A DNA stretch of 62,794 bases, filler included, from Nemertoderma westbladi (Eukaryota > Animalia > Xenacoelomorpha): assembly GCA_032718475.1 (NCBI GenBank). It is 3 parts of 3 records of this genome, joined end to end, with 100 filler letters (N's around TTAATTAATTAA, not from the genome) between each part and the next. Parts side by side here need not be neighbours in the genome. Positions count along the whole stretch, not along the records: positions 29,185 to 51,583 come from JAUCBJ010006532.1; 2 more parts are not named here. One strand, 5' to 3'. Every line of letters starts with the position of its first letter. The stretch's first letter is position 1. The notes beneath the pieces were generated by a model. It did not search any database. It was not told the DNA's origin and saw only the letters and a program-made list of their open reading frames with translations. This document shows positions 1 to 62,794 of this stretch, one piece after another. The translations under genes and the position numbers were made by a program.

Positions 1-519
1 TTTTGTGATACAGTCGCTCAGTTTTAATTTGTATCTCATAACTGGGCCTCGTGCTGCGCGAATTCCCCATGAACGTGTTATACCCGTCTCCTTCTTTGTA
101 CACACAGTACCGACATGTGATTCTTTGTGGCCAGAAGTTAGCCCCAGTGACGAGGTCCGCAGCTTTAGAATACAAGGAAACTTTCATGTTTTTTGAGTTT
201 CTGTGCCTATTAATTCGGGTGGTGATACGGTGGACTGGGATTTGCTTGGATTGCAGATAATCGATGACTTCATCCTCTGAATTGGTGAGGTTCACACCGT
301 CGAAGTAAAGTGGAGTGTTTGAGGTGTTTGGGTGTTTTGCTTTGGTGGTCTGCTTGGTTTACCTTTATGTCGGATTTGGGGTTGTGTTTTATGGGTTGGG
401 TTTCCCATTGGGTTGATATAGCTCCTCTAAGAGTGTTCCTTGTTGGCTTGTTGTAGTTTTTATTTTGACATTTGTTTAGTGGAGTGTGGTGAGAGTGTAG
501 TGGTGTGGAATCAGCTATT

Positions 520-1916
520 ATTATTAATTGGTTATTCCAGGCCAAGGCCCATTGTAAAAACCGTATATCCAAAAACAAACGCACAAAGTTGGAAAAGCAG
601 CACAATAAATATATATAAAGTCCACGCAACTGGCCAAAAAAAAGCAATACAGTAATTATACAGATTACGTTATTGAATTTCAATAAGAGCGATCCTAGAG
701 GTGGTTACCACTGCAGTGGATACCGCCTGTAGGATGCTGTTTTCAGTGTTACTGACTCTGGACATAAAGAGATATTAAATCACCGTATTGAATGTGTATT
801 AACTTGGGAATATTGAGAAAACCGCACATATAAGAGACACTACAATCATATGGGTAACCAAAAAGTCTACGGGTAATGTTTTGTAAGCTACACGGTATTT
901 CTCGTATATAGATTGAGTGTAATTTTGACGCGCCCAAAGGGCGATACAATATACCTGAGTGCAGAAAGCTTTGAACAATTTAACTTTAACACTTACCTTG
1001 CAGTGAATAAATTTTCTAATTAGGAAATTACCACGTCTATAGGGCCTACAGACTACTAAGTTTATTCAGAATGTCGTAATTGTCGTCAGTAGTACAGTGG
1101 ATAATATGACCAAGGTACTTGTAACTTGTTACAGTTTCAACTAATTTGTTGCCCAGTGTATATACATATAATATAATATACATCTTAAAACAGCTATTAT
1201 TATTAAGCTGTAGTAATTAATGTTATGTTATTAATTATTAGTTACCGTTTCAATAGACCTTCCATTAATGGCGATACTGTCAACTAATGTGCTTTTATAG
1301 GACTTTGGAACAAAGTTATTTGTTTGTTTGTTTGTTTGTTTTTATGGGCAATCGTGCCTGGAATAAAGAATTATTATTATTATTAAAGTACATTTATTTA
1401 GATTTTTTCACATTGATTACAATATCGTGACAGGATGCATAACTCTCGTAAGATGCAATAAGTGTTTTGATACCAGATATAGAATTGGATATAAGACTTA
1501 AATCGTCTGCATAACCTAAGTGGTTAGTTCTAACACCATTCATCATAGCGCCAACGTTGGTACCAGTTAGGTGTAAGCTTAGATCGTCTATGTATAGTAC
1601 ATGCAATAAAGGGCTGAGAATACCTCCCTGTTTTTGTACCATTCGTAACCGTAAAGGACTCAGAAGTGCAGCCACCCCATCTAACTGAAACACTTTGAAA
1701 CCGGTACCAATAACGAATAACCCTGATGTAAAATGTAGGTATTTTACGATCAATAAGCTTTGAGAAAAGTTTATAATGATTGACAAGGTCAAAAGCCTTA
1801 GATGAATCAATAAAACATACATATACTGGACTGTCATTCAGTAAATAGTACTGTATTATTTCCTTTAATGCATATACGCAAAGTTCTGTGCCAAGACCGG
1901 GCTTAAAACCGAACAA
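520..1916 (-). mobile_element. Degenerate LINE (RTE-X-like) reverse transcriptase and 3' end
   Basis: Frameshifted RT motifs FGFKPGLGT, CFIDSSKAFDLV, QGGILSP, HLGYADD, YKYLG; C-terminal RRLFGYPYDCSVSYM; 3' end GGCCTTGGCCTGGAATAA followed by (TAA)n near 520-550. Confidence 0.85.
1316..1384 (+). mobile_element. Very short 5'-truncated LINE 3' tail inserted into the LINE above
   Basis: ATGGGCAATCGTGCCTGGAATAAAG plus a (TTA)n tail, flanked by AAAG at 1312-1315 and 1385-1388; it interrupts the host RT reading frame. Confidence 0.55.
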
Positions 1917-1928
1917 AAAAAAACGAAG

Positions 1929-3024
1929 CTACAGTATGTGCACTTTGGGTTTTGGGTGGTAGGGTGCTGGCTCACTATATCCCGGTCTTTCTGGCGCATC
2001 CAGGAGAGGTGTGTACATGTTAGATGTCTTTATTGTAAGGTTTTTGTCGTAAGCATTATTCGGCTTATTGTGTAGCCTTCTTGGATTAGTCCAAGTTGAC
2101 CTTTGGAAGGTGTTGAGGCTGTAGTCTGAGGAGGCTGGCAAACACTCATCCAGTGCTACAAATTCTCCTTCAGAGTCAGTTGCCATTGGTAATTGGTGTG
2201 GGTCTGGTCCTACTAAAATTCTCAACATGTGGGTCTGTGGTTTTGACGTCACGCCACCTATTGTTGATGGCACGTGTGTTGGTTTATTTTCCTGGATTGG
2301 TTCTATAGCTCGGGATGAGATGTTGCTGAGGGAGGAGTTGGTTTTGGGTTTATTAGGTACGGTGTTGATTGTTTTTTGAAGATTTTTTTTCTTTTTTTTT
2401 TTTGATGACATTTTTCCATAGGACAGTTCTATTGTCTCTCTCTAGGTTTAGATCCTCCTGGAGATTACGGTACTGCTGTTTTAGGGCACCGACATCGTTT
2501 TCGAGGATACATATCCGTGTTTGTATGACAGATAGGCTAGATACAAGGTCGTTGTATAGGCCTGTCATGGTTATTTCACTTTCAGGTGCATGCTCTGCTC
2601 TATGTAGTCTCTTTTTGCACGACACTGTGAATGTTTGCTCGCTTTTGCTTTGAAGCAGTTCTAGAATATCGACAGCTAGTTCATGTTCTGATAGACGTGG
2701 TTTTAACTGCCATGTTAAGCTCTGAACTGGGGACATCAATTTCATTACCTTGTCCATTAGCTTTTTGCACATTGAGATGTTGGTGTCGTGAGGTTTTAGT
2801 GCTATTTGATGGATGGCGACTTTTCGAGGCTCGTGTAGGAGGCCATAATCCCCTACTTCATCTATGTTTATTTGTGCATTGTCGAGTCGAGAAGGTGTGG
2901 TCGTGAATTTGGAAATTGTGAAAATTTGGGTATCACATGGGATGGGAAAGATGACAATCACCCATCCAGCGAATCTTTTAAAGAATCCAAGCGGTCCACT
3001 AGACGCCTCAGAAACTTCCTCCAC
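1929..3024 (-). mobile_element. LINE ORF1-like remnant (coiled coil, then a low-complexity region), frameshifted at a poly-T run
   Basis: Two overlapping ORFs (223 aa and 160 aa) with heptad pattern RICILENDVGALKQQYRNLQEDL; same strand as, and directly upstream of, the RT remnant. Confidence 0.45.
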
Positions 3025-4367
3025 TCAAACCTTGTTGTGAACACCACCCACCACTGGTGCACCAAACGAACATCGAACCCACAGTACTTCTGGAGCAACA
3101 TCAATCAAAAAGACAATCAGTACCTCACCCCAGAAATCTCGCAAACACAATGAGGAAATGTTCAGTTTCACCACAACAAAAGATGCAGCTAAGACCCAAA
3201 CATCCATGACATTCTAGAAAATCAGTGCAGATCATCTACCCCATCAACCATAACCCCCTTCGCAGTTAAACCGGCGATATCATCACTCTCAAGGGGAAAG
3301 GCCCCTGACTACGCATCTATGAATGTGGAACACCTCCTATCCCTTAATCCTTATCTCATTTCTGTCACACTTGCCCGACTAATCAGCTGTTGACTCACTC
3401 TCAAAGAAGTCCCCTCTACATTTCGTCATACGGTGACATCAAGTATCTATAAAGGAAAGGGTCGCCCCACCCTAGAACCTACATCATACAGGCCTGTCTC
3501 ATCCATCAGCCTACTTGCCAAGGTGCTAGAACATTTCCTTCTAGCTGACTACCTAAACAACTTGACCTCACAAGGGAACCAAACTGCCTACAAGAGAAAA
3601 CACAGCGCTGATATAGTAGTCGCTACAATAATTGAAATGGTGGAACACTACATTTCGAAGGTTCGCCAGTATACATTTGCCAACTTGACATTGAGGCGGC
3701 TTTCGATAATGTTGATCAAACTATCTTGGTAGAAAAGATGCTTAGCAACAATATTAACCCTCACATTATTTGTCTCATCTTAGCTTGCTTTGGATCTAGC
3801 CTAATCTTCCTCAAATTCGGCGATCCAGTCGACCCAACTCCAATAAAAGTCTCGTGGGGATTGAAACAGAGATCACCCATCTCACCCATCCTTTACAACC
3901 TTTACACCTCCAACGAACAAGCGGAATAGAACATAATACCCTCGGAAGCCGAATTGACACATCCGGGCTTGGTACAGTGGCCTATGCTGATGATTACCTA
4001 CTCCGGGGAACCTCGCTTAAATCAATCGAGAAGATGAGCGACATACTCATACAGGAAGCTGCACAGGTATCCCTCCAAATCGACATGAAGAAAACAAAAT
4101 GGACAATCCTGAACCGTAACTCATAACCATATGTCCCACAAGGAATGTTTCATTAAGTCATTGGATCACTAATCCCAATGTCGGATCATCTGAAATTTCT
4201 CGGACACAAACTTGGAATTTCTAACCCCGCTAGCAACCTCCTCGTTGTTATCCAGACAATAACCCTGTTGTCACAAGTCTTTCAGACCAGAGGATGGACA
4301 GCAAGGTGGCTCAACCTAGAGACTATCTTTAAGATGTGGAATACACTCGCCGTCCCTATCATAATCT

Positions 4368-5640
4368 ACACGAAGTGGGGCCTTCGCGCAGCACGTGAAA
4401 TGAGTTAATGCTAAGTATCAACTCGAAAGGATTATAAAAACATAGGAGAAGATTTTCCCGGAAAACGTTAACCCTCTAGCGGGAGACTGGGTAACTGAAG
4501 AAGGAAGGATTAGTTTCCCTACAAAGCCACAGCCTATGGTCTATTACATATCTACCAAGTTTCCGATTGACGGATCATAAATAACGAAATGTTGGAAGGT
4601 TTTCACTTTCATACATTTAGCCCTCTAGCGGCATATTAAAGAACTACGGATCGATCACCTTCCTCACAAAGACGAGGCATGTGGTCTAGTACATACCGGT
4701 ACTGTATATTCCAAAATTCAGCTTAAATAGATTAAGATCAAGGAATTCGCAAAGGTTATCACTTTCCTACATTTCGCCCTCTAGCGGCAGACTCGAAAAC
4801 TCCGGACCGATTACTGTCCACACAAAGACTTAGGATGTCTTCTAGTACATATATGACAAGTTTCAGCGTAATCAGATCATAAACAACTAAATGGAAGAAT
4901 AATTTCACATTCGGGACATTTCGCCCTCTAGCGGCAGACTGGAGAACTGCAGACAGATTAGCCTCCTTTGAAATTTACAGCTAATGGTCTAGTACATACT
5001 TCCCAAGTTTCAGCTTAAACGGATTAAAAGCAAAGAAATGGGTGGCCATTTAATGTTTAGACATGTGGCCCTCTAGCGGGAGACTGGAAAACTTCGGACC
5101 GATTACAATCCACACAAAGACTCAGGATGTCATCTAGTACATATATGACAAGTTTCAGCGTAATCAGATCATAAACAACTAAATGGAAGAATAATTTCAC
5201 ATTCGGGACATTTCGCCCTCTAGCGGCAGACTGGAGAACTGCAGACAGATTAGCCTCCTTTGAAATTTACAGCTAATGGTCTAGTACATACTTCCCAAGT
5301 TTCAGCTTAAACGGATTAAAAGCAAAGAAATGGGTGGCCATTTAATGTTTAGACATGTGGCCCTCTAGCGGGAGACCATTGCACTGATGGTGTCTGAAAG
5401 TCTCTCAAAAATCTCAACTTTTGCTTATATTGATACCTACAAATTTTCAACTTGGCAGCTTTAAATCCGACAAAGTTATTAGCATGTCAAAATCGTAACG
5501 ACGACGACAACGACGACGACGACAACGACGACGACGACAACGACGACGACGACGACGACGACAACTATTTGCATAAATTGACCCACCCCCTAACAGTGTC
5601 AATTCGCTAAGGCTCCGCCAACTTCGTGGCTCGCCCCACA
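4368..5640 (+). mobile_element. Helentron/HINE (DINE-1-like) non-autonomous element with internal tandem repeats
   Basis: 5' ACACGAAGTGGGGC and 3' CTTCGTGGCTCGCCCCAC short inverted ends; seven units of about 147 bp (292-bp dimer); (CGA)n microsatellite at 5498-5560 just before the 3' stem. Related 5' ends occur at 59222 and 51572. Confidence 0.65.
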
Positions 5641-5875
5641 GATTAACCCTGATTATTGGATATCGGTATTGGATATATATTGGATATTTATAAGGATATC
5701 GACAAACTCGACGCCTACCACTGCAAGGTGCAACGCGGCCTCTTACTTCTTGGGAACTATTTGGAGAATAATACACTACTGTATATCTACTCTCTGGTGG
5801 CACCCCAACATTATCGATCACTGCTTATCGGAGTTGCTATAGAACCTTAGTTAGAACACTTGATTGCCCTAGTCT

Positions 5876-8439
5876 GATGGAGTGGATCAGCATGCATTCT
5901 TAACATTCCTGGGAGACTTTAATGCAAGTCTGCATCAATCACCTACATCGCCCTGGGTCTATAGCAATAGTGTTAACCAAAATTCCGTCCATCTTCAGGA
6001 TTTTATCTCTGGAAATGGATTGTTTTCGGCTGGAACCCAGTTCAAGAAGCGAACTGGAAAGCTATGGACTCATAGTGGACCCAGTGGTCACAAGTCCCAG
6101 ATAGACCATATCCTGTTTCGTAGGAAATACAGGAGCTCTATACAAGACTGTAATGCATTTACACTACGACCCTTCTCCAGTGATCACCGCCTTATTGTGG
6201 CCAAGGTAAGACTTAGTCTGCGTGCTAGCATAACAACGAAATCTGCCTTGCTGCGGCATGACTGGTCCTCTCTGTTGCAACAGCCAAGTGTGAGATCCAG
6301 CTTCACACTACAGCTGAGCAACAGGTATGAGGTTCTTGCCTGTGAGGCAGCAGATCACTGTGAGGGCTATACTGCCTTCACAGAGGCAGTTAAGTTAGCA
6401 GCTGCAGAAACAGTTCCTGTATACCCTCGAAACAGGAAACGGTCCCCCTGGACTGACAACAAAATTCAGAAGTGCCGAAATGACCTCTACAAGGCCCAAA
6501 AAGAGTCCCGACTCAAACAGACTACAGCGGCCAAGAATACAGTTAAGGCTGCATCTAGGTCCCTGAACAGGCAGTACTCTGTTAATCTACAGGAGCTAAT
6601 AAACTAACAGGTTGATGCCATCAATGATGCTGACGACAGCAGGCAATCATCCCAGGCATGGAGATCAATCAACTTGCTTGCTGGTCGAAAAAGCCAACCA
6701 ACCACCAAGGCTAAGGCTGAATCACCAGCTGATCGCCTCAATGGTTGGAAGGCCCACTTTGAAAAGCTCCTCAATAATGACAGGGTATTGCCTGATAACT
6801 TTATAGAAGTAAAAGTGTCTGAGTCTGTACTCCCAGATATTCCCATTGGTGATATCTCCTTTGCAGAAGTGAAGGCTGCTGCAAAGAACATTAAGACCAA
6901 TCGTGCCAGTGGAGGTGGAGTAGATGGTGTTCCTCCTGAGGTCTTTAAAATACCTGAGTTTTTAAAGCTCATCTATCCCATCATAGAAGACATGTACCGA
7001 ACAACAAGAGTCCCACAAGAAATGAAAACGAATAAGTTAGTGCCAGTTCCCAAGAAGGGCAACCTAACACTCTATGGTTCTTTTTGGGGAATCTCATTGA
7101 TCTCGATTGCTGCAAAGCTATACAATAGAATTCTATTAAATCGCATCAGGGATCCCATTGAGAGACTGCTCCGTGGAAATCAGAATGGGTTCCGTAACGG
7201 TCGTGGGACCATGGAGCCCATTTTTGCATTTAGAAGGATAATTGAAGAGTTATCAAAAAAGAAAGACAGGCATCTGGCTATTATCTTGTTGACTTCTTCA
7301 AGGCCTTTGATTCAGTCTCTCGCTCACGTATGTTCAGCATACTTTCATTATATGGGATTCCTGATGAAATTATTGCAGCAATCATATCAGTATACGATGG
7401 TTCGACAACATTTGTGTCTACTGTTGACGGTGACACAGAACCATTTGAAGTGTTATGGGGCGTCCTCCAGGGAGACACACTTGCACCATTCTTGTTCATA
7501 ATTGTTGTTGACTATGTTCTACGCATGTCCTTAGATCATCATAATGATGATGGGGTGATGATAACCCCACCTACTGGCTCCAGAAGTCGAGGAAATCCTG
7601 CCAAGTACCTAACTGATCTAGACTTTGCTGATGACTTAGGAGTACTCCCAGAATCACTAGAGGGAGCCCAACGGCTCCTCAGCTCATTAGAACATGCTGC
7701 TTCTAGTGTTGGTCTTTTTATTAACTCCAGAAAGACCAAAATTTTGACAGTTAACTTTGAAAGTCCTCAGCAAGTCTCTGATCGGATGAGCATAAGTGGT
7801 ATGCTTGAGCATGTGGATGACTTCTGTTACCTGGGATCATGGATCCGGAAGTCAGGTGAGGACCTTCGAATACGTAAGGGAAAGGCATGTGCAGCCTTGA
7901 GCAGGCTTTCCAGGATTTGGAAGTCACCGAGAATTAATCGGAAACTTAAGGTCCGATTATTTAGAGCAGCAGTAGTTCCAGTACTCCTCTATGGGATTCC
8001 ATGCTGGGCTCTAACTGCTGAGGACACCAAATCTCTGGATGGCACATTCACAAGAATGCTACGCCGGGTTCATTGTGTCAAGTACAATGCACACATCTCC
8101 AACCAGACACTATATAACATTGGAGGTGTCTCATTGGATCCCCCAAGCTTGACACTAGAACAAAGTCGCCTCCGCTTTGCAGGACATTGCTATCGCCGTG
8201 AGGACCAGTCAGTGCATAATCTTGTACTTTGGCAGCCTCATGGAGTGAATAAGCATGGTGGACAGCCCATGACTTTCTTGAGACGCATCTTAAAGGACAC
8301 TGGCCTTGAAGATGCGCATGATCTAGCAAATTTCATGGGTGATAGGGAGTTGTGGCGGTGCAATTTTGTCGATAAGCCGGCGCAGCATTCTTAAAAGTGC
8401 AGCTGCAATGCAGCACGCCGATCCTAGTAGTAGTAGTAA
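5876..8439 (+). mobile_element. 5'-truncated RTE-clade LINE (partial APE endonuclease + RT), disrupted by a stop and a frameshift
   Basis: GDFNA, QIDHIL and SDH endonuclease motifs; QNGFR, GVLQGDTLAPFLF, DLDFADD and FCYLGS RT motifs; (TAG)n tail at 8425-8439; 9-bp TSD CCCTAGTCT at 5867-5875 and 8440-8448. Confidence 0.93.
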
Positions 8440-10904
8440 CCCTAGTCTCGAGCTACAGTTACCTTTCCGTATTGCCTCACAATTCAACATGGATATCGCC
8501 ACCCACTTACAGCACGTAAGGGAATTTCAAGTGAATATCACAGAGCACTGGCCACATACCCCCTGCCACAGTTACGCTCAATTATCAACTTCAAATACAG
8601 AACTACATTCATCGCTGAACGTATTTGCACTGCAAGCCCCTCACAAAACGACTTCCACAATGCTAAATTCATACAGAACTGCTTTCGACTACCAAATAAC
8701 CATCAAACATAAAAGCGCCCGTTTCATGGAATTATTATTATTCAGTTATTATTCAAGTTATTATTCAATCTTATGGGGAATTGTATGGTGGACAATTGTC
8801 CGCGGGAGTCAATTGTCCTAGTTCCAAGAGCCCTCAAGGATTGCCATAGTGCAGCAAAATATCCTCCACATCTGCACGGAAAAGCTGCAATTAAAGGAGC
8901 TTCATTTCGTTTTGCGGATGCGGAGTTTTTCTACCGAACTTATTTAATCCATGCACACAGATTATAGAAAAAATTATTGCTGTGAAATTGATGTTGAAAC
9001 ATTGAACTAGACAGGCTGTAGTTTCCTTAATATTGGGAATGTGATCAAAATACCACCAGCTACAGTCACTACAGTATATTGATAATTGCGTATTTCGATT
9101 CGAATGAGCATATAACCAACCAGCTTTATACGATGTATCAAAGTGAAGAAACTGACATGTAGCCAGCCTTCCACCTAAAATCACTTGCAAACACTTGGGC
9201 TTTGCAAACATATACCGGCTGGTAGTTTCCAAAATATTTGGAAATACTGTAGGTCACAAAACCCACAACCCCCCCCCCCCCCCCCCCCCCTCACCCACTA
9301 TATCGACCATTGCAGTTCAATTGAGCCTAATATCAGCCTCAAACGACTAAGAGAAATGCCCCAACCTTAAAATTTGCTCCCTATTGAAATACATTAGAGT
9401 CCGTAAAATGATGTTTAGATCAGGTCGTATGAAAACTGCGGCCTATAAAACTTATTCTCTCAAAATTAACCCTAAATTGACATGACCCGAAATAGCCTAC
9501 CTCTACAGATAGGCGGACATCCCACAAGGATTTTATGCGTACTAAACTTTATAGAAGATTGCTTACGTCATAGCACCACATCCAAAAATATAATTTGGAA
9601 TTAAGGTAGGGAGGGCTAGTAGTATTTTGCGCCAGTTTGTATTGTAAACATACAGTATATATCAATTATACATAATAGTGAAACACAAAATGTAACATAG
9701 AGGACAGCCACTCATGCAATCCAATCTTCACGAAAATTTTCATAAAATATGCATCCTGAAAACTTTAAAACAAGCTCGTCTATTAGAAGACATATTGAGG
9801 TATATGAATATTAAGTTTTGTTTATTTACTCTATATTTCAATAGTAAAATAAATAAAAAAATGTAATTTCTAAAATTATCAAAAAATGACTTACACATTT
9901 ATTTTAAAAGATTTTTTTAGTGATTAGATGATAAAAATTACATATCAATTCACTTAACGTTTAATAACATTAAATTTTGTATATGAAGATTAAAAATACA
10001 AATGTAGCAATACCGTCATTATTTAACAAATTTTGATTGTTTTATTCGATATCTAACAATTTAATATCAACATGTCTTTATTGAAATTGTATTATTGTTC
10101 CTCGTGGAAACATATTAACCGCAAACAAGCAACATATGTTATTATTCTAAAACATTAATTTATAGTAATATTTTTCAGAAGCGAACTAAATTGAATGAAG
10201 AAATATGTATGTAGGCCTATGTCGTCTGTCCGTCAAGTAGGAAAGTAAATATTCAAGATGAAAGTTTTGCAATGGTGTGTTTCATGGTTTATGATTTCAT
10301 TCCCAATGTTAGTTTTCACATTATAAGCTTCAAAATTGTCAGTTTGTCTGTCCGGTTGTAGTTTATATTTTGACGGACAGCCCGACACAGACAGGCATCC
10401 AGACAGACACGATACTGCCGCATTTGAAAACCCCGACATCGGAAATGAAATCACCGACAAAGTTAGTAGGGCAATTTTTATTCGGAAAACGTGTTTTCCA
10501 ATTATTTTTTGACGGGCAGACAGATAGACATTAATTTCTCAAGAAGAAAAAAAGGTCTTACTGTACAAATGTAGAGAAATGTTTACTGTTTGACTATTGA
10601 CTTTAAGATTAATATAGATTCCCATATTATATGCCCTAGCGTTCCATTACTATACAATATCTATTATTATCGCATATCTATTTATTAATGAGTATATGAA
10701 AAAACCCGTCTCTTGTAAACAAAATAGTATAGTGTACAGATAAATTATTGCACAATTGTAAAAAATTAAACAATATAATATTAATAAATTCATAGAGCGC
10801 GTTAATATAATTATAATAATGTTTAACTAAATAAATAATTATATATACTTTTTAAACAAAAATTAACGATCATATATGATTGATTTCCTACCATTACAAT
10901 TTAA

Positions 10905-12460
10905 CCCTATTAGTACCGGGCTATAAAATGTTGTACAAATACCGGGGGGGGGGGGGGGGGGGTCATATTGACCCTTCCCTCCAAAATCTACAAATATTTA
11001 CGAAAACGTCTGATTTTTTGTTTGTACGTAGGTATCACTTGTCTGGATCCGACCGAAAAAAAAAATTTTCGAAAAAATGTACTGGGGTGGTTATATTGCA
11101 GCACCAAAATTACAAGTATTGCACAATTTTCACAAAATTTGAAAGTTACATTTTCGGCTAATTATTTTTCAATACAGGTTTTCTGGGGTGCAAAATACAT
11201 TGGAAAATATTTAAAAATGATATGATTACTATAAATGGCTGTTTAGTCATCTCTGCGTAGGAAAAAAATGAAAAAAACAAGTAACCAGCACTTTTCAGTT
11301 AGAACACAAAATTTTTAATTCGCTTATACGATGCTATAAATTCACATTTTCAGGTTTTCGAGGGCGCTGATTCTAATGGAATACATTACTAATATGCCAG
11401 ATCATTGCTACTTGTATTTTTCGGCGTAATTTGGCAAATTTTGGTGCTAGCACCAAATTTCGTATCCATCACCAAAAAGTACAAGTTTGCGATGTCCAGT
11501 GCTGTTTTTATTGATTCCATCGGATTCAGGACCCTCATAAACCCGTATAACGCAAGAAACAAGGTCATACTATCTACTGATCAATTTGCATATTTTCCAA
11601 AATTTGGTGCTGGCACAACAATTTTCACCCACCGGCGAAAAATACAAGATCAAGAATACTGATTCCATTGAATTCAGAACCATCACAAACCCGTATAACG
11701 CAAGAAACAAGGTGACACAATCAATTGATATATTTGATGGTTTTCAAAATTTGGTGCTAGCACCACATTTTGCACCCACATCCGAAAAATACAAGTTTGA
11801 GATGTCTAGTTCGATAATTATATATTCCATTGAATTCCGAACAGCCATAAACCTCTAAAACGCAAGAAATAAATTGTCACAAGCAATTTTATCTATTGAA
11901 TGGATTTTCAAAATTTCGTGCTAGCACCAAAATTTGCACACAGCACCGAAAAATACGAGTTTGATACGCTTGGTGCAACTCGTATATATTTCATCGAATC
12001 CAGAACCCCAAAAAACCCCAATTGCGTAAAAAACAAGTTTCAAACAATCAATTTACAAAATTGACATATTTCAAAATTTGGTGCTGGCACCAAAATTTGG
12101 CACCCACCGAAAAAAACAAGTTTGAAATTTCTAAATCAATTTATATGAATTCCATCCAATTTCTAAGACCATAAAACCGGTGTAAATAAAAAATAGAGAT
12201 GTTACAATTCATATTTAATGAAATGTAATTTTCAAAAAACGTCTCAAAAAAAGTGCCAAAAGTAGGGTTAAAAAATGGTGCTGTAACTCGAAAAGTACCC
12301 AATATTTTTGAAAACGGTTTTCACTACTAGGAAGACAATAGATTTTTAGGAAAAGTCATAAAATTTCAGATTCCCAACTGCGTTTGTTTCAGAATTATAA
12401 TAAAAAAACCACGGGGGGGTCATATTGACCCCCCCCCCCCCCCCCCCGGGTTTAATAGGG
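10905..12460. mobile_element. piggyBac-type non-autonomous DNA transposon
   Basis: TTAA|CCCTATTA...TAATAGGG|TTAA; subterminal GGGGTCATATTGACCC palindromes; about five internal units of ~160 bp, each containing GGTGCT(A/G)GCAC or a one-mismatch variant. Confidence 0.85.
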
Positions 12461-12779
12461 TTAAGTCGAAAATAGTGTCATAAAATATCAGTCACTTAGT
12501 TATTTTTTATGGTAATTAATCTAAATAAGAATCAAATAGTAACTGTAATAGTTAGTAACAAGAAAAATTGAGGCTTAATAAAAATATTTATAATTCGATT
12601 AAATTGTATCAGAAAATAAATAAAATATGAAACAAGCACGCATACATGCATGTTATGTTGGATGCTAGATGCACAACCTGTTGTATATATCTATAACAAT
12701 ATACCAAATATAAAAAAATAATAACAATTCATTAACAATATATATTAATCTCATAGATTATATGGAAAAAGAAGACCTT

Positions 12780-14130
12780 ATGGTTAGAAACGGTGTCTAG
12801 ATCAGTCTGTAAAAGTTTGGTGTAGGTTTAGTCTAGCCAAAAGAACTAAGGTAACAATAGTATTACTATTGTATAATATTGTAGTATGTTTGGATGTATG
12901 GTCATTATTGCAGTTGTTTAGGATTGATCGGTAATAAGAGCTGTGAAACTTTTCTTTGAAGGTTAGGGGGATGTTTCCAGCTTTAGTTCTGACCTTTGCT
13001 CCTTTTAACACCTTCTTCACACAGTATTGTGAGGTAGCAATGCTAGTGAGTGTTGGGAGACCTTCTTGCCACGATAAGAGGTTGTAATCATCCATCAGAT
13101 TATCATGATAGGTTTTTGCGACATGATGTGTTAGAAGGTTACTGTTTCCTCGAGAATATTGTGCAAATTTGCGCATTCCTCTATGTATTTTGCTCTTGAT
13201 CTTTCATCTTTGTTGTCGCATGGCATGTACCTATAACAGTTATATCCTGGCTAAAGATGCCTTTTATTGTTATCCCAACTACCCTGTCTGATAATGTCTT
13301 CAGCACAGAGGAGTAAGGTGATATTGCTGACTTGAGGAATATTGCTACTCCACCCTCCCCTCGCACTCTTGCCTTAATGGCCAACATACCGTCCGATACT
13401 GTGTAATCTGCCTTTCATCATTTTGTTTCCTGTGGAAATGGTGTTTTGATTCACCAGCACTAAGCCAGTGTTCTTGAATGATTAATATATCTGGAGATGT
13501 CTTTCTTAGGAGGGTTTCGATATGATGTTTACTTCTTACATAGCCAGTGCAGTTATATGTGAGGACAATCAGGGGTGATTCGGCTTTTTTAGGTGTAATA
13601 GTTGGGGTTTCATTGGTTTGTTGTTCAGGTTTTTGGTTAAGATGATCCAATCTGCTATTTACTGGCAGAGAACCTACATCTGGTGGTAATGATTGTGTTT
13701 GGTATTTAAAAACGACTGTGTAGATCGCCATGGTTATAGTGGGCTGCAATGTTGCGGGTTGACTTCCTGTTGCGATCGTGGGCCTGATTATTGTCTATAT
13801 TCTGGTGTGTAGATGTTGCGTTATAGGGCATGTTTAGATGTATGTCTTGCGTTTCATTTCCATGGTTATAGCAGTAGTCTTTATTGTTATCCCGTTGATG
13901 TCTGTTAAAGCCATTGTTGTCCCGATTATTAAGTTGGTTGTGTCTGAAAATGGGGTTGTCTTTCTCTCTTGGGATGTATGAAAGGGTAAACCGGGCAGAT
14001 TGTTTACTGTAGTTGAAGTTAGGGTGAGTATTTTGTGAGTTGGGTAGTACTTCATATACTACTTTGGGGGGAGTGTAATCAGTGGACCTATAGCGTTTTC
14101 CAGTGTTGTTAGGTTCGAGTTCTCTCTAAT
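12780..14130 (-). mobile_element. LINE remnant (APE endonuclease N-terminus plus flanking fragments)
   Basis: VLTYNCTG...PDILIIQEHWL and RGEGGVAIFLK motifs, frameshifted. Confidence 0.7.
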
Positions 14131-14159
14131 ATTAATAGGAATTGTGCAGGTGTGTCAGC

Positions 14160-14450
14160 CTGAAGGGCTCCCCCATAAGACTTCAAATGGATCTGTGTCA
14201 CCATCAACCGCAGATACAAAAATGTCGTTGAACCATCGTATACTGATCTATCTGATGCGATTTAATATAATTCTATTGTATAGCTTTGCAGCAATCAAGA
14301 TCAACGAGATTCATTGAAAAGATCCATAGAGTAGTGAGGTTGCCCTTCTTGGGAACTGGCCCCAACTTATTTGCTTTCATTTCTCACGGAACTCTCGTCG
14401 TTTTGTACTACTGTACGTACATGTCTACCATGATGGGGTAAATGAGCTGA
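14160..14450 (-). mobile_element. Fragment of the RTE family at 5876-8439
   Basis: Reverse complement matches about 6970-7140 and 7385-7465, with an internal deletion. Confidence 0.8.
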
Positions 14451-14839
14451 GCTCCAAACACTAATTTGGGAGATTCTGTGTTTTAACAATTTTGATGTCT
14501 GTATAGAAATTAAAAAACCTTTATCCTACTATTAACTTTCGAAAAGATAATTTTCACTGCTCATCTCCAGATACTGTAAGCAGTTATCCGAAGCGGCGCC
14601 TAAATATTTAACAATGATTAGCCAGCAATGCGCTACGATTTATACTGTATGTACACTGTACAGGGGTTAAACGAGAAATCCCTGTGTGGAGCACTCTTTC
14701 CCCTATCTTCTAGCCCTGCCCTGCTGTTCGCGCTTTCAGACCTTTGGCAGTTTAACCCGCCAAATTAGAATGTCTTCTAGATAATAAATCTGCTTTTAGT
14801 CTATGACAAGTATTTGATTCACTACACTAGTCGAAACCA

Positions 14840-15700
14840 ATCCGTGCGCGACCATTCACCCGCTGGATATTCCCGGGAGATTGGGTTCGACGGTTTAATT
14901 TTTATTGCTATGTAAGCCTAATGTATTATTCGACTGACAGTATTATATAATCTCTGACAATATTATTCACCTTCGGTAATATTAACAGTTCCTTTAGGAC
15001 GTGGCGCTTTATCTATATAAACAGAGTTATGACTTAAACTACTCAAAACGATATGGCTTAATTATAATTCACATATATGGCGCATTCTTTAGGAATTGCT
15101 TCTTTAACAGACTCACTCATACACTATGCTGCACAATACTGCACACTAATCTGCCAATCTTCACTGATTTTAGTCACATATAAAAGGAACACAGGCTGAC
15201 TCATGTAGGGTCTATCGAATAACATTAGATTCACTTCAAACCACTTTAACATAAGTCACAATCGTTATTGGTAACCTTTCTCTCTTACCTTAGGTATATC
15301 AAGAATATTGGGTTGCGGGGTTATTTATCGTTGTTCCAAATATAATTATTCATCAACCATATTATGAAGAACTGACAGCAAATAGCAGTATAAAACAACA
15401 AGTCAGTACCGGTATGTCAGCAATGAGACATAGGCATGCAGGTCCGCAGTCCGTTAAAGGATATATGCCCTTTATAATTAAACCTACTAGTGTACGACTA
15501 AAAAGCAGTACAGCACAAAAAACTTCCAAGCCGTTCTTTCTTTGGCTCAAGACTGAATGTAAACACTGCACATAGGCATTGCGTCATTTCTCGGAAATTT
15601 TCTGTACAAGGAGCCACAAAAACGCTCTCATTGGCTGACTGAACTGAGAGACGCCGTAGAACAAAGGAAATCAACACGTATGAATGTCAGCTGTTAACCG
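14840..15700. repeat. Dispersed repeat, copy 1 (copy 2 at about 52130-53050)
   Basis: Shared blocks CCATTCACCCGCTGGATA, AATATTAACAGTTCCTTTAGGACGTGGCGCT, GGCGCATTCTTTAGGAA and TGACTCATGTAGGG in the same order. Confidence 0.8.
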
Positions 15701-15944
15701 TAGTCATAGTAACTACTGTTCAAGAGTAGCTATCACCCTTTTGCGTCACGAATTGCCATAGAATCATAAAAATATGCCTTTCACAGTACACATACGGAGG
15801 AAATAGGTCTTAGATCCTCTAAAAACACCGATACAGCAATAATACGGTCTCTTACACTTATTAAATCAACTACAGAGTATTTTAAGGTAAAAGATAATAA
15901 AAATAACGGGGCAATTCAGCAAAGGCTTTTACACCTGCCTATCC

Positions 15945-18664
15945 TATGGTGGCTCTGAAGGGCCATGATTATAATTTGTCTTCATTATTGAAAAGTCGTG
16001 CGCACGAGATTTAAGAGCTGAAAAGTCGCGTGCATGAGATTTAAGAGCTGAAAAGTCGTGAGCACGAGATTTAAGAGATGAAAAGTAATGCGCATGACAT
16101 TTCAGTTTTAAACTGAAATCTCGTTCTCACGACGTTTCAGCTCTTAATTCTCGTGCACACAACTTTTCAGCTCTACAGTAATATACTGTTATCACATTAT
16201 ATTTTCTTTCATTCATTTCGTTCCGGCTTACGCCCCGGTGGCTATAATTAGTTAAACACAGAATAATAAAATGGTTTTGCACTGAATAACAAACAAACAC
16301 AAACACATCTAAGTAAAAATACCATAGAGGCACAGAGCAACACTAAGTAAAAATACCATAGAGGCACAGAGCAAACCTAAGTAAAAATACCATAGAGGCA
16401 CAGACCAACACATATATCGGAATGAATATAAATGAACATTGCTGGTCTACAAACATCATAACGAAATAAATTAACCATAATTCATTTATTAACCATTGCC
16501 GAGTTCAATTAAATGGCTAACACCCCGGTGGCTATATTAACTTTGGTTTATATAGTCCATAATTACTTCTTGCTTGGACACGAAATCAGTAGAAGTAGTA
16601 ACCCTCATATTTAATACACAAGTTTATAAACCAGGCTTTTATAAGATCCACGTCTGAGATGTCGTGCTGTTCACTGCACCTCTTTTGTTTTAGAAGAGAT
16701 TTAATTCCGTATTTATTGACACTCAGTGAAGGTAGTGATGGAAGATCTAGCAACCACGAATTGATTTTATATTGCGAAAATATATCTGTTTTGGTGCCCC
16801 CCCCCCCCCCCCCACCCTATTTTTTGTAAAACAAGCCAATAACTATATAGGGCAGTCAACCTATTGTTGCCTGTATTAAATACATTGTTAACAAGTCTGC
16901 AGTTGTGAAATCTGATTAAGGTCTCTAATTTGGGTTGGTTCAAAATACTGCAAAATGTCGCAGAGTCCAAGTAATTTCCAAGTCGGAGTGTTCTTCGTAA
17001 GCCTTTGCGACATGATCGTGCTACTTCAAGAAGGCGTGTTTCACCTAGTAGTAAGGCAGACCCATACAGAGCCGAGGGTAAGCAGATAGATGCCCATAGT
17101 TTTGAGACAATGGAAAGGGGGACCCTATCAACACATAGGCCTCTCGATTCTAAATTGCTCACTTGATTCCATAGTTTACTCTTGAAGTGTCTTGCTATAC
17201 CTTTATGGTTAAATGGAACTGGCATTCCTAGGAATATGAAGGATTACTCAGATTTAATTGTACGACCGTGTAGCTCCACATATCCCCCAAGTACATCTCA
17301 TTTTCATCTATCACTATGTGGTGTGATTTATTTGGACTAGGACTAGGATTTTTTCAATGTCTGTCTTCGTATTTCCAATAAAAATGATATCGTCTGCATA
17401 ACTAATCGCGCCACAAGGTAAATGTTTTATGTGTATTCCTAATCCACTGTTCTCTATCTCATGGAATAGATCAGCCATATATAGATTAAATAATATGGCC
17501 GATAGGATACCACCCTGACGTACGCCCTGCAAAAGATAAAATTGATTCTTGTGGGTTGCTTTTCCGGATTGATAATAGGAGTGAATGGCTGAAACCAAGT
17601 TATCTTGTACGCCAGTTGACCGCAGTTTCCAAAATAGTTGATTATAGGAGACCCTATCAAATGCTGCCTTTAGATCAATTGATAAAATATGTATCCTTGA
17701 TCCCCTTCTACTGAAATGGGAAGCTAGGTTGTTCACTAGATGGCTGGCAATTTCCGTATTAATGTTATGTTTGTATCCCAGTTGTAAATCAGCAAGTTTA
17801 GGGTTAATGTGGGTGTGCCAACTTCAGCTAACACAAGATATTCCCATAACTTAGCTATGGTGTTTATAATTGAAACTGGGCGATAGTTATCTTTGTCTTG
17901 TTTACTTTTCCATTCATTTTTGACTAGAGGTATAATTATAATTGATCCAAACGCCGTTGGTACCTTGCCTGTTGCCCGTACTGTATTGAAGATAAAGGCT
18001 AATTTGTCACACAGTTCGTCCGATATAGCATGATACAGATGTTCTGCCTGCTTTAAGAATGCCTACTTCTTGTGCGCACGACTTTTCAGCTCTTAAATTT
18101 CGTGCGCACGACTTCTCAACTCTTAAATCGCGTGCGCACACGACTTTTCAGCTCTTAAATTTCGTGCGCACGACTTTCCAACTCTTAAATCTCGTGTGCA
18201 CGACTTTTCAGCTCTTTAGTCACGTGCTCACGACTTTTCAGCTCTTAAATCTCGTGCGCACGACTTTTCAGCTCGTAAATCTTGTGCGCCAGACTTTTCA
18301 GCTCTTAAATCTCGTGCGCACGTCTTTTCAGCTTTTAAATCTCGTGTGCGCGACTTTTCAGCTCTTAAATCTCGTGTGCATAACTTTTCAGCTTTTAAAT
18401 CTTGTGCGCACGAGATTTCTGTTTTAAACTCAAATCTCGTGAGCACGAGATTTAAGATCTGAAATGTCGTGTGCGCGAGATTTGAGTTTAAAACTGAAAT
18501 GAAAACTTTTCAGCTCTTAAATCTCCTGCGCACGACTTTTCAGCTCTTAAATCTACTGCGCACGAGTTGTCAGCTCATAAATCTCGTGCTCACGACTTTT
18601 CAGCTCTTAAATTAGTTATGAAGAAAAAAATATAATCATGCGATGGCTCTTCAGAGCCACCATA
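15945..18664. mobile_element. IS3EU-like non-autonomous DNA transposon with ~30-bp subterminal arrays
   Basis: TIR TATGGTGGCTCTGAAG(G/A)GCCAT; 6-bp TSD CTATCC at 15939-15944 and 18665-18670; arrays of CACGACTTTTCAGCTCTTAAATCTCGTGCG in both orientations. Confidence 0.75.
16195..18050 (-). mobile_element. Degenerate RTE-X-like LINE nested inside the IS3EU-like element
   Basis: DLKAAFDRV, QGVRQGGILS, ISYADD and FIFLG motifs; C-terminal ALYGS; 3' UTR with short tandem repeats. Confidence 0.85.
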
Positions 18665-21268
18665 CTATCCACATAACATTCACTAATAATCAAAACTGAA
18701 AACCGAAACTCCAATGTAAACTGAAAACTGAAACTCTGGGCTACCTTATAAACTGCACTACCGTTATCAGGAAAGTCAGTAAGATGTTGCTAAGATTCAT
18801 TACAAAAAGAACAGTACCGGTAGGCGGGTATATCTTTTGTGTAGAGGTATAGCCTACATATATAGAGGCTACATGAAGGTAGGTGTAGCCTACATGTAGA
18901 TGCACGTGTAGGGTGAATGTAGGTAGGTGTAGTCCCATAGATATTAATGTAATTTATGTGTCAACTTGCAGTAACGTGATACACGGTCGTCAATCAGGAT
19001 GTATGGCAATAATCTCTGATCTCCACGGTACAATACGGTACATCAACCTGCAGACCTGTCTGCTGTCAGACAACAGGTTTTACTGCATACTGCAGTGCCG
19101 TATAAATATCAAACATCGCGTTCTGATTATACTAAAGTCCCTTACTCGTCATAAATATTAGGCCCTAATAAATTTGAATATGCTAACGCCACGAAAGGCA
19201 TCGTTCCATTAGATTAACTCGTTCTGATTTATATGTTTATTGAGTAAGAGTAACCTAAACAAACAGCCATCATCGCGGGGACTATAGTCTACCAGAAACC
19301 CTGACCCCCCCTCTGCCCCTCTTTATCTGTTTATCAACCATACATCCATGGGACTTGAACAGTACTTCAGCATTGAAATGTGTTGGACGTTTTGTTTTGA
19401 AAGTAAAAATATAGAAGTCTGGAAGTTTTGTTTGTTTTAATTTTTCAGGCAGTCACATTCCACCAACCAGCAACAGTCCCATCCCTTCCCACTATCCCGC
19501 AGACCACCACACTGTTTCATTATAAAGTATTCCCATCTCGATGATGGGAATTAATCAGTATTAGCAGAAGAGCATTGTTTGTGATTACCGGTACCCTAAA
19601 TCATGTTTGGCAGTTGTTCAAAATGGCAAATTCATTATAATCATAATTATACAGTAGGCATAGGCCTACTGGTGACTGGTATTCAGGCCTAATGTAATGT
19701 TCGAATTAGGCCAACTATGTAAGCCTCTGTACTGTAATATTTCCTTTCTTCTAAAAAAAATTGTCTAGGGTATCTGGCATATTTTATAAATTACGATATA
19801 CTGTATTTTCCCCCTAAATATCCTTCTTAATTGTACTGTACTGTATTGTACTGTATTGATAATTGTACTTCGCACTCATCCATCCTTATTTAACCTACGC
19901 TATATCAATTTGAGGAAGCTGTAACGCTACATTAATGAAAAAGGTCAGAGTTAAAATAAATAAAGTTCTTTAGGGCGACAACTTTTAGCCATTCCCGTAG
20001 TTCTTCTGTACTTATACTGTATATAAGCGACTTAATATACCGGTACTTCCTGTCGAAGAAATCTACAAACTTGAAATATGTAAACTTATGTACGATGTTT
20101 TACAAATACAGTATTTATCAGAAGTTCGAATCTTTTTAGCGTATTTTAAAAAAGTAAGCTCAATCCACTCACACAACGCTCTAATGGCGGGTGTTTCTTT
20201 ATTCCATCAATGATAAGGGTCCCGTTTTATGGAATACGTTGCCCCAAAACATTAGAGAAGTCAATAATAATATCATATTCTCAAAGTATCTGAAAAAGTC
20301 AAAGTACCTCCTGGGGGCTCTATAAATTAAGTACAATAGTTCCGGGGTCACGGGGTAGCAGGCGCGGGGTTACGCTTTCCATCCATTTTTGGTTCTTTTT
20401 TATTTTCTGTAAATGTGTAATATTCATTACCGAACACGCTGTCCCACCCCTCTTTATTTTATCATATTTTCCGGAAATATAAATTGCAGAGCTACTTTGA
20501 CCTACCCGGGCGCGGAGTCACGTAGTGCTAGCATTAGGTAATAATTAAGTAATATAAAGCCCTCTCTATAGCGCAGCTTTCAATAATTTCAATACCCAAA
20601 ACAATAAACGGTCTCATTAAGGAAAGGAATGGAGCAGGTTAGGCTGGGTTTTCTAACTAAAACAATAAACGACTTTCTCGTTTTCAATATCAGAGGGATT
20701 TATTAGAGGGACCAGAGGCAGTTTATAGCCATTTTGGGGAAAGGACCATAGGTTACAGAGCCAGTCTTATTCAGCCAATACAATAAATGATCTTGTTAAC
20801 AATACATCGAAAAGAGCAGCTTACAGTACTGAGGCGTGCTTTTCTAACCAAAACAATGAAAGATATCTTAATCTATTGAATGATATGAGAATTGCTAATT
20901 ATCTTAATATATATATATATATAATACTGTAGGCCTATATATGTTAAGATATATCTTAATATATTATTTGCCAATTATCATTTATGACTGTACATATCAC
21001 ATATCACAGTATCAATACGTATCACAGTGCTACTGTATGATTACTGTGCTAGGTACAGTGTATAAGTCTTTATAAGTCTAGTGCCGTGAACCTGAAATTG
21101 CAAATATAAACAAACAAGACAATTTATTCCCTACAGTAATTCTGTTGATTGATTATTGTACAGTAATTGAACTTATAGGCCTATTACTTGGCCTAAGCCT
21201 AATATTTTAGAACTTCTATCTGCTATTCTGTACACCTGTCTCAAAAAATATAAATATTATTTTCCGAT

Positions 21269-23032
21269 ATGACAACGAAGAGCGAAGCTCACCAACGTCC
21301 TGAGACAAAAGCTGTCCAGCTATACAAAGAAGAGAAGTACAGTGAATCGATAATATACTTCACTAAGTACCTGGAATCCAATCCTAATGATAAAGAGAAA
21401 AGAGTTGCGTATTACAACCGGGGCATGGCATACCATCATCTTGGTGAACACAGCAAAGCCCTGGTTGACAGCGAAAAATGTATCGAATTGGATCGCTTCT
21501 GGGCGAAGGGCTATAAGTGCAAGGGATTGGCATTGGAGGGATTGCAAAAACCTAGGGATGCCATGGAGACAGTTCTTGATGGCCAAAAGTTGTGCTTTTA
21601 TGTGGACCACAATTCCCGCACTGTTCTTGGTCCACTGATCAGACGATTGAATAAACAAACAGGATTTTTGAAGGGAGACTTAGATGAATTGGAGAGAATG
21701 GAGAATGAGAAATATTGTGTGATCTGCAAGTTGTTTGAAAATGACTTAAGAGGAAAGTTATTGTTGACTTGTAAGACTTGTAAAATGGTCAACTATTGTG
21801 GGAAGGAACATCAGAAGGATGACGTCTCGGGTCATGCTGAAGTGTGCAGACAATTGTTGCAAATGCGAAAGAAATCTGAGCAGATACATAGCGTACATTT
21901 GGTTTGGCAAGATTCAGAGAAAGATGGAATACTGTTTGTGATTGCTTTGGAGGTCAAAGGAGCAAAGGGTCAGCAGTTTGTTAACCTTATGCGGTTCGGT
22001 ATAGGTGTGATGGAAAAGAGAACAATCAAACTTTGGAATGATTTGAAAAGGAATGTGTTGCCACTTCATGGGTGTGGTGGTAATTTCTGCCCGGTAAGTA
22101 AGCCGACAATTGATCAGCTGAAAGACTGGAGTGACTGGTTTTGTCTCCCAAAATACAAGACTATCTTTCAACAAATTTACATGAACGAAAAATTTTTGAG
22201 AATGATGATGTTACCAGAACATGTTGGCAATGTTTGTCAAGACGCAAAGGAAATAATGACAGAAGCTCTAACCGACCCAATGTCTGCCTTCTATGTGATG
22301 AAGAAAATCAAACTTATAGAATCCTTACAAGGCAGCATATTACGACTTCATATAGTAGGTGCCGAGCCTACCAAAGAGTTACTAAAAGCCATGACAACTT
22401 CTTTGTTGCTCAGTTCTCTTATTGAACCATTGGTCCTTCGCATAGTGTTCATTGGGCCACTTCTAACAAGCTCCCCAGATGTAGTAGAGGATGGGGAGCT
22501 TGTATGTGCCTCATATGGGGGAACATACCAGGAGTATCTATTGTCTGGAGAATACAAAAAGCCAGACTGCATAATTGGCTTCTTTCCTGGTCTATATGAT
22601 CCAACCTACACGTGGACTCCAGTTGTGGCCCATGCAGTTTCTAAGTGCATTCCATTCATGATTACGTGCTGTTATCTGGATGACTACAATGAAACGAAGA
22701 ATTGGTTGATGGGAGGCTGTATGATGGAGCCTAATATACCAGTCGATTGCCAGAACCCCTTTGCGTCATGGTTTTTGAATCAGAATCCTCTGGGTTCTAA
22801 TGCAATTAAACAACGAAATATGTTCGTTATGTGCCTTTTAGGGGGCAATTTGGGAGAACTAGACCGATTTATTGATGCTCAAATTAATAACCACGATGCC
22901 CAAGATCATGCCGTCGACTGTGAAGTATCAATTAATAAAGCGACTATATTAGCAGCAATGATGAATAATCTAGTACTGTCTCCTAAATCTTTAAAGGATT
23001 TGATCCAACTTAAGAAACGTGGATTACTGTAA
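21269..23032 (+). CDS. TPR + MYND zinc finger + MSS51/ZMYND15-like C-terminal domain protein (587 aa, single coding exon)
   Basis: TPRs (AYYNRGMAY, WAKGYKCKGLAL); MYND CVIC..CKTC..YCGKEHQ..H..VC; LHIVGAE, IVFIGP, PDCIIGFFPG and NPFAS motifs typical of the MSS51 C-terminal domain. Confidence 0.88.
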   Translation: MTTKSEAHQRPETKAVQLYKEEKYSESIIYFTKYLESNPNDKEKRVAYYNRGMAYHHLGEHSKALVDSEKCIELDRFWAKGYKCKGLALEGLQKPRDAMETVLDGQKLCFYVDHNSRTVLGPLIRRLNKQTGFLKGDLDELERMENEKYCVICKLFENDLRGKLLLTCKTCKMVNYCGKEHQKDDVSGHAEVCRQLLQMRKKSEQIHSVHLVWQDSEKDGILFVIALEVKGAKGQQFVNLMRFGIGVMEKRTIKLWNDLKRNVLPLHGCGGNFCPVSKPTIDQLKDWSDWFCLPKYKTIFQQIYMNEKFLRMMMLPEHVGNVCQDAKEIMTEALTDPMSAFYVMKKIKLIESLQGSILRLHIVGAEPTKELLKAMTTSLLLSSLIEPLVLRIVFIGPLLTSSPDVVEDGELVCASYGGTYQEYLLSGEYKKPDCIIGFFPGLYDPTYTWTPVVAHAVSKCIPFMITCCYLDDYNETKNWLMGGCMMEPNIPVDCQNPFASWFLNQNPLGSNAIKQRNMFVMCLLGGNLGELDRFIDAQINNHDAQDHAVDCEVSINKATILAAMMNNLVLSPKSLKDLIQLKKRGLL

Positions 23033-24117
23033 ACCCTAAAATATCTTCGATAGTCCTACATTAACTATCTTACAGCAGTTACAGCCTTCCCTATATATAT
23101 AGATTGATGAACATAATTATATTAATGAGTATAATTACATATATATTATGCTTTGTAATTATTATTATTATGTGTATGCACTTACATTATTTTTTGATGC
23201 GTTAATGAAATAGGCCTAGGCCTTCACCAGCATAATAATAATAATTTTCTTCTTCGTGTGCTTTACATTCTCTATTATGCCAAACTCGATTGCTTATGTA
23301 ACATCATCCAGCTTACAGAATTGATTGTTTGTGATATAATTGTAGGCTATACGCTAGGTAATGTAACCTGCTACCACCTTATTGTCATTAAATCTATTTT
23401 CACGTCCTCATTTCAATATTTCATTGCAATTTCATTAAGCTGCACTTATATATCTTTATTATTATTGTCATTTTTAGTTTAGACAATACTGTATATTACT
23501 GTAGTACCGATACATAGTAATCGATAATATATATTGGTATTACGTCGTATTTTCTTTAATTTTACTAAATGTCACGTGATATAAAGATCCTGTAACACTG
23601 ATCCGTTGACACTAAAGACTAAATTTATGAATATTATTGTTGGTTAGATTGTAGTACTGTAGTTGAAGCTTTTCTATGCTATACTGTATGTTGGGTGGTT
23701 GATTTGCGCCAATTTATAGTGTTTTTTAGGCCTATTGCTTTATTGTATATTAATGTTTTACTGTACCGATATTGTATTGCACTGTATACCAGTGGTGTTG
23801 CGTACGATAAACAATAGCGACAATGCTTTAATCGTTTAATGTTGTTGTTGGAATTTAATGTGGGAATAACTTAGTTTGATATTAATAACGTACAAATATT
23901 GGCAAGTTGCCTTCCCATATAGGTCCTACTGTATGTAAAGTATATAAAGAAGCTTAAAGGTTGGTTTTGACTAATGCTATATTATATATGGATCTGCTTA
24001 CAACAATGACATAGCAAATTTTCTAGTACATTTGCAAAGTTTCAGGGGGGGGGGGTCACTCTTTGTTTGACCATTTTCGATTTAAGTGGCGCATGCTTAT
24101 CAATCAATTTCGGTATT

Positions 24118-24570
24118 GTTGAGTTACATAACTAAGATTTCTTTACAATTGATAGGTCATCGAAACTTGACTGGATAACGGCGATGTTGATAAACTGTAT
24201 TAGCAGGGTGTCTCGGAATATCAATACAGCAATGCACAACTGCGTGCAACAACTAACTGTAAACTGTTCATAGAACTGAAGGCTTGCTTGAATTTTAAAA
24301 TTTCAATTTAATTTAAAATTTTCTATTTAAATTTCAATCAATTTCGTTATTCTTGACCTAAGTTACATAATGTTGAGTTATATAATTCGGATTTCTTTAC
24401 AATTGATAGGTCATCGAAACTTTACTGGCATAACGGAGGCATAACAAAATTTATTATGTTGATAAATCAACTTTGAAACCAGCAATAGATATTGTTCTAA
24501 TGTCGCGATACTGCACTTTGGTTATATTATCAGGGTGTCTCGGAAGATCAATATAGCAAATCACAACTGC
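24118..24570. repeat. Diverged direct duplication (~250-bp period)
   Basis: GATTTCTTTACAATTGATAGGTCATCGAAACTT occurs at about 24137 and about 24390. Confidence 0.7.
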
Positions 24571-25487
24571 GCGTGGTCGGATATGAAGTATAAGGGTTCA
24601 GTTAACCACAATATTTAACTCGTGACAGTTTCTTGTCAACATAAGTCCCAACGTGTTACCTGACTCATGGGTCGGCCAGTGAACATGCTGTTGTAAGCTT
24701 ATTATTATACTTTCATTAGATCAATTTTTGTTAGTTTGATCATTGACGTGGATTTTAAATTCACCCACTATTAGTAAACGTTCTTGGCGGGTTACGTAGC
24801 TTTCAATAAATGTGGGGAAATCATCTAACAACATGAACTTGTAATAGAGTGGACGGGACTGTAAGAGGGGCGGTAGTTTATTATTAATAAGAGGGGTTTG
24901 TTGTTGTTGGAAATTCCGAACTGAAAATTCAAATCAATGAGTTTCACCACCGTCAAGTAGCGCCTACTGTACTGTAGTTAAATGTTATATTTACTTCTAT
25001 AGATAATACCAGTTCCGCCAGCATGGTTACCTACCCGAGGGTAATCGATTATTTCGTTAGCCTCGTGTGAACATCTATTTCACAACCTCGTCATTAGTCC
25101 GAGGCCAAGTTTCTTTTAACACACAGATATCGACATTATATCTAGTCATATATTCAGGATTCATTAAGCATAACAAGTTAGACCGACCATTATTATTATA
25201 TTGGGTGCGTGTAGCTTACCGGGTGATGCAACAACAATACCTTTGGGTACATTGGTCACCCAACAAGGTACACAGCAAATATCGCCCGCGAAAAAGCTTC
25301 GCCCGGAGCAATCCTCGCCCAATAAACAATTATTGTTTTGGTTAGAAAAAGCAGCTCTTTTCCTTCAATTAGTAACTAAAATAGTTACTAACACAAATCT
25401 TATTGGGCGTAGGTTGCTCGTGGGCGAAGATGGCCTAGCGGGCGAAGGTTGTACGCTGGCGAAGGAAGGTTGCACCCAACCCGCAAC

Positions 25488-25651
25488 ACCAATACCATTG
25501 GGTATATTACCGGGTGACGCAACAACAATACCATTGGGTATATTACCGGGAGACGCAACAACAATACCATTGGGTACATTACCGGGTGACGCAACAACAA
25601 TACCATTGGGTACATTACCGGGTGACGCAACAACAATACCATTGGGTACAT
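25488..25651. repeat. 36-bp minisatellite (~4.5 copies, plus one isolated unit near 25217)
   Basis: Unit CCATTGGGTA(T/C)ATTACCGGGTGACGCAACAACAATA. Confidence 0.9.
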
Positions 25652-26510
25652 AACATTAGGTAATATGAAGAGGTAATATATAGGTAATATGTATACTAAT
25701 TAAATACTTATGTATTGAGGGCAGTGTTAACGGATTGACTGCTGATTGAATTTTGTTTATTGTTTTGGTTAGTATAGACCGCCACTGCAATCTTATCCTT
25801 TCCCTTAATGTTTTCAATCGAATTAAATTAATATTTGAAACCCATTAAACACAGTTGGTGTTTACGGGTATTTTATGTCATACTGTAGTACTGTAGTTAT
25901 GATAGAGATGCATAGCCTGTCTTACTTAAAATTATTAGCATTTTAAAAAAACAATACAATGCGTCACTCGAGTACGGATACCTTAATTAATCGTTACCTC
26001 TTATCCAATTGTTTCACTATGCCAAATCCTCACCAACAGCAACACATTGAGTTAATATAATTTTATGTGTAGTATGATGAACTACAGACATCACAGAAAC
26101 CAGTGTTTAGTATGATTAGGCGACTATGTTCGTTAGTTTGTTGCTAGCCAAAATAAAATGCCAATATTGATAGCCTTTACCATCAATATATTAATTGTGG
26201 GCAGTAAATCCTACAGTCACAGTTATTTATATTGCCAGTTTTCAGACGCATTACACTTTCTGTACTTACCCTACTGTATAACTCGTCGTGTTTGCCCTGC
26301 AAGTACACACACATTAAGTAACGATGTTTTGTTTCCGGATATAAGTGATTGTATTATATTACAAACCAGCCAGTATCTTAAATCCAATTCACTGTACCTA
26401 CAGTATTCCTTATTATTATTAATATTGTCAAATCAAATTACACCAGTATCCTCCAATTTGTAAGTGTTTATATAACTTATGTAGGTTGTAAACCAACGTT
26501 GAATAAGTAA

Positions 26511-28688
26511 ATGGAGGCGTGGAAACAATGTAGCTCGTGGCTGCGAGCTTTAAAGGTCTGTGCTAACGAGGAGTGGGACAGGGGGGACGCCTTTGGATTG
26601 GCCCAAGACCTTCGGGATGGTGTGTTACTATGCCAACTCATAAACATCATCTTGCCGGGGTCCATCGGTCCACGTGACTACAACATAACTCCTAGGATGT
26701 CTCCCTTTCTTTGCAACAGGAATATACAGACGTTCTTGGATGTTTGTTCAAGTAAATTCAAGTTACCCTCGAAACACTTATTTGAACCCCCGGACTTGTA
26801 TGATCTTTACAATTTCAAGAAAGTTTTGCTCACCTTGAGCAAATTAAGCCAGTGCCCTCAAGTTTTGAAATTAGGTTTCCCCACATTTTCGACGAGTTCT
26901 CAAAGTAAAGTTACTAAGGGAGTTCCAAAATATGAGGAAGAAGACATTTATGGAACCTTCCCAGGATTGGCTGAAACCAACGCTTTGGAAGACGAAGAAG
27001 AACCCATATATTATGTTAAACGTGATGATGATGAAGATGATATTTATGAGAAAATGGGTCTCGTAACTGCAATAATAAAGTCGACTCCAAAAGGATCAAC
27101 CATTCCAAAAATCGGTATTCGCGACAAATGTATCAACGAACTAATCCAATCCGAAGAGAAATATGTTCAGGTATTAAATTCTATTCGTGTTCATTTTATA
27201 CAAAAACTCAATAAAGACTTGGATGATGCAGTGATGCGAACAATTTTCTGTAATTTGGAAGAGTTATATAAGGTGCATGAGGGGTTACTTGGTGACATGA
27301 AGCTCGCGTTGAAAGATCCAAATAAGCCGGTAGCCGAGAGTCTTTTAAAGTGGGGGAAAGACTTGCTCAAATATGGTGAGTATTGTTCCAACTTACCTGA
27401 TGCCTTTAATGAGGTCGACGATCAGCAGAAGGATAGTAGAATAAGAGAAGCGATACAGAATTGTGAACAGATTGCCAATGGTTGTAGTTTTCGTCTCAGA
27501 GACCTGTTAACGGTCCCAATGCAGAGAATTCTTAAATACCATCTGATAATACGAGATCTAAAGAAAGAAACCCCAGAGGGACATCCAACATATAATTCGG
27601 TGCTAAATGCCCTTGAATCTTTAGAAGATGTTGCCTGTTATGTGAATGAGGTTAAACGTGATTCCGAGAATTTGAAGTTCATTAAGAATGTTGAAGCTGC
27701 TCTTAAGGATTACAATGGGAGTCCCTTGAAGATGTACGGTAGACACCACAGAGATGGTGAGCTAAGAGTACAAGAAGGATTAAACAAGTCTTCCAGTGAA
27801 AAGCGGTATATATTTCTATTTGACGGGGCGATTGTAATCACCAAACTAAATAACGGCACGTATGTTTTCAAGAAGACCATACTGCCTAAAGAATTCGGTA
27901 TGGGACCACGGACTGTCGTTGGACGCGAGCAGGGATCTTGGAGTTACAATTGTTTTAATCTCGTTTCAAAACAAAATCAGATAATTTTCCACGCGAAAAC
28001 GGCTGAACTTCGAAACAAATGGCAGTACGATTTCGAAAAATGCTTCAACAACATTATGCCACCTGCACGTAATTTTAATGCTCACAATTTTGAATACTTC
28101 ACCTTCAACGAGCCAACTGACTGCATGCAGTGCGGTAAGTTATTCCACGGTTTGTTTTTTCAGGGATATAGATGCAGCGGATGTTTGGTGATAATGCACA
28201 ACCGATGCATTGAGAAAGATGTGGATGGTGCGTGTAAAGAACCGTTTCCAGTGAATTCACCTCCGTCTGTACCGGAGCATAACGCGGCATCTTACGATCG
28301 CCGCGTTTCATTACCACCTCCAGATGAGCTCTGGTTCGTTGGAGATATGTTACGAGATGACTCCATAAAACTTTTCAAAGGCCAACCAGATGGAACCTTT
28401 CTCATCCGAACAACATTTAAAGAAGGTAAATGCGAATACAAATTGGACGTAATGTGCAACACGGTTCAACACATACTTATAAGATTCGATAACGAATTAG
28501 GAGTGCCACCTAACTGCTTTTTGACCCCAACTATTAAATTTAGCACGATTCACCAACTGGTCAACTATTACTCGGAAAACTCATTGGAACCGAGTTTTGC
28601 CACGGTTAAAACTCGGTTACTGTTTTCAATAAAGGAACAAATGGGCTACAAGAAAAAGTTGTCACGATTTAAATCAGAACCAGCATAA
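26511..28688 (+). CDS. vav: Vav-family Rho/Rac guanine nucleotide exchange factor (CH-acidic-DH-PH-C1-SH2), single coding exon
   Basis: MEAWKQC..W and LRDGVLLCQL (Vav CH); EDIY, EPIY and DIY acidic tyrosines; LRDLLTVPMQRILKYHL (DH); HNFEYFTFNEPTDCMQC (C1); WFVG..GTFLIR (SH2). Confidence 0.95.
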   Translation: MEAWKQCSSWLRALKVCANEEWDRGDAFGLAQDLRDGVLLCQLINIILPGSIGPRDYNITPRMSPFLCNRNIQTFLDVCSSKFKLPSKHLFEPPDLYDLYNFKKVLLTLSKLSQCPQVLKLGFPTFSTSSQSKVTKGVPKYEEEDIYGTFPGLAETNALEDEEEPIYYVKRDDDEDDIYEKMGLVTAIIKSTPKGSTIPKIGIRDKCINELIQSEEKYVQVLNSIRVHFIQKLNKDLDDAVMRTIFCNLEELYKVHEGLLGDMKLALKDPNKPVAESLLKWGKDLLKYGEYCSNLPDAFNEVDDQQKDSRIREAIQNCEQIANGCSFRLRDLLTVPMQRILKYHLIIRDLKKETPEGHPTYNSVLNALESLEDVACYVNEVKRDSENLKFIKNVEAALKDYNGSPLKMYGRHHRDGELRVQEGLNKSSSEKRYIFLFDGAIVITKLNNGTYVFKKTILPKEFGMGPRTVVGREQGSWSYNCFNLVSKQNQIIFHAKTAELRNKWQYDFEKCFNNIMPPARNFNAHNFEYFTFNEPTDCMQCGKLFHGLFFQGYRCSGCLVIMHNRCIEKDVDGACKEPFPVNSPPSVPEHNAASYDRRVSLPPPDELWFVGDMLRDDSIKLFKGQPDGTFLIRTTFKEGKCEYKLDVMCNTVQHILIRFDNELGVPPNCFLTPTIKFSTIHQLVNYYSENSLEPSFATVKTRLLFSIKEQMGYKKKLSRFKSEPA

Positions 28689-29084
28689 TAACTAAATACT
28701 AATCGATGATTTTAGACGACAGGATTTTCTCTAGAAATTTAAGATGAATCTCTCACTCAAGTGTAGATTTATGTTACAGACTATGATTCCAAATCTATTG
28801 ACTGTAGGCCTACCGTTATGGCTACAGTTATTTATTATAGTTATTAGTTATTTATTATATGGACAAACCATTATTAAAGGTGCTAGAATAATTGTTTAAA
28901 AAGTTAAATTTAAAAAATTTTACAGATGGCAAGCCAAACGCTTGTGATTGTACAGTAGCTACCGAAAGTATTCGTCAAATGTAACAATTGAATGAGATAT
29001 ATAACTTTATATGATTCGTTGCCAGTCCTTTAAGTGAAGGACCGCTAAGAGGGGAGTAAAGTAAACTAAACTCGTATGTAATTA

Positions 29085-29184
29085 NNNNNNNNNNNNNNNN
29101 NNNNNNNNNNNNNNNNNNNNNNNNNNNNTTAATTAATTAANNNNNNNNNNNNNNNNNNNNNNNNNNNNNNNNNNNNNNNNNNNN
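29085..29184. other. Assembly gap with artificial six-frame stop linker
   Basis: N-run, TTAATTAATTAA, N-run; 100 nt in total. Confidence 0.98.
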
Positions 29185-30453
29185 CGGGACAGCGAGCTGA
29201 TCGCGCTGTCGCCACAACTTAATGACGACGGGATTCTAGTAATGAATTCTAGGGTGGGATACAACAACAGCATAATGATACCACCGAAACCCATCATTAT
29301 TCCCACAGGATCGCCAATAGTCCACCAGATTATCTGGGACTCCCATAAGTCGATATTGCACGGGGGCACCAACCGAACCCTCACGGAGATAAGGAGGACC
29401 TTTTGGGTCAAACAGTTGAGGAAGAAGGTAAAAGCGGTAGTGGGGCAGTGCCAGACCTGCCGACGAGCGAAGAAGGAGCGGGCCATACAAGAGATGGCGC
29501 CACTACCGGCGAGTAGAGTGGGACAGCATGGCCCGCCATTTACGCATTGCGGTGTGGACATGTTTGGGCCGATAAAGATCAAGGCGATGCGGCACACGGA
29601 GAAACGCTACGGCATCATCTTCGTATGTAACAACACGCGGGCGGTAGGGATAGAACTCGCCCAAGATGCAACCGCATCAGCATTCATTAATGCCTTAGAA
29701 AGGTTTAGAGACCGCAAAGGTGGGACGATCGCAGTGATATACAGCGACAACGGCACCAACTTTGTGGGCGCAGAGAATGAGATGGCAGAGGCCTTGGACA
29801 TCTTGGAAGGGGAGGAAGTCAAGGCGGCCATGAGACGACGACAAGTAAAGTGGGAGAGAAGGATGCCGTATGCACCACATACACTAGGATGCGTCGAGAG
29901 ACTGGTGGGCAGTTCAAAGCGTCTAATGACGAAGCTAATGAACACCCACATGGTCACAGAGGACATCTTGAGAACAGTATTAGCGAAGTGTGAGGGTATC
30001 ATTAATAGCAGACCACTATATCCGGAGAATGATGACCCTGAATCACTAGACGTGCTGACGCCTAGCCATTTTCTAATGGAAAGGCCAGCGACCATCGATA
30101 TGCGGGGTGTAGATCCAGACGACGTACACTCCCGCCAGAGTTGGAAAGTCGCTAAAGCTATAAGCGCAGAGTATTGGAGGAGGTGGGTTGAAGAATACCT
30201 ACCCACGCTCCATAAAAGAAGCAAGTGGAGGAAGCCGAATAGGGAGTTAAGAGAGGGAGATCTCGTAATCGTTACGGATGATACTATCATCAACAACCAA
30301 TGGCGGTTGGCGAGAGTTGTAGGCACTTACTCCGACGAGGACGGAAGAGTCCGATCGGTAGAAGTGCGGATAGGTGGTAAGATAGGTGCGAAGGACAGAA
30401 AAACTTACAGGAGAGCTGTAGGGAAATGCTGTCTGTTAGAAGGGGCACCTTAG
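29185..30453 (+). CDS. BEL/Pao polyprotein C-terminus: H2C2 integrase, DDE core and DUF5641-type tail (5' part lost in the gap)
   Basis: H..ILHGG..CQTC; GVDMFGP; YSDNGTNFVGA; GCVERLV; INSRPL; LTPSHFL; WRRWVEEYLPTL; DGRVRSVEV. The frame is intact. Confidence 0.95.
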   Translation, partial: RDSELIALSPQLNDDGILVMNSRVGYNNSIMIPPKPIIIPTGSPIVHQIIWDSHKSILHGGTNRTLTEIRRTFWVKQLRKKVKAVVGQCQTCRRAKKERAIQEMAPLPASRVGQHGPPFTHCGVDMFGPIKIKAMRHTEKRYGIIFVCNNTRAVGIELAQDATASAFINALERFRDRKGGTIAVIYSDNGTNFVGAENEMAEALDILEGEEVKAAMRRRQVKWERRMPYAPHTLGCVERLVGSSKRLMTKLMNTHMVTEDILRTVLAKCEGIINSRPLYPENDDPESLDVLTPSHFLMERPATIDMRGVDPDDVHSRQSWKVAKAISAEYWRRWVEEYLPTLHKRSKWRKPNRELREGDLVIVTDDTIINNQWRLARVVGTYSDEDGRVRSVEVRIGGKIGAKDRKTYRRAVGKCCLLEGAP

Positions 30454-30579
30454 TGGAGTTAGAGAAGAGTTTAGTCGTCCAAGATTTGGACTGAGGGGGG
30501 TGGGATTGAGGGCGAGACGCCCTTCCCACACAAAAATTGAAAATAAAAATAAAATCATAATATACAGTAGGTACGTAAT

Positions 30580-31200
30580 TAGTAGGCAGAAGTTAGTCAG
30601 TAAGAAGGTACGTAGTACCTAGAGTTAGTTAGCTAGTTAGGAGGTACGTAGTACCGTCAGTTAGTTAGTTAGTCAGTAAGAGGGTATGTAGTACCGTTAG
30701 TTAGAGAGTTAGAGGGTACGTAGTACCATTAGGTAGGGAGTTAGAGGGTACGTAGTACCGTTAGGTAGAGAGTTAGAGGGTACGTAGTACCGTTAATTAG
30801 AGAGTTAGAGGGTACGTAGTACCATTAGGTAGGGAGTTAGAGGGTACGTAGTACCGTTAGGTAGAGAGTTAGAGGGTATGTAGTACCGTTAATTAGAGAG
30901 TTAGAGGGTACGTAGTACCATTAGGTAGGGAGTTAGAGGGTACGTAGTACCGTTAGGTAGAGAGTTAGAGGGTACGTAGTACCGTTAATTAGAGAAGAGT
31001 TAGAGGGTACGTAGTACCGTTAGCTAGAGAAGAGTTAGAGGGTATGTAGTACCGCTAGTTAGAGAGTTAGAGGGTACGTAGTACCGTTAGTTAGAGAGAG
31101 AGTAAGAGTTAGAGGGTACGTAGTACCGTTAGTTAGAGAGAGAGTAAGAGTTAGAGGGTACGTAGTACCGTTAGTTAGAGAGAGAGTAAGAGGTAGAAGG
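30580..31200 (+). repeat. 32-bp tandem array with a 96-bp higher-order unit, inside the retrotransposon
   Basis: Unit TTAGAGGGTACGTAGTACC(A/G)TTA(GG/AT)TAG(G/A)GAG; three variants cycle in order across about 30709-30995. Confidence 0.95.
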
Positions 31201-31668
31201 GTATATAAGATATAGATATTAGTTAGCAGTTAGTAGCGAGAGGGGGGCATATATGAGTACAGCTGGGTAAATCGTGTGGCCACGCGATGCGACGTATACT
31301 GCTGTACTGCACAGGCCCACAGAGTAGGCCAGAATGTGGATTAGAGAATAGAATAATCCATAGGCAATAGTAAGTAGTAGGACAGTAGAATTAAAACTAA
31401 ACTAAAATAAATAGAATAGGGCCGAAAGTTACAAATTATGGCAACACTAGGAAAGTTATTCTGGAACGTAATAAAAGTAACTGACAGAAATTGAAATTAG
31501 GGTGTATTTACTAGCTTCAGAATTAATTAGTAATAATTTAGGCTAAAAGGCGCAGTTGAGTAAGGAATTGGCCATTATCGGACCGTACAGAACATCTTAG
31601 ATACATCACTCATCTGTATTGCGCCTTGGTAAGGCACCACCTTGCAGGTGAGCGAGTGAGTGTTCGGA

Positions 31669-32949
31669 ATGGCGAGCAAATTGATCAGAAAGAGAAAGGC
31701 GGAGTCAGGAGGAAAGGAGATACTGGTGGATTTCACCGAGAGGCATCCGGAAGAGAAGACGAGAGGATACTACGAGAGGTTGGAAAAGGGTCACGCGGCA
31801 CGAGCGCTGCAGGATCACTTCCGGGAGATGCACGAACAGCGGCTGGTCGGGACCTACGGGACGCCGTCACTGGACAACGCGATCATCCAACACTTCCACT
31901 ATGTGGTGAAAGGGGACGAGGCGAAGTTCGGGATTCCGAAGTACCCGAGGGAATCACCGAGGAAGGATTGGAAGAGATTCATAGAGTCCGTCAACAGGGG
32001 AGGATATATGATCCTAGACGACGAGGGAACCGTGGAAGACGAGGAGGGTTCGAGACGAGGATCAGCGGGGTCGGCCAGGACCATACTCCTACATTTGGCC
32101 ACGCCAAATGGGGACATCTTCTTATTCGATCTAGGAACGTATGGGAAGAAGGACGGGCCGAAATTAAACCGGTTGCCGAAAGCGGTGCAAGTCTTGGTAA
32201 GAGAGAAGTCGACGACGAAAGTGGGATCGGCGATTCGCGAGGACGCGGAGAGAATCATCGGTCCGGATGCCACCAACCTCCTGGATATGCAGAAGGTCTT
32301 CATGGCTATGACGGCACCGGATGGGTTGGGGGTAGTCGGGAACACAGGCCAATGCGGGGCGGTGGCAATGGGCCAACTGTTGGGGCTCGTATGCCACAAA
32401 CCGATGGACTGGGGGAAGTTCAGGGAGGAATACGGAGCAGAACTAGCGAACTCGCTAAAGTGGGGAGCGAGACCGGGAAAGCAAGAGGCATATCAATTCC
32501 GCAGAGGAGCGATAAAGGTATATCAGAAGCGATATATCCTGCAGGAAGATTGGATGATGATAAGTTTGCTTAACTTATTCATGACCGTGGTTATCGAGAG
32601 GGAACCAGCGGCATTTCTGTTATCGGGATCACCCCTAAGCTACAGGAGAGCCTTTAAAATGGCCTTCGACGGTCTGGTAGACCACCCGGGGCTGAAGGGC
32701 GAGTCGGTGTACTACAACAGCCGACATCTGATAGACGGGGAGACAGATACGCCGTATCAGAGATGGGAGCAGCTAGAGACGGATAGACGAGAAGCAAAGC
32801 GACTGGAAGAAGTCGCTAGACGGGAGAGGATAGAAGCAGAGGAGAGGGAGGAGGAGGCCAGGACGCAGAGTTACGGCTTCGAGGAACACGCAGGCTTAGA
32901 CGAACTTCGTTGGACTTCATCGGGGAGTTCGGGGGAGTCTCTAGGGTGA
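31669..32949 (+). CDS. Accessory ORF: DEDDy 3'-5' exonuclease-like protein (WRN/EXD/Mut-7 type)
   Basis: ILDDEG (ExoI DxE); LLHLATPNGDIFLFDL; LPKAVQVLVREKSTTKVGSAIREDAERI (ExoII); LLDMQ; QKRYILQED (ExoIII-like). First ATG at 31669. Confidence 0.72.
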   Translation: MASKLIRKRKAESGGKEILVDFTERHPEEKTRGYYERLEKGHAARALQDHFREMHEQRLVGTYGTPSLDNAIIQHFHYVVKGDEAKFGIPKYPRESPRKDWKRFIESVNRGGYMILDDEGTVEDEEGSRRGSAGSARTILLHLATPNGDIFLFDLGTYGKKDGPKLNRLPKAVQVLVREKSTTKVGSAIREDAERIIGPDATNLLDMQKVFMAMTAPDGLGVVGNTGQCGAVAMGQLLGLVCHKPMDWGKFREEYGAELANSLKWGARPGKQEAYQFRRGAIKVYQKRYILQEDWMMISLLNLFMTVVIEREPAAFLLSGSPLSYRRAFKMAFDGLVDHPGLKGESVYYNSRHLIDGETDTPYQRWEQLETDRREAKRLEEVARRERIEAEEREEEARTQSYGFEEHAGLDELRWTSSGSSGESLG

Positions 32950-32952
32950 TAA

Positions 32953-33945
32953 TTGGGATGGACGGTGGGATCGCCGAAACAGTCGACGTCGGGGTTGCAA
33001 GCGATGCCCATACCAGCGGGCGCCGAAGGCGACCAACCGCCAAGGAAGTTAAGGGAGCTAGAGGGATGGAGAGCTACGGGCGAGAGCCAAGGCGGGAAGG
33101 GACATAGTGGATCCATCGGGATACCGGGGTTGGAGCCACTGCCAGAGGAGGAGGAGGACGACGACGAGTTCGGAGGGGTGTCGCCCATCGAGAGGATTGG
33201 CCACTCGGACACGGACTGGGTTGGCGGGAGAGTGGTGACGGCCAGTGGGGCAAGGGCCTTCTGGGATAGACCCGACAAGCGGGCCTGGGTGCACGAGGAG
33301 CCGGCGATGGATTTCGCGGGGAGCACTATCAGGTTGGGCGAGCAACCGGGGACGGCACCACAGGTAGTATTCGGGGAGACGATGCCCGAGAGGGGCGGAG
33401 AGATCGACGTAGACAGGGACACCAACGTGCAGAAGTTCGCCTACCAGCGACTCCACAGACCGCGGAGATCACTTGGGACGAAAGACGACGTGGGGCGGGA
33501 GACATTGGTACTTGGTTGCGACTACTGTGGGAGACAGACCCACCAGGAAAGGAGCTGCTTGTACCGGTTCCAGAAGGGAACCTTTTGTCTCTACTGCCGC
33601 GAGTCGAGCCACAGGATGGGGGCGTGTCCACGGTTGCACAACCGATGTCCGAAGTGCAACTTTCGGGGACACTACGGACGCCAGTGCGACTGGATGGACG
33701 ACGAAGAGAAGTTCAGAAGATTTGAGGAGTGGGCCGACGTCGGGGCCATGACGCGCCAGCGCATGAAGGCCCAGGAGTTCAAGTGGGGTTTCTTCCTTAT
33801 CAATCAGGAGGCTCACATGGAAATCATAAAGCGGAGGCTACCGTTTACCTATCAAGAGGTAGCAACGGCGGCGTCGTATGCCGGAGTGATGAATACACAA
33901 AGATACTTGGACAGGTGGACGCCACAGAACCCGAGGGGAGTTTAG
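32953..33945 (+). CDS. Accessory ORF with three CCHC zinc knuckles, in frame with the exonuclease ORF
   Basis: CDYCGRQTHQERSC, CLYCRESSHRMGAC and CPKCNFRGHYGRQC are all perfect CX2CX4HX4C; separated from the upstream ORF only by TGA-TAA. Confidence 0.8.
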   Translation: MGWTVGSPKQSTSGLQAMPIPAGAEGDQPPRKLRELEGWRATGESQGGKGHSGSIGIPGLEPLPEEEEDDDEFGGVSPIERIGHSDTDWVGGRVVTASGARAFWDRPDKRAWVHEEPAMDFAGSTIRLGEQPGTAPQVVFGETMPERGGEIDVDRDTNVQKFAYQRLHRPRRSLGTKDDVGRETLVLGCDYCGRQTHQERSCLYRFQKGTFCLYCRESSHRMGACPRLHNRCPKCNFRGHYGRQCDWMDDEEKFRRFEEWADVGAMTRQRMKAQEFKWGFFLINQEAHMEIIKRRLPFTYQEVATAASYAGVMNTQRYLDRWTPQNPRGV

Positions 33946-34933
33946 GGATTTCTTGGCGGAGCACGTGCCGCGGCGAGCAATGAAGATGATCCTATGGGAC
34001 GCCACCAGAGGGAGACAACAGGGCCACTCGGAGGGGCCACCGGCGAAGCGATATCGGGCACTAATAACACCAGCGCCCAAGGAGCCAACAACCGGAATCA
34101 GTAGGGAGGTGGCGGCGAAAGTCCGAAGGCAGAAAGCGGATCCCAGAGGAGCGGTAGTAACCAAGAAACGACCCAGGGAAGAGGACGACAGAGGGAACTA
34201 TCTCCAGAGGGACAAATAGGTTCCCAGGGCCGGGGGGAGAGAAACTGAGACTTGGACGTGGTACGCCTGGAAGGCGCCGCGTGGGACGTACGAACTATTA
34301 AGTACAAATTAAACTGATGCAAAATAATAAATAAGTGCAATTATATGTACGTACGTAGTAATCAGTAGTTTAGTAATAAAATATATGTTCGAAGTAAGTA
34401 CTATAGTCATACAACCTTTCTCAATTAGCTACTGGGACTGGGGGGCTAACTGACTATGGCACTAGGGACGAGACGCCAGACGATTTCACACTTCTTGAGT
34501 GCGACGGCACAGGAGGGGGGGGGGGGGGGGTGAGACTCGTCAGAAGGGATAAGGTAGTCAAAGAGAGACGGAGTAATAGTGCGAAGTGCGGAGAGAGTGC
34601 AGATGCAATTCTAGTGTGGGGAGGGAGGAATAAGAGGCTGAGTGAGGGACGAGGAGGTCCGAGGGTATGCGAGAGTTAGGGTGAGAGTGGAGAAGGGATA
34701 GGGCGAAAGTGTTGGGGAAACAAAAGTCGTGTGAGAAGTGAGCGCGATCGGCCCGACATGGGACGCCAGGCATACAGGGTAGCGTTATCATACCCATAGG
34801 GAGCGGCCTGGAAAGCCGGCTCCGGGAGAAAAGAATTCCACCCCACACCCGATACTAGATCGGGATCCAGCGGGATTATAGCGCACTTTAGGTGGATGCT
34901 ATCTTCTCACCGGGAAGATAGCATGGGGGGGAG

Positions 34934-35590
34934 TGTTAGCTTATTCAATCCCGCTAACCCAAACCCTAAAGTAAGCCGATAAGCAATATTGGGGGCCACG
35001 AAATTGGATAATCAATCACTCGTGTCACCCCAACAAAATGGGAAGGAGAAACACACAATGAGGGTCAGGGGCCAAACCCCTAACAGAGAGAGAGCAGGTG
35101 GAGTGAACGGGAAAACTCCAAAGGGCGCCAACAAGGGTATCAACCAATCAGAGGGGGGAAAGGCATCGATTAGGTAGAGTAACAAGGCCAACCCGTGCAA
35201 TATAGCCAGTTGGCAGTAATCATTTACTCAGTTATCTCAGTGCTAGTTACTGGTGTTACTGTAGTTTACAATAGTTTAGTTAGGGAAGTACCGGGACTTC
35301 AATTACCGTCTCCCGCCTTCCATATACAATAACTTTATCCACCATTATACCGTATCTATATCCATATACCCAAACATTATACACATCGAATAACCGAAAC
35401 TCTTTTACTCTTCACACACGGCGGGGACGCGTGAACTGACAAAACCGGATAAACCGGGATCCCATCTGGATCCCGTCACACTCGGCACCCCACTAAAACC
35501 AAACCCACTGCCCTCGGCGCCCAGCAATACCCCCACTGCATCTTTGTATCCTCGTTTTGTTAAATCGAACCATGAATTAACTAAAATTAT
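34934..35590 (+). repeat. Putative 3' LTR of the BEL/Pao element
   Basis: Begins with TGT directly after the PPT; TATA-like AATATAG followed by TCAGT motifs near 35200-35240; no clear ACA end and no 5' LTR available for comparison. Confidence 0.6.
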
Positions 35591-35975
35591 CAATTGATAT
35601 CAATTTCCGCCCATGTGAAGAATACCAGGATTTCACTTTTCGGTCGACTTTTTATTGGAATTTTATATATGAAGATTATTTTTTTTTTTTAATTTATCTT
35701 TATTAAGTGTTTCAAAGCGCTTATTTCTGTCTTATAACCTGTACATATACTAATTTGTTTATTGTTTTGGTTAGATTCAGCCCTTCTGTGACCTGTATTT
35801 TTGGTAAAACCTGGTATTCTTCACATGGGGGTAACTGCAAAGTGAAATATAACTGCAGAAAGTCTGGTATACTTCACATGGGCCTCAATTTCAGTTTCTC
35901 TTAATCAATTTTAACAGAAATTTAAATTGATAAAATATCAATTGATAAAATATCAATTGATATCAATATCAATAG
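35585..35975. mobile_element. Small foldback/MITE-like element
   Basis: CCCATGTGAAGAATACCAGG versus CCTGGTATTCTTCACATGGG; ATCAATTGATA palindromes at both ends; partial copy at about 37975-38080. Confidence 0.55.
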
Positions 35976-36510
35976 ACAAGCCTGTTGATATGGCTCAACA
36001 TTTTTCATATTGTGGTAATGCACAATTATCAATCCATCTTTTCAATTTTATTGATATAATTAATAAATAATAATAATAATAGTTTTAAATATTTATTTTA
36101 CATTTTAGCTACACTAACTACAGTAGTTAACATTTACACTTTACCGTATTGCTGCATCGCCTATTAACGAATACATCACACCCACTGAGATTGAGACATA
36201 ACTGTACAGTAGGTGTAACTATGAGTGTGTCATACCATATGTCAATATTGCGGTATATTATACACTACGTGTATCACATGCGAAAACTGCGGGGAACTTT
36301 CTTAACCTTGGCGTGTCTCATTGTGGCTCACAGGCTGCGCTGGCATGTTATTTTATTAGCCACATCAAAGCTCTGAGTTGACTTTGGCAACGGATGTAGT
36401 TTCTTACTAATTAATCTGTGAAACCAATTGATTATAGTCAAATAACAACCCCGTCAGACAATAATTATTGTATATACAACTAATAATTTCTACTGTCTAC
36501 GTAACGTTTA

Positions 36511-37203
36511 GGTCCGGGTCACACATGAGCTTTCAACTGTCAACAATCAACTTTCAACTATCAACTTTCAAATAACTAAGTCCCGGTTCTCACATAAACA
36601 TTCAACTTTCATCTCATAAAAATTATTGTATATTACTTGGACCAGATATAAATGATTGAATAATTTTCAGTTGGCGGTTATAAAAATCTGTATTGTTTTC
36701 TAGATTATAAGTGTTTTTTATTTTATCTAAAGTAATAATTTTTAATATGGATAATTAAATCGATGACGTAATATTAGCCTTACACAGGCGGCGAAATAAA
36801 CGCCAATATTGTGTTCACCTGATCAATCAAAAAAGGTTGTTGTACTGCGTTATCGGAAAACTTTATCAAGATTTGCGGGCAGATGTTATAAATGAAATAA
36901 AATACATTTTTTAATTACATATCCGAGAATGTCCATTTCATCGTTTAATAAATTACTCTCATCTATAGAACCCCATATATATAGAGAGATAGCAAGTGGA
37001 GGAAGTCTATACCGTGCTATGGAAGACTACTAAGGCAAAGTATATAACATAAATGTTATATACTGCAGCTGCTATAATTTAAAAACATTACTTATTTCTG
37101 ATTGGTTGTCAATGCTTTCAACTTTCAATTAAGATAGAACATAGGACGAGTGCATTTTGAAAGTTGAATGTTAAAAGTTGAAAGCTCATGTGTGACCCGG
37201 GCC
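36511..37203. mobile_element. Harbinger-type MITE
   Basis: TIR GG(T/C)CCGGGTCACACATGAGCTTTCAACT; flanks TTA and TTG (imperfect 3-bp TSD). Confidence 0.8.
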
Positions 37204-38289
37204 TTGTAGATACTGTAAATATTAGCGACGCTTTCCATCTTCGAACCATTTTTTATTTATAAGAATTTTTAGAATAGTTCATGTGCGTGTTGTAAAGTCC
37301 GAATGGCGATATCTAATGGTCGGAGCCGTTTATAGACCATCAGATCACACAATGGGTCATCTGGACCCTGGACTCAATCAATTCATTCCTCACCAGCTTC
37401 CTGTTACATATTCTATTGACTTTCAAAAAGGAAGCCTGTTGTTCTATTGACTTTAGTTTTTTTGTTTTTGGTTAGAATAACGTAAACTATTCATTTTCCT
37501 TATTTGATAAATGCAACCTTGTGACGAGATATTAATTCGCTGAGATGGGATACGCTTCCATTCCCCCCTCCGTCTCGATTCCATAGTGTCTTTATTAAAT
37601 CCCGTGTATTTGCGTATTTCAATGGCAGATGTTTCTTTGGTACAATATTTACCTATAATATATCTACCGGCACCTTGTAATTAGTTATAAAGGAAATTAA
37701 TTTATTTTACTGCGGTGCGGAGATTTACTAGGATTTATTCATCCAAGGTTTCCAATTACTCAGTTATACATTACAGTACTGAGAAGTCATGATTCATTGG
37801 CGTCATATGTCATGTGATTATTTATTTACTATTGGCTGAAAAGTTTGCTTCATAAGACATTATCACTCGTTGTGTTAAATTAAGCCCATATTAATATACA
37901 TTACTAATACATTGATATACATATATTAGTATGTTTTAAGATTATTTGTTTCTAAAATAAATAATTTGATTCATTTTTGCGCCCATGTGATGAATACCAG
38001 GTCAAAATTATACTGGAATATTATATATAAAGAATTTGTATTTTTCCAAACTTCTCCTTATTAAGTTTTAATTATTATTCTTTATTAATTGTTACATTTG
38101 TGGTAATATAATATAATTTACGATAATTATTTTCGTAGCGGAGTTAGTATCTTGAGACACACTACAATCAATAGCATTTAATTATTGTTTGAATAAAAAC
38201 GTTTCGCAAATTTCGCAAAAATTTCACAAAATAAAGCTGATCAATAAAGCTATTAAATCCAGAATAGAGTCGGTCGGGAATCGGTCGAT

Positions 38290-41200
38290 ATGAATGACAT
38301 CCTTAGATCGCCTTCTCCTCAGATCGTCATTGTCCCCGGTTCTGTCCCGACTTCCCCTGCATTATCCCACGAGCCCTTATTGGCTACCAGTCCCACCAAT
38401 GGGGACGGTTCTGTGTCCGACGACCAGAGTGATTCGCCTCCCATTCCCCAGCAGCGGGAGCGGCGCGGAAGCTTCCTGAACCGTGCGAAACGTCGCAGCT
38501 CCGATGTTATCGATTCAATGTTATTACTCTCTCCTAGAAATCTACCACCGAGGTTCCATAGACAGCGAAAAAGGTGAGTCGGGTATCGAAGAAAAGTAAA
38601 AACTAAGGATTTGAAAGCAACGCAACGTAAATACGATATCGTTAAGGTGTAATGTGATACGCAAATACAATATGCTATATGGTTCCATAATCCCATGGCA
38701 ACGAACCAAATAATGGTAATTCATTTTCAGTCTGTTTTAAATCTACGCATATTTAAAGAAATCAACTAATTTCATCACCGACAAAATTACCGCACATATA
38801 TCGCAAAAATATCAGCAGTGACTCGAACCCGGTACCTAAAGCTCCGCAACTCCGCAGCCGGGTGTGTTGCGTTTAAATCAAAAGCGAAAGCGTTCGCCGG
38901 CACTCCTATCTCTAACAGCGGGAGCGGACTTACTCAAGTGTGATAAAGTGAATCAGAATAATAAAAGTATCCGGATGAGTATTGCTGCCTGACGACTTTT
39001 AGCTGTACAAAGCATTGAAACGAGCACAGTAACTGCTGATTTACGTCAGGCATACATAGATAGAGACAAAAACTTTTGACAAACTGCCAGGTTCGTTGTA
39101 ATTAATTTAATTGGGGGCTGAGATGCAACAATTATAATAAGTAATATAAACAGGATATTATTATGCTGAACTGGGAAAGATATAGAAGGATGAATTCTGG
39201 GTGTTCGAACATTTGGAGCAGCTTCTTTTTGGCACCAGGGTCTGGTTAAATGGGCGGGCGACACGGCGGGCGGGCGACAGGGCGGGCGGTTAAATGGGCG
39301 GGCGACACCTGGTTTGGCCGTTGAAATCTTGTAAGGATATGGAGAGAAGGGTGAAAAACTAGAGTAATTATTGTTTGTTTTCACGCAGTTGGCAGTTACA
39401 GTAGATTTTGTTTGTTCCAAACGTTACGTAAAGGCCTGTTTACACGTGGCAACTTTTCGAGCAACTTTCTCGGCAACTTGTAGAACTACCCAGGTTGCCG
39501 ATCAAGTTGCTCCGTGTAAACGCGTAAAAAAGTTACCGTAAAAGTTGCTCAACTTTTACGGCAACTTGAAGGAATTTGCGTTGGCGAATTAATGCGGGAT
39601 AATCAAATTAAATTATCAAAAACTAGCTAGTAGATAAAATGACCCACTAGTTTACAGTCAACCTAGCCAAGTTGCTCTAAAAGTTGCCGGCCAAGTTGCC
39701 GAGAAAGTTGCTCTAAAAGTTGCCACGTGTAAACAGGCCTTAAGGAATGGGAAAAGTGGGCGATGTGATGTAAATGGCACGAATGTATGCCTAATTAATA
39801 TATTGGTGGTGGATTGCCAATTGAATAAGTATTCTGTTTCCGTGTCACCACTATCATTTCCCAAGAAACCTTTACATCGGCATCTAAAATACATAAATAA
39901 TAAAAATCAATAATGTTTAATCAATTGCAACTCCATGATTACCAATTAGGTTTTCTTAGTTGCGCAGTTGTTCCTAATGGTAAGTTTTGTTAGAGTGAGG
40001 CAGTTATTAGCTGCCTAATCGAGTAATAACATGGCACTTTATAACAGTTTTATTACGGCAATAATGAGTTATTACTATAATGATATGTTACTGTTGTTTT
40101 ACACAATATAATAATTAATAAATCCTTCCGTTATTCTTTTTAGTTCGTTACCGCATCGTCTAAGACCAAAGACCGGAAGTTCCGATAATATTACAAGTAA
40201 GTCTGAAGATTGTTACCGATTGAGTTACGTTATTGTTACTTTATAAGTTCGGATATTGGTTTCAGTACAGTATGCCTGGAAATATTTTCAAATTATAATC
40301 ATATTACTGATTTTATTTCGTTATTTGCTAATAATATATTAGTTGTAACTTAAATGTTATCTTTTTAACTTGGAACTCCCAGAACAGGATAGCATCGAGG
40401 AGTGCATGTCCGAGTCGTTCTCCCCCCAAAACTTCCTGGGAATATTCCGCAGTTCTTCGAAGACTTCTCCGTCGGACGATGAATCCCCGGAGTTCCGTGA
40501 CTCCCGACCCGCTTCCTACGCGAGCGACGGACTATCCGTGGCCGAGTTCGACATGGTTGCAGTAAGACTCGACGACCTAGAGAACAGACAGCTGGCGTTA
40601 CGTGAATTAGCCGAAGAGCTCAAGGTAGGAAGCAATTACAGCGTCATCGAGATATAAATAACTACGTGAATATTATACTGGGTGTACCCGAACGAATGTA
40701 TTGAGTTAGTGAAAATGAAAGTAGGAATACTAACGTACTTTGTATTATTTCATTTTAAAATTGTTTATTCGTGTTTTTCGCTTTTCCTTGTTTGCATATT
40801 TTCCACTTTTTAATTAAATGATATTCTGGAAAAATTTGTACACACTATATCTAACACAAATATTACAGATTAATTTCTGGATTATAATTAAACTAAAAGG
40901 ACTCAAAGAAAGGACAAGCGAAAACATTCATTTGCAATAGAGGCATACGTTGTACGCAGACTCTACTGCTGTCCGAAATATTTTTTGGTTTTGTAGCATT
41001 TACGATTACACCAACAGCTGCCTGTTTAAGTTTAGTATTACGTGGCAATTGATGCGACACAAATTATATACCAAATTTATTTAAGAATTCCGATATTTTA
41101 TTACAATTTTGTAGGAGGAAATAGAAAGTACTCATGGCGCCCTTAGCGACAGTTTCCAAGAGAACAACGAGCGACTGGGACGAATAGAGGACAACCTTAA

Positions 41201-43164
41201 TGATTTGACGGATATCCACCAGAGTGAGATGGTCAATCTAAAGACGGAAATATCGTCTTTAGAAGAAAGGCTTGAGTACCGATTGGAAGAGAGGACCAAA
41301 GACATCGAGGAGGCAGTGGCCAAGTATAATACTAAGGTAGGCGAAAACCGCTTCTTGTCTGTCTCGCATGTTTTTATCAATAACTAATTAATAATATTAT
41401 CCTGGAGAATGTAAATGGTAACATTTGAAAGAAAATACAGGTGTTGCCTTTGTAAACTGTACATAAATATTTAGAGGAAACAAAATTAAATTGTTGGGTA
41501 TTATGAAAATGGGAAATATATGTTACTGAATTTCAGGTTCTTGAAATTGAAAGTAAACAGCACCAAAACCACACGGTAAACGTAGAATCCATGGCAACTG
41601 TAAGCGCGCGGGATTTCATGACAAAACTCATCAATCTGGTGTTCTCCGTGTTAACCATACTATTTGTGGTATTATCGACATCCGTCCGTCTGTTGGCACC
41701 ATTTCTAAAGACAAGGTAAGCGGTTAAGCCTTGAGTGTTAGTGAGTACTCCCAAACCAATAAACGACATAATTAAAATGGGAATAACTGTGGATGAATCA
41801 TTGGCTACAGAGTTAGTAATGGTATATGATGGTTATAAAACCATTAAGAAAGGTGTGAACGTATATTGAGGCCCAAATCGAGTGTTACATATTGCGTATT
41901 GGCTAATTGGCAGACCGAACAATGATGCAATAAAGTACTGTAGGAGTATAATACAGTAAGAACTATACATCTGGTTATTTGTTGAAGTAAAAGAGGACTA
42001 TTGTTACATAGAGGGGAATACCAGGGATTACTCACGGCTGAGAGAGGGTAGCTAACATTTTGTGTATAACAGGTGAAGGTGTTGTTTGGATTATTATTAG
42101 AGATTAGTCAGATGTTAGTAGTGATTATTGTCAATATTGCGGTGTATATAATAATAATATTATTGTGTTTCTGATTAAGAACTTCGTTCCTTTAATTCCA
42201 TTAAATGCCACCTCACCTCACCTCGCCTATTTATTATTGGTACCTTATCATTATTGTGTTATTGGTATTACGCTACTTCGCACCGTACGTGCAATAGCTA
42301 TTATTGGTGTGAGATATTAGCTATTATCTAGTAAATGTCATTTCATTATACTACAAGTCAAACTGTACCCTCTTATTTGTTACACTGATTCCGGGGTCTA
42401 ACATAATACATATCCTCGACAGACCACTGGTTGACCGACAGCAGGTTCCCTGAGCGACACCGGATGTCACTTGGGATGGGAGGTAGAAATTCTACTAGAG
42501 AGAACCTAAGGGATCGTAAAAGGGGCTTTCGATTATCTCAGACACCCGACGAACGATATCCCTCTAGTAGTGACCTTTACTGGAGGAGTTCCCTTACATT
42601 GAGATAATGTGCGGTACTGCGGTATAATAGTCGATATGCAGACGCCGCGCGCTGGTTAGCCTCAGACTGTGTGGTACAGCGTTTCAACTACAAGCTATAT
42701 GTCTCGAGTTCGAATTCAACTGGCAACCAAATTGTTGTGCTGCAATAATGTATTATCGCATTTTTCCACGACGTATGCATATATAAAGGCCAGGGATTAC
42801 GCACAAAAGCGCTCTCGAATTTCCAATGCGATAACCCCAGATCTTTACTCCCCAGAGGAAAATCCGGTGCTCATTTAGCTACTATTTAAGAATGCATGGC
42901 AGAGATGCGTCCAGGCTGGTCCCTTTCAAGCATTCGTGCCGCAATGAAAACTACCCTAGCTCACCCAGCTAATCAATATAACTACCTGCATATGTGTAGA
43001 GCCCTAATAATAATTGATTCCGAATATTTTATTATTCACACAGGATAAGAATTATCTTCACCTCGTTTGGGATTATTGCCATGGCGTTGCTATGGCGACA
43101 TAGTGATTATTTATGGACATTACAACAAGATCGAGACGGAGTTAAGTTATTTATTATTGGCTAA
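38290..43164 (+). CDS. tmcc: Transmembrane and coiled-coil domain (TMCC/TEX28 family) protein, 6 exons, about 366 aa
   Basis: GT-AG exons 38290-38573, 40144-40196, 40383-40624, 41115-41336, 41537-41715 and 43044-43164 join in frame (1101 nt). Motifs GSSDNI, RIEDNLNDLTDIHQSEMVNLKTE and KLINLV...PFLKTR, with two C-terminal TM segments. Confidence 0.88.
39432..39740. mobile_element. Harbinger-type MITE in TMCC intron 1
   Basis: TAA|AGGCCTGTTTACACGTGGCAACTTTT...AAAAGTTGCCACGTGTAAACAGGCCT|TAA. Confidence 0.92.
42648..43013 (+). mobile_element. Possible tRNA-derived SINE remnant in the last TMCC intron
   Basis: A-box-like TAGCCTCAG..TGG, B-box-like GAGTTCGAATT at 42706, and a short (TAA)n tail. 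Confidence 0.35.
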
Positions 43165-44959
43165 TAGATGATGGGATACCGTAACAGTTGTAATTGAGGT
43201 CTACATTCCATAAATTACTTATTTACGTTGTTCACAAACGGAAAATAATAAATCTTTGGAATTAAACATGCAGTAACAAATTATATCATTGTTCGAATGA
43301 AGAGGAGTTCGTTGTTTATAAAGAAATAACTGTTAGATCCACTAAATACATTTATCGCTGCAGTGTTATTCATTCAATATATAATATTGTAGACTAGAGT
43401 TCTGATTGGACAATCGTATTCATTCACTATGCAGTTTAAAGCTATTTATCTTACTAGAGTTTAGGTCAATGGTACAATGGTTATTGGTACAGTACTGACA
43501 GGTGTTAATTTTACATTGTTTGTCTGATGGTATTTTTTTTATTAATTCGTCTATTTTCTTTGTGTTTATTTAAGTTGGACCTTTTACTATACTTTGAATT
43601 GGTTGTATTAAAATGTTTTCAGTTTTATTGTCACTTTAGTGATTGACAATCTATAAATGGCGTCACGTTTTTATTTATTTTATCGTGTATATTTATTGTG
43701 TATTTGTTTAAATAGAATAAATGGCCTGCAGCGGATGCAAATATGCAACTTTCGAACTCGCATATCTCAGCTATTTCACAACGAAATTCAGAGAGTTTGT
43801 TACATATTTGGAATCCTTACAACGTCATCTTTTAATCGGTATCACCGAATAACTTACGGAATAATCGAATAAGTTAATAAATAAAATATAATAATAAAAA
43901 ATAAAAGTTAATATTAATTAATGAATAAACGAATGGTGCCGAAAGGGCGTGTACCTGAATAAAGACGCTAGGCACACATAAATAGACAAACACACTAAAG
44001 ACACACATCCAGGACATGTGTAGATTAATTGTACATTAATTCAGGAATTGTGCATAGATCAATCAGTACAGGCGCAGCAATGCCTGTACTGATTTACCGC
44101 AATGGATAAATCATTTTCAACCATTTTTATATTTCACTTAATATTTTACTCGCTATTCGATTCTTTCGGACCGCGTGATACTCACACTTTACTGTGCTGT
44201 GCGATGAACATCGAGGGACCAGTTACATCGGCAGCTTCTCGTTACGTAATGCCGTTCGAGATTGTTTCCATAGTGACACTCCGGTGACACACCCACACCA
44301 TACAGTAGAATATTGTCTACATACTGCAGAACGCGAGTAGGCCTATATTAAATGGATTCATTCTTTTCCTAACTTTTTGTTTATCTGAAAAGTTCCAATT
44401 TAGAAAGAAAATATTAGGCCTACCGACTGCAGTAGAGACTGCCTCTACTGTAGATGTTAAAACAATTTGGTAAGTGCCTCACCAGATATCCCTGACATTT
44501 GATCCATTTGTGAGAAAACATTATCGATGTTGAATGCAACAGATAGTATAATATAATTATATAATTATACATATTGCTATGCTAAATGTAATACCTGACT
44601 AAAATTGAGTCATATAATAATGATACATAGCATTAATTGACATATTAATCGGAGACAGAGTTTCTCAGTGATTATCGTAATTGTAATTATATTTTGTAAT
44701 TTAAGAATTTTGCGTTATTTTTTTTTATATAATCATTTGTATCAAACATTAATGTACCTTATATAGGTTTACAAATATATATTGGTAATATACAGTATTA
44801 TTGGATATTGGAAGCACCTATAAAACCAATATTTTGTATTTGTATGGATAGTGAGAATTTCCTGAATAACATACTGCATCTCAAAAGAAATAATATTTCC
44901 ATTGATAATCACAAACAAGTTTATCCGTTGAAGTGAAGTCTGTAGTACTTTAACCAGCA

Positions 44960-45430
44960 ATAAGTGCAGCTCGAGCATTGTCTAGCAATGAGGCTGCCGA
45001 GCTAGCCCCAGACCCACGTTTACCAGCAGCAAGTGCTGCTCTAGCATCGTCTAGCAAGGAGGCTGCTGAGCCAGCCCCAGACCCACATTTACCAGCAGCA
45101 AGTGCTGCTCTAGCATCGTCTAGCAAGGAGGCTGCTGATCCAGCACCAGACCCACGTTTACCTTCAGCAAGTGCAGCTCTAGCATCGTCTAGCAAGTAGG
45201 CTGCTGATCCAGCACCAGACCCACGTTTACCTTCAGCAAGTGCAGATCTAGCTTTGGCTAGCAAGGAGGCTGCTGATCCAGCACCAGACCCACGTTTACC
45301 TTCAGCAAGTGCAGCTCTAGCATCGTCTAACAAGTAGGCTGCTGATCCAGCACCAGACCCACGTTTACCTTCAGCAAGTGCAGATCTAGCATCGTCTAGC
45401 AAGGAGGCTGCTGATCCAGCTCCTGATCCT
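44960..45430 (-). repeat. 69-bp minisatellite (7 units), open on the minus strand
   Basis: Translates as repeated RGSGAGSAASLLDDARAALAEGK. Confidence 0.92.
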
Positions 45431-46901
45431 CTTCTATATAAGTCCAATGTCTGCAATATTAACAAATGCAACTTGTATGTCTTACCTTTTCGTAAAGTAA
45501 ATAACTTACGAGTGGTTTAACGTCGTGTATGGTATGTATAAACGTTATTTTTTAGGGTGCGCGATAATTCGTAAATGATTGTTTATTTTAGGTATAGAGC
45601 TAGTACAGGAATATAACGGTATGGTAGGTATGGCATTATACTCAATGGAGGAATCAACTCAAAGAATTTATTTCGGGATGCTAATGTTCATCATCGGCTC
45701 ACTGCCATTGCGTAAGAACTCTAAGAAACTCATAGGAAAGAAAACTCACTATGGTTACCGGTTTCACCATTACCAACTGTCAATAGCTAACCCCTAAATC
45801 TTTCCACAGAATCAGGATCCGACATACCATAATTGGTACCCAGAGATGATGTGGTGCCGTTGCTATCTTATGTTATTGATTATTTGCTATTAATTATGAT
45901 ATGTGACTATTATTGGGAAGAAGTGGCTGAATTGTAGCCGGATATGGATATTATCCCACTTGACGTTCCTTATTGTGAAAAATTTCAAATGTAAAGAGGC
46001 AAATAAGATCGTCCTAGACCTGCCAGTTGCTGTGGACGCATTTTGGGATCAGTTATCGGTCCCAAGTCCTTTTGTACCGGCTACATTGAGCCGCGAGGAG
46101 ATTAACTCTGTTGACAGCTTTAAGAATCTGTGATTTTGCAGTTACTGCCCCTCACCCATGCTTCACTGGTTCATGGTCTCAGCTAAGTGTTGCCGCTTTG
46201 CCTGAGCAGAACTTAACCCTGGTTCATTAACAATTTGACAGAGTAGTTAATGAGTCACTGTGCAATCTGATTGTGTCACTCTGATTCTGTTGTTATCTGT
46301 TAGACGTCCCTAAAGTCCAACAGGACAACTCTTGTTCACACTGTCGTTTAGAGAGGATGGGATGGATATAAATAGACCTCAGGATCAATTTGAGAGGTAG
46401 AGTAGATCCAGGTGAATTTGTGAGCCATTACATTCAGCTGGGCCTGACACCAAAATATCCCACCAAGCGGTTGTAATGTGTTAAAGAGTAAATAAATAAC
46501 ACTGAGGCTGTGAGATCAAATGCGCCACTATGGTATAGACTTGCAACTATCTGAAAATAATGAAATCAGAATGAGCGGGTGCTTCAGGTTGATTCTGCTC
46601 TCCCAATTTTCAGACAACACTTCACACGATACATCAGCTTTCCTGAATGGGTGTTTGGTGGGAATCACCGAGGTTGCCAGATGCCAGATAATTGTTCCGT
46701 CAGTGGCTCGTGAAAGCCAAGGACAAATGGAATGGGAGGGTATACATATACAATCCTGCGTCACATTGAAGTGATAGATATTGCTGAACTGCTCAACCAA
46801 GTTGCAAATGATTTTCAGATAGAAGACTTCATTTATATACATTTACTTCATTTTGATTGGGATAATCTTTTAGGCCCATTACCAAGGAATGCCTGTTCAC
46901 G

Positions 46902-47275
46902 CACCACCATGGGTGATCTTCCACAGTTAACTCCGTTTCTCAATGGAATGTCTGTTCATCACCATGGGTGATCTTCCACTGTAAACCCTTCCTTCTGTTT
47001 CCTAAAGGAATGCCTTTTCAACACCATGGGTGATCTTCCACTGTAAACCCTTCTCTCTGTTTCCTAAAGGAATGCCTTTTCAACACGGAGTCCGAGTCCC
47101 AGCAATCCATAGCGTCTGTGCAGCATTGGAATCTGACTCCCAGCCACCCATAGCCTCCGCGCAGCACTGGAGTATGAGTCCCAGCCATCCAGAGCATCCA
47201 TGCAGCACTGGAGTCCGAGTCTCAGCTACCCAGAGCCTCCGTGTGGTAATGGGGTCTGAGTCCCAGCCACCCATT
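46902..47275. repeat. Two short diverged tandem arrays
   Basis: CACCATGGGTGATCTTCCAC x3 and GGAGTCCGAGTCCCAGC-like x5. Confidence 0.75.
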
Positions 47276-47294
47276 CTTTGAGCTTATGCTAATA

Positions 47295-47945
47295 TGATCA
47301 GACATTTCATGAGCACTTTCAAAGTTAACTGTCAAAATGTGGGTCTTCTTGGAGTTAACAAAAAGATCAATACAAGCCTGTTATAATGCGCTGAGGAGCC
47401 GTTGGGCTCCCTCTAGTGATTCTGAGAGTACTCCGAAGTCAACAGCAAAGTTTAGATCAGTTAGGTACTTGGCAGGATTTCACTACTTTTCGAGCCAGTA
47501 GGTGGATTTACCATCACTCCAACATCATTATGATGATCTAAGGACATGGGTAGAATATAGTCAACCACAATAATGAATAAGAAAGGTGCAAGTGTGTCTC
47601 CTTGGAGGACTCCCCATACAACTTGGAATAGATCTGTGTTACCATGGATCGTTGAACCATCGTATACTGATCTGATCTGATTGCTGCAATAATTTCACCA
47701 GGAATCCCAAATAATGTAAGTATGCTGAACATACCTGAGCGAGAGACTGAATCAAAGGCTGATCAAAGGGATAACTTTGAAGATTGACAAAGGTGAAAGC
47801 AAAATGTCTGTCTTTCTTTTTTGTTAACTCTTCAATTATCCTAAGTGCCAAAATGGGCTCCATGGTCCCACGACCTTTACGGAACCCATTCTGATTTCCA
47901 CGGAGCAGTCCCTCAATGGGATCCCTGATGCGATTTAATAGTAAT
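47295..47945 (-). mobile_element. Degraded internal fragment of the RTE family
   Basis: LLNRIRDPIEGLLRGNQNGFRKGRGTMEPI matches about 7130-7800. Confidence 0.88.
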
Positions 47946-50900
47946 AGAAAGTAGATTTCAATCACAATATTATTATTACCTCAATAAAATAATATATAGT
48001 AAAAGTAAAAGAATATATACTATTATAGTATTTATCACATTAAACCGCAGGTATCCGTTAACTAACACTTACCTCTCCTCCACTCAATGACGTAAGAGCT
48101 ACAAGTAAAGGTATTAGAACCAAGTACTTCATTGTTCTAATGAGCTCCAGTTCACAGATTTCCACTTCTTCCTTCAATGTAATGGCTAGTAAAACACACT
48201 AAATCTGACAAACTACTTACTGTATATCACCGTAATAAAATTGTAATTTTATAAAAAATCAGTCAAATAAATTTGTCGTTATATACCCAAAAAAACGAAG
48301 ACATTCGTAATTACTATTCATTTCAAGTGTAAATTTTTGATAATTGGAAATCTCACAAAAAGTTGTGTCATTCAGTATAAAGGTAATCTTTTTATGCACA
48401 ACGGACTACTTGTACATGCATACAATGTAATGGGAAGCCACAATGTAAATACATTTAGTTTAACTCAATGTTAATAATATACAAGGAAAGTAATTAAGTT
48501 TCTGAAAACTTTCGCAAATTTCACTGCAACCCAATTATATAAGATATTAGAAGAAGCCCATTCGGAATTAGAGTTAGTAGGGAATACAGATTAGCGAAGT
48601 AGGGAAGGAGATCATTATATCACAGAATGCCGCCAAATTATCGCAATAATAGCAAAGGAGTCATTGCAGATGAATAAAGGAAATACAAACTGTGTGCCTA
48701 CTGTGCAGCAGCAATACAATAATAAACATGATTCAGAGTGTAGGCCTTCAAAATTTGATACACTATCTAAAATATTACACCCCCTCACTTAATCAACAAC
48801 CATTTTCAGCAGGTCAAAAGTAATAGAAAAAACTTCCGGAGATTTTATCAAATTTCCAAGGTATATATTTTGACACCTAATCGATATAATTCTAATGAAG
48901 AAACGCGATGGAGAGTTTTAAACACTCAGTTAAATAATAATTAATATTCTAGAATAAAGACAAAAAACATTAGAATTATATGTCTCAAAATATGCACCTT
49001 AGAATTCTGATATATTTGGCAATTATATGAAATTGAAAAGATTTTTCAGATTCGGAATGTGCAGATGAAGACGGTTATAATGAAAGTTCAATGTATTTTT
49101 GTAGCTAAATATTATGAAAATTTAAAAATCTGGCCAGGCCATCAGCAGTAAGAAAAGGTGTTGAACTATCCTCATTCCACATTTGCAACATTTGATTGCA
49201 ATTTGAAAACAATTAGAGGAGAGGGGGGGGGGGGGTGGGGGGGGGGGGGGCTCCGACCATCTAAAAGTGGTTCTTGTAAGATTAGACTATTTAGAGCAGC
49301 AGTAGAAAAGTACTCACTACGGGAGTCCATGCTGAGGATACCAAATCGGTCTCTAACCAGATACTATACACCATTGAATGTCACAATAGTTCTCCAAGTT
49401 TGATACTTGAGCAGAGCCGCCCCCGCATCGCAGGACATTGCCTTCGCCTGTGCTTTGGCAGCCTACTTTGGGCATTTCGTACCAAAGTCACTTTTAGGCA
49501 TTTCGTACATTGACGACACTTTACCTTGACCTAAGTTTATTAGCGCAGTAAGAGTTTAGAGGAAAATGTTTTAAGAAAGCTGCATTTATAGTCACTACGT
49601 TAGTCGGTTTGAGACTAATGAATGAGACTAGGTTGTAACAAAGAAAGTACCGGTAGTTCAATAATAAGTTATGAATTAGCTGCTCATTGTCCCAACCATG
49701 CTTCCTTGGGTACTTATGATGAGCCGATGGTGGTACAGTAGGTAAGCAGATTATATAAACTACGAAGCATTGCGCCGCTGCGAGCCCTTGTGTGGAGTAT
49801 TTTGACACTAACGTAACAGGGGCTCATACAATTATATCAGTTTACCTACCACTACCACAAACACAATACAATATAATATTACATGGTACTACAGTACAGT
49901 AGGCCTAGGTATGCACTATGATAAGTGATCAAGTCACTATACGGGTTCATTACACGCGCTCGCTGGGAATAGATGTGCTATCTAAGTTATCAAACGAAAA
50001 TGTATTCATCAGCATTGACGTAGGACTTTCCACTGGAAGGGTCGGGGCAAAACAATATGTATTTAGATGTATATAAACTCTTGAAAAATTAAGTAATATA
50101 GTTTTTTTCTTGTTTTATATTACCTGCTATGGTAAACGAACTTTTAATAAATATTCACACATTAATATTGTAATAATAATCCAGCAGGTGTTGTTCTAAC
50201 TAAAGCCATAAACTAAAGTCATTAGAACAGGTTACAGTTATATATATTTGAGAGTAGGCCTACTCAGATGTTGTTTGCGTAGATTTTATCCTGGCGAGGG
50301 ATGAATTTTGATTGCGTCGAAAGCCCCCCCCCCCCCCCCCCCCCTATCTCCATGAAGATATTTCCTGCCGGTCACAGCGCTGTAATTGAGTAATCAACCA
50401 ACGACAGTTTTAAAAGATTAAATTACGGCGATAACTTATATACGGAGCTACATGATACAGTACTATATGTCTTCACAGAATTAGAGCAAACGCCAGCAAA
50501 GCGAGTGGTTAAAAATCGCAACATTGGATTGGAATCGGAATGCCTCTAAACTCTAGTATGATATCTACTTTGGGACCTCACAAGGGGTCTTTACTAATTG
50601 TATGTATGCATTCCAAGACACAATGATGCCACATTTTGCTCCATCTGGATACGTCAATTATCACTTCTGACCGTTTTGAGGTTTTAATTTGAACATTATT
50701 AATTATTAATTTGAACAATTATATTAACTTTCTCTGCTAAATACTCATTACTGCAGTATTATAAATGGAAAAATGAACTGTCATTGATAAAAAATAGTTG
50801 CGGTCGTGATGATTGTTAAGACTAATACAATACAGGAAATACAGGAAATAATACAGACGACTTTGGATATACCCAGACAGCCGCCTTATACTTATAGTGA

Positions 50901-51583
50901 GTACTAAAGTCAGTCGTACAATAATTGAATACGTAAACATATGAAATGATATCAAACTGTTGCGAAATCAATGTGTTTGTTCGGCGTGGATTTAAACCAC
51001 TTAGCTAATTAGAAGAAATTTAATGCTGTTGGTTAGATCCTGTTGGTTCGGTAGGTTATGGAGTCAGCATTAATTAAGAACTGTAATGCAGTTCATTTGG
51101 TTTGAACACTAATGACTGTAGACACAGACACTTTCATGTGAGTGGTGTTTAGTGTCCCACGTGGGCGTGAAAGTTTAAAATCACTCGTGCGGGTAAAGTT
51201 TAATGTTGTACAAAGACTATTAATAATATGAAAACTGTAACCTCGGCAGAAGGAAACATGTAACATTCGAACGGACATATATCATCATTATGGTTTCTAG
51301 TTTCAGATTTGTAATAGGTTTCATGGGTACTGATAAAACACAAAACGTACGAAGAACGTTTTTTCGCTGGCCTTAATTTTCCTTATTTCCATCCGGTTCC
51401 CCCAATCTACTCCAGTTTCTAGAATAGCTGTGGCTTGTGCATATCGATGGAGAAACTTGCAAACATCTGTAGCAAAATATATACAGTGTACAAAGCAAAC
51501 AAAAAACTGACTCTGACTGACTCAAGTAAAAATGTATTAAACAACGTGTTTTAGTCTGTATCCAATATGAAACACGTTCGTGG

Positions 51584-51683
51584 NNNNNNNNNNNNNNNNN
51601 NNNNNNNNNNNNNNNNNNNNNNNNNNNTTAATTAATTAANNNNNNNNNNNNNNNNNNNNNNNNNNNNNNNNNNNNNNNNNNNN
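51584..51683. other. Assembly gap with artificial six-frame stop linker
   Basis: Same 100-nt structure as the first gap; the contig breaks at a HINE-like 5' end (ACACGTTCGTGG). Confidence 0.98.
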
Positions 51684-51811
51684 GGATGTAAATAAAACTG
51701 ACAGAAATAAGTAAGCTCCAAAAGAAACAAGGGGTGTACAGTCCCTAATCTCTTAAACAGCCTACCGGTATGCAATAATCAAAATCGAATAATACTAATG
51801 TACTTATACTG

Positions 51812-51940
51812 GAAGTACCGGTTAGGACAGTTGGGCCTACGGACCTACAGAAGTACCAGTTCTGGCAGTTGGACCTACGGACCTACAGCAGTACCGGTTC
51901 TGGCAGTTGGGCCTACTGACCTACAGAAGTACCGGTTCAG
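51812..51940. repeat. Short tandem repeat (~38 bp x3)
   Basis: CAGTTGGGCCTACGGACCTACAGAAGTACC repeated. Confidence 0.8.
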
Positions 51941-52129
51941 GTTTACCGGTCGACAGGTACTTTCAACTTTATTGCTTACTGCAATAAGGTCAATGACTGT
52001 TATTGTACGCGCTTTTGAAGACCTTTAGCAGTTTAACCTGCCAAAATTTATATGTCTTTTGGTTTATAATATACTTTAGAAGAAGACAAATATTTAATAC
52101 CAATAAACACAACATTAGCAGAAGCCAGC

Positions 52130-53050
52130 CTAGTGCGCGTCCATTCACCCGCTGGATAATCCCGGGAGACTGGATTCTGTCGGCTTAAATTATTATTGCA
52201 GTGAAGCTTACTGTATTGTATTATTCGATTGATCGTTAATAATTAATTTCTGACTAATATTATTTACTTTCGGGAAATATTAACAGTTCCTTTAGGACGT
52301 GGCGCTCTATCTAAGTAAACAGAGATATGACTTATACTAATCACAACGGTAAGTCGGTAAGGCTTAAGATTCACGTATGAGGCGCATTCTTTAGGAAATG
52401 CTTAGTTATCAATCACAATCATGCACACTACCGGTAACACACAATACTGCTCACTAATTTGCCGACCGTCAATGAATTTTATCATATATAAAGCGAACAG
52501 CAATTGACTCATGTAGGGCTTATCAAATAGCATTAAATTCACTACAAACCACAACAATATAAGTCGCAATCGCTATATATAACCCGTCTCTCTAACCTGT
52601 AGTGTATCAAGAAAATTGGGAAATTTGGGTTCTTTATATATGTTCTCCAAATGATATTCAACCAAACACAACAGTAAATAGCAGTATAATAATGTATGTT
52701 AAACAGTAATAACAACAAAGTATTGAATTGTGAATGGAATTGTTAAGAATTGCATTGAATTGGACTGATATGTGAGTTGATAACAGTCATACGCTCTATA
52801 ATTTAAGCCTACTAATGTTTCTTCTAAAAGTATGAAACGAATTGATTCTAGAGCCGTTGTTCCTGGCCTAGACAGCAATAACAAGAAAGTATCAAGAAAA
52901 AACAGTAAGACTGAACACTCTCCTTATGATCGACCGAAAAGCTACACGTCGACAGGAAAAATCGCTCTGATTGGCTCAAGCCAAACAAAGAACCATGCGT
53001 CCAATGGCTGTTTCCATGTCAGCAACCAGCTGTTAGATGTCGTAATATGA
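52130..53050. repeat. Dispersed repeat, copy 2
   Basis: Collinear with 14840-15700. Confidence 0.8.
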
Positions 53051-54007
53051 ATCATCACGGCTAAGCTATGAAAGGTATTTGCCGCATTGCAGGTTTTTTG
53101 CCTTACCATGTCCGCTAAAACACGTATATAGCAGAATGACTTTTATGTCCGTTAAAACACCTGTAAAGGTACCTTGCGGGCGAGGGGAATATATATACAG
53201 TTAGAGAACCTTTTTAGAGTATTCCAGCGCCTGGGGGGAAACTGGATTGCGAAGCAAAAGGGCCAGTTATATCCCACAGAAGCTTTTACAGATATAATAT
53301 CATAATACCCAGTAAAATACTTACGGTTTACACCATGACACGTAGTATAGATTAAGGTAACAGAGACAAAGTTATGAAACCGAAACCAAATTCGACACAT
53401 ACATCCATAGAATCCAGAAATAGGTCATGTAAAATATAACAATATAATATTTATTTATTACAAAAAAAGAAAACAAATTACTAAATAATTCTAGTAAGAG
53501 TAACTAACAATAAACTTTATTGTAAAATTTATAATAACATATATGATTGACGATACCAATAAATTTTGGGTGTTTTTCATTCATTTTGGTTTAGATAAAA
53601 TTTGATTTGGGGGCCATTTCTTTGTTTATTTTATGTTGAATAATTATTTTTTTGGTGTTCGGGAAATTTTTTGTGAAGCCCAAAAAAATGTTTTTTTGGT
53701 TCCCGATATTTTTATGTTGTGACATTGTTTGAATTGATGAGATATATTTTTATGTGAAATTTTTATAAATTTTGCTGACTTTAATAGCCTAAAAGAAACT
53801 ACCTGCTTGCTCAGTGTGGGCGATTACCCTAACTTTTATTAACACCGCGTGATAATACCAAGTTGGAAACTTCTAGAGATTTACATCTGGTATATTTTGC
53901 ATCATAATCATAAATAAGTTCCCCAAAATAACGCGAATATCTCGAGATATGCGAATATTATTCATTAAATCAATCAATATATCTATAAAATTAGTAATTA
54001 ATTAAAC

Positions 54008-55952
54008 ATGGCCGCTTTCAGCCACAGAAGGGAACCTAGTAACTTTATCTCCGACCTATATTATCCGGGAAACAGGAGGTTTTCATTCGCCATCGTTTAT
54101 CGTTCCAACTGATTCCATCAAGGAAATAAAAGAACAGCTGGAATGTATTCCCGATGTGGATCTATCTGATACAGCGATCGATATGTTGGATGACGTCAGT
54201 TCCGGTAAACACTCGGATATTGTTGGTCCATCTGTACCGAGTCTCGTAGAATCGGTTAACGATAAACTCGATAACAGTTTGGGACGCGTTGGTTCCGGAG
54301 CGGGACGGACTTCTAGGGGGGGAAGTCCGATCTCAGTAGCCGAGGGAGAAGAAATAGCTGAAGAGATTTCGGGTTCTTCTACAGTTGAGTCGGATTTAAA
54401 TGTCATCGTCTCTCCTAAATCGATGGCTCCTTTCGAACCCCGAAGTGGTTTACGTCCCAGAAAGGAGGTCGATTACGCCAACCGCAACTGCCCAATAAAA
54501 TCCTTCAATAACTTTATATTCTGCGACCTTTGCGGCGAGGAATATAATGAATTACAGTGTCCGATGCACGGGGAGTTTAACTTCGTACCGAATACCGAAA
54601 CCACTCGTGGAGGAAGGAACCGGGGCAGCAGAACAATTCCCTCGTGTTTGGAGATAAAGAAATCTCCGATTCATAATAAAGGAGTGTTTACAAAGGTCGA
54701 ATTGAATCCGGGTACATTATTTGGCCCTTATGGCGGAGAGAGGAAACCTGGTAAACCTCTTCCCGGCAAGTCTGACGGTTACAGCTGGTTGATGTTGGAC
54801 GATGTGGGTAAATTCTTTACTGTCAGCGGGAGATGGGAGTTCAAGTCTAATTGGATGCGATACGTAAACTGCGCCAAATGGGAGGAGGAACAAACAGTTT
54901 GTGCTTTCCAGTTCAGAGAGGATATGTATTATCGGGTCTGTAAACCAGTTGCAGCCGGTACGGAACTCCTTGTTTGGTACGGAACGGAATACGCGGAGGA
55001 ATTGGGAATAATTACCAAACAACCCAAGAATAAGAAATTGGGGATGAAAGTTTTGGAAGACGGGATGATTCTGTGTACCGGGTGTGGAAGTTACCGGTCC
55101 GATAATCAGGAGGCAATTCTTAGACACCAGGATAGTCGAGGTGGATGTGCTGAGCGGAAGAGATTAGATTTAGTTCACGATAAGAGTTTACATAAATACC
55201 CGTGCGAACATTGCGACGTCGTCTACACCGTGGAATCTTTTCTTGTTTCCCATTTAAAACGGAAACACAAGGAACCCGGTTCTACTCCAACAGGTTCGGG
55301 TTCCAACGTTCCGACTGGTCCCAAGAAACGTTCCAGTTCAGATAAACCAGTTGATAGTTTGGGATGTAGTTCTTGTGGGAAAGTGTTTGGATATAAATCC
55401 CAACTAATGGAGCACGAAAGGGTTCACTCTGGTGAGAAACCGTTCAGCTGCTCTACATGTAGTAAAGCTTTCAGCCAACAGTCCCATCTAACAACCCACC
55501 AACGCACTCACTCTGGGGAGAAACCGTTCAGCTGCTCTACATGTAGTAAAGCTTTCAGCAAACAGTCCAGTCTAACACGCCACCAACGCACTCACTCTGG
55601 GGAGAAACCGTTCAGCTGCTCTACATGTAGTAAAGCTTTTAGCACACAGTTAAATCTAACAACCCACCAACGCACTCATTCCGGGGAGAAACCGTTCCAA
55701 TGTATTATGTGCAACAAAGCTTTCTCACGGAACGACGATCTAATAAAACACAATCGTATTCACACTGGAGATAAACCCTACAATTGTAACGTCTGTAGTA
55801 AATCATTCACCCAGATTGCCCATCTAACAACCCACCAACGTATCCACACAGGAGATAAACCCTACATCTGTGATACTTGCGGTAAAGCGTTCTCCGTTTC
55901 ATCCAATCTAGCGACCCATAAACGCAACCAGCACAGCGTGAAGAATCAGTAA
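54008..55952 (+). CDS. prdm9: PRDM9/PRDM7-like histone methyltransferase: SSXRD-like motif, zinc knuckle, PR/SET, post-SET finger and 7 tandem C2H2 fingers; start uncertain
   Basis: LRPRKEVDY..FCDLC..CPMHG; FGPYGG; SNWMRYVNCA; MYYR; ELLVWYGTEY; H(S/T)G(E/D)KP linkers. The frame is open from 54006; the ATG at 54008 is 1 nt out of frame and the first in-frame ATG is 54183. Orthology was not tested. Confidence 0.82.
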
Positions 55953-56404
55953 ACTGTTGTTTATCGAGGGGAGGAAAGTTTTTAGTCGCTCGATCTGATT
56001 TAATTACCTGAACTTCTTCTTTCCCACAAGGAAAAACAGACTAAATAAATTTTATTTGGATTCGTTTTAATAATAAATAATTTATAAATAAATAAATTAA
56101 TTTATACCTAATGTATACCATATTTAATTTATTCATTAATTTAGTACCTACTGTAATAATTAATTAATAATATAATATAATTTATGTAATTTATTTTTGA
56201 AGTTATAATTTGTGAGTGTCTCTCTATAGTAAACTCTGCATAAAAGTATCCGACAACTTTTACAAATTGTTGGTTATTAAAAGTTAACATTATTAATAAC
56301 AAACATGAAAATTCCCATAAAGTTGCAGCGCCACCTAGCGGCGCAGAATCATTTCCAAATTCGTCTGATAGATTTGTTGCCAAACCTCTTTACTCTATCA
56401 AAAA

Positions 56405-56915
56405 AAACTATAAAAAATAAATGAACAGGTAAACAATAGAGTCTTACACCCCACAAAACAATAAAAAAAACATAGAATTAGCTGATGAGGTGTCGGAGAT
56501 TACCGCGTACAGTACTGGGTCTCAGACACCGAAACGCAACCAAATTTTTGATAAAATAAATTATTTTTTGCCCTAGTTCTACCCCATTGCGGCGACAAAA
56601 TGTCATATATTTTCTTATAGAATATAGGCTTAACTTTTGTGCAGTATAATACCGGTATCATTTAGTGTATGGCGGTTAGGCTTAGGGTTAGGGTGCGATG
56701 CATACCTGTATGTTGAGCATGTTTAATATATTAGATTTCTGTTTGTTGTTTTTTGTTTTTTGTTTATGTCGTTTTTTTTTGTTTGTTTTGTTTGTGGTTT
56801 GTCGATGGCCCGAGGGCCGAGTACTATTTTGGGCGTAATGTCCTGATTCTATGTTTTTTTTATTGTTTTGTGGGGTGTAAGACTCTATTGTTTACCTGCT
56901 TATTTATTTTTTATA
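56405..56915. mobile_element. Foldback/MITE-like element
   Basis: AAACAATAGAGTCTTACACCCCACAAAACAATAAAAAAAACATAGAAT, with its reverse complement at about 56845-56892. Confidence 0.75.
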
Positions 56916-58605
56916 TATATTTAATAAGCCCCTGTTAGTCAGGATGTCGCGTACGACCTTTAAAAAAACTATCACGTTATTAGAGTCCAAACTGTGATAG
57001 TCTTAGTGTTTCAAGTGCAACTCGCGCATTTTTCTACGTAAACTAGTTAACTAAATATATTTATTTGTGAAAAATATAGTCAATCTAGAATAACATATTA
57101 GGTACCGGTACTGTACCTAACTGTTTTATTTTTAACCCGTAATGTTTTCGGAATTGCGTCTAACGTTCTCCATCGAGAGTTGCAATAACTATTTGTAACG
57201 ATGTAAAGTATAACTTTATGGTGTGGTAATGCGAGTGGTTGGATAAACTAAGCATTGGTGAGGGGGGGGGGGGGGGGGGGATCGGTGCAATTAATAGGTA
57301 GTAACTTTAGTTTATTGTTTTGGTTCGAATAAAGTGCCACTCGAACATCCTCTTTTCCCTTAATTGATAATTTATAATTGAGACCAGATATTAATTCGCA
57401 GAGATGGTGCAGGAGATTTGCGCCAAGTTTCCCTCCTATATCATTCAACATAATATCTCCATATTTGGAGATATGTTACATATTTTGATTTATTATGTTC
57501 TGCTTTTCGACGAATTGAAGCCTCAGGAGAAGTGAGTGCCTCGGTTTGTATCACACTGATATCTGTGATCTATGAAAGCTCAATTAAATATTTACCCAGC
57601 TCTGTGTCTTTTGTCTCATTGTTTCAAATGGCTTCATATAAAGGTGTTTATACATTTTCGCTGTCTTTTAAAAATTTTTGGATAAATGTAGCTGTTCTCA
57701 TTTTTATGATGGAGCTCAAAGGTGTTCTTCCCAATTCAACATATGGGAATTCGTCCGGGGTACACTGCGCTTTAGACCAAGCAACGTCTTGAGTTACCAA
57801 GCAACGTCTTGAGTACTTAACGGTACTTAATCCTTCCAGAGCTGATATTTCGACGTAAATAACAGCTGATTATTCTCAAAAATAAAACTGTAACCTGTTC
57901 GATTGTGCTTAGTTTATTATTTTGGTTAAAATGACGTGCCACTGTAACCTGCTCATTTCCCTAAATTGATAATTTAACCGGGTTTTGCGTCCAGTTCCCC
58001 CCCCCCCCCCCCCCCCCTGTCTCAGAAAATAAAAGCGAAAATAAAAATTAAACACGATATACAATATTGGGTTCCTTGCCGAATTCCGGACATAAGTTTT
58101 ATTAGATTGGAGTATTCAAAGTTTAATTAAATAACCTCCATAATGTTGTAATATGCTGCAGCAAAGGCAGTTAGTAAGATAACCCCACAGCCCATAGCTG
58201 CTAGTTTTTGCAATAGTTTCCGTCTGCTTATTTTATCGAAGGATGCAGTGAAGTCCTTAAAAAAATATTGTTTTTTTGCCGTCAATTCTCAATCAGGGGA
58301 ATGATGCAGATATGTAAGTTCCCTGGAGGGTTTGAGATCCCCAAAGACTAGTCACCGGATCTATTGTGTGGGGAACAATTTGTCATGCAGGCCCTAGGAA
58401 AAGAACGAGTTGGTTGAACATCAATTATTTATTAAACGAGCTGTTTCGTTTAAACGAACTGATTCAAAATATATGGGTTTCCCCATAACAATAATTATAA
58501 TATTCACAATACAATAAACCTACTGTAAAATAATTTATTTAATAAGGCCACTGACTTTACTTTATAGAATATTTTAACCCCCCAAACTATGTGTGATAGG
58601 TCTTG

Positions 58606-58863
58606 GGACGTTAGTGCCCGCGAGGCATTAGTGCCCGCGGTCACTATTGTCTCAATACCTTTAGTGCTCGCTGTCACTTAGTCGCATTATCGCGGGCATT
58701 AATTTTCCATAGGACGTTAGTGCCCGCGAGACGTTAGTGTCCGCTAGATATTAGTGCCCGCGAGACATTAGTGCCCGCGAGACATTAGTGCCCGCGAGAC
58801 ATTAGTGCCCGCGAGACATTAGTGCCCGCGAGACATTAGTGCCCGCGAGACATTAGTGCCCGC
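58606..58863. repeat. 17-bp minisatellite
   Basis: GACATTAGTGCCCGCGA tandem copies, near-perfect at about 58750-58863. Confidence 0.92.
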
Positions 58864-60715
58864 CTAGCGACTTAGTTACAATATAGTTACAGGAAGACAT
58901 TTGTTCCCGCTTCTTTTGTTCCTGCTGATGCAAACGAGTCGTTACTTTCTTCAACTTCAAAGGTACAAATTTCCAGTCTTTAGTTCCCGCATCTCGTTTT
59001 TTAACATTTTAATTTCAATTTGGATCTTTTATGATTAAAAAATTTATTAACCTCAGATAGACATGGTAGCATTATATCATTTGGATTTGCAGTAAGGTCT
59101 TCAAGAAAATGAGGATTAAGCAACAGCGTTTTTAAATAAAATACTTTTGATTGAGTATACTTAATTTGTTTAACTTAATACTGGAGACAGTGTGTAATAA
59201 AAAAAACAATGTGCAGTACTATACACGTTCGTGGGGCCTTCGCGCAGCACGAGGCCCAGTTATTAGATACAAATTAAAATTGAGCGACTGTATCACAAAA
59301 TCAGGTTTTGAGAAATTTACCCACACCACCAATCAATCGAAGAAAGGGGGACAGTACGTGTTCACCCCTTTAATCTCTCCCCCCCCCCCCCCCAACCTTC
59401 CCAACCACCAATGCATAACCGCGACATCTACCACCCACGGAAGGGTAGCACGAACTTATTTCCAATCGCACGTTAAATATGCAAAGCCAGGTGGTTTATA
59501 GGAATATAATAAACGCAGTACTCGTTTTCATTATAAGCCTCTTTGCGTTCGTCCTGTTTTGTATTTAAATATATTTCTTAAACGCAGGCTAGGACGATCT
59601 TTATAATAATAATAACTAGGGATGCGATCAATATGTGAAGCCAGGTGGTTTATATAATGATTTAGTCAACGCAGTACTCGTCTTCATTATATGCCTCGTT
59701 GCGCTCGTCGCTTGTCCTGTTTTGTCATAAAATATTTTTCCTAAACGCAGACTGACGATCTTTATACAGTTATAACTATGCGAAGTTTCGAAACTGTGCG
59801 AGTAACTGTTGATACATCTATGTGGAGATGTGTGATATGTGGAGATGTGTGATACAACGCCAACGCATCTTATGCCGATGTAGTAATATGGGTATTGAAA
59901 TAATATTAAATCAATGTACACTATTAAAGCTGCAGCGAAAAAATGTAGCTAATTTCCTAGGTTACATATAAAATAATAATATTATTTTTAAGAACATTAA
60001 TTTTACTACTTTGCAAAAATTCAATTAAAAAATAACCAGACATATACATTGTGGAATAAACTATTTCAGAAGCCTACAATAGCCATGCCATGGATGGTAT
60101 TTATATTATTATATCTGTCATTTTACCTGAGATAGCAATACAACACTTATAGTAGAGTCAATGTTGGGATGTTGGATTTAAAGAATGCTGTCTCAAAATC
60201 TGAATCCTAACCCACCTTACTGTACCCCTATCCCATATCCTGTGATGTACTCCAGGACTACAGCTATGACATAAGTGCTTATTCTCGCATACGTACGTCA
60301 GCTCACACGACCTGGTAGCCTGGCGCAATTAATCTCAAAATCCCCTCAAATTCTCAACCCTGATGTTGTTGAAAAATACAAGATACATCGTAGAGACAGA
60401 CTAGGAAATTTCGAACAGGAGGGTTACTTATCTGGACCGGCGTTCCAAACGTCTGTATGGCAACCGCCACTTACTCACGCGCTGTACCTCGCACGGGTTC
60501 CATCATAAGATTTACGCCCACAACCGCTCATTCCATTCCCCTCAACAGAGCTGCGTGTGCCGGTACTTGCGGCCAATCCGCCCACCACCGCTACCACGTA
60601 TTGGATTGTACCAGCTGCCCCTCTCTATCCGTCATTGCCCATGTTAATAACTCAGTTTAAATATATATTTTATTAATTTATTTTTATGTCATCACTACCG
60701 ATCTGAACTACAAGC

Positions 60716-61988
60716 AATAAATGCAATGGTTATATTACTAACACATATTGAATATTGCTACTACTACGTGGACTGGCCAATGAATGCACCCCAATCAGAT
60801 GGTGTTCTGTCCCATCATTGGCTAAACTATAATCTTTCCTTTGGCACTCCCTGTTCCCCTTTATACCCACGTGCTAGCCCCTTTGTCCCCCTGAGATGGC
60901 TTTCGGCCTCTCATCTCTACTTGTGGCTGGCAATGTGTATTGCCTGCGTTGGTTATTAGGTGACATTATATTGCTAATGTCACCTGGCCAACTACAAATA
61001 ATACGCTGCTGAGCGCAAACTTTTGTGAGATACTGTGTTTAATTAGTAAATTTATATTATTAGTATTTGTTGAATTTATTATAGAGCTAGGATATGTTGT
61101 TTTAGTTTTTTTTTGTAAATAGACCTTTTGATTTGCATTTTCGAATTTCCAGGGGTAGTTCATTCCAAACCATATGGATCCGCTCACAGGAAGGTTTGAA
61201 CTTTGAAGGGAATTATCTCAGAATGACATTATTTTCACACGAAAAAATACTACTACTCTCCGCCATTTCTTATCAGTTTTTTTGCAATTATTTATTTATA
61301 TGAAAGATAATTTCATAAACTTCAATAAATTTCGGCCAGTTTTCTTGATTTCATAATATGGCCCCATTTTTATTTATTGAATGTAAAGAATTGGAAAAAC
61401 ATGGGATTTATTAATTTGTTTAAATTTTTTTTTACAAAATTGCCAATTATCATATCAGAAATATAAAACAACATTTGATAACATCTATATCTATAACATT
61501 TGTGCTAAATTAACTGCGTACTAAATATTATATAACAAAATTAAATTCCGGACAAAAATGATAAAAAAAAGAAAAAAAATCATGTAGGCATTGCATTGTT
61601 GCCAAGCTACTTATGAGGTTGGCCGTTGAATGATTGATTGTGAGTGGATCCAATTCGCTGCACTACCTAGCAGAAAACGGGGAAAGTGGCTTTTTACCAA
61701 TTATAGTTGGCTAGGTGACATTACCAATATAATGTCACCTAACAACCAACAAACGCAATATACATTGTGAGCCACAGGGAGAGATGAATGGCTACAGGCC
61801 AGCTCAGGGGGACGAAAGAAGCTAGCACGTGGGCATCAGAGAACAGAACAGGGAGTGCCAAGGGAAGGAAGGATAGGTTAGCCAATGGTGGGGCAGAACA
61901 CCATCTAATTGGGATGCATCCATTGGCCAGGCCACGTAGCAAGTAGCAATATTCCATATGTGTTAGTAATATAACCGTTGCCTTTATT
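60716..61988. mobile_element. Foldback element with ~270-bp diverged TIRs
   Basis: GGTTATATTACTAACACATAT...TATTGCTACT at 60728 is inverted at about 61945-61976; arms at about 60716-60985 and 61712-61988; no clear TSD. Confidence 0.8.
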
Positions 61989-62020
61989 ACATGTTGTTCA
62001 GCTGGTTTCTGTAGAGCCAG

Positions 62021-62375
62021 CTGTCAAGTGCAATGCACACATCTCCAACCAGACACTATATAACATTGGAGGTGTCTCACTGGTTCCCCCTAGCTTGACA
62101 CTAGAACAAAATCGCCTCCGCTTTGCAGGACATTGCTTTCGCCGTCAGGACCAGCCAGTGCATAATCTTGTACTTTGGCAGCCTCATGGAGTGAATAAGC
62201 ATGGTGGACAGCCCATGACTTTCTTGAGACGCATCTTAAAGGACACTGGCCTTGAAGATGCGGATGATCTAGCAAATGTCATGGGTGATAGGGAGTTGTG
62301 GCGGTGCAATTTTGTCGATAAGCCGGCACAGCATTCTTAAAAATGCAGCTGCAATGCAGCATGCCGATCCTAGTA
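62021..62375 (+). mobile_element. 3' end of the RTE family
   Basis: Nearly identical to 8075-8429 (…ELWRCNFVDKPAQHS*, then CCGATCCTAGTA). Confidence 0.93.
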
Positions 62376-62794
62376 AATGTGTAGAGCTGTGGAAGCAAGA
62401 CGGTTTAAACCGTCACTGTCGTCAGTAACCGTGCTATATTGTATTCTGACTGTGCTATTATTGTATTCTGACATTACGAACAATGGCCATTAAAACTCAG
62501 TTATTCTCTCGGCCTCTGGCCTTTCAGACTCAGATACCACAAGCCTTTCAGCAGCGGACGACGGCGGACGAGGGGGGGGGGGGGGGGGGGGGGGGGTGGG
62601 CAGATAAAGCCCCACGAGCGTCGGCAGATAATGCGCGAGGTGAGTTAAGAGAACCGTGGCACCTGATGATGGAGGAAAGGGGGGGGGGCAGCAAACGCCC
62701 CACGAGCGTCGGCAGATAATGCGCATGGTGAGTTAAGTGAACGGTGGCACCCCGATGACAGAGGATAGTAGGAGGACTGCGAATATCCGCGGGG

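Follow-up and report, generated by a model that had tools for sequence, protein, structure and literature searches.

Two open reading frames, ORF-A and ORF-B, in Nemertoderma westbladi assembly GCA_032718475.1 seem to be accessory genes carried by a BEL/Pao retrotransposon with many copies and are situated where an envelope gene would be expected. ORF-A is a predicted DEDDy 3′-5′ exonuclease, whose homology to WRN/RNase D exonuclease domains is seen at profile level, and ORF-B carries CCHC zinc knuckles. Taken as a whole, this anatomy, i.e. a real DEDDy-fold cargo of a BEL/Pao-type element that is under selection, is considered highly probable. Features that look new are the BEL/Pao host, an orphan sequence, purifying selection on the cargo, and a knuckle partner similar to trypanosome RNase D.

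Organization of the element

The window, which is the whole stretch of DNA analysed, consists of 62,794 nt; positions 29,185–51,583 represent JAUCBJ010006532.1. The C-terminal part of pol (positions 29188–30453, + strand) contains a BEL/Pao-type integrase. It ends, as in BEL/Pao elements, with an HHCC zinc domain, a DDE core (D124-D187-E237, numbered from 29188) and a DUF5641 tail, and Pfam searches show matches to DUF5641 (E-value = 9e-25), Integrase_H2C2 (7e-13) and rve (6e-4). DUF5641 is generally regarded as a BEL/Pao marker. The DUF5641, Pao and integrase labels are found together in one annotation row in PMC13424557. The sequence-only reading of this DNA called the integrase intact. The frame is open, with a stop at 30453, but an assembly gap (29085–29184) removes the 5′ part of the integrase and everything upstream, thus the element is not shown intact. 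In BEL/Pao elements the order is PR-RT-RNase H (Peptidase_A17)-IN, and a PBS for tRNA-Arg or tRNA-Gly follows the 5′ LTR; of this series the window has the integrase end. A homolog search with the integrase gives one metagenome fragment of 34% identity, which is too short to reveal cargo.

ORF-A and ORF-B lie between the integrase and a polypurine tract (34511–34530, +), which is directly 5′ of the TG of a candidate 3′ LTR of 948 bp (34531–35478, +). The LTR, TG...CA by sequence, may end up to ~100 bp further. It is supported by a raised summed contig depth at 34830–35279 and by contig loose ends that diverge past the terminal TCA; no 5′ LTR is found within the window to pair with it. The polypurine tract, previously placed 4.4 kb past the integrase, is ~4.1 kb after the integrase stop as measured. 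Purine content is 0.59–0.63 from the integrase to the LTR and 0.45–0.53 in the flanks, in agreement with the earlier observation that the cargo is on the same strand as the integrase and shares its purine skew. No Rfam match is present in 29185–36000. Like Belpaoviridae (BEL/Pao; PMC8742986; PMC3118150), the element has DUF5641 at the end of pol, a polypurine tract and an LTR candidate in the 0.2–1.2 kb range; it differs from them in the long interval between integrase and polypurine tract, which holds two non-env frames.

The cargo frames show no env family match in Pfam and other family profile searches. The best 19-residue Kyte-Doolittle value is 1.35 in ORF-A and 0.36 in ORF-B, i.e. there is no strong hydrophobic segment in either, and an env-like ORF3 is ruled out by the absence of a signal peptide or transmembrane anchor, as was originally proposed. 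A host gene is rejected on account of copy number and location within the element.

ORF-A and its predicted exonuclease domain

ORF-A (31669–32949, +) is 426 aa long and consists of an N-terminal part of ~95 aa, a predicted DEDDy-fold domain and a charged C-terminal helix (residues 362–411), the helix being seen in the single-sequence model. The predicted WRN/RNase D-type DEDDy exonuclease domain covers residues 96–320 (31954–32628, +), based on hhalign, an alignment termed A1 and a guided model. The motifs described earlier are all present and in the order given: ExoI, ILDDEG (residues 115–120); LHLAT..G.IFLFDL; ExoII, KVGSAIRED, with D192; and an ExoIII-like QKRYILQED (residues 286–294). In alignment A1, D117 and E119 of ExoI are situated on invariant columns, as are K184, W265, Q286 and Y289, and D192 is on a near-invariant column. 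The conserved Trp is flanked by large insertions in ORF-A. The ExoIII signature Y-x3-D is not found: Y289 is kept, but the Asp column is occupied by E293, with D294 adjoining. By its sequence ORF-A is taken to carry a variant of the DEDDy motif and is not counted among the canonical active exonucleases. A literature search gave no paper on an Asp-to-Glu change at ExoIII. Nine of 16 conserved columns are matched, a weak test by itself as 3/150 shuffles do as well.

Profiles give a stronger signal. One built from 17 bacterial domains (11 WRN-like, 6 RNase D), a set that is WRN-exonuclease-like, scores ORF-A at 13.3 bits in an HMM search, and none of 2,000 shuffles equals this. With hhalign, the ORF-A domain aligns over its full length to the targeted profile (probability 89.6–91.6, E-value 2e-6 to 8e-7). 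The hhalign score is 43.4, whereas 150 shuffles give 12.6 ± 2.0 (maximum 18.75) and the highest-scoring of 78 natural decoy segments reaches 19.9. The exonuclease call, initially made from motifs, thus gains whole-domain homology in a targeted profile, far above shuffles and decoys.

General searches show no relatives. There is no Pfam match to the exonuclease domain, even at E = 10, and no match to ORF-A in Pfam, PHROGs, NCBIfam or PDB sequences. No homolog is found among proteins of near and shorter lengths or in metagenome and viral contigs, and 1.84 billion representatives give 0 matches at E = 0.001. Sixty-one Bacteroidota-phylum genomes yield only weak matches, in three of them (E-value 0.07–0.6). 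The bdelloid rotifer ORF3 sequences discussed below are returned by none of the ORF-A homolog searches.

A single-sequence structure model of ORF-A has a pLDDT of 37 and no fold match. The alignment-guided model has a pLDDT of 74, but exonuclease sequences supplied the alignment, so its structural matches are partly circular. These consist of Nibbler, EXD1, Egalitarian and WRN (Z 11.8–12.6; 10–17% identity), with Nibbler and EXD1 tied as best (Z 12.0–12.6) and Nibbler at Foldseek rank 1; T. brucei RNase D (TbRND) is also among the top matches (Z 12.5, identity about 16–17%). Ranks are tied within 1 Z unit, and domains of RNase D, WRN and polymerase proofreading are among them. Because the structural matches tie, no donor of the domain can be named. 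Profile and guided model together suggest that ORF-A is of the same DEDDy subfamily as the Nibbler/Mut-7, EXD1, Egalitarian, EXD2 and WRN domains. These are host genes, however, whereas ORF-A is found on a mobile element.

ORF-B and the double stop

A double stop, TGA-TAA (32946–32952, +; stops at 32947–32952), separates ORF-A from ORF-B and, as indirect evidence suggests, is probably common to the whole family. ORF-B (32953–33945, +) is in the reading frame of ORF-A, has its first ATG at 33004 (313 aa), and consists of an acidic low-complexity N-terminal part followed by three C-x2-C-x4-H-x4-C knuckles (33517–33687, +). The knuckles, at 33517–33558, 33586–33627 and 33646–33687, are exact; three occur in 0/20,000 shuffles and one in 2/20,000. 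ORF-B displays a weak match to Pfam zf-CCHC (E-value = 0.02) and, in the PDB, weak matches to nucleocapsid proteins of retroviruses and to TbRND (E-value = 0.18 for the latter); its knuckle part shows no homolog among longer proteins. Three perfect knuckles in frame after the nuclease, as previously reported, are thus present, but in a separate open reading frame, and the single nuclease-plus-knuckle protein that was envisaged is contradicted in the window's copy by the two stops. The best-scoring GT donor-like site predicted in the region overlaps the double stop (at 32946) and agrees with 6/9 consensus positions. Among candidate in-frame acceptors in ORF-B, the one at 33458 has the best pyrimidine score. 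There is no readthrough-type RNA structure 3′ of the stops (z = +0.82).

Copy number and selection

The cargo is part of a high-copy family. In two DNA runs, X1 and X2, 12,537 and 7,132 contigs, respectively, align to the cargo. Summed contig depths in X1/X2 are 57k/49k for ORF-A, 53k/44k for ORF-B and 78k/56k for the integrase, values that are of the same order but do not represent a copy number. The four runs that match the integrase are also those that match the cargo. Coverage of ORF-A in run X4 is far thinner than that of the integrase and ORF-B; contig depth is no basis for ranking the genes. Deletion joints through the cargo, among those listed, have a depth of only 16–421.

Variant counts refer to the best-supported 40 of 835 rows. 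Among the differences listed for ORF-A, 27/32 are synonymous (crude omega 0.05–0.08, P = 2e-13 to 4e-10); for the integrase, 29 of 39 listed are synonymous and 10 are other. ORF-A thus appears at least as constrained as the integrase among listed differences. From these sequence comparisons ORF-A is under purifying selection. The common difference among copies at the Glu293 codon is synonymous.

Relation to known systems

The Juno and Vesta elements of bdelloid rotifers are Ty3/gypsy-type. A 2017 paper reported DEDDy ORF3s in LTR retrotransposons of bdelloids (PMC5408684); thus, on whether the cargo is undescribed, which had been left undecided, the kind is known and the BEL/Pao host looks new. 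The DEDDy ORF3 of Juno, Vesta and Athena/Terminon (PMC5408684; PMC6431247) is, like the window's cargo, an RNase D-like extra open reading frame between the integrase and the 3′ LTR. Both the bdelloid ORF3 and ORF-A are without a transmembrane segment and have an altered acidic motif, and the function of both is predicted. The bdelloid elements, however, are low-copy and are not BEL/Pao (GPY/F motif, PMC5408684), whereas the element here is BEL/Pao-type and high-copy. The acidic motif is given as DEED in the text available of PMC5408684 but is D-E-D-E in ORF-A, with Asp in ExoII and Glu in ExoIII. The same part of that paper describes no knuckle open reading frame after the nuclease, where the present element has ORF-B. 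The ORF3s whose variation was examined there are the env and GDSL types, which proved neutral (PMC5408684), in contrast to the purifying selection on ORF-A. Since 2017, nuclease cargo of LTR retrotransposons has been on record for low-copy rotifer elements alone, and the case presented here adds a second superfamily. Thousands of sequence variants and a purifying-selection signal, unlike the rotifer case, make the role of a retroelement nuclease testable.

The other likeness is to TbRND (PDB 7c42), where a DEDDy exonuclease precedes a group of CCHC knuckles that hold RNA (PMC7797062). TbRND is one polypeptide with four knuckles and a canonical DEDD and is a mitochondrial guide-RNA trimmer; the cargo, in contrast, belongs to a mobile element and consists of two stop-split frames with three knuckles. 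A single polypeptide that joins exonuclease and knuckles, as in TbRND, is not found in the window's copy. The likeness is probably convergent. The knuckle partner suggests convergence on an exonuclease-plus-CCHC design, which the TbRND paper calls very unusual (PMC7797062).

Proposed role and alternatives

It is tentatively proposed that ORF-A and ORF-B together hold single-stranded RNA and trim its 3′ end; the element's own RNA would be the most likely target. The cargo would be expressed from a subgenomic RNA, as with other ORF3s. Two-metal catalysis would be carried out by D117, E119 and D192, with Glu293 or Asp294 as the fourth ligand. The knuckles may guide RNA into the catalytic centre in the manner of TbRND, with ORF-B acting as a separate subunit or joined by a splice that removes the stops. 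Substrates would be host-added tails or frayed 3′ ends of element RNA, and trimming would keep this RNA fit for packaging and reverse transcription. For the bdelloid DEDDy ORF3s, RNA 3′-end processing and a silencing role are both discussed, and Rodriguez et al. rank 3′-end processing of element RNA first (PMC5408684). Several observations go against the mechanism. In TbRND the ExoIII Asp, Asp230, binds metal directly (PMC7797062), and ORF-A has Glu at this place. Also, stops part ORF-A from ORF-B, and the two products would have to meet. The lack of a contig that spans from integrase to cargo, described below, counts against it as well.

Nibbler and EXD1 are small-RNA pathway proteins, and their tie as best structural match to the guided model is consistent with an anti-silencing role, in which the nuclease over-trims or destroys host piRNA/siRNA precursors before 3′-end methylation and frees the family from repression. 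The abundance of the family in X1 and X2 also fits, and Rodriguez et al. (PMC5408684) note that DEDDy open reading frames might track higher copy number in Juno1/Juno2. However, the tied ranks span RNase D, WRN and proofreading domains, two further DEDDy-carrying bdelloid families are low-copy (PMC5408684), and copies without cargo, which look rare, could more easily profit from a cell-wide benefit; this role is judged unlikely. Alternatively, the Glu in the ExoIII Asp column, retained across copies, may cripple catalysis, leaving a pseudo-nuclease adaptor that binds element RNA and is linked by its C-terminal helix and the knuckles to transport or particle assembly, as in Egalitarian and EXD1. 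Both are among the top matches of the guided model, the insertions on either side of the conserved Trp point the same way, and EXD1 and Maelstrom are called inactive DEDD derivatives that still bind RNA (PMC5408684). Of the four acidic ligands, though, ORF-A keeps three, the Tyr that serves as general base is present as well, and the change is conservative with Asp294 adjoining. Dead DEDD derivatives usually lack ExoI residues, which ORF-A retains. An adaptor is regarded as unlikely. Editing of DNA ends, where cDNA 3′ ends are trimmed or proofread in the particle before integration as by WRN-type or polymerase proofreading domains, would agree with the top single sub-profile being WRN-like (6.8 bits, 0/2,000 shuffles) rather than RNase D (1.8 bits, 6/2,000), although this comparison is uneven with sets of 11 and 6 sequences. 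The ORF-B knuckles resemble nucleocapsid proteins too. Yet the score with a profile of Pol I proofreading domains is no better than background (−1.4 bits, matched by 138/2,000 shuffles), and a separately translated open reading frame would have no obvious route into the particle. DNA-end editing is considered improbable.

The region between integrase and cargo bears on a further reading, also of low probability, that the cargo belongs to a different, non-autonomous LTR element or nested fragment and is a chance neighbour of a BEL/Pao integrase whose own LTR would start at ~30507. Just past the integrase stop there is a conserved motif, seen in sequence and contig depth (30466–30527, +), with a G-rich PPT-like run and then TG, and the bin 30481–30528 has ~4x the summed depth of the integrase. 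A minisatellite of 32-, 40- and 42-nt units (30591–31203, no strand assigned; Tandem Repeats Finder) follows, and because of it no contig of the examined runs spans from integrase to cargo; positions 30528–30600 were masked in the contig comparison. The missing 5′ LTR would also fit. However, depth is high upstream of the TG, loose ends before 30466 are integrase-like, and the motif is common to contigs with differing integrase ends, as would be expected of sister families. The region past 30507 is unlike the LTR candidate (local score 35), and no second 5′ LTR or PBS is seen ahead of the cargo. The uniform purine bias, and the similar depth of integrase and cargo in the same four runs, also argue for a single element.

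Trimming of the element's own RNA remains the preferred role. Were the target host small RNA, the cargo would represent an element-encoded counter-defence against piRNA silencing. A full version of that idea, an element's own small-RNA-destroying machine with an orphan DEDE-type exonuclease, a splice donor on the stops that switches between a bare nuclease and a knuckle-guided form like TbRND, and a counter-defence that explains the very high copy number, is given little credence.

Reading frames of the cargo

The cargo, the region between the integrase and the candidate 3′ LTR, consists of two plus-strand frames in the same phase. ORF-A runs from an ATG at 31669 to a stop at 32949 (426 aa). 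The double stop TGA TAA (32947–32952) separates it from ORF-B, which occupies 32953–33945 (330 codons, first ATG at 33004). All exonuclease-like motifs lie within ORF-A and all three CCHC knuckles (33517–33687, plus strand) within ORF-B, so the single nuclease-plus-knuckle protein of the sequence-only reading is contradicted for this copy. The knuckles themselves are exact, and none of 20,000 shuffles reaches three. The absence of a transmembrane segment, also claimed earlier, is borne out by the hydropathy of both frames, where no segment of that strength is found.

The N-terminal part of ORF-B has a coding-like base bias. The GT that scores best as a donor-like site in this region overlaps the TGA TAA and in-frame acceptors are present inside ORF-B, thus a fusion of the two frames by splicing across the stops is possible, judging from these predicted signals. 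No readthrough-type RNA structure was found after the TGA TAA. Differences found only in the window copy stand at near 100% in the difference tables, yet the rows listed (the best 40 of 835 for substitutions, 12 of 143 for indels) include none at the stops, which indirectly suggests that the double stop is common to the whole family.

Indels near the 3′ end of ORF-B differ between copies, so its C-terminus may vary by copy. An open frame at 33893–34219 (plus strand) with basic NLS-like patches overlaps this end. A 337-codon frame in another phase (31560–32573, plus strand) overlaps ORF-A, shows no family match, and is probably a by-product of purine bias.

ORF-A as a predicted exonuclease

General searches with ORF-A (Pfam, PHROGs, NCBIfam, PDB, 1.84 billion representatives, and metagenome and viral contigs) gave no relative, and a single-sequence structure model was uninformative, with no fold match. 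The motif idea was therefore tested directly with PF01612 profiles built from members in bacterial genomes, of which the short type matches the WRN and EXD2 exonuclease structures. A 17-domain profile scores ORF-A at 13.3 bits vs a maximum of 3.8 in 2,000 shuffles, and a 52-sequence profile at 10.8 bits vs a maximum of 4.4; with the Pol I subset profile alone ORF-A is at background. hhalign aligns residues 100–315 across the whole domain (probability 89.6%, score 43.4); the highest control scores are 18.75 (150 shuffles) and 19.9 (78 natural segments). The DEDDy exonuclease call thus stands above all controls in both tests, and the nuclease identity of ORF-A is well supported.

In the alignment of ORF-A with WRN/RNase D-type domains, D117, E119, K184, W265, Q286 and Y289 occupy invariant columns, D192 sits in a nearly invariant one, and the ExoIII Asp column is occupied by E293. 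The conserved-column count alone is weak, as 9 of 16 columns match and 3 of 150 shuffles equal this. A structure model based on the alignment (pLDDT 74) matches Nibbler, T. brucei RNase D, E. coli RNase D, EXD1, Egalitarian and WRN, with Z 11.8–12.6 and rmsd 3.2–3.8 over 160–190 residues. As the model is partly circular, these values indicate fold compatibility rather than independent proof, and with the matches lying within about one Z unit they name no donor. The structural comparison with DEDDy nucleases thus agrees for the guided model only.

Selection on the cargo

Of the best-supported 40 of 835 difference rows, not a random sample, 32 fall in ORF-A and 3 in ORF-B; the other 5 lie outside both frames and were dropped. 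In this set, 27 of the 32 ORF-A differences are synonymous vs 23–31% expected (P 2e-13 to 4e-10; crude omega 0.05–0.08), at odds with the neutral evolution that would have spoken against a functional cargo. Two of the three in ORF-B are synonymous, a number too small for a judgement. The integrase table (best-supported 40 rows, 1 non-coding dropped) has 29 synonymous differences among its 39 coding rows.

The element and its probable link to the cargo

The integrase frame (29188–30453, plus strand) matches Integrase_H2C2, rve and DUF5641, and is the sole basis for the putative BEL/Pao assignment. It begins at an assembly gap, hence the window lacks gag, RT and the 5′ LTR. A spacer containing a G-rich motif and a 600-bp minisatellite leads to ORF-A. 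Downstream of ORF-B are a polypurine tract (PPT; 34511–34530, plus strand) and a plus-strand sequence that fits a 948-bp 3′ LTR (TG...CA).

The cargo was found in part in six public runs, and contigs of four (X1, X2, X4, X6) were compared. Contigs on 31230–35700 number 12,537, 7,132, 236 and 21, and those on 29185–30600 number 5,047, 2,548, 98 and 5, respectively. In X1 and X2, summed depth averages 78k and 56k for the integrase, 57k and 49k for ORF-A, and 53k and 44k for ORF-B; summed contig depth does not measure copy number, and the source sample may be X1 or X2. To an order of magnitude, this shows a large family in which integrase and cargo are roughly equally abundant. Depth is higher across 34830–35279, as expected of an LTR, and contigs part ways beyond the terminal TCA of the candidate LTR.

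None of the contigs from the four runs spans the minisatellite, so the integrase-cargo link consists of this one assembly, the depth and the composition (purine content 0.59–0.63 from integrase through LTR vs 0.45–0.53 outside). The earlier placement of the cargo in a BEL/Pao element agrees with the similar depth and continuous purine bias, and the unbridged minisatellite leaves it partly supported. The cargo is real, under selection and probably borne by the element; that it belongs to a separate nested element seems quite improbable.

A G-rich PPT-like motif directly after the integrase stop (30466–30527) has high summed depth and is common to contigs with differing integrase ends. It may represent a conserved cis element, or a PPT relic predating cargo gain. 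An AT-rich block 5′ of the PPT (34308–34380) contains three polyadenylation-like hexamers, which could terminate a cargo mRNA ahead of the LTR. A short inverted repeat lies just within the candidate LTR end (35455–35476).

Possible function and published elements

The best-supported reading is a knuckle-assisted 3′–5′ exoribonuclease, in which the ORF-B knuckles would hold RNA near its 3′ end while the ORF-A domain trims. In T. brucei RNase D, according to the portion of the report consulted (PMC7797062), knuckles hold nucleotides 5–9 from the RNA 3′ end and four acidic residues bind two metals; the ORF-B knuckles weakly match this protein and retroviral nucleocapsids. The element's own RNA is the favoured substrate, since constraint equals that of the integrase and cargo deletions look rare. 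A role of the cargo as an anti-silencing factor is rather unlikely, and a catalytically weak RNA adaptor slightly more so, while trimming of cDNA would be a distinctly less probable activity than either.

DEDDy ORF3s are described in bdelloid Juno and Vesta elements and Terminons (Rodriguez, Kenefick and Arkhipova 2017, PMC5408684, in part), and likewise for Terminons in the accessible text of PMC6431247. For BEL/Pao, the ICTV profile (PMC8742986) gives only gag, pol and env-like genes, as do the consulted sections of de la Chaux and Wagner 2011 (PMC3118150); the excerpt of PMC3985635 mentions only RNase H and integrase of BEL/Pao elements. A literature search, with subscription journals and Repbase reports outside its scope, found no BEL/Pao exonuclease ORF.

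Other features of the window

A Vav-like gene (26511–28688, plus strand) is a single 725-aa ORF without introns, with CH, RhoGEF, PH, C1 and SH2 domains; SH3 was not matched. Two further long uninterrupted host-type ORFs, both on the plus strand, carry TPR, MYND and MSS51_C (21254–23032) and PR/SET with C2H2 fingers, PRDM-like (54006–55952). The presence of three genes without introns in 63 kb suggests that the genome is intron-poor or that these are retrocopies. The Vav-like and PRDM-like genes indicate that the host is an animal. Broken frames of LINE type, for endonuclease and reverse transcriptase, are found at 5873–8821 (plus strand) and 17314–17823 (minus strand). The N gaps at 29085–29184 and 51584–51683 share an identical central 12-base all-frame stop linker, an artefact and not biology. 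A MITE-like repeat with terminal inverted repeats occupies 35608–35885, and 104 X1 contigs connect it with other flanks at 35608.
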